Shown piece by piece: positions 1 to 40,673 of a DNA stretch of 40,673 nucleotides (positions are counted from its first letter, which is position 1; every line of letters starts with the position of its first letter). The notes below the pieces were generated by a model. That model did not search any database, had not been told where the DNA came from, and saw only the letters and a program-made list of their open reading frames with translations. Origin of the DNA: Naegleria gruberi (Eukaryota). The position numbers and the translations under genes are program-made. The stretch lies in the NCBI GenBank assembly GCA_000004985.1, contig GG738955.1; one strand, written 5' to 3'.

Positions 1-1
1 A

Positions 2-1141
2 CGAGCAGTGAAGAGAAATGGCGAAGTTTTTCATCACATTGATGAAGAACTTAAAAGAAATGAAGCATTTGTATTGGATTGTGTTAAAGAAAATGGTTGG
101 ATTCTGACGCATGTTTCACAAGAATTGAAAAACAATAGAGATTTCATTAAGAGAGCTGTCAAATATTATGGAAGAGCTGTTACATTTACAAATGAAGAGC
201 TGAGAAATGACAAGTCAATCGTGTTGGATGCAGTTCGGCAAGATGGTTATGTTCTCAGATATTTATCAAATTTAATGCAAAATGACAGGGAGGTAGTTTT
301 GGAATCTGTCAAACAAAATGGAATAGCACTCCAATTTGCATCATTCAAATTGAGAAATGACAAGGAGGTTGTTTCTGAGGCTGTGAAACAAAAACCCTCA
401 TCTCTTGAATATGCATCATTTGATCTAAGACACGATCGTGAATTGATTGATTTAGCTTTAGCAATACAACCAATAGTTATATGGGATCAACCAAAAACCT
501 TCAATAATTTCAATACTTTGGCAAGTGATAATCAATTCAGAGTATCATTTTTTGACGAGATGAACGAGAATGATATTGAACTTATGGAACTAATGATGGA
601 TATCTCTCTATCTTCAGTCACTGATGAACAAAAGGATGATCGATTCACAATTCTACAAGCTGTCAAAAAGGAAGGACATTACTTAATGTTTGCTTCTGAC
701 AGATTGAAGAATGACAAAGAGATTGTACTAGAGGCAGTTAAACAAAATCCATGGGCATTTAAATATGCATCTGTAGCCCTTCAGAAAGACAATGAAATTA
801 TTTTGGAAGCTCTCAAAAAGAATGGCAGTTTGTTAAAATTCTGTTCCTTTGAAGTGAGGAATGATAAGGAATTGGTAATGGTGGCTGTAAAACAGGATGG
901 CTCTGCTCTCAAATATGCATCAGATAGGTTGAAAGTTGATAAGAAAATAGTATTGGAAGCTCTGAAACAAACTGACAAGGCACTAGAATTTGCAAACATT
1001 CAAGACTTGCTGAAGAATGACTTTGAATTCAAGATGGAATTGGTACGGGAAGTTGGATATTCAGAAGTCTATTCAGATGATTTCTACCTGATAAGAATGA
1101 ATTATTTAGGAGTTTATGCTGATAGAATTTCTAAACTTTAA
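2..1141 (+). CDS. DUF4116-like repeat protein, 5' partial. The frame is open from the window edge and there is no in-frame ATG near the start; the track's Met at 8 is GTG. Stop is TAA at 1139-1141.
   Basis: 380 codons with no stop in AT-rich DNA. The protein is built of ~36-aa units of the form [FY]AS..L[RK]ND[KR]E[IV]VLEAVKQ[ND]G.AL.[FY]AS, for example ELRNDKSIVLDAVRQDGYVLRY and FASDRLKNDKEIVLEAVKQNPWAFKYAS. I recognise these as Pfam DUF4116-type repeats. That identification is from memory, not a search. Confidence 0.7.
   Translation, partial: RAVKRNGEVFHHIDEELKRNEAFVLDCVKENGWILTHVSQELKNNRDFIKRAVKYYGRAVTFTNEELRNDKSIVLDAVRQDGYVLRYLSNLMQNDREVVLESVKQNGIALQFASFKLRNDKEVVSEAVKQKPSSLEYASFDLRHDRELIDLALAIQPIVIWDQPKTFNNFNTLASDNQFRVSFFDEMNENDIELMELMMDISLSSVTDEQKDDRFTILQAVKKEGHYLMFASDRLKNDKEIVLEAVKQNPWAFKYASVALQKDNEIILEALKKNGSLLKFCSFEVRNDKELVMVAVKQDGSALKYASDRLKVDKKIVLEALKQTDKALEFANIQDLLKNDFEFKMELVREVGYSEVYSDDFYLIRMNYLGVYADRISKL
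35..1030 (+). repeat. Two blocks of about five tandem 108-nt (36-aa) DUF4116-like coding repeats, at roughly 35-500 and 653-1030, separated by a non-repeat linker.
   Basis: Periodic recurrence of the ASxxLRNDKExVLxAVKQxG motif in the translation. The DNA-level copies are divergent. Confidence 0.55.
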
Positions 1142-1251
1142 GGTAAGGCCTGTTTACCTTAATTCTAATAGTAATATTGAAAGCTACCGTTCCCGTTACT
1201 GTGAAGATTACACACAAACTCAACTTGAACAGGTGTTCCAGGATATCATTG

Positions 1252-4205
1252 NNNNNNNNNNNNNNNNNNNNNNNNNNNNNNNNNNNNNNNNNNNNNNNNN
1301 NNNNNNNNNNNNNNNNNNNNNNNNNNNNNNNNNNNNNNNNNNNNNNNNNNNNNNNNNNNNNNNNNNNNNNNNNNNNNNNNNNNNNNNNNNNNNNNNNNNN
1401 NNNNNNNNNNNNNNNNNNNNNNNNNNNNNNNNNNNNNNNNNNNNNNNNNNNNNNNNNNNNNNNNNNNNNNNNNNNNNNNNNNNNNNNNNNNNNNNNNNNN
1501 NNNNNNNNNNNNNNNNNNNNNNNNNNNNNNNNNNNNNNNNNNNNNNNNNNNNNNNNNNNNNNNNNNNNNNNNNNNNNNNNNNNNNNNNNNNNNNNNNNNN
1601 NNNNNNNNNNNNNNNNNNNNNNNNNNNNNNNNNNNNNNNNNNNNNNNNNNNNNNNNNNNNNNNNNNNNNNNNNNNNNNNNNNNNNNNNNNNNNNNNNNNN
1701 NNNNNNNNNNNNNNNNNNNNNNNNNNNNNNNNNNNNNNNNNNNNNNNNNNNNNNNNNNNNNNNNNNNNNNNNNNNNNNNNNNNNNNNNNNNNNNNNNNNN
1801 NNNNNNNNNNNNNNNNNNNNNNNNNNNNNNNNNNNNNNNNNNNNNNNNNNNNNNNNNNNNNNNNNNNNNNNNNNNNNNNNNNNNNNNNNNNNNNNNNNNN
1901 NNNNNNNNNNNNNNNNNNNNNNNNNNNNNNNNNNNNNNNNNNNNNNNNNNNNNNNNNNNNNNNNNNNNNNNNNNNNNNNNNNNNNNNNNNNNNNNNNNNN
2001 NNNNNNNNNNNNNNNNNNNNNNNNNNNNNNNNNNNNNNNNNNNNNNNNNNNNNNNNNNNNNNNNNNNNNNNNNNNNNNNNNNNNNNNNNNNNNNNNNNNN
2101 NNNNNNNNNNNNNNNNNNNNNNNNNNNNNNNNNNNNNNNNNNNNNNNNNNNNNNNNNNNNNNNNNNNNNNNNNNNNNNNNNNNNNNNNNNNNNNNNNNNN
2201 NNNNNNNNNNNNNNNNNNNNNNNNNNNNNNNNNNNNNNNNNNNNNNNNNNNNNNNNNNNNNNNNNNNNNNNNNNNNNNNNNNNNNNNNNNNNNNNNNNNN
2301 NNNNNNNNNNNNNNNNNNNNNNNNNNNNNNNNNNNNNNNNNNNNNNNNNNNNNNNNNNNNNNNNNNNNNNNNNNNNNNNNNNNNNNNNNNNNNNNNNNNN
2401 NNNNNNNNNNNNNNNNNNNNNNNNNNNNNNNNNNNNNNNNNNNNNNNNNNNNNNNNNNNNNNNNNNNNNNNNNNNNNNNNNNNNNNNNNNNNNNNNNNNN
2501 NNNNNNNNNNNNNNNNNNNNNNNNNNNNNNNNNNNNNNNNNNNNNNNNNNNNNNNNNNNNNNNNNNNNNNNNNNNNNNNNNNNNNNNNNNNNNNNNNNNN
2601 NNNNNNNNNNNNNNNNNNNNNNNNNNNNNNNNNNNNNNNNNNNNNNNNNNNNNNNNNNNNNNNNNNNNNNNNNNNNNNNNNNNNNNNNNNNNNNNNNNNN
2701 NNNNNNNNNNNNNNNNNNNNNNNNNNNNNNNNNNNNNNNNNNNNNNNNNNNNNNNNNNNNNNNNNNNNNNNNNNNNNNNNNNNNNNNNNNNNNNNNNNNN
2801 NNNNNNNNNNNNNNNNNNNNNNNNNNNNNNNNNNNNNNNNNNNNNNNNNNNNNNNNNNNNNNNNNNNNNNNNNNNNNNNNNNNNNNNNNNNNNNNNNNNN
2901 NNNNNNNNNNNNNNNNNNNNNNNNNNNNNNNNNNNNNNNNNNNNNNNNNNNNNNNNNNNNNNNNNNNNNNNNNNNNNNNNNNNNNNNNNNNNNNNNNNNN
3001 NNNNNNNNNNNNNNNNNNNNNNNNNNNNNNNNNNNNNNNNNNNNNNNNNNNNNNNNNNNNNNNNNNNNNNNNNNNNNNNNNNNNNNNNNNNNNNNNNNNN
3101 NNNNNNNNNNNNNNNNNNNNNNNNNNNNNNNNNNNNNNNNNNNNNNNNNNNNNNNNNNNNNNNNNNNNNNNNNNNNNNNNNNNNNNNNNNNNNNNNNNNN
3201 NNNNNNNNNNNNNNNNNNNNNNNNNNNNNNNNNNNNNNNNNNNNNNNNNNNNNNNNNNNNNNNNNNNNNNNNNNNNNNNNNNNNNNNNNNNNNNNNNNNN
3301 NNNNNNNNNNNNNNNNNNNNNNNNNNNNNNNNNNNNNNNNNNNNNNNNNNNNNNNNNNNNNNNNNNNNNNNNNNNNNNNNNNNNNNNNNNNNNNNNNNNN
3401 NNNNNNNNNNNNNNNNNNNNNNNNNNNNNNNNNNNNNNNNNNNNNNNNNNNNNNNNNNNNNNNNNNNNNNNNNNNNNNNNNNNNNNNNNNNNNNNNNNNN
3501 NNNNNNNNNNNNNNNNNNNNNNNNNNNNNNNNNNNNNNNNNNNNNNNNNNNNNNNNNNNNNNNNNNNNNNNNNNNNNNNNNNNNNNNNNNNNNNNNNNNN
3601 NNNNNNNNNNNNNNNNNNNNNNNNNNNNNNNNNNNNNNNNNNNNNNNNNNNNNNNNNNNNNNNNNNNNNNNNNNNNNNNNNNNNNNNNNNNNNNNNNNNN
3701 NNNNNNNNNNNNNNNNNNNNNNNNNNNNNNNNNNNNNNNNNNNNNNNNNNNNNNNNNNNNNNNNNNNNNNNNNNNNNNNNNNNNNNNNNNNNNNNNNNNN
3801 NNNNNNNNNNNNNNNNNNNNNNNNNNNNNNNNNNNNNNNNNNNNNNNNNNNNNNNNNNNNNNNNNNNNNNNNNNNNNNNNNNNNNNNNNNNNNNNNNNNN
3901 NNNNNNNNNNNNNNNNNNNNNNNNNNNNNNNNNNNNNNNNNNNNNNNNNNNNNNNNNNNNNNNNNNNNNNNNNNNNNNNNNNNNNNNNNNNNNNNNNNNN
4001 NNNNNNNNNNNNNNNNNNNNNNNNNNNNNNNNNNNNNNNNNNNNNNNNNNNNNNNNNNNNNNNNNNNNNNNNNNNNNNNNNNNNNNNNNNNNNNNNNNNN
4101 NNNNNNNNNNNNNNNNNNNNNNNNNNNNNNNNNNNNNNNNNNNNNNNNNNNNNNNNNNNNNNNNNNNNNNNNNNNNNNNNNNNNNNNNNNNNNNNNNNNN
4201 NNNNN
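1252..4205. other. Assembly gap (2954 N).
   Basis: Uninterrupted n run. The giant ORFs spanning it in the track are artefacts of translating N. Confidence 0.95.
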
Positions 4206-4212
4206 TTGCTGA

Positions 4213-5613
4213 TACAATAATCATCGAATTCGTAAAATATTGTCAAATGGCACAATTATAACGATTGCAGGTGGTACAAGTGGATATAGAGGTGATAACA
4301 TGGAAGCAACGAGTGCCAAGCTTAATGGTCCTTATTTTGTTTCGGTTCGTTCTGCCACTGGAGAGGTGCTCATTTCAGATACTGGAAATAATTACTTACG
4401 ACTAATTTCCACAACTCGTCTATGCAATGGAATATTAGCTAGTGATCCATTAGTTTGCAGTGGACATGGAATATGTAATTCTACAGATGTTTGCTCCTGT
4501 GAATCAGGTTATATTGGCTCAGTATGTGAGACTGTTGCATGTAATGGTGTCAATGCAAGTGATCCAAGAGCTTGTAATGGTCATGGTGTATGTCAAGGAC
4601 CAAACATTTGTAATTGTACCTCTGATTATAATGGAACATTTTGTGAGACAGCCTTAAATTCAGCACCTGAACCAGTCATTACCTGTTATGGTATTACATT
4701 TAATGAGACTTTGGTTTGTTCTGGTAATGGCCAATGTTCATCAATGAACAATTGTTCATGTAGCAGTGGATGGTTCGGTTCAAATTGTTCCACCACAATG
4801 TGTTTTGATGTATTTTCAAATAGTACCGATCCAATGGTTTGTAATGGCCACGGAGTTTGCTCTACTTTCAATAATTGCACTTGTGAGAATAATTGGAGTG
4901 GTTTGAATTGTTCCCTATTTTACAACAATTCTGAAATCATTATTTCAGTAACAAATTCTTCAACTGTTAATAGTTCAATCTATTCCAATACCACTACTAC
5001 TAACAATTCTACCATTATTGACAACAATAATACTACAACAATTGTTTCAAACACTACTACTGATAATACTACTATTGTAAATAATAGTACTGCTACAAAT
5101 AATACTACTGTTAATAATAATACTACAATAGTTGTTTCAAACAACACTACCATAATTGATAATACTACTCTAGTTAATAATGGAACAACTTTAAATTCCA
5201 CTATTTCTCAAAATAATACAACCAATACGAATTTGACAAATACAAACAATAATGGTACAATTACAATAGACCAATTGAAATGTTTTGGTATTCCTAATAC
5301 AGATGGCACAACTGTTTGTGGAGGACATGGTACATGTGTTTCACTTGATAAATGTGAATGCAAGTCAAATGCCAACGATGGATATTGGACAGGAGCTAAT
5401 TGTACATCATGTTCATCTTCTTACACTGGTAATGATTGCAAAACTGCCTTAATATGTGATAATTGTAACAATAATTATTATGCCTTCTTTGCGTTTATGG
5501 CAATTCCAGTCGCTGTAGTTGTGTCAATTCCACCTGTATGGTTGGTTGTGAGAGCACTACTTTCCATTAGAAAGAGTGGTACTGCTGCAACAAACACTCC
5601 TAATAATTGTTGA
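4213..5613 (+). CDS. 3' portion of a large type-I membrane glycoprotein. Domain order is NHL-type beta-propeller repeat(s), then four tenascin-type EGF-like modules, then an N/T-rich stalk, then a fifth Cys-rich module, then a TM helix and a short tail. Stop is TGA at 5611-5613. The 5' end lies in the upstream gap.
   Basis: Continuous 467-codon frame. 'YNNHRIRKI LSNGTIITIAGGTSGYRGDNMEATSAKLNGPYFVSVRSATGEVLISDTGNNYLRLIS' matches the NHL-type repeat consensus (G.AG.G..G..GD...AT.A.L..P.GVA.D..G.LYI.DT.N.RIR.I). Four repeats follow of the form C.GHG.C....C.C..G[YW].G..C, for example CSGHGICNSTDVCSCESGYIGSVCE and CNGHGVCSTFNNCTCENNWSGLNC. There are many N-x-T/S sequons. The hydrophobic stretch AFFAFMAIPVAVVVSIPPVWLVVRALL sits at about 5470-5555 and is followed by SIRKSGTAATNTPNNC. 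There is an in-frame TGA at 4210-4212 immediately after the gap, but the repeat motif 'ADT' continues in the -1 frame, so the gene very likely extends upstream. Confidence 0.7.
   Translation, partial: YNNHRIRKILSNGTIITIAGGTSGYRGDNMEATSAKLNGPYFVSVRSATGEVLISDTGNNYLRLISTTRLCNGILASDPLVCSGHGICNSTDVCSCESGYIGSVCETVACNGVNASDPRACNGHGVCQGPNICNCTSDYNGTFCETALNSAPEPVITCYGITFNETLVCSGNGQCSSMNNCSCSSGWFGSNCSTTMCFDVFSNSTDPMVCNGHGVCSTFNNCTCENNWSGLNCSLFYNNSEIIISVTNSSTVNSSIYSNTTTTNNSTIIDNNNTTTIVSNTTTDNTTIVNNSTATNNTTVNNNTTIVVSNNTTIIDNTTLVNNGTTLNSTISQNNTTNTNLTNTNNNGTITIDQLKCFGIPNTDGTTVCGGHGTCVSLDKCECKSNANDGYWTGANCTSCSSSYTGNDCKTALICDNCNNNYYAFFAFMAIPVAVVVSIPPVWLVVRALLSIRKSGTAATNTPNNC
4975..5250 (+). repeat. Low-complexity (AAT/ACT/ACA)n codon repeat encoding the Asn/Thr-rich stalk (NNTTIVSNTTTDNTTIVNNSTATNNTT...).
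   Basis: Visible microsatellite-like reiteration of aat, act and aca triplets. It is in frame with the surrounding CDS, and its complement yields the spurious V/L-rich ORF 4980-5201. Confidence 0.6.
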
Positions 5614-5628
5614 TTGAAATGAAACATG

Positions 5629-5634
5629 AATAAA
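5629..5634 (+). promoter_or_regulatory. AATAAA hexamer 16 nt downstream of the TGA stop of the NHL/EGF gene. Candidate poly(A) signal.
   Basis: Exact aataaa at 5629-5634. AATAAA is frequent by chance in AT-rich DNA. Confidence 0.25.
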
Positions 5635-5830
5635 TGCTGAAACTTTCTCAAGAATGTCAAAAATCGAATCCTTTCTCTCTCTGACAAAATTCGAGAATAA
5701 AGCAAACTAAACTTTCTAACATTGAAAACCAGTCAAATAAAGTAATTATTGCAACATTGTGTAACATCTATGTAACCAATCAAACTGAGTTCTCAACAGT
5801 TCTGTCTTTGTTGAGATTCAATCAAAAAAA

Positions 5831-6026
5831 ATGCAGGTAGCTCCTACACGAAACTTCACCCAATTCATTCCCATAGAATTTGCAAACAATAAACAAGTGG
5901 TTTTGGAATGTGTTTCTAGAAAAGGAAATTTCCTCAGGTTTGCATCTGATAATCTAAAATCTGATCCTCACGTAGTTTTGGAGGCATTGGCACAAAACGA
6001 AACTGCTTTCGAAAGGGCTAACCCAG
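5831..6026 (+). CDS. N-terminus of a second DUF4116-like repeat protein, paralogous to the gene at 2-1141. It is 3' truncated by the gap at 6027.
   Basis: ATG at 5831 preceded by seven A (tcaaaaaaaATG). The translation 'FANNKQVVLECVSRKGNFLRFASDNLKSDPHVVLEALAQNETAF' carries the same repeat signature. Post-gap sequence up to 6196 looks non-coding. Confidence 0.55.
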
Positions 6027-6076
6027 NNNNNNNNNNNNNNNNNNNNNNNNNNNNNNNNNNNNNNNNNNNNNNNNNN
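6027..6076. other. Assembly gap (50 N, probably an unknown-size placeholder).
   Basis: n run. Confidence 0.95.
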
Positions 6077-6230
6077 AATTTTTCAAAAAAAATACCTCAA
6101 CATACTAGTAAGTCGTATCAGTTATCAATTATATTACATCATTTCAATTCGTTTACAAGACATATCAATTCAAATTTTTATTTCACGTTTTTATAAGAAA
6201 CTCTTGTCAATTTCCTTGTCATCTTTGATG

Positions 6231-6304
6231 GTGTGAAATCTTTTACAATATTAATTCACACGGTGTGAATCTTTCACAGCATTGAGTTTCACTCAGTGTG
6301 AAAT
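6231..6304. promoter_or_regulatory. Cluster of GTGTGAA(A)T / TTTCAC motifs in both orientations. It includes a 17-bp palindrome, attcacac-g-gtgtgaat, at 6254-6270.
   Basis: gtgtgaaat at 6231-6239, gtgtgaat at 6263-6270, gtgtgaaat at 6296-6304, and tttcac at 6272 and 6287. I checked the palindrome by reverse complement. Confidence 0.35.
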
Positions 6305-6392
6305 GGTTCAAGATGAAAGATTTCCAACTTGTAAGAATTATGAATAGTTCAATAAAATTTCAATTTATCAAAAATTAATAATCATTCTGCAA

Positions 6393-6615
6393 CGTCATTG
6401 GAGACACTTTTTGAGACGTCATTGAGGACGCTTTTTTTGACGTCTTAATGACTCTCAAATTGACACCGTCAAAATGACGAAAAAAAACGTCATTTTGACG
6501 TCCACAACACCGTCCCAATGACACCTTAACAAGCATAAACAAAGGCGTCATTCATGACTATAAAATCGTCAAAACATGCGTCAACAAAAATGAGCGGGAG
6601 GTTGACTTTTGACGA
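6393..6615. promoter_or_regulatory. Degenerate ~24-bp-period array of CGTCA/TGACG dyad elements. Seven units start at 6393, 6417, 6441, 6467, 6488, 6511 and 6546 (spacings 24, 24, 26, 21, 23 and 35 bp), and an eighth (6567) is fragmentary. Candidate bZIP-type binding-site array or minisatellite.
   Basis: At least 11 TGACG/CGTCA pentamers in about 220 bp, three GACGTC hexamers (6416, 6439, 6497), and perfect-arm dyads 'cgtca-aaa-tgacg' (6467-6479) and 'acgtca-ttt-tgacgt' (6487-6501). A TATAAAT lies just downstream at 6654-6660, but no convincing ORF follows it. Confidence 0.45.
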
Positions 6616-7262
6616 TTTTTGTGAGCTGGAAAGTAACGTTTGTCTTTATGACCTATAAATTCCTGTCTAATAAATTCATTACCTTTTTAATTTTGGTGAG
6701 TTTTCACCTTGTTGGTGTATTCATCATTCACCATATATTTTCATCATGATGATTGAATTTCAACAACATAGTATCATTAGTAGGGATGTCTAATATCACC
6801 ATCAAGAGAGTTGGAATTGTTCCACTTTGTATTCATAGAGTTGTGGAATTTTCACTTCATCATATCTTTTATCATCAGCAAGTTCGCTTCCGATCATTAA
6901 GGCCAATATCTTAATGGTCATCATCATCACACCATCACTAACAGTGAATTTTCCAACATGGTAAATTTCAAGGTAGGAAATCTTGCTGATTTTCAAACTT
7001 GATACACAACAATTTTCAATAAATTTTCAATTTGTTTTATTCTTGGTGTGTTTATTTCAATCTACATTAAATTGCTTTGCTCACATTCCACCATTCATTG
7101 TTTAAATAATAAAATTAGTAGATGATGTCTTTTCGAAAAGTTTTTTAACATTGATTCAATTATTTAAGAATGCTCAAGGAGAAGATGTACATTCGAAACG
7201 TTTCGAACTAGAATAATATTGAATTTATTTCTGAACTTTTTTGAAGGCCAAGTACAAAAAAA

Positions 7263-7493
7263 ATGTACAATAATTGGACTTCATCACCAACCTCTGCACT
7301 TCCTTCACTTTTCAATATAAGCTCATCACCAACTGCTAACTCACCTACACTTTCCAATAATGTTTCGGATGAAATATTTCACTCTATTTATACTGCTAGA
7401 GCTGCCATTTGTGATCAGGATTTGGAAACTTTGAAAAGTCTGAAACTTCATTTGATCATCAATAATAATTCGGTACTGGGAGAAACAATATAA
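7263..7493 (+). CDS. Hypothetical small S/T/N-rich protein (76 aa). The TAA stop abuts the gap.
   Basis: ATG with an 8-A upstream run (caaaaaaaaATG), as at the other gene starts here. Otherwise it is a short, low-complexity, unrecognised ORF. Confidence 0.3.
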   Translation: MYNNWTSSPTSALPSLFNISSSPTANSPTLSNNVSDEIFHSIYTARAAICDQDLETLKSLKLHLIINNNSVLGETI

Positions 7494-10400
7494 NNNNNNN
7501 NNNNNNNNNNNNNNNNNNNNNNNNNNNNNNNNNNNNNNNNNNNNNNNNNNNNNNNNNNNNNNNNNNNNNNNNNNNNNNNNNNNNNNNNNNNNNNNNNNNN
7601 NNNNNNNNNNNNNNNNNNNNNNNNNNNNNNNNNNNNNNNNNNNNNNNNNNNNNNNNNNNNNNNNNNNNNNNNNNNNNNNNNNNNNNNNNNNNNNNNNNNN
7701 NNNNNNNNNNNNNNNNNNNNNNNNNNNNNNNNNNNNNNNNNNNNNNNNNNNNNNNNNNNNNNNNNNNNNNNNNNNNNNNNNNNNNNNNNNNNNNNNNNNN
7801 NNNNNNNNNNNNNNNNNNNNNNNNNNNNNNNNNNNNNNNNNNNNNNNNNNNNNNNNNNNNNNNNNNNNNNNNNNNNNNNNNNNNNNNNNNNNNNNNNNNN
7901 NNNNNNNNNNNNNNNNNNNNNNNNNNNNNNNNNNNNNNNNNNNNNNNNNNNNNNNNNNNNNNNNNNNNNNNNNNNNNNNNNNNNNNNNNNNNNNNNNNNN
8001 NNNNNNNNNNNNNNNNNNNNNNNNNNNNNNNNNNNNNNNNNNNNNNNNNNNNNNNNNNNNNNNNNNNNNNNNNNNNNNNNNNNNNNNNNNNNNNNNNNNN
8101 NNNNNNNNNNNNNNNNNNNNNNNNNNNNNNNNNNNNNNNNNNNNNNNNNNNNNNNNNNNNNNNNNNNNNNNNNNNNNNNNNNNNNNNNNNNNNNNNNNNN
8201 NNNNNNNNNNNNNNNNNNNNNNNNNNNNNNNNNNNNNNNNNNNNNNNNNNNNNNNNNNNNNNNNNNNNNNNNNNNNNNNNNNNNNNNNNNNNNNNNNNNN
8301 NNNNNNNNNNNNNNNNNNNNNNNNNNNNNNNNNNNNNNNNNNNNNNNNNNNNNNNNNNNNNNNNNNNNNNNNNNNNNNNNNNNNNNNNNNNNNNNNNNNN
8401 NNNNNNNNNNNNNNNNNNNNNNNNNNNNNNNNNNNNNNNNNNNNNNNNNNNNNNNNNNNNNNNNNNNNNNNNNNNNNNNNNNNNNNNNNNNNNNNNNNNN
8501 NNNNNNNNNNNNNNNNNNNNNNNNNNNNNNNNNNNNNNNNNNNNNNNNNNNNNNNNNNNNNNNNNNNNNNNNNNNNNNNNNNNNNNNNNNNNNNNNNNNN
8601 NNNNNNNNNNNNNNNNNNNNNNNNNNNNNNNNNNNNNNNNNNNNNNNNNNNNNNNNNNNNNNNNNNNNNNNNNNNNNNNNNNNNNNNNNNNNNNNNNNNN
8701 NNNNNNNNNNNNNNNNNNNNNNNNNNNNNNNNNNNNNNNNNNNNNNNNNNNNNNNNNNNNNNNNNNNNNNNNNNNNNNNNNNNNNNNNNNNNNNNNNNNN
8801 NNNNNNNNNNNNNNNNNNNNNNNNNNNNNNNNNNNNNNNNNNNNNNNNNNNNNNNNNNNNNNNNNNNNNNNNNNNNNNNNNNNNNNNNNNNNNNNNNNNN
8901 NNNNNNNNNNNNNNNNNNNNNNNNNNNNNNNNNNNNNNNNNNNNNNNNNNNNNNNNNNNNNNNNNNNNNNNNNNNNNNNNNNNNNNNNNNNNNNNNNNNN
9001 NNNNNNNNNNNNNNNNNNNNNNNNNNNNNNNNNNNNNNNNNNNNNNNNNNNNNNNNNNNNNNNNNNNNNNNNNNNNNNNNNNNNNNNNNNNNNNNNNNNN
9101 NNNNNNNNNNNNNNNNNNNNNNNNNNNNNNNNNNNNNNNNNNNNNNNNNNNNNNNNNNNNNNNNNNNNNNNNNNNNNNNNNNNNNNNNNNNNNNNNNNNN
9201 NNNNNNNNNNNNNNNNNNNNNNNNNNNNNNNNNNNNNNNNNNNNNNNNNNNNNNNNNNNNNNNNNNNNNNNNNNNNNNNNNNNNNNNNNNNNNNNNNNNN
9301 NNNNNNNNNNNNNNNNNNNNNNNNNNNNNNNNNNNNNNNNNNNNNNNNNNNNNNNNNNNNNNNNNNNNNNNNNNNNNNNNNNNNNNNNNNNNNNNNNNNN
9401 NNNNNNNNNNNNNNNNNNNNNNNNNNNNNNNNNNNNNNNNNNNNNNNNNNNNNNNNNNNNNNNNNNNNNNNNNNNNNNNNNNNNNNNNNNNNNNNNNNNN
9501 NNNNNNNNNNNNNNNNNNNNNNNNNNNNNNNNNNNNNNNNNNNNNNNNNNNNNNNNNNNNNNNNNNNNNNNNNNNNNNNNNNNNNNNNNNNNNNNNNNNN
9601 NNNNNNNNNNNNNNNNNNNNNNNNNNNNNNNNNNNNNNNNNNNNNNNNNNNNNNNNNNNNNNNNNNNNNNNNNNNNNNNNNNNNNNNNNNNNNNNNNNNN
9701 NNNNNNNNNNNNNNNNNNNNNNNNNNNNNNNNNNNNNNNNNNNNNNNNNNNNNNNNNNNNNNNNNNNNNNNNNNNNNNNNNNNNNNNNNNNNNNNNNNNN
9801 NNNNNNNNNNNNNNNNNNNNNNNNNNNNNNNNNNNNNNNNNNNNNNNNNNNNNNNNNNNNNNNNNNNNNNNNNNNNNNNNNNNNNNNNNNNNNNNNNNNN
9901 NNNNNNNNNNNNNNNNNNNNNNNNNNNNNNNNNNNNNNNNNNNNNNNNNNNNNNNNNNNNNNNNNNNNNNNNNNNNNNNNNNNNNNNNNNNNNNNNNNNN
10001 NNNNNNNNNNNNNNNNNNNNNNNNNNNNNNNNNNNNNNNNNNNNNNNNNNNNNNNNNNNNNNNNNNNNNNNNNNNNNNNNNNNNNNNNNNNNNNNNNNNN
10101 NNNNNNNNNNNNNNNNNNNNNNNNNNNNNNNNNNNNNNNNNNNNNNNNNNNNNNNNNNNNNNNNNNNNNNNNNNNNNNNNNNNNNNNNNNNNNNNNNNNN
10201 NNNNNNNNNNNNNNNNNNNNNNNNNNNNNNNNNNNNNNNNNNNNNNNNNNNNNNNNNNNNNNNNNNNNNNNNNNNNNNNNNNNNNNNNNNNNNNNNNNNN
10301 NNNNNNNNNNNNNNNNNNNNNNNNNNNNNNNNNNNNNNNNNNNNNNNNNNNNNNNNNNNNNNNNNNNNNNNNNNNNNNNNNNNNNNNNNNNNNNNNNNNN

Positions 10401-11908
10401 NNNNNNNNNNNNNNNNNNNNNNNNNNNNNNNNNNNNNNNNNNNNNNNNNNNNNNNNNNNNNNNNNNNNNNNNNNNNNNNNNNNNNNNNNNNNNNNNNNNN
10501 NNNNNNNNNNNNNNNNNNNNNNNNNNNNNNNNNNNNNNNNNNNNNNNNNNNNNNNNNNNNNNNNNNNNNNNNNNNNNNNNNNNNNNNNNNNNNNNNNNNN
10601 NNNNNNNNNNNNNNNNNNNNNNNNNNNNNNNNNNNNNNNNNNNNNNNNNNNNNNNNNNNNNNNNNNNNNNNNNNNNNNNNNNNNNNNNNNNNNNNNNNNN
10701 NNNNNNNNNNNNNNNNNNNNNNNNNNNNNNNNNNNNNNNNNNNNNNNNNNNNNNNNNNNNNNNNNNNNNNNNNNNNNNNNNNNNNNNNNNNNNNNNNNNN
10801 NNNNNNNNNNNNNNNNNNNNNNNNNNNNNNNNNNNNNNNNNNNNNNNNNNNNNNNNNNNNNNNNNNNNNNNNNNNNNNNNNNNNNNNNNNNNNNNNNNNN
10901 NNNNNNNNNNNNNNNNNNNNNNNNNNNNNNNNNNNNNNNNNNNNNNNNNNNNNNNNNNNNNNNNNNNNNNNNNNNNNNNNNNNNNNNNNNNNNNNNNNNN
11001 NNNNNNNNNNNNNNNNNNNNNNNNNNNNNNNNNNNNNNNNNNNNNNNNNNNNNNNNNNNNNNNNNNNNNNNNNNNNNNNNNNNNNNNNNNNNNNNNNNNN
11101 NNNNNNNNNNNNNNNNNNNNNNNNNNNNNNNNNNNNNNNNNNNNNNNNNNNNNNNNNNNNNNNNNNNNNNNNNNNNNNNNNNNNNNNNNNNNNNNNNNNN
11201 NNNNNNNNNNNNNNNNNNNNNNNNNNNNNNNNNNNNNNNNNNNNNNNNNNNNNNNNNNNNNNNNNNNNNNNNNNNNNNNNNNNNNNNNNNNNNNNNNNNN
11301 NNNNNNNNNNNNNNNNNNNNNNNNNNNNNNNNNNNNNNNNNNNNNNNNNNNNNNNNNNNNNNNNNNNNNNNNNNNNNNNNNNNNNNNNNNNNNNNNNNNN
11401 NNNNNNNNNNNNNNNNNNNNNNNNNNNNNNNNNNNNNNNNNNNNNNNNNNNNNNNNNNNNNNNNNNNNNNNNNNNNNNNNNNNNNNNNNNNNNNNNNNNN
11501 NNNNNNNNNNNNNNNNNNNNNNNNNNNNNNNNNNNNNNNNNNNNNNNNNNNNNNNNNNNNNNNNNNNNNNNNNNNNNNNNNNNNNNNNNNNNNNNNNNNN
11601 NNNNNNNNNNNNNNNNNNNNNNNNNNNNNNNNNNNNNNNNNNNNNNNNNNNNNNNNNNNNNNNNNNNNNNNNNNNNNNNNNNNNNNNNNNNNNNNNNNNN
11701 NNNNNNNNNNNNNNNNNNNNNNNNNNNNNNNNNNNNNNNNNNNNNNNNNNNNNNNNNNNNNNNNNNNNNNNNNNNNNNNNNNNNNNNNNNNNNNNNNNNN
11801 NNNNNNNNNNNNNNNNNNNNNNNNNNNNNNNNNNNNNNNNNNNNNNNNNNNNNNNNNNNNNNNNNNNNNNNNNNNNNNNNNNNNNNNNNNNNNNNNNNNN
11901 NNNNNNNN
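7494..11908. other. Assembly gap (4415 N).
   Basis: n run. Confidence 0.95.
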
Positions 11909-12124
11909 GGATCTCTACTATTCTTCAGCTATTTAAAGAAAATTCAAACTTTCGGATAATCAAGTTGGATAATTGATGAAAAACAAACCNCCATACAAGT
12001 AAAATTTTACACTTGAATATCCTAAAGCTCTTCTAGTAGAGCAACATTTCAATTATGTGTAATAGCAGAAAGTAGTCCTTAAATAAAAGAGTAAGATATC
12101 TGAAATAATTCAGGTTATATTTTA

Positions 12125-12985
12125 TTAATGACAAGTTGGTTTGGCATTCCAGTAGAATAAATCTTTGGAAAATACATTAGCAGAATCATCCTTATCACTA
12201 AAGAATTGGAAATTCAATACATCCCAAGAAGTAATTCCCTTAAAACCTCCCAAATCTTTCATTTCAAATCTTACTGGTTGTCCTGTCTTGGCATCTTCAT
12301 AATAAGTCATGTCAACATAGGTAGGTCCTTGATAATTGAACAAGTAAAATCCAAGACCAATAGCAAGATCAGACTTTCCATCCAAATTATAGACATTACA
12401 AACTCTCTTTTGCATTCCATTAATCAAATTGGATGGTTCAAGAATAGCATTACTTTGAATCAATTTAGCTCCAGAATATTTGGCAACAGTGAATCCTCCT
12501 TCAGCCACAGTACCCTTTCCACTGAATGGGAAAACTCTAGCTCCATAAGCAGTAGAATTAGGATGCAAATGTTCAAAGATACAAAAATCAACACTCACAA
12601 CATTCATATAATATCTCAAAATTTCAAACAAAACTGATGTGGAAGAGAGTTGAGCTGCAGGGCCTCCCAAACCAGCTCCATCCATTCTCATTCTCTGATG
12701 AATTCCATCATAGAATAATGAAATAAATTTTGGATTATTATCAGTATCTGTTTGATTATTTGCTGAACGGAATCCAAATAATTGGAAAACATTGGTCCAA
12801 ACTCCATCTTGAACACTTCCGATTTTTGTACTTCCTTTATAATTTTGATTATTTTGAGTTCGGGAAATCATATTCTTGAAGAGTTTGGTCTTGGCTGTTT
12901 CTTGTCCCATGACCAACATCATGGTCATGATGAGAGTGAAGGCGAACAAAATAACCACCCGTCTGAGCTTTCCGTGTTGATGCAT
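12125..12985 (-). CDS. Secreted or signal-anchored protein of unrecognised family (286 aa).
   Basis: ATG (reverse complement of cat at 12983-12985) preceded by seven A on the coding strand. The N-terminus MHQHGKLRR + VVILFAFTLIMTMMLVMG has the n-region and h-region of a signal peptide. The reading frame is clean, the stop is TAA, and a TTTATT (AATAAA on the coding strand) lies about 8 nt past the stop at about 12113-12118. The antisense ORFs 12206-12637 and 12782-13024 are spurious. Confidence 0.65.
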   Translation of the reverse strand: MHQHGKLRRVVILFAFTLIMTMMLVMGQETAKTKLFKNMISRTQNNQNYKGSTKIGSVQDGVWTNVFQLFGFRSANNQTDTDNNPKFISLFYDGIHQRMRMDGAGLGGPAAQLSSTSVLFEILRYYMNVVSVDFCIFEHLHPNSTAYGARVFPFSGKGTVAEGGFTVAKYSGAKLIQSNAILEPSNLINGMQKRVCNVYNLDGKSDLAIGLGFYLFNYQGPTYVDMTYYEDAKTGQPVRFEMKDLGGFKGITSWDVLNFQFFSDKDDSANVFSKDLFYWNAKPTCH

Positions 12986-13096
12986 TTTTTTTACAGTTTT
13001 TTTCTTTATCGGAGGGATGTTTAAAATTCGGAGTTAATAATTCCCTTCCGTTGACACTATTGTATCATGTAAAAATCAATGACAAATACTAGATTT

Positions 13097-16000
13097 NNNN
13101 NNNNNNNNNNNNNNNNNNNNNNNNNNNNNNNNNNNNNNNNNNNNNNNNNNNNNNNNNNNNNNNNNNNNNNNNNNNNNNNNNNNNNNNNNNNNNNNNNNNN
13201 NNNNNNNNNNNNNNNNNNNNNNNNNNNNNNNNNNNNNNNNNNNNNNNNNNNNNNNNNNNNNNNNNNNNNNNNNNNNNNNNNNNNNNNNNNNNNNNNNNNN
13301 NNNNNNNNNNNNNNNNNNNNNNNNNNNNNNNNNNNNNNNNNNNNNNNNNNNNNNNNNNNNNNNNNNNNNNNNNNNNNNNNNNNNNNNNNNNNNNNNNNNN
13401 NNNNNNNNNNNNNNNNNNNNNNNNNNNNNNNNNNNNNNNNNNNNNNNNNNNNNNNNNNNNNNNNNNNNNNNNNNNNNNNNNNNNNNNNNNNNNNNNNNNN
13501 NNNNNNNNNNNNNNNNNNNNNNNNNNNNNNNNNNNNNNNNNNNNNNNNNNNNNNNNNNNNNNNNNNNNNNNNNNNNNNNNNNNNNNNNNNNNNNNNNNNN
13601 NNNNNNNNNNNNNNNNNNNNNNNNNNNNNNNNNNNNNNNNNNNNNNNNNNNNNNNNNNNNNNNNNNNNNNNNNNNNNNNNNNNNNNNNNNNNNNNNNNNN
13701 NNNNNNNNNNNNNNNNNNNNNNNNNNNNNNNNNNNNNNNNNNNNNNNNNNNNNNNNNNNNNNNNNNNNNNNNNNNNNNNNNNNNNNNNNNNNNNNNNNNN
13801 NNNNNNNNNNNNNNNNNNNNNNNNNNNNNNNNNNNNNNNNNNNNNNNNNNNNNNNNNNNNNNNNNNNNNNNNNNNNNNNNNNNNNNNNNNNNNNNNNNNN
13901 NNNNNNNNNNNNNNNNNNNNNNNNNNNNNNNNNNNNNNNNNNNNNNNNNNNNNNNNNNNNNNNNNNNNNNNNNNNNNNNNNNNNNNNNNNNNNNNNNNNN
14001 NNNNNNNNNNNNNNNNNNNNNNNNNNNNNNNNNNNNNNNNNNNNNNNNNNNNNNNNNNNNNNNNNNNNNNNNNNNNNNNNNNNNNNNNNNNNNNNNNNNN
14101 NNNNNNNNNNNNNNNNNNNNNNNNNNNNNNNNNNNNNNNNNNNNNNNNNNNNNNNNNNNNNNNNNNNNNNNNNNNNNNNNNNNNNNNNNNNNNNNNNNNN
14201 NNNNNNNNNNNNNNNNNNNNNNNNNNNNNNNNNNNNNNNNNNNNNNNNNNNNNNNNNNNNNNNNNNNNNNNNNNNNNNNNNNNNNNNNNNNNNNNNNNNN
14301 NNNNNNNNNNNNNNNNNNNNNNNNNNNNNNNNNNNNNNNNNNNNNNNNNNNNNNNNNNNNNNNNNNNNNNNNNNNNNNNNNNNNNNNNNNNNNNNNNNNN
14401 NNNNNNNNNNNNNNNNNNNNNNNNNNNNNNNNNNNNNNNNNNNNNNNNNNNNNNNNNNNNNNNNNNNNNNNNNNNNNNNNNNNNNNNNNNNNNNNNNNNN
14501 NNNNNNNNNNNNNNNNNNNNNNNNNNNNNNNNNNNNNNNNNNNNNNNNNNNNNNNNNNNNNNNNNNNNNNNNNNNNNNNNNNNNNNNNNNNNNNNNNNNN
14601 NNNNNNNNNNNNNNNNNNNNNNNNNNNNNNNNNNNNNNNNNNNNNNNNNNNNNNNNNNNNNNNNNNNNNNNNNNNNNNNNNNNNNNNNNNNNNNNNNNNN
14701 NNNNNNNNNNNNNNNNNNNNNNNNNNNNNNNNNNNNNNNNNNNNNNNNNNNNNNNNNNNNNNNNNNNNNNNNNNNNNNNNNNNNNNNNNNNNNNNNNNNN
14801 NNNNNNNNNNNNNNNNNNNNNNNNNNNNNNNNNNNNNNNNNNNNNNNNNNNNNNNNNNNNNNNNNNNNNNNNNNNNNNNNNNNNNNNNNNNNNNNNNNNN
14901 NNNNNNNNNNNNNNNNNNNNNNNNNNNNNNNNNNNNNNNNNNNNNNNNNNNNNNNNNNNNNNNNNNNNNNNNNNNNNNNNNNNNNNNNNNNNNNNNNNNN
15001 NNNNNNNNNNNNNNNNNNNNNNNNNNNNNNNNNNNNNNNNNNNNNNNNNNNNNNNNNNNNNNNNNNNNNNNNNNNNNNNNNNNNNNNNNNNNNNNNNNNN
15101 NNNNNNNNNNNNNNNNNNNNNNNNNNNNNNNNNNNNNNNNNNNNNNNNNNNNNNNNNNNNNNNNNNNNNNNNNNNNNNNNNNNNNNNNNNNNNNNNNNNN
15201 NNNNNNNNNNNNNNNNNNNNNNNNNNNNNNNNNNNNNNNNNNNNNNNNNNNNNNNNNNNNNNNNNNNNNNNNNNNNNNNNNNNNNNNNNNNNNNNNNNNN
15301 NNNNNNNNNNNNNNNNNNNNNNNNNNNNNNNNNNNNNNNNNNNNNNNNNNNNNNNNNNNNNNNNNNNNNNNNNNNNNNNNNNNNNNNNNNNNNNNNNNNN
15401 NNNNNNNNNNNNNNNNNNNNNNNNNNNNNNNNNNNNNNNNNNNNNNNNNNNNNNNNNNNNNNNNNNNNNNNNNNNNNNNNNNNNNNNNNNNNNNNNNNNN
15501 NNNNNNNNNNNNNNNNNNNNNNNNNNNNNNNNNNNNNNNNNNNNNNNNNNNNNNNNNNNNNNNNNNNNNNNNNNNNNNNNNNNNNNNNNNNNNNNNNNNN
15601 NNNNNNNNNNNNNNNNNNNNNNNNNNNNNNNNNNNNNNNNNNNNNNNNNNNNNNNNNNNNNNNNNNNNNNNNNNNNNNNNNNNNNNNNNNNNNNNNNNNN
15701 NNNNNNNNNNNNNNNNNNNNNNNNNNNNNNNNNNNNNNNNNNNNNNNNNNNNNNNNNNNNNNNNNNNNNNNNNNNNNNNNNNNNNNNNNNNNNNNNNNNN
15801 NNNNNNNNNNNNNNNNNNNNNNNNNNNNNNNNNNNNNNNNNNNNNNNNNNNNNNNNNNNNNNNNNNNNNNNNNNNNNNNNNNNNNNNNNNNNNNNNNNNN
15901 NNNNNNNNNNNNNNNNNNNNNNNNNNNNNNNNNNNNNNNNNNNNNNNNNNNNNNNNNNNNNNNNNNNNNNNNNNNNNNNNNNNNNNNNNNNNNNNNNNNN

Positions 16001-19000
16001 NNNNNNNNNNNNNNNNNNNNNNNNNNNNNNNNNNNNNNNNNNNNNNNNNNNNNNNNNNNNNNNNNNNNNNNNNNNNNNNNNNNNNNNNNNNNNNNNNNNN
16101 NNNNNNNNNNNNNNNNNNNNNNNNNNNNNNNNNNNNNNNNNNNNNNNNNNNNNNNNNNNNNNNNNNNNNNNNNNNNNNNNNNNNNNNNNNNNNNNNNNNN
16201 NNNNNNNNNNNNNNNNNNNNNNNNNNNNNNNNNNNNNNNNNNNNNNNNNNNNNNNNNNNNNNNNNNNNNNNNNNNNNNNNNNNNNNNNNNNNNNNNNNNN
16301 NNNNNNNNNNNNNNNNNNNNNNNNNNNNNNNNNNNNNNNNNNNNNNNNNNNNNNNNNNNNNNNNNNNNNNNNNNNNNNNNNNNNNNNNNNNNNNNNNNNN
16401 NNNNNNNNNNNNNNNNNNNNNNNNNNNNNNNNNNNNNNNNNNNNNNNNNNNNNNNNNNNNNNNNNNNNNNNNNNNNNNNNNNNNNNNNNNNNNNNNNNNN
16501 NNNNNNNNNNNNNNNNNNNNNNNNNNNNNNNNNNNNNNNNNNNNNNNNNNNNNNNNNNNNNNNNNNNNNNNNNNNNNNNNNNNNNNNNNNNNNNNNNNNN
16601 NNNNNNNNNNNNNNNNNNNNNNNNNNNNNNNNNNNNNNNNNNNNNNNNNNNNNNNNNNNNNNNNNNNNNNNNNNNNNNNNNNNNNNNNNNNNNNNNNNNN
16701 NNNNNNNNNNNNNNNNNNNNNNNNNNNNNNNNNNNNNNNNNNNNNNNNNNNNNNNNNNNNNNNNNNNNNNNNNNNNNNNNNNNNNNNNNNNNNNNNNNNN
16801 NNNNNNNNNNNNNNNNNNNNNNNNNNNNNNNNNNNNNNNNNNNNNNNNNNNNNNNNNNNNNNNNNNNNNNNNNNNNNNNNNNNNNNNNNNNNNNNNNNNN
16901 NNNNNNNNNNNNNNNNNNNNNNNNNNNNNNNNNNNNNNNNNNNNNNNNNNNNNNNNNNNNNNNNNNNNNNNNNNNNNNNNNNNNNNNNNNNNNNNNNNNN
17001 NNNNNNNNNNNNNNNNNNNNNNNNNNNNNNNNNNNNNNNNNNNNNNNNNNNNNNNNNNNNNNNNNNNNNNNNNNNNNNNNNNNNNNNNNNNNNNNNNNNN
17101 NNNNNNNNNNNNNNNNNNNNNNNNNNNNNNNNNNNNNNNNNNNNNNNNNNNNNNNNNNNNNNNNNNNNNNNNNNNNNNNNNNNNNNNNNNNNNNNNNNNN
17201 NNNNNNNNNNNNNNNNNNNNNNNNNNNNNNNNNNNNNNNNNNNNNNNNNNNNNNNNNNNNNNNNNNNNNNNNNNNNNNNNNNNNNNNNNNNNNNNNNNNN
17301 NNNNNNNNNNNNNNNNNNNNNNNNNNNNNNNNNNNNNNNNNNNNNNNNNNNNNNNNNNNNNNNNNNNNNNNNNNNNNNNNNNNNNNNNNNNNNNNNNNNN
17401 NNNNNNNNNNNNNNNNNNNNNNNNNNNNNNNNNNNNNNNNNNNNNNNNNNNNNNNNNNNNNNNNNNNNNNNNNNNNNNNNNNNNNNNNNNNNNNNNNNNN
17501 NNNNNNNNNNNNNNNNNNNNNNNNNNNNNNNNNNNNNNNNNNNNNNNNNNNNNNNNNNNNNNNNNNNNNNNNNNNNNNNNNNNNNNNNNNNNNNNNNNNN
17601 NNNNNNNNNNNNNNNNNNNNNNNNNNNNNNNNNNNNNNNNNNNNNNNNNNNNNNNNNNNNNNNNNNNNNNNNNNNNNNNNNNNNNNNNNNNNNNNNNNNN
17701 NNNNNNNNNNNNNNNNNNNNNNNNNNNNNNNNNNNNNNNNNNNNNNNNNNNNNNNNNNNNNNNNNNNNNNNNNNNNNNNNNNNNNNNNNNNNNNNNNNNN
17801 NNNNNNNNNNNNNNNNNNNNNNNNNNNNNNNNNNNNNNNNNNNNNNNNNNNNNNNNNNNNNNNNNNNNNNNNNNNNNNNNNNNNNNNNNNNNNNNNNNNN
17901 NNNNNNNNNNNNNNNNNNNNNNNNNNNNNNNNNNNNNNNNNNNNNNNNNNNNNNNNNNNNNNNNNNNNNNNNNNNNNNNNNNNNNNNNNNNNNNNNNNNN
18001 NNNNNNNNNNNNNNNNNNNNNNNNNNNNNNNNNNNNNNNNNNNNNNNNNNNNNNNNNNNNNNNNNNNNNNNNNNNNNNNNNNNNNNNNNNNNNNNNNNNN
18101 NNNNNNNNNNNNNNNNNNNNNNNNNNNNNNNNNNNNNNNNNNNNNNNNNNNNNNNNNNNNNNNNNNNNNNNNNNNNNNNNNNNNNNNNNNNNNNNNNNNN
18201 NNNNNNNNNNNNNNNNNNNNNNNNNNNNNNNNNNNNNNNNNNNNNNNNNNNNNNNNNNNNNNNNNNNNNNNNNNNNNNNNNNNNNNNNNNNNNNNNNNNN
18301 NNNNNNNNNNNNNNNNNNNNNNNNNNNNNNNNNNNNNNNNNNNNNNNNNNNNNNNNNNNNNNNNNNNNNNNNNNNNNNNNNNNNNNNNNNNNNNNNNNNN
18401 NNNNNNNNNNNNNNNNNNNNNNNNNNNNNNNNNNNNNNNNNNNNNNNNNNNNNNNNNNNNNNNNNNNNNNNNNNNNNNNNNNNNNNNNNNNNNNNNNNNN
18501 NNNNNNNNNNNNNNNNNNNNNNNNNNNNNNNNNNNNNNNNNNNNNNNNNNNNNNNNNNNNNNNNNNNNNNNNNNNNNNNNNNNNNNNNNNNNNNNNNNNN
18601 NNNNNNNNNNNNNNNNNNNNNNNNNNNNNNNNNNNNNNNNNNNNNNNNNNNNNNNNNNNNNNNNNNNNNNNNNNNNNNNNNNNNNNNNNNNNNNNNNNNN
18701 NNNNNNNNNNNNNNNNNNNNNNNNNNNNNNNNNNNNNNNNNNNNNNNNNNNNNNNNNNNNNNNNNNNNNNNNNNNNNNNNNNNNNNNNNNNNNNNNNNNN
18801 NNNNNNNNNNNNNNNNNNNNNNNNNNNNNNNNNNNNNNNNNNNNNNNNNNNNNNNNNNNNNNNNNNNNNNNNNNNNNNNNNNNNNNNNNNNNNNNNNNNN
18901 NNNNNNNNNNNNNNNNNNNNNNNNNNNNNNNNNNNNNNNNNNNNNNNNNNNNNNNNNNNNNNNNNNNNNNNNNNNNNNNNNNNNNNNNNNNNNNNNNNNN

Positions 19001-22000
19001 NNNNNNNNNNNNNNNNNNNNNNNNNNNNNNNNNNNNNNNNNNNNNNNNNNNNNNNNNNNNNNNNNNNNNNNNNNNNNNNNNNNNNNNNNNNNNNNNNNNN
19101 NNNNNNNNNNNNNNNNNNNNNNNNNNNNNNNNNNNNNNNNNNNNNNNNNNNNNNNNNNNNNNNNNNNNNNNNNNNNNNNNNNNNNNNNNNNNNNNNNNNN
19201 NNNNNNNNNNNNNNNNNNNNNNNNNNNNNNNNNNNNNNNNNNNNNNNNNNNNNNNNNNNNNNNNNNNNNNNNNNNNNNNNNNNNNNNNNNNNNNNNNNNN
19301 NNNNNNNNNNNNNNNNNNNNNNNNNNNNNNNNNNNNNNNNNNNNNNNNNNNNNNNNNNNNNNNNNNNNNNNNNNNNNNNNNNNNNNNNNNNNNNNNNNNN
19401 NNNNNNNNNNNNNNNNNNNNNNNNNNNNNNNNNNNNNNNNNNNNNNNNNNNNNNNNNNNNNNNNNNNNNNNNNNNNNNNNNNNNNNNNNNNNNNNNNNNN
19501 NNNNNNNNNNNNNNNNNNNNNNNNNNNNNNNNNNNNNNNNNNNNNNNNNNNNNNNNNNNNNNNNNNNNNNNNNNNNNNNNNNNNNNNNNNNNNNNNNNNN
19601 NNNNNNNNNNNNNNNNNNNNNNNNNNNNNNNNNNNNNNNNNNNNNNNNNNNNNNNNNNNNNNNNNNNNNNNNNNNNNNNNNNNNNNNNNNNNNNNNNNNN
19701 NNNNNNNNNNNNNNNNNNNNNNNNNNNNNNNNNNNNNNNNNNNNNNNNNNNNNNNNNNNNNNNNNNNNNNNNNNNNNNNNNNNNNNNNNNNNNNNNNNNN
19801 NNNNNNNNNNNNNNNNNNNNNNNNNNNNNNNNNNNNNNNNNNNNNNNNNNNNNNNNNNNNNNNNNNNNNNNNNNNNNNNNNNNNNNNNNNNNNNNNNNNN
19901 NNNNNNNNNNNNNNNNNNNNNNNNNNNNNNNNNNNNNNNNNNNNNNNNNNNNNNNNNNNNNNNNNNNNNNNNNNNNNNNNNNNNNNNNNNNNNNNNNNNN
20001 NNNNNNNNNNNNNNNNNNNNNNNNNNNNNNNNNNNNNNNNNNNNNNNNNNNNNNNNNNNNNNNNNNNNNNNNNNNNNNNNNNNNNNNNNNNNNNNNNNNN
20101 NNNNNNNNNNNNNNNNNNNNNNNNNNNNNNNNNNNNNNNNNNNNNNNNNNNNNNNNNNNNNNNNNNNNNNNNNNNNNNNNNNNNNNNNNNNNNNNNNNNN
20201 NNNNNNNNNNNNNNNNNNNNNNNNNNNNNNNNNNNNNNNNNNNNNNNNNNNNNNNNNNNNNNNNNNNNNNNNNNNNNNNNNNNNNNNNNNNNNNNNNNNN
20301 NNNNNNNNNNNNNNNNNNNNNNNNNNNNNNNNNNNNNNNNNNNNNNNNNNNNNNNNNNNNNNNNNNNNNNNNNNNNNNNNNNNNNNNNNNNNNNNNNNNN
20401 NNNNNNNNNNNNNNNNNNNNNNNNNNNNNNNNNNNNNNNNNNNNNNNNNNNNNNNNNNNNNNNNNNNNNNNNNNNNNNNNNNNNNNNNNNNNNNNNNNNN
20501 NNNNNNNNNNNNNNNNNNNNNNNNNNNNNNNNNNNNNNNNNNNNNNNNNNNNNNNNNNNNNNNNNNNNNNNNNNNNNNNNNNNNNNNNNNNNNNNNNNNN
20601 NNNNNNNNNNNNNNNNNNNNNNNNNNNNNNNNNNNNNNNNNNNNNNNNNNNNNNNNNNNNNNNNNNNNNNNNNNNNNNNNNNNNNNNNNNNNNNNNNNNN
20701 NNNNNNNNNNNNNNNNNNNNNNNNNNNNNNNNNNNNNNNNNNNNNNNNNNNNNNNNNNNNNNNNNNNNNNNNNNNNNNNNNNNNNNNNNNNNNNNNNNNN
20801 NNNNNNNNNNNNNNNNNNNNNNNNNNNNNNNNNNNNNNNNNNNNNNNNNNNNNNNNNNNNNNNNNNNNNNNNNNNNNNNNNNNNNNNNNNNNNNNNNNNN
20901 NNNNNNNNNNNNNNNNNNNNNNNNNNNNNNNNNNNNNNNNNNNNNNNNNNNNNNNNNNNNNNNNNNNNNNNNNNNNNNNNNNNNNNNNNNNNNNNNNNNN
21001 NNNNNNNNNNNNNNNNNNNNNNNNNNNNNNNNNNNNNNNNNNNNNNNNNNNNNNNNNNNNNNNNNNNNNNNNNNNNNNNNNNNNNNNNNNNNNNNNNNNN
21101 NNNNNNNNNNNNNNNNNNNNNNNNNNNNNNNNNNNNNNNNNNNNNNNNNNNNNNNNNNNNNNNNNNNNNNNNNNNNNNNNNNNNNNNNNNNNNNNNNNNN
21201 NNNNNNNNNNNNNNNNNNNNNNNNNNNNNNNNNNNNNNNNNNNNNNNNNNNNNNNNNNNNNNNNNNNNNNNNNNNNNNNNNNNNNNNNNNNNNNNNNNNN
21301 NNNNNNNNNNNNNNNNNNNNNNNNNNNNNNNNNNNNNNNNNNNNNNNNNNNNNNNNNNNNNNNNNNNNNNNNNNNNNNNNNNNNNNNNNNNNNNNNNNNN
21401 NNNNNNNNNNNNNNNNNNNNNNNNNNNNNNNNNNNNNNNNNNNNNNNNNNNNNNNNNNNNNNNNNNNNNNNNNNNNNNNNNNNNNNNNNNNNNNNNNNNN
21501 NNNNNNNNNNNNNNNNNNNNNNNNNNNNNNNNNNNNNNNNNNNNNNNNNNNNNNNNNNNNNNNNNNNNNNNNNNNNNNNNNNNNNNNNNNNNNNNNNNNN
21601 NNNNNNNNNNNNNNNNNNNNNNNNNNNNNNNNNNNNNNNNNNNNNNNNNNNNNNNNNNNNNNNNNNNNNNNNNNNNNNNNNNNNNNNNNNNNNNNNNNNN
21701 NNNNNNNNNNNNNNNNNNNNNNNNNNNNNNNNNNNNNNNNNNNNNNNNNNNNNNNNNNNNNNNNNNNNNNNNNNNNNNNNNNNNNNNNNNNNNNNNNNNN
21801 NNNNNNNNNNNNNNNNNNNNNNNNNNNNNNNNNNNNNNNNNNNNNNNNNNNNNNNNNNNNNNNNNNNNNNNNNNNNNNNNNNNNNNNNNNNNNNNNNNNN
21901 NNNNNNNNNNNNNNNNNNNNNNNNNNNNNNNNNNNNNNNNNNNNNNNNNNNNNNNNNNNNNNNNNNNNNNNNNNNNNNNNNNNNNNNNNNNNNNNNNNNN

Positions 22001-25000
22001 NNNNNNNNNNNNNNNNNNNNNNNNNNNNNNNNNNNNNNNNNNNNNNNNNNNNNNNNNNNNNNNNNNNNNNNNNNNNNNNNNNNNNNNNNNNNNNNNNNNN
22101 NNNNNNNNNNNNNNNNNNNNNNNNNNNNNNNNNNNNNNNNNNNNNNNNNNNNNNNNNNNNNNNNNNNNNNNNNNNNNNNNNNNNNNNNNNNNNNNNNNNN
22201 NNNNNNNNNNNNNNNNNNNNNNNNNNNNNNNNNNNNNNNNNNNNNNNNNNNNNNNNNNNNNNNNNNNNNNNNNNNNNNNNNNNNNNNNNNNNNNNNNNNN
22301 NNNNNNNNNNNNNNNNNNNNNNNNNNNNNNNNNNNNNNNNNNNNNNNNNNNNNNNNNNNNNNNNNNNNNNNNNNNNNNNNNNNNNNNNNNNNNNNNNNNN
22401 NNNNNNNNNNNNNNNNNNNNNNNNNNNNNNNNNNNNNNNNNNNNNNNNNNNNNNNNNNNNNNNNNNNNNNNNNNNNNNNNNNNNNNNNNNNNNNNNNNNN
22501 NNNNNNNNNNNNNNNNNNNNNNNNNNNNNNNNNNNNNNNNNNNNNNNNNNNNNNNNNNNNNNNNNNNNNNNNNNNNNNNNNNNNNNNNNNNNNNNNNNNN
22601 NNNNNNNNNNNNNNNNNNNNNNNNNNNNNNNNNNNNNNNNNNNNNNNNNNNNNNNNNNNNNNNNNNNNNNNNNNNNNNNNNNNNNNNNNNNNNNNNNNNN
22701 NNNNNNNNNNNNNNNNNNNNNNNNNNNNNNNNNNNNNNNNNNNNNNNNNNNNNNNNNNNNNNNNNNNNNNNNNNNNNNNNNNNNNNNNNNNNNNNNNNNN
22801 NNNNNNNNNNNNNNNNNNNNNNNNNNNNNNNNNNNNNNNNNNNNNNNNNNNNNNNNNNNNNNNNNNNNNNNNNNNNNNNNNNNNNNNNNNNNNNNNNNNN
22901 NNNNNNNNNNNNNNNNNNNNNNNNNNNNNNNNNNNNNNNNNNNNNNNNNNNNNNNNNNNNNNNNNNNNNNNNNNNNNNNNNNNNNNNNNNNNNNNNNNNN
23001 NNNNNNNNNNNNNNNNNNNNNNNNNNNNNNNNNNNNNNNNNNNNNNNNNNNNNNNNNNNNNNNNNNNNNNNNNNNNNNNNNNNNNNNNNNNNNNNNNNNN
23101 NNNNNNNNNNNNNNNNNNNNNNNNNNNNNNNNNNNNNNNNNNNNNNNNNNNNNNNNNNNNNNNNNNNNNNNNNNNNNNNNNNNNNNNNNNNNNNNNNNNN
23201 NNNNNNNNNNNNNNNNNNNNNNNNNNNNNNNNNNNNNNNNNNNNNNNNNNNNNNNNNNNNNNNNNNNNNNNNNNNNNNNNNNNNNNNNNNNNNNNNNNNN
23301 NNNNNNNNNNNNNNNNNNNNNNNNNNNNNNNNNNNNNNNNNNNNNNNNNNNNNNNNNNNNNNNNNNNNNNNNNNNNNNNNNNNNNNNNNNNNNNNNNNNN
23401 NNNNNNNNNNNNNNNNNNNNNNNNNNNNNNNNNNNNNNNNNNNNNNNNNNNNNNNNNNNNNNNNNNNNNNNNNNNNNNNNNNNNNNNNNNNNNNNNNNNN
23501 NNNNNNNNNNNNNNNNNNNNNNNNNNNNNNNNNNNNNNNNNNNNNNNNNNNNNNNNNNNNNNNNNNNNNNNNNNNNNNNNNNNNNNNNNNNNNNNNNNNN
23601 NNNNNNNNNNNNNNNNNNNNNNNNNNNNNNNNNNNNNNNNNNNNNNNNNNNNNNNNNNNNNNNNNNNNNNNNNNNNNNNNNNNNNNNNNNNNNNNNNNNN
23701 NNNNNNNNNNNNNNNNNNNNNNNNNNNNNNNNNNNNNNNNNNNNNNNNNNNNNNNNNNNNNNNNNNNNNNNNNNNNNNNNNNNNNNNNNNNNNNNNNNNN
23801 NNNNNNNNNNNNNNNNNNNNNNNNNNNNNNNNNNNNNNNNNNNNNNNNNNNNNNNNNNNNNNNNNNNNNNNNNNNNNNNNNNNNNNNNNNNNNNNNNNNN
23901 NNNNNNNNNNNNNNNNNNNNNNNNNNNNNNNNNNNNNNNNNNNNNNNNNNNNNNNNNNNNNNNNNNNNNNNNNNNNNNNNNNNNNNNNNNNNNNNNNNNN
24001 NNNNNNNNNNNNNNNNNNNNNNNNNNNNNNNNNNNNNNNNNNNNNNNNNNNNNNNNNNNNNNNNNNNNNNNNNNNNNNNNNNNNNNNNNNNNNNNNNNNN
24101 NNNNNNNNNNNNNNNNNNNNNNNNNNNNNNNNNNNNNNNNNNNNNNNNNNNNNNNNNNNNNNNNNNNNNNNNNNNNNNNNNNNNNNNNNNNNNNNNNNNN
24201 NNNNNNNNNNNNNNNNNNNNNNNNNNNNNNNNNNNNNNNNNNNNNNNNNNNNNNNNNNNNNNNNNNNNNNNNNNNNNNNNNNNNNNNNNNNNNNNNNNNN
24301 NNNNNNNNNNNNNNNNNNNNNNNNNNNNNNNNNNNNNNNNNNNNNNNNNNNNNNNNNNNNNNNNNNNNNNNNNNNNNNNNNNNNNNNNNNNNNNNNNNNN
24401 NNNNNNNNNNNNNNNNNNNNNNNNNNNNNNNNNNNNNNNNNNNNNNNNNNNNNNNNNNNNNNNNNNNNNNNNNNNNNNNNNNNNNNNNNNNNNNNNNNNN
24501 NNNNNNNNNNNNNNNNNNNNNNNNNNNNNNNNNNNNNNNNNNNNNNNNNNNNNNNNNNNNNNNNNNNNNNNNNNNNNNNNNNNNNNNNNNNNNNNNNNNN
24601 NNNNNNNNNNNNNNNNNNNNNNNNNNNNNNNNNNNNNNNNNNNNNNNNNNNNNNNNNNNNNNNNNNNNNNNNNNNNNNNNNNNNNNNNNNNNNNNNNNNN
24701 NNNNNNNNNNNNNNNNNNNNNNNNNNNNNNNNNNNNNNNNNNNNNNNNNNNNNNNNNNNNNNNNNNNNNNNNNNNNNNNNNNNNNNNNNNNNNNNNNNNN
24801 NNNNNNNNNNNNNNNNNNNNNNNNNNNNNNNNNNNNNNNNNNNNNNNNNNNNNNNNNNNNNNNNNNNNNNNNNNNNNNNNNNNNNNNNNNNNNNNNNNNN
24901 NNNNNNNNNNNNNNNNNNNNNNNNNNNNNNNNNNNNNNNNNNNNNNNNNNNNNNNNNNNNNNNNNNNNNNNNNNNNNNNNNNNNNNNNNNNNNNNNNNNN

Positions 25001-28000
25001 NNNNNNNNNNNNNNNNNNNNNNNNNNNNNNNNNNNNNNNNNNNNNNNNNNNNNNNNNNNNNNNNNNNNNNNNNNNNNNNNNNNNNNNNNNNNNNNNNNNN
25101 NNNNNNNNNNNNNNNNNNNNNNNNNNNNNNNNNNNNNNNNNNNNNNNNNNNNNNNNNNNNNNNNNNNNNNNNNNNNNNNNNNNNNNNNNNNNNNNNNNNN
25201 NNNNNNNNNNNNNNNNNNNNNNNNNNNNNNNNNNNNNNNNNNNNNNNNNNNNNNNNNNNNNNNNNNNNNNNNNNNNNNNNNNNNNNNNNNNNNNNNNNNN
25301 NNNNNNNNNNNNNNNNNNNNNNNNNNNNNNNNNNNNNNNNNNNNNNNNNNNNNNNNNNNNNNNNNNNNNNNNNNNNNNNNNNNNNNNNNNNNNNNNNNNN
25401 NNNNNNNNNNNNNNNNNNNNNNNNNNNNNNNNNNNNNNNNNNNNNNNNNNNNNNNNNNNNNNNNNNNNNNNNNNNNNNNNNNNNNNNNNNNNNNNNNNNN
25501 NNNNNNNNNNNNNNNNNNNNNNNNNNNNNNNNNNNNNNNNNNNNNNNNNNNNNNNNNNNNNNNNNNNNNNNNNNNNNNNNNNNNNNNNNNNNNNNNNNNN
25601 NNNNNNNNNNNNNNNNNNNNNNNNNNNNNNNNNNNNNNNNNNNNNNNNNNNNNNNNNNNNNNNNNNNNNNNNNNNNNNNNNNNNNNNNNNNNNNNNNNNN
25701 NNNNNNNNNNNNNNNNNNNNNNNNNNNNNNNNNNNNNNNNNNNNNNNNNNNNNNNNNNNNNNNNNNNNNNNNNNNNNNNNNNNNNNNNNNNNNNNNNNNN
25801 NNNNNNNNNNNNNNNNNNNNNNNNNNNNNNNNNNNNNNNNNNNNNNNNNNNNNNNNNNNNNNNNNNNNNNNNNNNNNNNNNNNNNNNNNNNNNNNNNNNN
25901 NNNNNNNNNNNNNNNNNNNNNNNNNNNNNNNNNNNNNNNNNNNNNNNNNNNNNNNNNNNNNNNNNNNNNNNNNNNNNNNNNNNNNNNNNNNNNNNNNNNN
26001 NNNNNNNNNNNNNNNNNNNNNNNNNNNNNNNNNNNNNNNNNNNNNNNNNNNNNNNNNNNNNNNNNNNNNNNNNNNNNNNNNNNNNNNNNNNNNNNNNNNN
26101 NNNNNNNNNNNNNNNNNNNNNNNNNNNNNNNNNNNNNNNNNNNNNNNNNNNNNNNNNNNNNNNNNNNNNNNNNNNNNNNNNNNNNNNNNNNNNNNNNNNN
26201 NNNNNNNNNNNNNNNNNNNNNNNNNNNNNNNNNNNNNNNNNNNNNNNNNNNNNNNNNNNNNNNNNNNNNNNNNNNNNNNNNNNNNNNNNNNNNNNNNNNN
26301 NNNNNNNNNNNNNNNNNNNNNNNNNNNNNNNNNNNNNNNNNNNNNNNNNNNNNNNNNNNNNNNNNNNNNNNNNNNNNNNNNNNNNNNNNNNNNNNNNNNN
26401 NNNNNNNNNNNNNNNNNNNNNNNNNNNNNNNNNNNNNNNNNNNNNNNNNNNNNNNNNNNNNNNNNNNNNNNNNNNNNNNNNNNNNNNNNNNNNNNNNNNN
26501 NNNNNNNNNNNNNNNNNNNNNNNNNNNNNNNNNNNNNNNNNNNNNNNNNNNNNNNNNNNNNNNNNNNNNNNNNNNNNNNNNNNNNNNNNNNNNNNNNNNN
26601 NNNNNNNNNNNNNNNNNNNNNNNNNNNNNNNNNNNNNNNNNNNNNNNNNNNNNNNNNNNNNNNNNNNNNNNNNNNNNNNNNNNNNNNNNNNNNNNNNNNN
26701 NNNNNNNNNNNNNNNNNNNNNNNNNNNNNNNNNNNNNNNNNNNNNNNNNNNNNNNNNNNNNNNNNNNNNNNNNNNNNNNNNNNNNNNNNNNNNNNNNNNN
26801 NNNNNNNNNNNNNNNNNNNNNNNNNNNNNNNNNNNNNNNNNNNNNNNNNNNNNNNNNNNNNNNNNNNNNNNNNNNNNNNNNNNNNNNNNNNNNNNNNNNN
26901 NNNNNNNNNNNNNNNNNNNNNNNNNNNNNNNNNNNNNNNNNNNNNNNNNNNNNNNNNNNNNNNNNNNNNNNNNNNNNNNNNNNNNNNNNNNNNNNNNNNN
27001 NNNNNNNNNNNNNNNNNNNNNNNNNNNNNNNNNNNNNNNNNNNNNNNNNNNNNNNNNNNNNNNNNNNNNNNNNNNNNNNNNNNNNNNNNNNNNNNNNNNN
27101 NNNNNNNNNNNNNNNNNNNNNNNNNNNNNNNNNNNNNNNNNNNNNNNNNNNNNNNNNNNNNNNNNNNNNNNNNNNNNNNNNNNNNNNNNNNNNNNNNNNN
27201 NNNNNNNNNNNNNNNNNNNNNNNNNNNNNNNNNNNNNNNNNNNNNNNNNNNNNNNNNNNNNNNNNNNNNNNNNNNNNNNNNNNNNNNNNNNNNNNNNNNN
27301 NNNNNNNNNNNNNNNNNNNNNNNNNNNNNNNNNNNNNNNNNNNNNNNNNNNNNNNNNNNNNNNNNNNNNNNNNNNNNNNNNNNNNNNNNNNNNNNNNNNN
27401 NNNNNNNNNNNNNNNNNNNNNNNNNNNNNNNNNNNNNNNNNNNNNNNNNNNNNNNNNNNNNNNNNNNNNNNNNNNNNNNNNNNNNNNNNNNNNNNNNNNN
27501 NNNNNNNNNNNNNNNNNNNNNNNNNNNNNNNNNNNNNNNNNNNNNNNNNNNNNNNNNNNNNNNNNNNNNNNNNNNNNNNNNNNNNNNNNNNNNNNNNNNN
27601 NNNNNNNNNNNNNNNNNNNNNNNNNNNNNNNNNNNNNNNNNNNNNNNNNNNNNNNNNNNNNNNNNNNNNNNNNNNNNNNNNNNNNNNNNNNNNNNNNNNN
27701 NNNNNNNNNNNNNNNNNNNNNNNNNNNNNNNNNNNNNNNNNNNNNNNNNNNNNNNNNNNNNNNNNNNNNNNNNNNNNNNNNNNNNNNNNNNNNNNNNNNN
27801 NNNNNNNNNNNNNNNNNNNNNNNNNNNNNNNNNNNNNNNNNNNNNNNNNNNNNNNNNNNNNNNNNNNNNNNNNNNNNNNNNNNNNNNNNNNNNNNNNNNN
27901 NNNNNNNNNNNNNNNNNNNNNNNNNNNNNNNNNNNNNNNNNNNNNNNNNNNNNNNNNNNNNNNNNNNNNNNNNNNNNNNNNNNNNNNNNNNNNNNNNNNN

Positions 28001-28286
28001 NNNNNNNNNNNNNNNNNNNNNNNNNNNNNNNNNNNNNNNNNNNNNNNNNNNNNNNNNNNNNNNNNNNNNNNNNNNNNNNNNNNNNNNNNNNNNNNNNNNN
28101 NNNNNNNNNNNNNNNNNNNNNNNNNNNNNNNNNNNNNNNNNNNNNNNNNNNNNNNNNNNNNNNNNNNNNNNNNNNNNNNNNNNNNNNNNNNNNNNNNNNN
28201 NNNNNNNNNNNNNNNNNNNNNNNNNNNNNNNNNNNNNNNNNNNNNNNNNNNNNNNNNNNNNNNNNNNNNNNNNNNNNNNNNNNNNN
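13097..28286. other. Assembly gap (15,190 N). The 5000-aa ORFs spanning it in the track are translated N.
   Basis: n run. Confidence 0.95.
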
Positions 28287-28624
28287 CAGCAAGATATTCC
28301 ATTATGTATTTTGATATGTGTCAATTATGTGATCTTCTTGATCTGAATGAACACTTAAATTCAGGACAATGTGTTGTTGGCCACTATATAGTGAGTAAGA
28401 AACGAGATGTTTTGATGGATACAAAAACAAAGAAGGTTTATCAGGTAGCGTCCTTTTCCGATGACTATAATTCTATACAGCTTGCAGCTATTGATGATCC
28501 AGAACGAATCATTGAGATATCAAGGAAAAAAGCATTTAAAATGCTTCCGTGTGTTGTTCTTGACTTTCCAAATAGGCCTAAAAAGTATATTCCAGTTCAT
28601 TACAACACATATCAATACATTTAA
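28287..28624 (+). CDS. C-terminal 112 codons of an unidentified protein whose body lies in the 15-kb gap. Stop is TAA at 28622-28624.
   Basis: 112 stop-free codons in AT-rich DNA with protein-like composition (…YFDMCQLCDLLDLNEHLNSGQCVVGHYIVSKKRDVLMDTKTKKVYQVASF…PNRPKKYIPVHYNTYQYI). I recognised no motif. Confidence 0.45.
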
Positions 28625-28642
28625 TACAGAGTTTATTAATTT

Positions 28643-28778
28643 CTTGACTTTGCGAAATTTCACATTGTTTGAAAAAATTTACAAGTCAGAACATTTTGTT
28701 GGGCATTTCTGCATTTCGCTTGGAGCGCAAAAATCCATTAACAAAAAATCGTTAAAAGTCAAGCCAGCATTTGCGAAA
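28643..28778. repeat. Short repeats in the intergenic region between convergent genes. There is a 9-bp inverted repeat, cttgacttt (28643-28651) and aaagtcaag (28755-28763). TTTGCGAAA appears as a direct repeat at 28649-28657 and 28770-28778. The inverted half gcatttcgc is at 28711-28719.
   Basis: Read directly from the sequence. The 11-mer ttcttgacttt also occurs at 28567-28577 and 28641-28651. Confidence 0.3.
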
Positions 28779-28889
28779 AGGGTTTAGCGGGTCAATAATA
28801 ATGTCAATAAAAAACATTTCACAATATAATTAATGCAAAATTTAATAATTTATATAATGGTGGTGGTATATGTACAGGGTGTTAATAAC

Positions 28890-29902
28890 TTAGAGTTCAA
28901 AATCGTATTTGTAAATGCTTTCAATTTCCTTCCAACGCTTTTCTTCAATTTCCAAGTCCTTAATGAGACCAGTTTCAATATCACACAACCAACCATGGAC
29001 GTGTAATGTTCTTCCCTTGGCCCAAGCATTTTGTACAACACTAGTCTTACAGAGATTGAGAGTTTGTTCAATAATATTGAGTTCAATCATACGGTGGATC
29101 TTTTTATCCTTATCCTCAATGGCATCAACTTCTGCCTTGTGGAGACGATAAACATCCTTAATATTTCTCAACCAGTGGTCAATTAAACCCAAATGCTTAT
29201 TTGTCAAAGCAGCCATAACACCACCACAACGAGTGTGGCCCATAACAATGACGTGTTTAACTTGCAAAACTTCAACAGCATATTGTAAAACTGACATGGC
29301 ATTAACATCAGTATTGACAACCAAGTTGGCAACATTTCTGTGAATGAAAATTTGACCTGGTTGGGTCTTGGTCAATTGATCAGGAGGTACACGACTATCA
29401 CTGCAACCAATTAACATGTAATCTGGTTTTTGAACATCCTTGATTCTATTGAAAAAGTCAGGATCAGAACCCAACTTGTCTGAAACAAATTCCTTATTGT
29501 TATTCAACAACTTTTCATAACTTTGTTGAGCAACAAGTTCTTCTTCAGTGAATTCTTCTTCGAATTGAATAGGTACATTAATACCAGCTGGTTTCTTTTG
29601 TAATAAACCTTCAATGGTGTAAGAAACATTAGGATCTGATGGTTCTGGACGAGAGAGATTTTGATTATTAGCAGCACTAAGTTGACTATAATCAATTTGA
29701 TGGGAACAACCTGCTTCACCCAATGATGAAGTAGATGATTTCTTCTTAATACTAATACCAGAGACTTTCTTCTTTGTGTTATGAGAGGATCCCGAATTGA
29801 ATTCTGATTCATCACCAGAAAGAGTATTTGGTGATACATCATTAACAGTCAAGTGTTGTGCTTGTTGATGATTTCCACCACAACATTGGCCATTATGTTC
29901 GT
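28890..29902 (-). CDS. Beta-class carbonic anhydrase with an N-terminal S/N/K-rich low-complexity extension of at least 150 aa. It is 5' partial: the frame is open into the gap and there is no ATG before it. Stop is TAA.
   Basis: Hallmark beta-CA zinc-site motifs are present. CSDSR (C-x-D-x-R) is at about 29405 downward, HTRCGG (H-x-x-C) is at about 29237, and the conserved Q.PG..F..RNVANLV stretch lies between them. The catalytic domain spans about 29450-28893. The track's 'M' at 29852 is TTG. The upstream in-frame codons (EHNGQCCGGNHQQAQHL) continue to 29902. Confidence 0.85.
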
Positions 29903-32900
29903 NNNNNNNNNNNNNNNNNNNNNNNNNNNNNNNNNNNNNNNNNNNNNNNNNNNNNNNNNNNNNNNNNNNNNNNNNNNNNNNNNNNNNNNNNNNNNNNNNN
30001 NNNNNNNNNNNNNNNNNNNNNNNNNNNNNNNNNNNNNNNNNNNNNNNNNNNNNNNNNNNNNNNNNNNNNNNNNNNNNNNNNNNNNNNNNNNNNNNNNNNN
30101 NNNNNNNNNNNNNNNNNNNNNNNNNNNNNNNNNNNNNNNNNNNNNNNNNNNNNNNNNNNNNNNNNNNNNNNNNNNNNNNNNNNNNNNNNNNNNNNNNNNN
30201 NNNNNNNNNNNNNNNNNNNNNNNNNNNNNNNNNNNNNNNNNNNNNNNNNNNNNNNNNNNNNNNNNNNNNNNNNNNNNNNNNNNNNNNNNNNNNNNNNNNN
30301 NNNNNNNNNNNNNNNNNNNNNNNNNNNNNNNNNNNNNNNNNNNNNNNNNNNNNNNNNNNNNNNNNNNNNNNNNNNNNNNNNNNNNNNNNNNNNNNNNNNN
30401 NNNNNNNNNNNNNNNNNNNNNNNNNNNNNNNNNNNNNNNNNNNNNNNNNNNNNNNNNNNNNNNNNNNNNNNNNNNNNNNNNNNNNNNNNNNNNNNNNNNN
30501 NNNNNNNNNNNNNNNNNNNNNNNNNNNNNNNNNNNNNNNNNNNNNNNNNNNNNNNNNNNNNNNNNNNNNNNNNNNNNNNNNNNNNNNNNNNNNNNNNNNN
30601 NNNNNNNNNNNNNNNNNNNNNNNNNNNNNNNNNNNNNNNNNNNNNNNNNNNNNNNNNNNNNNNNNNNNNNNNNNNNNNNNNNNNNNNNNNNNNNNNNNNN
30701 NNNNNNNNNNNNNNNNNNNNNNNNNNNNNNNNNNNNNNNNNNNNNNNNNNNNNNNNNNNNNNNNNNNNNNNNNNNNNNNNNNNNNNNNNNNNNNNNNNNN
30801 NNNNNNNNNNNNNNNNNNNNNNNNNNNNNNNNNNNNNNNNNNNNNNNNNNNNNNNNNNNNNNNNNNNNNNNNNNNNNNNNNNNNNNNNNNNNNNNNNNNN
30901 NNNNNNNNNNNNNNNNNNNNNNNNNNNNNNNNNNNNNNNNNNNNNNNNNNNNNNNNNNNNNNNNNNNNNNNNNNNNNNNNNNNNNNNNNNNNNNNNNNNN
31001 NNNNNNNNNNNNNNNNNNNNNNNNNNNNNNNNNNNNNNNNNNNNNNNNNNNNNNNNNNNNNNNNNNNNNNNNNNNNNNNNNNNNNNNNNNNNNNNNNNNN
31101 NNNNNNNNNNNNNNNNNNNNNNNNNNNNNNNNNNNNNNNNNNNNNNNNNNNNNNNNNNNNNNNNNNNNNNNNNNNNNNNNNNNNNNNNNNNNNNNNNNNN
31201 NNNNNNNNNNNNNNNNNNNNNNNNNNNNNNNNNNNNNNNNNNNNNNNNNNNNNNNNNNNNNNNNNNNNNNNNNNNNNNNNNNNNNNNNNNNNNNNNNNNN
31301 NNNNNNNNNNNNNNNNNNNNNNNNNNNNNNNNNNNNNNNNNNNNNNNNNNNNNNNNNNNNNNNNNNNNNNNNNNNNNNNNNNNNNNNNNNNNNNNNNNNN
31401 NNNNNNNNNNNNNNNNNNNNNNNNNNNNNNNNNNNNNNNNNNNNNNNNNNNNNNNNNNNNNNNNNNNNNNNNNNNNNNNNNNNNNNNNNNNNNNNNNNNN
31501 NNNNNNNNNNNNNNNNNNNNNNNNNNNNNNNNNNNNNNNNNNNNNNNNNNNNNNNNNNNNNNNNNNNNNNNNNNNNNNNNNNNNNNNNNNNNNNNNNNNN
31601 NNNNNNNNNNNNNNNNNNNNNNNNNNNNNNNNNNNNNNNNNNNNNNNNNNNNNNNNNNNNNNNNNNNNNNNNNNNNNNNNNNNNNNNNNNNNNNNNNNNN
31701 NNNNNNNNNNNNNNNNNNNNNNNNNNNNNNNNNNNNNNNNNNNNNNNNNNNNNNNNNNNNNNNNNNNNNNNNNNNNNNNNNNNNNNNNNNNNNNNNNNNN
31801 NNNNNNNNNNNNNNNNNNNNNNNNNNNNNNNNNNNNNNNNNNNNNNNNNNNNNNNNNNNNNNNNNNNNNNNNNNNNNNNNNNNNNNNNNNNNNNNNNNNN
31901 NNNNNNNNNNNNNNNNNNNNNNNNNNNNNNNNNNNNNNNNNNNNNNNNNNNNNNNNNNNNNNNNNNNNNNNNNNNNNNNNNNNNNNNNNNNNNNNNNNNN
32001 NNNNNNNNNNNNNNNNNNNNNNNNNNNNNNNNNNNNNNNNNNNNNNNNNNNNNNNNNNNNNNNNNNNNNNNNNNNNNNNNNNNNNNNNNNNNNNNNNNNN
32101 NNNNNNNNNNNNNNNNNNNNNNNNNNNNNNNNNNNNNNNNNNNNNNNNNNNNNNNNNNNNNNNNNNNNNNNNNNNNNNNNNNNNNNNNNNNNNNNNNNNN
32201 NNNNNNNNNNNNNNNNNNNNNNNNNNNNNNNNNNNNNNNNNNNNNNNNNNNNNNNNNNNNNNNNNNNNNNNNNNNNNNNNNNNNNNNNNNNNNNNNNNNN
32301 NNNNNNNNNNNNNNNNNNNNNNNNNNNNNNNNNNNNNNNNNNNNNNNNNNNNNNNNNNNNNNNNNNNNNNNNNNNNNNNNNNNNNNNNNNNNNNNNNNNN
32401 NNNNNNNNNNNNNNNNNNNNNNNNNNNNNNNNNNNNNNNNNNNNNNNNNNNNNNNNNNNNNNNNNNNNNNNNNNNNNNNNNNNNNNNNNNNNNNNNNNNN
32501 NNNNNNNNNNNNNNNNNNNNNNNNNNNNNNNNNNNNNNNNNNNNNNNNNNNNNNNNNNNNNNNNNNNNNNNNNNNNNNNNNNNNNNNNNNNNNNNNNNNN
32601 NNNNNNNNNNNNNNNNNNNNNNNNNNNNNNNNNNNNNNNNNNNNNNNNNNNNNNNNNNNNNNNNNNNNNNNNNNNNNNNNNNNNNNNNNNNNNNNNNNNN
32701 NNNNNNNNNNNNNNNNNNNNNNNNNNNNNNNNNNNNNNNNNNNNNNNNNNNNNNNNNNNNNNNNNNNNNNNNNNNNNNNNNNNNNNNNNNNNNNNNNNNN
32801 NNNNNNNNNNNNNNNNNNNNNNNNNNNNNNNNNNNNNNNNNNNNNNNNNNNNNNNNNNNNNNNNNNNNNNNNNNNNNNNNNNNNNNNNNNNNNNNNNNNN

Positions 32901-34193
32901 NNNNNNNNNNNNNNNNNNNNNNNNNNNNNNNNNNNNNNNNNNNNNNNNNNNNNNNNNNNNNNNNNNNNNNNNNNNNNNNNNNNNNNNNNNNNNNNNNNNN
33001 NNNNNNNNNNNNNNNNNNNNNNNNNNNNNNNNNNNNNNNNNNNNNNNNNNNNNNNNNNNNNNNNNNNNNNNNNNNNNNNNNNNNNNNNNNNNNNNNNNNN
33101 NNNNNNNNNNNNNNNNNNNNNNNNNNNNNNNNNNNNNNNNNNNNNNNNNNNNNNNNNNNNNNNNNNNNNNNNNNNNNNNNNNNNNNNNNNNNNNNNNNNN
33201 NNNNNNNNNNNNNNNNNNNNNNNNNNNNNNNNNNNNNNNNNNNNNNNNNNNNNNNNNNNNNNNNNNNNNNNNNNNNNNNNNNNNNNNNNNNNNNNNNNNN
33301 NNNNNNNNNNNNNNNNNNNNNNNNNNNNNNNNNNNNNNNNNNNNNNNNNNNNNNNNNNNNNNNNNNNNNNNNNNNNNNNNNNNNNNNNNNNNNNNNNNNN
33401 NNNNNNNNNNNNNNNNNNNNNNNNNNNNNNNNNNNNNNNNNNNNNNNNNNNNNNNNNNNNNNNNNNNNNNNNNNNNNNNNNNNNNNNNNNNNNNNNNNNN
33501 NNNNNNNNNNNNNNNNNNNNNNNNNNNNNNNNNNNNNNNNNNNNNNNNNNNNNNNNNNNNNNNNNNNNNNNNNNNNNNNNNNNNNNNNNNNNNNNNNNNN
33601 NNNNNNNNNNNNNNNNNNNNNNNNNNNNNNNNNNNNNNNNNNNNNNNNNNNNNNNNNNNNNNNNNNNNNNNNNNNNNNNNNNNNNNNNNNNNNNNNNNNN
33701 NNNNNNNNNNNNNNNNNNNNNNNNNNNNNNNNNNNNNNNNNNNNNNNNNNNNNNNNNNNNNNNNNNNNNNNNNNNNNNNNNNNNNNNNNNNNNNNNNNNN
33801 NNNNNNNNNNNNNNNNNNNNNNNNNNNNNNNNNNNNNNNNNNNNNNNNNNNNNNNNNNNNNNNNNNNNNNNNNNNNNNNNNNNNNNNNNNNNNNNNNNNN
33901 NNNNNNNNNNNNNNNNNNNNNNNNNNNNNNNNNNNNNNNNNNNNNNNNNNNNNNNNNNNNNNNNNNNNNNNNNNNNNNNNNNNNNNNNNNNNNNNNNNNN
34001 NNNNNNNNNNNNNNNNNNNNNNNNNNNNNNNNNNNNNNNNNNNNNNNNNNNNNNNNNNNNNNNNNNNNNNNNNNNNNNNNNNNNNNNNNNNNNNNNNNNN
34101 NNNNNNNNNNNNNNNNNNNNNNNNNNNNNNNNNNNNNNNNNNNNNNNNNNNNNNNNNNNNNNNNNNNNNNNNNNNNNNNNNNNNNNNNNNNNN
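29903..34193. other. Assembly gap (4291 N).
   Basis: n run. Confidence 0.95.
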
Positions 34194-34482
34194 CTTCCCA
34201 AAGTTGAGATTCTAATCGTGAAGAATTGTTCCATGGAAATGGTACAAGTTCACAAAATTAATTCACAATTGTTTTGAAGCAAATCAAACAGGTTTCCATT
34301 GTAACTTGCAGATAGATTGTTAGAGTTTGGAATCCAATACATTACAAGCAACAATACACAAACTCAAAAATCTCCAAAACAATTTTGTTTGTGCGTTCCA
34401 AACGTGCCAAAAATAATTCAAAAATATTTGCTCCTCTGCTAGAAAGGCGATACAAAAAAACAGCACAACACCTCCTACTAAC

Positions 34483-34800
34483 ATGAGTCTATTCTTTGAT
34501 GCTTCCTTCTTCGATGAGCCATGCAAGTTTGGCCAATTGTTCCATACTATTGATTCAATCTCCTACAAGGAATGGAAAGAAACAGTTCAGAGCAACTGGA
34601 CCAATGTGAATGACTTTCACAAATACCGTGCAGATACAATACAGTTCCTGAGTGATTACTGCTATCAGCTGGGGCAATTAGACCCTAAGAGTTGTACCAA
34701 GTATAATCTTCCATTGGCCAAAGCCATGCTCCAATCACCAAATTATGTTCAAGTTGCCTTTGCAATGTATTATATTTTGCAAGTTTTTAAATCCATGTAA
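34483..34800 (+). CDS. Hypothetical 105-aa protein.
   Basis: ATG to TAA ORF with somewhat higher coding-like GC than its flanks. I saw no recognisable motif, and it lacks the A-run start context seen at the other genes. The overlapping minus ORF 34320-34526 is judged spurious. Confidence 0.3.
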   Translation: MSLFFDASFFDEPCKFGQLFHTIDSISYKEWKETVQSNWTNVNDFHKYRADTIQFLSDYCYQLGQLDPKSCTKYNLPLAKAMLQSPNYVQVAFAMYYILQVFKSM

Positions 34801-35332
34801 TCCATCCATTAATCCTCCTCTTGTACATACAAATAATACCAACAATAATCCGATCATTAAATTATTAATATTTCATGATGATATGAGAATGTTGTTTCTT
34901 GTTGGATGATCAAAGGTGAACATGTTTTTAGACTTTTGTAAAATTAACAAATTTAAAAAATGGCGCGAAAATCCAAAGGCTTACCTTCATCATTGAAATA
35001 GTTGTTTTCACCATCATCAAAATATTTAATTATCAACATCACCAGTGATTGTTGTATAGAATAATAGCTTGTAGAGTCTCACAATCAGAGAGGTTTTTAG
35101 AGGTTGAGAACTCAGGATAACATATTGTATTCAACAACATGCAAGGGTTGGGAATTCACAAGGTTAACCTTCATCTTGGTCTCCGATACGTTTTGAACAT
35201 GTCTCTGCTATTCAGGGCATCCAATCACGTTTCTTCAATATCACTCTCAACCGTCCTAAAAGCAAAACATTTTGTCGATCAAAGTTTTGAAATTTCTGAT
35301 GGAAGTCACAACTCAAAAAACAACCTAAAAAA

Positions 35333-35851
35333 ATGGCTCAAAGAACCACCATAACAAAATCAAACATTGAGAATAGTAAGACTACTTTAAAGGCTAAGGA
35401 TCATTCAAGTCAAAGGGAGGCTACTGATCAATATCATCATCGAATCAAGCCTGTTCTATCTATGGCTGAAACCTTAAAGGAGAAGGTAGCAAAATCAACA
35501 AAGCCAAACATCAACAAGACAATGATAACCCCTGAAGTTATATTGATTAATGGAATCAAAGTCAAGATAAATTGCAAGAATAGTGTAAAATTGGCTAAAA
35601 ACTTTGGAGATTATGAGAAGAAAAGGCTAGAAGGTCTTGAATGGCAGAAATTTGCAAGAATACTAAAGAATGTCAATGGAGATATCAAGTTTGATTTAAA
35701 GATTGTAGAATTCACTCCTGAAAATCAAGTCAAGGGAGATGTAGGCTATACTTGTAAACACAGAAGATCTCATTGCATACATCATGAAGAATTGAAGAAG
35801 GCTTTTATAACTTGGCCATTTGCTCTAGCAATTATCAAACAAGTACGAAAA
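35333..35851 (+). CDS. N-terminal 173 codons of an unidentified protein that continues into the gap.
   Basis: ATG in 'ctaaaaaaATGGCT' context. The frame stays open exactly to the gap edge. There is no P-loop, so this is not simply the N-terminus of the downstream Ras-like fragment unless that protein is multidomain. Confidence 0.5.
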
Positions 35852-38800
35852 NNNNNNNNNNNNNNNNNNNNNNNNNNNNNNNNNNNNNNNNNNNNNNNNN
35901 NNNNNNNNNNNNNNNNNNNNNNNNNNNNNNNNNNNNNNNNNNNNNNNNNNNNNNNNNNNNNNNNNNNNNNNNNNNNNNNNNNNNNNNNNNNNNNNNNNNN
36001 NNNNNNNNNNNNNNNNNNNNNNNNNNNNNNNNNNNNNNNNNNNNNNNNNNNNNNNNNNNNNNNNNNNNNNNNNNNNNNNNNNNNNNNNNNNNNNNNNNNN
36101 NNNNNNNNNNNNNNNNNNNNNNNNNNNNNNNNNNNNNNNNNNNNNNNNNNNNNNNNNNNNNNNNNNNNNNNNNNNNNNNNNNNNNNNNNNNNNNNNNNNN
36201 NNNNNNNNNNNNNNNNNNNNNNNNNNNNNNNNNNNNNNNNNNNNNNNNNNNNNNNNNNNNNNNNNNNNNNNNNNNNNNNNNNNNNNNNNNNNNNNNNNNN
36301 NNNNNNNNNNNNNNNNNNNNNNNNNNNNNNNNNNNNNNNNNNNNNNNNNNNNNNNNNNNNNNNNNNNNNNNNNNNNNNNNNNNNNNNNNNNNNNNNNNNN
36401 NNNNNNNNNNNNNNNNNNNNNNNNNNNNNNNNNNNNNNNNNNNNNNNNNNNNNNNNNNNNNNNNNNNNNNNNNNNNNNNNNNNNNNNNNNNNNNNNNNNN
36501 NNNNNNNNNNNNNNNNNNNNNNNNNNNNNNNNNNNNNNNNNNNNNNNNNNNNNNNNNNNNNNNNNNNNNNNNNNNNNNNNNNNNNNNNNNNNNNNNNNNN
36601 NNNNNNNNNNNNNNNNNNNNNNNNNNNNNNNNNNNNNNNNNNNNNNNNNNNNNNNNNNNNNNNNNNNNNNNNNNNNNNNNNNNNNNNNNNNNNNNNNNNN
36701 NNNNNNNNNNNNNNNNNNNNNNNNNNNNNNNNNNNNNNNNNNNNNNNNNNNNNNNNNNNNNNNNNNNNNNNNNNNNNNNNNNNNNNNNNNNNNNNNNNNN
36801 NNNNNNNNNNNNNNNNNNNNNNNNNNNNNNNNNNNNNNNNNNNNNNNNNNNNNNNNNNNNNNNNNNNNNNNNNNNNNNNNNNNNNNNNNNNNNNNNNNNN
36901 NNNNNNNNNNNNNNNNNNNNNNNNNNNNNNNNNNNNNNNNNNNNNNNNNNNNNNNNNNNNNNNNNNNNNNNNNNNNNNNNNNNNNNNNNNNNNNNNNNNN
37001 NNNNNNNNNNNNNNNNNNNNNNNNNNNNNNNNNNNNNNNNNNNNNNNNNNNNNNNNNNNNNNNNNNNNNNNNNNNNNNNNNNNNNNNNNNNNNNNNNNNN
37101 NNNNNNNNNNNNNNNNNNNNNNNNNNNNNNNNNNNNNNNNNNNNNNNNNNNNNNNNNNNNNNNNNNNNNNNNNNNNNNNNNNNNNNNNNNNNNNNNNNNN
37201 NNNNNNNNNNNNNNNNNNNNNNNNNNNNNNNNNNNNNNNNNNNNNNNNNNNNNNNNNNNNNNNNNNNNNNNNNNNNNNNNNNNNNNNNNNNNNNNNNNNN
37301 NNNNNNNNNNNNNNNNNNNNNNNNNNNNNNNNNNNNNNNNNNNNNNNNNNNNNNNNNNNNNNNNNNNNNNNNNNNNNNNNNNNNNNNNNNNNNNNNNNNN
37401 NNNNNNNNNNNNNNNNNNNNNNNNNNNNNNNNNNNNNNNNNNNNNNNNNNNNNNNNNNNNNNNNNNNNNNNNNNNNNNNNNNNNNNNNNNNNNNNNNNNN
37501 NNNNNNNNNNNNNNNNNNNNNNNNNNNNNNNNNNNNNNNNNNNNNNNNNNNNNNNNNNNNNNNNNNNNNNNNNNNNNNNNNNNNNNNNNNNNNNNNNNNN
37601 NNNNNNNNNNNNNNNNNNNNNNNNNNNNNNNNNNNNNNNNNNNNNNNNNNNNNNNNNNNNNNNNNNNNNNNNNNNNNNNNNNNNNNNNNNNNNNNNNNNN
37701 NNNNNNNNNNNNNNNNNNNNNNNNNNNNNNNNNNNNNNNNNNNNNNNNNNNNNNNNNNNNNNNNNNNNNNNNNNNNNNNNNNNNNNNNNNNNNNNNNNNN
37801 NNNNNNNNNNNNNNNNNNNNNNNNNNNNNNNNNNNNNNNNNNNNNNNNNNNNNNNNNNNNNNNNNNNNNNNNNNNNNNNNNNNNNNNNNNNNNNNNNNNN
37901 NNNNNNNNNNNNNNNNNNNNNNNNNNNNNNNNNNNNNNNNNNNNNNNNNNNNNNNNNNNNNNNNNNNNNNNNNNNNNNNNNNNNNNNNNNNNNNNNNNNN
38001 NNNNNNNNNNNNNNNNNNNNNNNNNNNNNNNNNNNNNNNNNNNNNNNNNNNNNNNNNNNNNNNNNNNNNNNNNNNNNNNNNNNNNNNNNNNNNNNNNNNN
38101 NNNNNNNNNNNNNNNNNNNNNNNNNNNNNNNNNNNNNNNNNNNNNNNNNNNNNNNNNNNNNNNNNNNNNNNNNNNNNNNNNNNNNNNNNNNNNNNNNNNN
38201 NNNNNNNNNNNNNNNNNNNNNNNNNNNNNNNNNNNNNNNNNNNNNNNNNNNNNNNNNNNNNNNNNNNNNNNNNNNNNNNNNNNNNNNNNNNNNNNNNNNN
38301 NNNNNNNNNNNNNNNNNNNNNNNNNNNNNNNNNNNNNNNNNNNNNNNNNNNNNNNNNNNNNNNNNNNNNNNNNNNNNNNNNNNNNNNNNNNNNNNNNNNN
38401 NNNNNNNNNNNNNNNNNNNNNNNNNNNNNNNNNNNNNNNNNNNNNNNNNNNNNNNNNNNNNNNNNNNNNNNNNNNNNNNNNNNNNNNNNNNNNNNNNNNN
38501 NNNNNNNNNNNNNNNNNNNNNNNNNNNNNNNNNNNNNNNNNNNNNNNNNNNNNNNNNNNNNNNNNNNNNNNNNNNNNNNNNNNNNNNNNNNNNNNNNNNN
38601 NNNNNNNNNNNNNNNNNNNNNNNNNNNNNNNNNNNNNNNNNNNNNNNNNNNNNNNNNNNNNNNNNNNNNNNNNNNNNNNNNNNNNNNNNNNNNNNNNNNN
38701 NNNNNNNNNNNNNNNNNNNNNNNNNNNNNNNNNNNNNNNNNNNNNNNNNNNNNNNNNNNNNNNNNNNNNNNNNNNNNNNNNNNNNNNNNNNNNNNNNNNN

Positions 38801-39625
38801 NNNNNNNNNNNNNNNNNNNNNNNNNNNNNNNNNNNNNNNNNNNNNNNNNNNNNNNNNNNNNNNNNNNNNNNNNNNNNNNNNNNNNNNNNNNNNNNNNNNN
38901 NNNNNNNNNNNNNNNNNNNNNNNNNNNNNNNNNNNNNNNNNNNNNNNNNNNNNNNNNNNNNNNNNNNNNNNNNNNNNNNNNNNNNNNNNNNNNNNNNNNN
39001 NNNNNNNNNNNNNNNNNNNNNNNNNNNNNNNNNNNNNNNNNNNNNNNNNNNNNNNNNNNNNNNNNNNNNNNNNNNNNNNNNNNNNNNNNNNNNNNNNNNN
39101 NNNNNNNNNNNNNNNNNNNNNNNNNNNNNNNNNNNNNNNNNNNNNNNNNNNNNNNNNNNNNNNNNNNNNNNNNNNNNNNNNNNNNNNNNNNNNNNNNNNN
39201 NNNNNNNNNNNNNNNNNNNNNNNNNNNNNNNNNNNNNNNNNNNNNNNNNNNNNNNNNNNNNNNNNNNNNNNNNNNNNNNNNNNNNNNNNNNNNNNNNNNN
39301 NNNNNNNNNNNNNNNNNNNNNNNNNNNNNNNNNNNNNNNNNNNNNNNNNNNNNNNNNNNNNNNNNNNNNNNNNNNNNNNNNNNNNNNNNNNNNNNNNNNN
39401 NNNNNNNNNNNNNNNNNNNNNNNNNNNNNNNNNNNNNNNNNNNNNNNNNNNNNNNNNNNNNNNNNNNNNNNNNNNNNNNNNNNNNNNNNNNNNNNNNNNN
39501 NNNNNNNNNNNNNNNNNNNNNNNNNNNNNNNNNNNNNNNNNNNNNNNNNNNNNNNNNNNNNNNNNNNNNNNNNNNNNNNNNNNNNNNNNNNNNNNNNNNN
39601 NNNNNNNNNNNNNNNNNNNNNNNNN
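35852..39625. other. Assembly gap (3774 N).
   Basis: n run. Confidence 0.95.
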
Positions 39626-39627
39626 CT

Positions 39628-40023
39628 CAGACAAATCTTTTTACAATGAACTATGCCATCAATGATTTTTCAAGTTTGAAATATTTAGTTGAGCATNTGA
39701 TGTGGGAATGCACTCTTGGTGCTCCTACCGCTACATTTGTTGTTGTTTCCACAAAGAACGATCTCAAAGATTCACTCTACTGGAATAGTTTGTTTTATTC
39801 TACTACTGTTGATGAACCAATTTCAAAAGAGGAAGGAATTGAATTTACAAAAGCAATAGGAGCTGTCTCGTTTATTGAAACAAGTGCAAAAACAGGCGAA
39901 GGAACAATTGATTTCGATAAGAGACTTGGATTATTGACACATACTCATTTGCACATTTTGGAAAACCCACAAAAAATTGAAACAAACAAGAACCACAAGG
40001 AGAAGAAATGTACTGTTCAGTAG
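39628..40023 (+). CDS. C-terminal half of a Ras-family small GTPase with a polybasic stretch plus CAAX box (KEKKCTVQ-stop). It is 5' partial, running out of the gap. Stop is TAG.
   Basis: G4 motif 'VVVSTKND' (NKxD variant) at 39751-39762. G5 'SFIETSAKTGEGTIDF' at about 39871-39915 closely matches the Ras consensus 'IETSAKT'. The C-terminal Cys-Thr-Val-Gln at 40009-40020 is a CAAX prenylation motif. Confidence 0.75.
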   Translation, partial: QTNLFTMNYAINDFSSLKYLVEHXMWECTLGAPTATFVVVSTKNDLKDSLYWNSLFYSTTVDEPISKEEGIEFTKAIGAVSFIETSAKTGEGTIDFDKRLGLLTHTHLHILENPQKIETNKNHKEKKCTVQ

Positions 40024-40045
40024 TCTTTACAGCACTGAAAATTGT

Positions 40046-40077
40046 TTATGTGAAATATATAATATATTATGTGAAAT
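40046..40077 (+). promoter_or_regulatory. Direct repeat TTATGTGAAAT x2 (40046-40056 and 40067-40077) in the 3' UTR of the GTPase gene.
   Basis: Exact 11-mer duplicated 21 bp apart, 23-54 nt after the TAG stop. It contains the recurrent TGTGAAAT 8-mer described in the findings. Confidence 0.35.
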
Positions 40078-40243
40078 TGTGGCCCAACCAACTCGAATGT
40101 TTTTCAAAAGATTCCTTCAACACCCACAGTGTTTGAATGTTGTAATTTTATGACAACTTTTTGAGAGCGAATTTTAAATGGTGGATTTTCAAAAACATTT
40201 CAGAATTTACATTTTGAAATTCCCTTTTTAGATTTTAAAAAAA

Positions 40244-40673
40244 ATGCAAGATCAACTAGAGTTTTACATTTATGATGATTTATTAGATATCATTCTTGGA
40301 TTCGTTCCATACTTCTATCAGTGGAAATTCAAGAGAGTGAACAAAACTTGGAAAAAAACAATTACAAGATTACAAAAACGTGTATTATCGGAAAGGTTTA
40401 GGAATGCTCCAAGACCCGATAGGATCGAACATATAACATCAAATGAATTACGTAAAGGATATGTACAATTAAATGATCTTGCACTTGTGGAGAAGAAGGA
40501 TTGGAACAAGTTTCGAATGGATTTATATTTGAGAAATTCAACATCTGCAATTTCCTTTTTAAAACAATTTTATTATTTGGATAATTTACAATGGGTCGTT
40601 ACACAGAACGATAACCAAGAAGATTCATTAATGACATGTTCCCAATTGAAAGTGAACTATTTCATTTCTTTAA
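40244..40673 (+). CDS. F-box-like protein, 3' partial (143 codons running off the window end). It is absent from the ORF track because it has no stop.
   Basis: ATG preceded by seven A. The N-terminus 'LEFYIYDDLLDIILGFVPYFYQWKFKRVNKTWKKTI' fits the F-box pattern (L..D/E.L..IL.....….KF..V.K.W...I). I translated it by hand and found no stop codon through 40673. Confidence 0.5.
   Translation, partial: MQDQLEFYIYDDLLDIILGFVPYFYQWKFKRVNKTWKKTITRLQKRVLSERFRNAPRPDRIEHITSNELRKGYVQLNDLALVEKKDWNKFRMDLYLRNSTSAISFLKQFYYLDNLQWVVTQNDNQEDSLMTCSQLKVNYFISL

What the first reader, a model, noticed from the sequence alone, without database searches (positions are those of the whole stretch)
4206..5613. NHL-repeat + tenascin-type EGF + N/T-rich stalk + TM protein, with an apparent frame disruption at the gap edge
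The architecture is unusual for a protist surface protein: NHL-type beta-propeller blades, then 4+1 CxGHGxC…CxCxxG[YW]xGxxC modules, then a roughly 115-aa Asn/Thr stalk with dozens of N-glycosylation sequons, then a TM anchor. It resembles teneurin/tenascin building blocks in a different order. The five bases after the gap read gct-gat-aca (A-D-T, the canonical tail of an NHL blade) in the -1 frame relative to the main ORF. The main frame then begins TGA-Y-N-N-H-R-I-R-K-I, the canonical start of the next blade segment. A single missing base at about 4216, or a few bases of poor sequence at the gap edge, would join them. The gene therefore almost certainly continues upstream into the 2954-nt gap, and the in-frame TGA at 4210 is probably an artefact.
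Basis: partly seen in the sequence, partly recalled or inferred. Interest (0 to 1): 0.5.

Follow-up and report, generated by a model that had tools for sequence, protein, structure and literature searches.

The report
Gap-truncated Naegleria NHL–EGF membrane glycoprotein gene
This is the intact 3′ two-thirds of an apparently unannotated Naegleria gruberi gene for a surface glycoprotein (propeller head, EGF rod, sugar-coated stalk, membrane anchor); its start is lost in an assembly gap, and the architecture recurs in Naegleria rather than being unusual.

Summary
Bases 4213-5613 (+) are one 466-codon ORF. It encodes the last blade of an NHL β-propeller, four teneurin-type six-Cys EGF modules and a 116-aa Asn/Thr stalk (25 of the protein's 38 sequons). 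A fifth EGF module with a Cys-rich extension, a TM helix and a 13-aa tail follow. The window is a complete 40,673-bp, 75%-N scaffold of Naegleria gruberi NEG-M. It is apparently a second assembled copy of part of a 326,815-bp scaffold.

The ORF starts mid-blade with no Met or signal peptide, so the gene must continue into the 2,954-N gap. Restoring one A in the run at 4216-4217 turns TGA-Y-N-N-H into ADTNNHRIRKI, a string also found in N. gruberi paralogs. A sequencing error there is likely but unproven. A GGA→TGA substitution or a real mutation remains possible.

The "unusual architecture" claim fails. N. gruberi has annotated NHL+EGF+TM paralogs (closest NAEGRDRAFT_74100, 59% identity), and N. 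lovaniensis and N. fowleri have relatives. It is not a teneurin or a tenascin, because domain order and topology differ and no YD, FN3 or fibrinogen domain was found. Likely role: adhesion or recognition receptor (inferred). Verdict: new, apparently unannotated member of a known but uncharacterised family; low-to-moderate interest.

The parts
1252..4205 (.). Assembly gap (2,954 N) that must hold the 5′ part of the gene: promoter, start codon, signal peptide and NHL blades 1-5 (possibly a second propeller).
   Evidence: The gaps look real in the deposited scaffold: the β-carbonic-anhydrase gene reads cleanly to the gap edge at 29900 and lacks only its first ~12 codons, and its annotated model (P0223) is truncated. 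Full-length relatives have 290-610 aa before the equivalent position.
4206..4212 (+). First bases after the gap, with the in-frame TGA at 4210-4212.
   Evidence: There is no AG dinucleotide between 4206 and 4267, so splicing cannot remove the stop.
4208..4216 (+). GCT GAT ACA = A-D-T in the +1 frame, the canonical end of an NHL blade. The putative one-base loss lies in the A-run at 4216-4217 (ACAAT instead of ACAAAT).
   Evidence: 'ADT' occurs at 1e-4 per position in this scaffold's own sequence.
4213..4416 (+). Last NHL blade plus the closing strand (residues 1-68: YNNHRIRKILSNGTIITIAGG...GEVLISDTGNNYLRLIS).
   Evidence: It aligns to the sixth blade of P0001 and to positions 283-357 of the 357-position TEN_NHL profile.
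4423..4911 (+). Four six-cysteine teneurin-type EGF modules (4423-4527, 4540-4644, 4684-4788, 4801-4911), with a 13-aa linker between modules 2 and 3.
   Evidence: AlphaFold2 pLDDT is 72-89. Foldseek matches tandem EGF arrays of integrin β, Delta and Jagged.
4924..5271 (+). Asn/Thr-rich low-complexity stalk, 116 aa, 59% N+T, 25 N-x-S/T sequon starts, with imperfect 15-24-nt tandem repeats.
   Evidence: pLDDT is below 30, i.e. predicted disordered.
5281..5466 (+). Membrane-proximal fifth EGF module (5281-5403) with a C-x2-C-x8-C-x5-C-x2-C extension (5410-5466). The module ...GYWxGxNCxxCxxxYxGxDC is shared with N. gruberi paralog NAEGRDRAFT_82303.
   Evidence: 48% identity over 46 aa; pLDDT 54-70.
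5473..5571 (+). Single transmembrane helix (residues ~421-453).
   Evidence: Kyte-Doolittle 19-residue windows of 1.7-2.3 occur only here. AlphaFold2 helix 422-454, pLDDT 76-80.
5572..5613 (+). Short basic cytosolic tail (RKSGTAATNTPNNC) and the TGA stop at 5611-5613.
5629..5634 (+). AATAAA, a polyadenylation-signal-like hexamer 16 nt after the stop.

Best explanation
Bases 4213-5613 are the intact 3′ two-thirds of a genuine Naegleria gruberi gene for a type I single-pass membrane glycoprotein. The missing part lies in the scaffold gap: signal peptide plus NHL blades 1-5, about 300 aa or more if there are two propellers. The mature protein would carry a six-bladed NHL β-propeller as its distal binding head. 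Four rigid EGF modules and a heavily N-glycosylated, disordered Asn/Thr stalk hold the head away from the membrane. A fifth Cys-rich EGF module sits next to the membrane, followed by one TM helix and a 13-residue tail with no recognisable signalling motif. It most likely acts as a cell-surface adhesion or recognition receptor for substrate, prey or other cells, and would signal only through partners.

The TGA at 4210 with ADT in the +1 frame reflects a one-base defect within the first ten bases of a 1.8-kb sequence island. The most likely cause is loss of one A from AAA (ACAAAT read as ACAAT), i.e. a base-calling or assembly error.

Shown: ORF integrity, domain content, homology, organism, and gene truncation by a gap. 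Inferred: topology, glycosylation, function, and that the defect is an artefact.
For: The ORF has 466 open codons in a 34% GC sequence, while the other forward frames carry 19 and 64 stops. All 30 EGF cysteines are in register. Pfam EGF_Teneurin and EGF_2 score far above their cut-offs.

The N-terminal 68 aa align to the terminal blade of NHL+EGF proteins. NHL reaches its Pfam cut-off only when ADT is restored.

Full-length relatives have a signal peptide, six NHL repeats, EGF modules, a TM helix and a short tail (P0002, P0011). The AlphaFold2 model of P0011 has 24 strands, i.e. six 4-stranded blades, at pLDDT 85-97. Its best structural matches are bacterial TLP 9IFO (46% identity), teneurins, SOQ1, NHLRC2 and TRIM2 NHL domains.

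The window ORF begins mid-blade with no Met or signal peptide. There is no AG acceptor before 4268. ADTNNH[RK]I occurs in paralogs P0245 and P0003, and D and R are invariant columns.

The scaffold is built of 1-1.8-kb islands, and single-N ambiguities lie 71-81 nt inside two other island left edges. N. lovaniensis has the same order, DUF4116 gene then NHL-EGF gene.
Against: No read-level data or second copy of this locus could be retrieved, so artefact and real mutation cannot be separated. Another gap edge in the same scaffold (29900) is error-free, so gap edges are not uniformly poor.

The closest paralog has a non-canonical junction (ENGFSNHRIRKI). That fits the main frame if TGA were GGA.

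No expression evidence was examined. No identical or near-identical protein model was found, so the gene has no independent annotation support. Function rests on architecture only.
Confidence: 0.75

Rival explanations
1. The frame disruption is real. This copy is a pseudogene or a null allele carried on a minor (haplotype or redundant) scaffold, while an intact allele sits elsewhere in the genome.
For: The scaffold duplicates part of a 326,815-bp scaffold, with small allelic differences. The β-carbonic anhydrase shows a 2-aa indel against P0102 and matches P0222. The dirigent-like protein is 286 aa here and 284 aa there. No gene model was found for this ORF. The gap edge at 29900 is clean.
Against: The 466 downstream codons are intact, with every structural cysteine, the TM helix and a poly(A)-like signal preserved. 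That is not expected for an old pseudogene. The defect lies within 10 nt of an island edge.
Confidence: 0.15
2. The defect is a substitution, not an indel. The main frame continues upstream and TGA 4210-4212 is a miscalled or mutated GGA (Gly), giving ...C-G-Y-N-N-H-R-I-R-K-I, like the closest paralog's ...N-G-F-S-N-H-R-I-R-K-I. The ADT in the +1 frame would then be coincidence.
For: NAEGRDRAFT_74100 is the nearest relative at 59% identity overall, with higher identity by eye over the first ~150 aligned residues. It has G-F-S-N-H-R-I-R-K-I at exactly these positions, with no Asp five residues before the Arg.
Against: 'ADT' arises by chance at ~1e-4 per position in this scaffold, and a relaxed [ASGTVC]-D-x pattern at 6e-3. 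All 13 other aligned family members have the canonical Asp. ADTNNH is an exact string in two N. gruberi paralogs.
Confidence: 0.1
3. The TGA is the true stop of a separate upstream gene, and an independent short gene starts downstream (first in-frame ATG at 4303, Met31).
For: Only the mechanical presence of a stop and a downstream in-frame ATG.
Against: Residues 1-30, upstream of that ATG, are conserved NHL sequence; NHRIRKILSNGTIIT recurs almost unchanged in paralogs. A product starting at Met31 would lack a signal peptide and begin inside a β-blade. An upstream gene ending in ...C* in this frame has no support.
Confidence: 0.03
4. The N-runs are masking applied to the window rather than true gaps, so the 'gap edge' has no bearing on sequence quality.
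For: 75% N is extreme. The tool notes say some collections carry masked stretches.
Against: The public record has the same length, 40,673. The annotated β-CA model on this scaffold is truncated to 175 aa, as expected if the annotators also saw a gap. A 50-N run and single Ns are typical assembly features.
Confidence: 0.03

Closest known systems
Naegleria NHL-EGF(-REJ)-TM paralog family: N. gruberi NAEGRDRAFT_74100 (XP_002670944.1), NAEGRDRAFT_72780, NAEGRDRAFT_82303; N. lovaniensis C9374_011613; N. fowleri FDP41_010761 and FDP41_006543. All are annotated only as predicted, hypothetical or EGF-like domain-containing proteins.
   Same: NHL propeller directly followed by teneurin-type EGF modules. 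The junction is near-identical (ISDTGNN[YF]LRL[IV]STTRLCNG.LASDP.VCSGHGIC), with 59% identity over 236 aa to NAEGRDRAFT_74100. The N. gruberi paralogs and FDP41_006543 also have a C-terminal single TM and short tail; the C9374_011613 model has none. The window shares the GYWxGxNC..C module with NAEGRDRAFT_82303. A DUF4116 gene lies upstream in N. lovaniensis as well.
   Different: The window protein has only 4+1 EGF modules and no REJ domain, which NAEGRDRAFT_74100 has at 75 bits. Instead it has a 116-aa Asn/Thr stalk that none of the 13 aligned relatives has. Its 5′ end is missing and no gene model was found.
Teneurins (metazoan and choanoflagellate) and bacterial teneurin-like proteins (BiTLP, PDB 9IFO/9PT5; PMC13018210)
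   Same: The best-scoring Pfam models are EGF_Teneurin and TEN_NHL. The NHL blade matches BiTLP at E = 5.6e-18 and the EGF region matches teneurin-3 EGFs. The propeller of homolog P0011 superposes on BiTLP (46% identity, rmsd 3.2 Å) and on teneurin-2/3/4.
   Different: Teneurins are type II proteins ordered ICD-TM-EGF×8-Cys-rich-TTR-FN-plug-NHL-YD shell-Tox-GHH (PMC13018210, PMC3278476). Here the order is NHL→EGF→TM with the anchor at the C-terminus. No YD/RHS, TTR or toxin domain was detected in the window ORF or in the relatives scanned.
Tenascins
   Same: Tandem six-Cys EGF modules of the compact C-x-G-H-G-x-C type.
   Different: No FN3 repeats, fibrinogen globe or assembly domain. Pfam EGF_Tenascin (PF18720) did not hit. 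Tenascins are secreted matrix proteins, not membrane-anchored.
Mucin-like stalked type I adhesion receptors (general class)
   Same: A globular head and rigid repeats carried on a low-complexity, densely glycosylatable stalk, with a single TM and a short tail.
   Different: The stalk is Asn/Thr-rich with N-x-S/T sequons rather than Ser/Thr/Pro-rich. Glycosylation is not shown.

Membership tests
NHL-repeat β-propeller (Pfam PF01436; TEN_NHL PF25021) | Repeat signature (...G.[LIV][YF][IV][AS]D..N.R[IV]...) scoring above the family threshold | tested here: inconclusive
   PF01436 scores 14.6 bits as found and 20.9 bits with ADT restored (cut-off 20). TEN_NHL scores 17.9-18.5 bits (cut-off 27.1), matching profile positions 283-357 of 357. 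There was no hit when the whole ORF was scanned. Only about one blade is visible.
NHL-repeat β-propeller (Pfam PF01436; TEN_NHL PF25021) | Homology to proteins with a demonstrable six-bladed NHL propeller | tested here: met
   Residues 1-68 align to the last blade of P0001, P0238 and P0011. The P0011 model has six 4-stranded blades at pLDDT 85-97 and matches solved NHL propellers. PDB sequence hit to the 9IFO NHL domain at E = 5.6e-18.
NHL-repeat β-propeller (Pfam PF01436; TEN_NHL PF25021) | Six blades closing into a propeller in this protein itself | not testable with these tools
   Blades 1-5 would lie in the N-run 1252-4205.
Teneurin-type EGF / EGF_2 (PF23106, PF07974) | Six-cysteine EGF pattern, above Pfam gathering scores, in tandem | tested here: met
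   85.2 bits (cut-off 24.3) and 75.2 bits (cut-off 22.1), five stretches each. Regex finds five modules with all cysteines. EGF1-4 pLDDT 72-89. Fold matches to EGF arrays.
Teneurin (protein family) | Type II topology with EGF repeats N-terminal to the NHL domain | tested here: not met
   NHL precedes the EGFs, and the only TM segment is C-terminal.
Teneurin (protein family) | YD/RHS shell, FN-plug, TTR and C-terminal toxin-like domain | tested here: not met
   No such Pfam hits in the ORF or in the relatives scanned: P0001 and P0011, P0238, P0265 and P0245. In teneurins these domains follow the NHL domain, where this protein has EGFs, a stalk and a TM helix.
Tenascin | EGF repeats followed by FN3 repeats and a fibrinogen-like globe | tested here: not met
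   No FN3, fibrinogen or EGF_Tenascin hits.
Naegleria NHL-EGF-TM paralog family | Conserved NHL→EGF junction and high identity to annotated N. gruberi members | tested here: met
   59% identity over 236 aa to NAEGRDRAFT_74100, E = 7e-88. The hit spans query residues 1-148 across the junction.
Naegleria NHL-EGF-TM paralog family | C-terminal single TM helix with a short cytosolic tail | tested here: met
   The same layout is seen in P0238, P0245, P0265, P0002, P0010 and P0011.
Naegleria NHL-EGF-TM paralog family | REJ domain between the EGFs and the TM (present in NAEGRDRAFT_74100) | tested here: not met
   REJ scores 75 bits in P0238 and is absent from the window ORF. The feature is not universal in the family: no REJ hit in P0265 or P0245.
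N-glycosylated stalk glycoprotein | High density of N-x-S/T sequons in an extracellular, disordered segment | tested here: met
   25 sequon starts in 116 aa; pLDDT below 30.
N-glycosylated stalk glycoprotein | Actual glycan occupancy and extracellular orientation | not testable with these tools
   Needs the signal peptide (in the gap) and glycoproteomics.

The most novel reading that the evidence does not exclude
Heteroloboseans independently built stalked adhesion receptors from the same two module types that later made teneurins. One is a bacterial-type NHL propeller: 46% identity between an environmental homolog (P0011) and Bacillus TLP, and 50-60% identity between single blades and bacterial proteins. 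The other is the compact teneurin-type EGF. This would be a lineage-specific, diversifying family (NHL-EGF with a REJ domain or an N/T stalk), possibly used to recognise bacterial prey. The window copy would be an unannotated short-stalk variant. It would be a second, independent case of the bacterial NHL + eukaryotic EGF fusion invoked for teneurin origins.
Probability: 0.2. Interest if true: 0.5.

Novelty: new member of a known kind. Interest (0 to 1): 0.22.

Why it matters
The practical value is mainly in annotation. A real gene for a surface protein of more than 466 aa in the N. gruberi reference appears to have no gene model, because it straddles a scaffold gap and carries a one-base defect at the island edge. 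The scaffold is a low-coverage, apparently redundant copy of a larger one.

Biologically, the finding points to an uncharacterised Naegleria family of NHL-propeller/EGF single-pass membrane proteins. These are candidates for adhesion or prey and host recognition in free-living and pathogenic Naegleria. They offer a useful comparison for the modular origin of teneurins. None of this changes current understanding unless function or a horizontal origin is demonstrated.

Tried and rejected
1. Word-index protein searches gave at best 39-41% identity over the NHL+EGF region (up to 62% over a single blade). At first they suggested that N. gruberi has no NHL+EGF paralog. The exhaustive HMMER search showed this was a search artefact: closer N. 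gruberi paralogs exist.

2. I tried to fetch N. gruberi DNA for the allelic 326,815-bp scaffold, or for the paralog NAEGRDRAFT_74100, to close the gap or compare the junction at nucleotide level. The look-ups for P0102, P0238 and the 286-aa ORF all returned 'not on record'. No eukaryotic DNA collection is searchable, so the metagenome, genome and viral scans were not used.

3. Exact look-up of three possible gene models for the ORF (starts at 4213, 4240 and 4303) found none in the collection.

4. An intron explanation was rejected: there is no AG between 4206 and 4267, and the conserved sequence starts at 4213.

5. Stop-codon reassignment or readthrough was rejected: the gene itself ends on TGA at 5611, and the ADT evidence points to a frame shift.

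The exact ORF was used instead.

7. Literature searches for Naegleria with NHL/EGF, teneurin or REJ found nothing relevant. The N. gruberi genome paper was not among the listed hits of the title search.

8. Laminin-type EGF assignment for module 5 was considered from the 8-Cys spacing. It is not claimed, because Pfam Laminin_EGF did not hit.
Full report
**What is in the sequence**

The window is 75% N. Eight N-runs separate islands of about 1-1.8 kb with GC near 0.33. After the 2,954-N run (1252-4205) the sequence reads ttgctgatacaataatcatcgaattcgtaaaata.

In the main frame this is TGC TGA TAC AAT AAT CAT CGA ATT CGT AAA ATA, i.e. C * Y N N H R I R K I. The frame then stays open for 466 codons to TGA 5611-5613. 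The other two forward frames contain 64 and 19 stops. The +1 frame begins GCT GAT ACA, i.e. A D T. An AATAAA lies 16 nt after the stop.

**Domain content**

- **EGF modules.** Pfam gives EGF_Teneurin (85.2 bits, cut-off 24.3) and EGF_2 (75.2 bits, cut-off 22.1), each in five stretches. A pattern scan finds five six-cysteine modules at 4423-4527, 4540-4644, 4684-4788, 4801-4911 and 5281-5403.
- **Stalk.** Between modules 4 and 5 lies a 116-aa segment (4924-5271) with 35 Thr and 33 Asn. It holds 25 of the ORF's 38 N-x-S/T sequon starts, and its DNA shows imperfect 15-24-nt tandem repeats.
- **Membrane anchor.** The only hydrophobic stretch is residues ~421-453, followed by RKSGTAATNTPNNC.
- **AlphaFold2 model of the exact ORF** (14-sequence alignment). 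EGF1-4 have pLDDT 72-89, the stalk is below 30, EGF5 is 54-70, and a helix spans 422-454. Foldseek hits are tandem EGF arrays.
- **NHL.** The call is weak on Pfam alone. The whole ORF gives no hit. The first 70 aa alone score 14.6 bits, rising to 20.9 bits (cut-off 20) when ADT is joined. Homology secures it. Residues 1-68 align with the last blade of NHL+EGF proteins. They also match the NHL domain of the Bacillus inaquosorum teneurin-like protein 9IFO/9PT5 at E about 6e-18 (PMC13018210).

**Organism and nature of the gap**

- The β-carbonic-anhydrase ORF at 28890-29852 (−) is 100% identical to N. gruberi XP_002669707.1.
- A cluster mate, XP_002668776.1, lies on a record of exactly 40,673 bp, the window length.
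- The 286-aa ORF at 12125-12985 (−) is exactly XP_002668775.1, on the same 40,673-bp record.

The window is therefore a complete small scaffold of N. gruberi NEG-M. Both genes have near-identical copies on a 326,815-bp scaffold, and the carbonic anhydrase has a third copy on a 44,269-bp scaffold, each with small indels. This scaffold thus looks like a low-coverage allelic or redundant copy.

The gaps look real in the deposited assembly. The carbonic-anhydrase reading frame runs cleanly to the gap edge at 29900 and lacks only its first ~12 codons. Its annotated model here is truncated to 175 aa.

**Does the gene continue into the gap?**

Yes, with high confidence.

- The ORF begins in the middle of a β-blade, with no Met and no signal peptide.
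- Full-length relatives (P0002, P0011) have a signal peptide, six NHL repeats, EGF modules, a TM helix and a tail.
- The P0011 model shows 24 strands, i.e. six blades, at pLDDT 85-97. Its best structural matches are solved NHL propellers.
- Relatives have 290-610 residues before the equivalent position. A 2,954-nt gap can hold that together with an intergenic spacer.
- Splicing cannot rescue the frame, because there is no AG between 4206 and 4267.

**The frame defect**

Adding one A to the run at 4216-4217 (ACAAT to ACAAAT) yields ADTNNHRIRKI.

- In a 14-member alignment, the D and the first R fall on invariant columns.
- ADTNNH[RK]I is an exact string in N. gruberi paralogs NAEGRDRAFT_82303 and NAEGRDRAFT_62247.
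- By chance, 'ADT' occurs at about 1e-4 per position in this scaffold.

Two caveats remain.

1. The closest paralog, NAEGRDRAFT_74100, reads ENGFSNHRIRKI here. A GGA→TGA substitution in the main frame is conceivable.
2. No tool available here can tell a base-calling error from a real mutation on this copy.

Single-N ambiguities 71-81 nt inside two other island edges hint at poor edge quality. The clean edge at 29900 shows that this is not universal.

**Comparison with known families**

The exhaustive HMMER search found 29,182 cluster representatives at E ≤ 1e-3. Hits that span the NHL-EGF junction include the following.

| Protein | Length | Domains |
|---|---|---|
| N. gruberi NAEGRDRAFT_74100 | 1,514 aa | NHL + ~10 EGF + REJ + TM; 59% identity over 236 aa |
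| N. gruberi NAEGRDRAFT_72780 | 1,219 aa | ~12 NHL + EGF + TM |
| N. gruberi NAEGRDRAFT_82303 | 2,254 aa | signal peptide + NHL + ~35 EGF + TM |
| N. fowleri FDP41_010761 | 1,309 aa | named 'EGF-like domain-containing protein'; domains not scanned |

Earlier searches had found N. lovaniensis C9374_011613 and N. fowleri FDP41_006543. In N. lovaniensis the homolog sits directly downstream of a DUF4116 gene, as in the window, although that DUF4116 similarity is only 27%.

The architecture is thus a recurrent Naegleria theme, not an oddity. What is particular to this copy is the Asn/Thr stalk, which none of the 13 aligned relatives has, standing where NAEGRDRAFT_74100 has a REJ domain.

It is not a teneurin. 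The topology and domain order are reversed, and there is no YD shell, TTR, FN-plug or toxin domain (PMC13018210, PMC3278476). It is not a tenascin either, having no FN3 repeats or fibrinogen globe. No paper in the searchable library discusses these Naegleria proteins.

**Mechanism (inferred)**

This would be a type I surface glycoprotein. The NHL propeller head is presented on an EGF rod and a glycosylated stalk, anchored by one helix with a minimal tail. That is the layout of an adhesion or recognition receptor that relies on partners for signalling. Glycosylation, topology and ligand are not shown.

**Verdict**

This is a new, apparently unannotated member of a known but uncharacterised family. 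No identical model was found. Interest is low to moderate.

Noticed in passing
window 1-40673: The window is an entire 40,673-bp N. gruberi NEG-M scaffold made of about nine 1-1.8-kb islands separated by large gaps (75% N). It carries copies of at least two genes also found on a 326,815-bp scaffold (β-carbonic anhydrase and the dirigent-like protein), and the carbonic anhydrase has a third copy on a 44,269-bp scaffold, each with small indels. It is probably an allelic or redundant scaffold.
   Followed up: partly
window 6393-6614: Dense cluster of CGTCA/TGACG (CRE-like) motifs on both strands. 11 of the 14 occurrences in the whole window fall in these 222 nt (6.6 expected window-wide; none of 100 shuffles reached 14). 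All three GACGTC palindromes lie here as well. The region is intergenic, downstream of the truncated DUF4116 gene. Nearby, 6230-6305 has three GTGTGAA(A)T repeats.
   Followed up: partly
window 8-1141 (+) and 5831-6026 (+): DUF4116-repeat genes flank the NHL-EGF gene on both sides (335 bits with 8 repeats, and 71 bits). The first runs off the scaffold start and the second is cut by a 50-N gap. The same order, DUF4116 then NHL-EGF, occurs in N. lovaniensis (L001 3494-5755 and 6001-8178), followed there by a second EGF/NHL gene of 1,004 aa.
   Followed up: partly
window 28890-29900 (-): The annotated β-carbonic-anhydrase model on this scaffold (XP_002668776.1, 175 aa) starts at an internal Met. 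The reading frame actually continues in frame for a further ~160 codons to the gap edge (EHNGQCCGGNHQQAQHLTVNDV...), matching the N-terminal region of the copies on the other scaffolds. The model is therefore under-called.
   Followed up: yes
window 12125-12985 (-): A complete 286-aa ORF with a signal-peptide-like N-terminus is exactly XP_002668775.1 (NAEGRDRAFT_82316). UniProt names its allele on the large scaffold 'Dirigent protein'.
   Followed up: partly
window 39698-40023 (+): C-terminal part of a small-GTPase-like ORF (...VVVSTKNDLKD...SAKTGEG...), cut by the 3,774-N gap. A single N sits at 39697, 71 nt inside the island.
   Followed up: no
L002 (Logan SRR28285696) and L003 (JGI 3300057245): The best full-length environmental homologs (P0011, P0002: signal peptide, six NHL, EGFs, TM) sit on compact 6-kb contigs. 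They are encoded without introns: P0011 and P0002 each translate directly from the DNA. Neighbours are a DNA primase small subunit, an EamA transporter and an E2 ubiquitin-conjugating enzyme. The source organism (protist or giant virus) is unknown.
   Followed up: no
method note (vs 57): The word-index protein search missed the closest relative (NAEGRDRAFT_74100, 59% identity with long exact matches). Only the exhaustive HMMER search found it. Conclusions of the type 'no close homolog' drawn from the indexed search alone would have been wrong here.
   Followed up: yes

What the first reader, a model, noticed from the sequence alone, without database searches (positions are those of the whole stretch)
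6393..6615. Phased array of CGTCA/TGACG dyad sites with ~24-bp period in a 1-kb non-coding stretch
Seven full units begin with CGTC at 6393, 6417, 6441, 6467, 6488, 6511 and 6546, and most contain a CGTCA…TGAC(G) dyad. Two units have perfect inverted arms: cgtca-aaa-tgacg and acgtca-ttt-tgacgt. An eighth unit at 6567 is fragmentary. At least 11 TGACG/CGTCA pentamers and three GACGTC hexamers fall within about 220 bp. By my rough estimate, well under one copy would be expected by chance in AT-rich DNA. TGACG and ACGTCA are the core half-sites bound by bZIP (CREB/ATF/TGA-type) dimers. A ~24-bp spacing would place successive sites on roughly the same helical face every two turns. The alternatives are a degenerate minisatellite or a fragment of a dispersed repeat. 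No clear gene sits downstream of the adjacent TATAAAT (6654-6660), so the target, if any, is unknown. It could be the 7263 ORF, the DUF4116 paralog, or something in the gap.
Basis: partly seen in the sequence, partly recalled or inferred. Interest (0 to 1): 0.6.

Follow-up and report, generated by a model that had tools for sequence, protein, structure and literature searches.

The report
Clustered CGTCA/TGAC dyad sites, Naegleria intergenic DNA
A 220-base stretch between two genes of the amoeba Naegleria gruberi holds seven closely spaced copies of a short mirror-image DNA word, which looks like a docking platform for a paired DNA-binding protein, but I could not tell whether it is a gene switch or part of a repeated element.

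Summary
Window 6393-6614 holds 11 CGTCA/TGACG pentamers and 3 GACGTC hexamers. Shuffles give about 1-1.6, and the other 9.8 kb of readable sequence has 3.

The unit is a 13-14 bp dyad, CGTCA-N3/4-TGAC. There are seven, with centres 21-26 bp apart (one gap of 35.5), plus three loose half-sites. Cores are 87-92% identical between units and spacers are at random level (0.33 vs 0.29). It is therefore a cluster of conserved sites, not a young minisatellite.

The window is a gap-ridden Naegleria gruberi scaffold. The array lies in an unusually long (>1 kb) non-coding stretch, about 650 bp upstream of an ankyrin-like ORF and 90 bp downstream of a second significant dyad cluster (TGTGAA/TTCACA).

Best reading: a platform for a dimeric DNA-binding protein acting as an upstream regulatory module. 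The bZIP assignment is weak, because the second CRE half is not conserved and the partner lies 3-4 bp away. The helical-face argument fails.

A mobile or dispersed-repeat origin is not excluded. A 19-nt direct repeat brackets 6367-7014, and 6829-6995 has a paralog elsewhere in the genome. The N. gruberi genome could not be searched. Interest is modest.

The parts
6393..6614 (.). Whole array: 7 dyads plus 3 loose half-sites, with 11 CGTCA/TGACG pentamers and 3 GACGTC hexamers
6393..6406 (.). Dyad 1, CGTCAttggAGACA (N4 spacer, 2 mismatches to CGTCA/TGACG)
6417..6430 (.). Dyad 2, CGTCAttgaGGACG (N4, 1 mismatch). Units 1 and 2 are a whole-unit tandem duplicate (TRF period 24, 82%).
6441..6453 (.). 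Dyad 3, CGTCTtaaTGACT (N3, 2 mismatches). It is an inverted copy of unit 2 including its TTGAGA flank. Together they form a larger palindrome, 6409-6460, around a T7 centre.
6467..6479 (.). Dyad 4, CGTCAaaaTGACG, perfect
   Evidence: (I18)
6488..6500 (.). Dyad 5, CGTCAtttTGACG, perfect. It is the exact reverse complement of dyad 4, separated from it by A8.
   Evidence: (I18)
6511..6523 (.). Dyad 6, CGTCCcaaTGACA (N3, 2 mismatches)
6546..6559 (.). Dyad 7, CGTCAttcaTGACT (N4, 1 mismatch)
6562..6619 (.). Distal part: CGTCA at 6567 and 6579, and TTGACttttGACG at 6602-6614. They are arranged as an imperfect palindrome (AAAATCGTCAAAA / TTTTGACGATTTT, 13 nt, 100% complementary).
   Evidence: (I19)
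6231..6303 (.). Second homotypic cluster: 5 TGTGAA/TTCACA hexamers forming dyads (TTCACAcggTGTGAA at 6255-6269, TGTGAAtctTTCACA at 6264-6278)
   Evidence: 5 in 66 nt; shuffles mean 1.27, max 3 of 1000
6348..6366 (+). Left copy of the 19-nt direct repeat TTCAATAAAATTTCAATTT
   Evidence: (D7)
7015..7033 (+). Right copy of the 19-nt direct repeat TTCAATAAATTTTCAATTT (18/19). The pair brackets 6367-7014.
   Evidence: D7; 0 of 200 shuffles reach 18/19
6654..6660 (+). TATAAAT, 40 nt after the last TGACG. AATAAA follows at 6670-6675. Function not tested.
   Evidence: sequence
6829..6995 (-). Segment with a paralog elsewhere in N. gruberi. It matches the C-terminal third of gene model NAEGRDRAFT_76948 (P0006, on a 2200-nt contig) across a frame shift.
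7263..7493 (+). Start of the ankyrin-like ORF, cut by a gap. It is 100% identical to the first 76 aa of NAEGRDRAFT_76467 (P0005), which sits on another scaffold. It is the nearest downstream gene and the candidate target.
5831..6026 (+). Upstream neighbour, a DUF4116-repeat ORF running into a 50-N gap. The array lies beyond its 3' end.

Best explanation
The array is a homotypic cluster of binding sites for a dimeric sequence-specific DNA-binding protein of Naegleria gruberi. Each site is a 13-14 bp inverted repeat, CGTCA-N3/4-TGAC.

Seven such sites and three loose half-sites are packed into 220 bp, with A/T tracts between them. Several dimers could therefore load side by side.

The adjacent TGTGAA/TTCACA dyad cluster lies 90 bp upstream. 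Together the two clusters would form an upstream regulatory module (UAS or enhancer-like; it could equally be a silencer) for the + strand ankyrin-like gene that starts at 7263, or for an unannotated transcript starting after TATAAAT at 6654.

Shown: the sites, their symmetry, their enrichment, core-only conservation, and the position between two + strand genes.

Inferred: protein binding, cooperativity, the target gene and the sign of regulation. The protein family is unknown. A bZIP using CRE half-sites is possible. The geometry fits better a head-to-head dimer that reads half-sites about 8-9 bp apart.
For: - Enrichment: 11 pentamers against about 1-1.6 expected. It is the top locally clustered 5/6-mer of the window.
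- Dyad structure: 7 of 9 CGTC words have (T/A/G)GAC 8-9 nt downstream, and two dyads are perfect.
- Core pairwise identity is 0.87-0.92, against 0.32-0.34 in spacers (random 0.29), also when the young duplicate pair is left out. TRF sees only 2.2 tandem copies.
- A second, unrelated dyad motif is significantly clustered 90 bp away, as expected for a composite regulatory module.
- No ORF, Pfam domain or Rfam family explains the region. RNA folding is equally strong on both strands (z = -6.7 and -5.8), so the symmetry is a DNA-level property.
- Position: downstream of the 3' end of a + strand DUF4116 gene and upstream of a + strand ankyrin-like ORF.
- Heteroloboseans are reported to use gene-specific promoters and about 100 transcription factors (bioRxiv 10.64898/2026.07.29.740908).
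- In 33 kb of N. fowleri and Willaertia DNA the pentamer density is background (1.05-1.12 per kb). No comparable complex-motif cluster occurs there, so this is not a generic feature of their intergenic DNA.
Against: - There is no evidence of transcription, binding or chromatin state.
- The array ends 650 bp before the ATG. Intergenic spacers in the related loci fetched are mostly 80-470 bp, so it is far from the gene for this kind of genome.
- No orthologous locus could be examined, so conservation across species is untested.
- Copy number in the N. gruberi genome is unknown.
- Part of the same non-coding stretch has a paralog elsewhere, and a 19-nt direct repeat brackets the block. Both fit an inserted element.
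- Local direct and inverted duplications of whole units (units 1-2, 2-3, 4-5) show that part of the array grew by duplication rather than by site-by-site selection.
Confidence: 0.45

Rival explanations
1. The array belongs to a repeated or mobile element of about 650 bp (6367-7014) inserted between the two genes. The dyads would be the element's own cis sites: an LTR/U3-type enhancer placed before a TATA box and an AATAAA signal, or binding sites for a transposase or integrase. Any effect on host genes would be secondary.
For: - A 19-nt direct repeat (18/19) lies at 6348-6366 and 7015-7033. It brackets the array, the TATAAAT, the AATAAA and the 6829-6995 segment. None of 200 shuffles reaches 18/19, and the window has only these two copies.
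- 6829-6995 is about 85% identical at the amino-acid level, across a frame shift, to the tail of another N. gruberi gene model. That model sits on a 2200-nt contig and its OYE-like N-terminus is absent here. The segment therefore exists at a second, different locus.
- Homology stops near 6995-7008, next to the right repeat copy.
- The non-coding stretch is more than 1 kb, against 80-470 bp typical in relatives.
- Motif arrays in both orientations with unconserved spacers are also typical of transposon subterminal regions and LTR enhancers (my own knowledge).
Against: - No terminal inverted repeats, no TG...CA ends with a short target duplication, and no poly(A) tail next to either repeat copy (sequence).
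- 19 nt is long for a target-site duplication, except in LINE/SINE-type insertions.
- There is no second array that could be the other end of a DNA transposon in the readable flanks.
- Only one paralogous fragment is known, and it is not known to include the array.
- No similarity to the rest of the window or to relatives' loci.
- The 19-mer could instead be a reused promoter word.
Confidence: 0.3
2. A functionless product of local duplication: an old minisatellite or palindrome-prone tract that has decayed. The CGTCA/TGAC cores would look conserved only by chance or by mutational bias.
For: - Units 1 and 2 are a plain 24-nt tandem duplicate.
- Units 2/3, 4/5 and the distal pair are inverted copies of each other.
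- All seven dyads carry the intact CGTC on the same (left) side, as expected from descent from one ancestral unit.
Against: - Neutral decay should erode cores and spacers alike. Here cores keep 0.87-0.92 identity while spacers are at random level.
- CpG is under-represented in the rest of the window (observed/expected 0.45) and enriched in the array (1.56), so the CG cores do not follow the local composition.
Confidence: 0.15
3. An iteron-type element: loading sites for a replication initiator or partition protein, as in lambda-type origins, belonging to an episome or an integrated virus-like element.
For: - Tandem CGTCAnnnTGACG dyads at 21-27 bp period are common in phage and metagenome contigs: 37 IMG/VR loci and 21 metagenome loci.
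- There they lie inside or next to genes for winged-helix, DnaT-like or RepL-like replication proteins.
- The Naegleria array has A/T-rich centres and three larger palindromes.
Against: - In the prokaryotic arrays the whole unit, spacer included, is near-identical. Here only the cores are.
- They share no sequence with the window beyond the searched pattern.
- No replication gene is near the array.
- The flanking genes are ordinary N. gruberi genes, and one of them has homologs in N. fowleri and Willaertia.
Confidence: 0.05

Closest known systems
Clusters of CRE/ATF (TGACGTCA, half-site CGTCA) sites in enhancers, such as the 19-bp repeats of the human cytomegalovirus immediate-early enhancer and the three 21-bp repeats of the HTLV-1 LTR (from my own knowledge, not tested here)
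   Same: The same pentamer (CGTCA/TGACG) is repeated many times at roughly 20-bp intervals upstream of a TATA box. Three octamers match TGACGTCA at 7 of 8 positions.
   Different: No perfect CRE is present. The bases that would complete the CRE palindrome are not conserved. The conserved partner is an everted TGAC 3-4 bp away. The organism is a heterolobosean in which no such element has been described.
Yeast GAL1-10 type UAS: several dyad sites for a Zn2Cys6 dimer at irregular 20-30 bp spacing (my own knowledge). The C6 finger family is reported as the dominant transcription-factor family of Naegleria (PMC3537659).
   Same: Several dyad-symmetric sites with conserved CG-containing outer triplets and free spacers, packed into 100-200 bp of intergenic DNA.
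   Different: The half-sites are CGTCA/TGAC, not CGG/CCG. The inner spacer is 3-4 bp, not 6-11. No link to a C6 protein was tested.
IR3 hormone-response elements (GGTCAnnnTGACC; my own knowledge)
   Same: Identical geometry, and the half-site core GTCA-N3-TGAC is identical.
   Different: The outer base is C/G-swapped (CGTCA, not GGTCA). Nuclear receptors are, to my knowledge, restricted to animals. This is a resemblance of geometry only.
Lambda-type origin iterons in phages and plasmids (found here)
   Same: Arrays of 3-7 CGTCAnnnTGACG dyads at 21-27 bp period, with A/T-rich neighbourhoods.
   Different: The prokaryotic arrays conserve the whole unit and sit in or beside replication-initiator genes. 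The Naegleria array conserves only the cores, has no such gene nearby and lies in eukaryotic nuclear DNA.
Subterminal motif arrays of DNA transposons (Ac/Ds, En/Spm) and LTR U3 enhancers (my own knowledge)
   Same: A short CG-containing motif occurs in both orientations with irregular spacing over about 200 bp. A possible insertion is bracketed by direct repeats, and part of the block has a paralog.
   Different: No terminal inverted repeats, no second array and no transposase or gag-pol remnant. The copy number is unknown.

Membership tests
CRE/ATF bZIP site cluster | Presence of the CGTCA/TGACG half-site | tested here: met
   11 pentamers in 222 nt
CRE/ATF bZIP site cluster | Abutting palindrome TGACGTCA (ACGT core with both halves) | tested here: not met
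   No perfect octamer. Three match at 7/8 (around 6415, 6438, 6496). Positions -3 to -1 before CGTCA carry 0.4-0.8 bits, and A at -1 occurs in 4 of 9 sites.
CRE/ATF bZIP site cluster | Binding by a bZIP dimer | not testable with these tools
   Needs EMSA or DAP-seq.
Minisatellite / tandem repeat | Head-to-tail units alike over their whole length | tested here: not met
   TRF finds only 2.2 copies (6392-6444). Spacer identity is 0.32-0.34 against 0.29 random, and core identity is 0.87-0.92.
Dispersed repeat / transposable element | Multiple copies in the genome | tested here: inconclusive
   N. gruberi contigs could not be fetched. One paralog of 6829-6995 is known from a gene model. There are no copies in the readable window or in the relatives' loci.
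Dispersed repeat / transposable element | Structural ends (TIRs, or LTR TG..CA, with a target-site duplication) | tested here: inconclusive
   A significant 19-nt direct repeat brackets 6367-7014. No TIRs, no poly(A) tail and no TG..CA with a short duplication are seen.
Lambda-type origin iterons | Near-identical whole units next to or inside a replication-initiator gene | tested here: not met
   Spacers are random and no such gene is nearby. The phage examples do meet both features.
Zn2Cys6 (Gal4-type) UAS | CGG/CCG triplets in inverted, everted or direct pairs | tested here: not met
   The conserved words are CGTC and GAC. There is no CGG/CCG pattern in the units.
Structured RNA gene | Match to a known family, or strand-specific structure | tested here: not met
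   Rfam gives only a sub-threshold snoRNA hit outside the array (E = 0.11). The two strands fold equally well.

The most novel reading that the evidence does not exclude
The dyad array is not a promoter element. It would be the cis-acting loading platform (iteron-like or subterminal sites) of a previously undescribed small mobile or episome-derived element of Naegleria. That element would be about 650 bp long, bracketed by a 19-nt duplication, and recognised by a dimeric Rep, transposase or integrase-type protein.
Probability: 0.12. Interest if true: 0.55.

Novelty: new member of a known kind. Interest (0 to 1): 0.3.

Why it matters
I found no defined cis-regulatory element for Naegleria or other heteroloboseans in the literature searches.

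A dense and statistically clear cluster of one dyad word, next to a second cluster of another word, is a ready-made probe. It could be used to fish out a transcription factor by DNA pull-down or DAP-seq, and to build a reporter or inducible promoter for this emerging model organism.

If it turns out to be part of a repeat family, it would instead define a new small element. In that case it would warn against reading such arrays as promoters.

Either way it is a single locus of a well-known kind (a homotypic site cluster), so the wider impact is modest.

Tried and rejected
1. **Fetching the unmasked N. gruberi DNA or other assemblies.** I tried exact-protein look-up with six queries. None is on record. 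Genome-wide copy number and the two sister scaffolds could therefore not be checked.

2. **Synteny.** The homologs of NAEGRDRAFT_82316 in N. fowleri (L001) and Willaertia (L002) were fetched. The neighbourhoods are not collinear with the window and contain no TGACG cluster.

3. **Concatenated six-frame query.** I searched a concatenated translation of 6197-7262 to catch gene models that overlap paralogous copies. It found nothing, but it also missed P0006, a known positive. The result is therefore uninformative.

4. **Metagenome scan with a three-dyad pattern.** It returned only prokaryote- or phage-type perfect iterons and coding repeats. Nothing was Naegleria-like.

5. **Rfam and RNA folding.** No RNA gene was found. 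The strong folding is symmetric on both strands and follows from the inverted motif copies.

6. **CpG-island or methylation reading.** Rejected, because N. gruberi 5mC is sparse and shows no CpG preference (PMC12344493).

7. **Bacterial promoter/terminator scan.** At chance level, and not applicable to a eukaryote.

8. **Literature.** No paper links Naegleria with TGACGTCA or names the three gene models.

9. **Same helical face.** Rejected by arithmetic on the measured spacings.

Full report
**What the window is.** Only about 10 kb of the 40,673 bases is readable, in nine blocks. The rest is N. The ORF at 12125-12985 (-) is 100% identical to Naegleria gruberi NAEGRDRAFT_82316, recorded on a contig of exactly 40,673 nt. 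The window is therefore a small, gap-ridden N. gruberi scaffold. Readable G+C is 0.31-0.35.

The finding lies in a 1417-nt contig (6077-7493). To the left, a + strand DUF4116-repeat ORF (5831-6026) runs into a 50-N gap. To the right, a + strand ORF starts at 7263. Its 76 readable residues are identical to the start of NAEGRDRAFT_76467, a 107-aa ankyrin-like model recorded on another scaffold of 12,976 nt. Between about 6197 and 7262 I find no convincing coding frame and no Rfam family.

**The observation.**
- 7 CGTCA and 4 TGACG pentamers, and 3 GACGTC hexamers, lie in 6393-6614.
- Dinucleotide-preserving shuffles give 0.93 (region) or 1.64 (contig) pentamers.
- The best 224-nt window in shuffles of all readable sequence never exceeded 4 in 500 trials.
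- The other 9.8 kb has 3 copies.
- Among all 5- and 6-mers this is the most locally clustered word of the window.
- In 33 kb of N. fowleri and Willaertia magna DNA fetched through a neighbouring gene, the pentamer is at background (about 1.1 per kb). The only strong local clusters there are A-tracts, TA repeats and coding repeats.

**Anatomy.** The repeated unit is a dyad, CGTCA-N3/4-TGAC(N), of 13-14 bp.
- Seven dyads have centres at 6399.5, 6423.5, 6447, 6473, 6494, 6517 and 6552.5. The intervals are 24, 23.5, 26, 21, 23 and 35.5.
- Two dyads are perfect (6467-6479 and 6488-6500). They are exact reverse complements of each other, separated by A8.
- The distal part (6562-6619) has two direct CGTCA words and a TTGACttttGACG. 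Together they form an imperfect palindrome.
- Anchored alignment shows that only CGTC(A) and (T)GAC carry information. Pairwise identity is 0.87-0.92 in the cores and 0.32-0.34 in flanks and spacers, against 0.29 for random. This also holds without the young duplicate pair.
- TRF recognises only units 1-2 as a tandem repeat.
- Units 2/3 are inverted copies of each other including a TTGAGA flank. The array thus grew partly by local direct and inverted duplication. As a result it folds strongly as a single strand on both strands alike (z = -6.7 and -5.8). That is a DNA-level symmetry, not evidence for an RNA.

**What the geometry says about the binder.** The three bases that would complete a CRE palindrome (TGA before CGTCA) are not conserved. 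There is no perfect TGACGTCA, and only three 7-of-8 matches occur at unit junctions. The conserved partner half-site is everted and 3-4 bp away. From general knowledge of bZIP-DNA complexes, one bZIP dimer contacts abutting half-sites. The dyad as a unit therefore points to another kind of dimer, with the same geometry as GGTCAnnnTGACC. Half-CRE use by a bZIP cannot be excluded. The C6 zinc-finger family is reported as the dominant transcription-factor family in Naegleria (PMC3537659), but the units lack CGG/CCG triplets. The helical-face argument does not hold: 24 bp is 2.29 turns, and the measured intervals give rotational offsets between 0 and about 170 degrees.

**Surroundings.**
- 90 bp upstream of the array, five TGTGAA/TTCACA hexamers lie within 66 nt (6232-6302) and form dyads of their own. 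Shuffles average 1.27, with a maximum of 3 in 1000. Two different homotypic dyad clusters side by side are what a composite regulatory module looks like.
- TATAAAT (6654) and AATAAA (6670) follow the array.
- The non-coding stretch of more than 1 kb is long compared with the 80-470 bp spacers in the related loci.

**Evidence pointing the other way.**
- A search of the minus-strand ORF 6805-6996 against 1.8 billion representative proteins gave one hit: N. gruberi NAEGRDRAFT_76948, 164 aa, on a 2200-nt contig (E = 5.7e-9).
- Its last 60 residues match window 6992-6829 across a frame shift at about 85% identity. Its weakly old-yellow-enzyme-like (OYE-like) N-terminus is absent from the window. 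About 165 nt of this 'non-coding' stretch therefore exists at a second, different locus.
- A 19-nt direct repeat, TTCAATAAA(A/T)TTTCAATTT, lies at 6348-6366 and 7015-7033 (18/19). None of 200 shuffles reaches 18/19, and there are no further copies in the window. It brackets the array, the TATA box and the paralogous piece. The homology to the other locus ends next to the right copy.
- This fits an inserted element of about 650 bp. However, I see no terminal inverted repeats, no poly(A) tail and no LTR-type ends. The 19-mer could also be a reused promoter word.
- Whether the other locus carries the array is unknown, because N. gruberi DNA could not be fetched.

**Relatives elsewhere.**
- Pattern scans found tandem CGTCAnnnTGACG dyads in 37 viral contigs and 21 metagenome contigs, often 3-7 copies at 21-27 bp period.
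- In the examples examined, the arrays lie inside or beside genes with winged-helix (HTH_36), DnaT-like or RepL-like domains. These are lambda-type origin iterons.
- They share nothing with the window beyond the searched pattern, are mostly G+C-rich, and conserve the whole unit including the spacer.
- They show that such arrays are a common solution for loading several dimers. They are not homologs.

**Verdict.**
- The feature is real and non-random, and is best described as a homotypic cluster of dyad-symmetric protein-binding sites.
- I rate a host regulatory module upstream of the ankyrin-like gene as most likely (0.45).
- A cis-element array carried by a repeated or mobile element comes second (0.30).
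- Functionless duplication debris is third (0.15).
- An iteron-type origin is a long shot (0.05).
- The first two share the same mechanism, a dimer-loading platform, and differ in who owns it.
- The bZIP label and the helical phasing are not supported.
- No paper in the searched library describes such an element in Naegleria. N. gruberi 5mC is sparse and not CpG-specific, so the local CpG excess (observed/expected 1.56 against 0.45) simply reflects the motif.
- The kind of thing is well known. The particular word and organism are new. Interest is modest until copy number and chromatin or transcript data are checked.

Noticed in passing
window 6231-6303: A second significant homotypic cluster: five TGTGAA/TTCACA hexamers forming dyads (TTCACAcggTGTGAA, TGTGAAtctTTCACA). 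GTGTGAA recurs at 32-33 nt intervals (6231, 6263, 6296).
   Followed up: partly
window 6348-6366 and 7015-7033: A 19-nt direct repeat TTCAATAAA(A/T)TTTCAATTT (18/19) lies 667 nt apart and brackets the array. A similar word, ATTCAATCAAAAAAAATG, sits directly before the ATG at 5831, so it may be a promoter or leader word rather than a target-site duplication.
   Followed up: partly
window 6829-6995 (minus strand): This stretch matches the C-terminal third of N. gruberi gene model NAEGRDRAFT_76948, which is on a 2200-nt contig. The model looks like an OYE-like first exon fused to translated non-coding repeat. This suggests a duplicated or repeated segment and a doubtful gene model.
   Followed up: partly
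window 7263-7493: The ankyrin-like ORF start is 100% identical to NAEGRDRAFT_76467, recorded on a different scaffold of 12,976 nt. This part of the assembly is probably present twice, either as an allelic or as a redundant scaffold.
   Followed up: no
window 1252-4205, 7494-11908, 13097-28286, 29903-34193, 35852-39625: Three quarters of the window is N. The readable blocks are 1-1.8 kb each, consistent with a low-coverage scaffold built from read pairs. The sequence around the array may rest on very few reads.
   Followed up: no
window 4993-5164: Period 15/18/24 tandem repeats (ACTAC-rich) inside the EGF/teneurin-like ORF 4240-5613 encode an Asn/Thr-rich low-complexity tract. This is the second strongest local word cluster of the window.
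   Followed up: no
L018, L049, L056 (viral and metagenome loci): CGTCAnnnTGACG iteron arrays lie inside ORFs for winged-helix or DnaT-like proteins, the lambda O-gene arrangement. One specificity (CGTCA-N3-TGACG) is shared by many unrelated-looking phage contigs.
   Followed up: partly
window 6874-6930 (minus strand): A weak sub-threshold Rfam hit to C/D snoRNA sR5 (19 bits, gathering score 40, E = 0.11) lies inside the segment that has a paralog. It is probably chance, but UGAUGA words are present.
   Followed up: no
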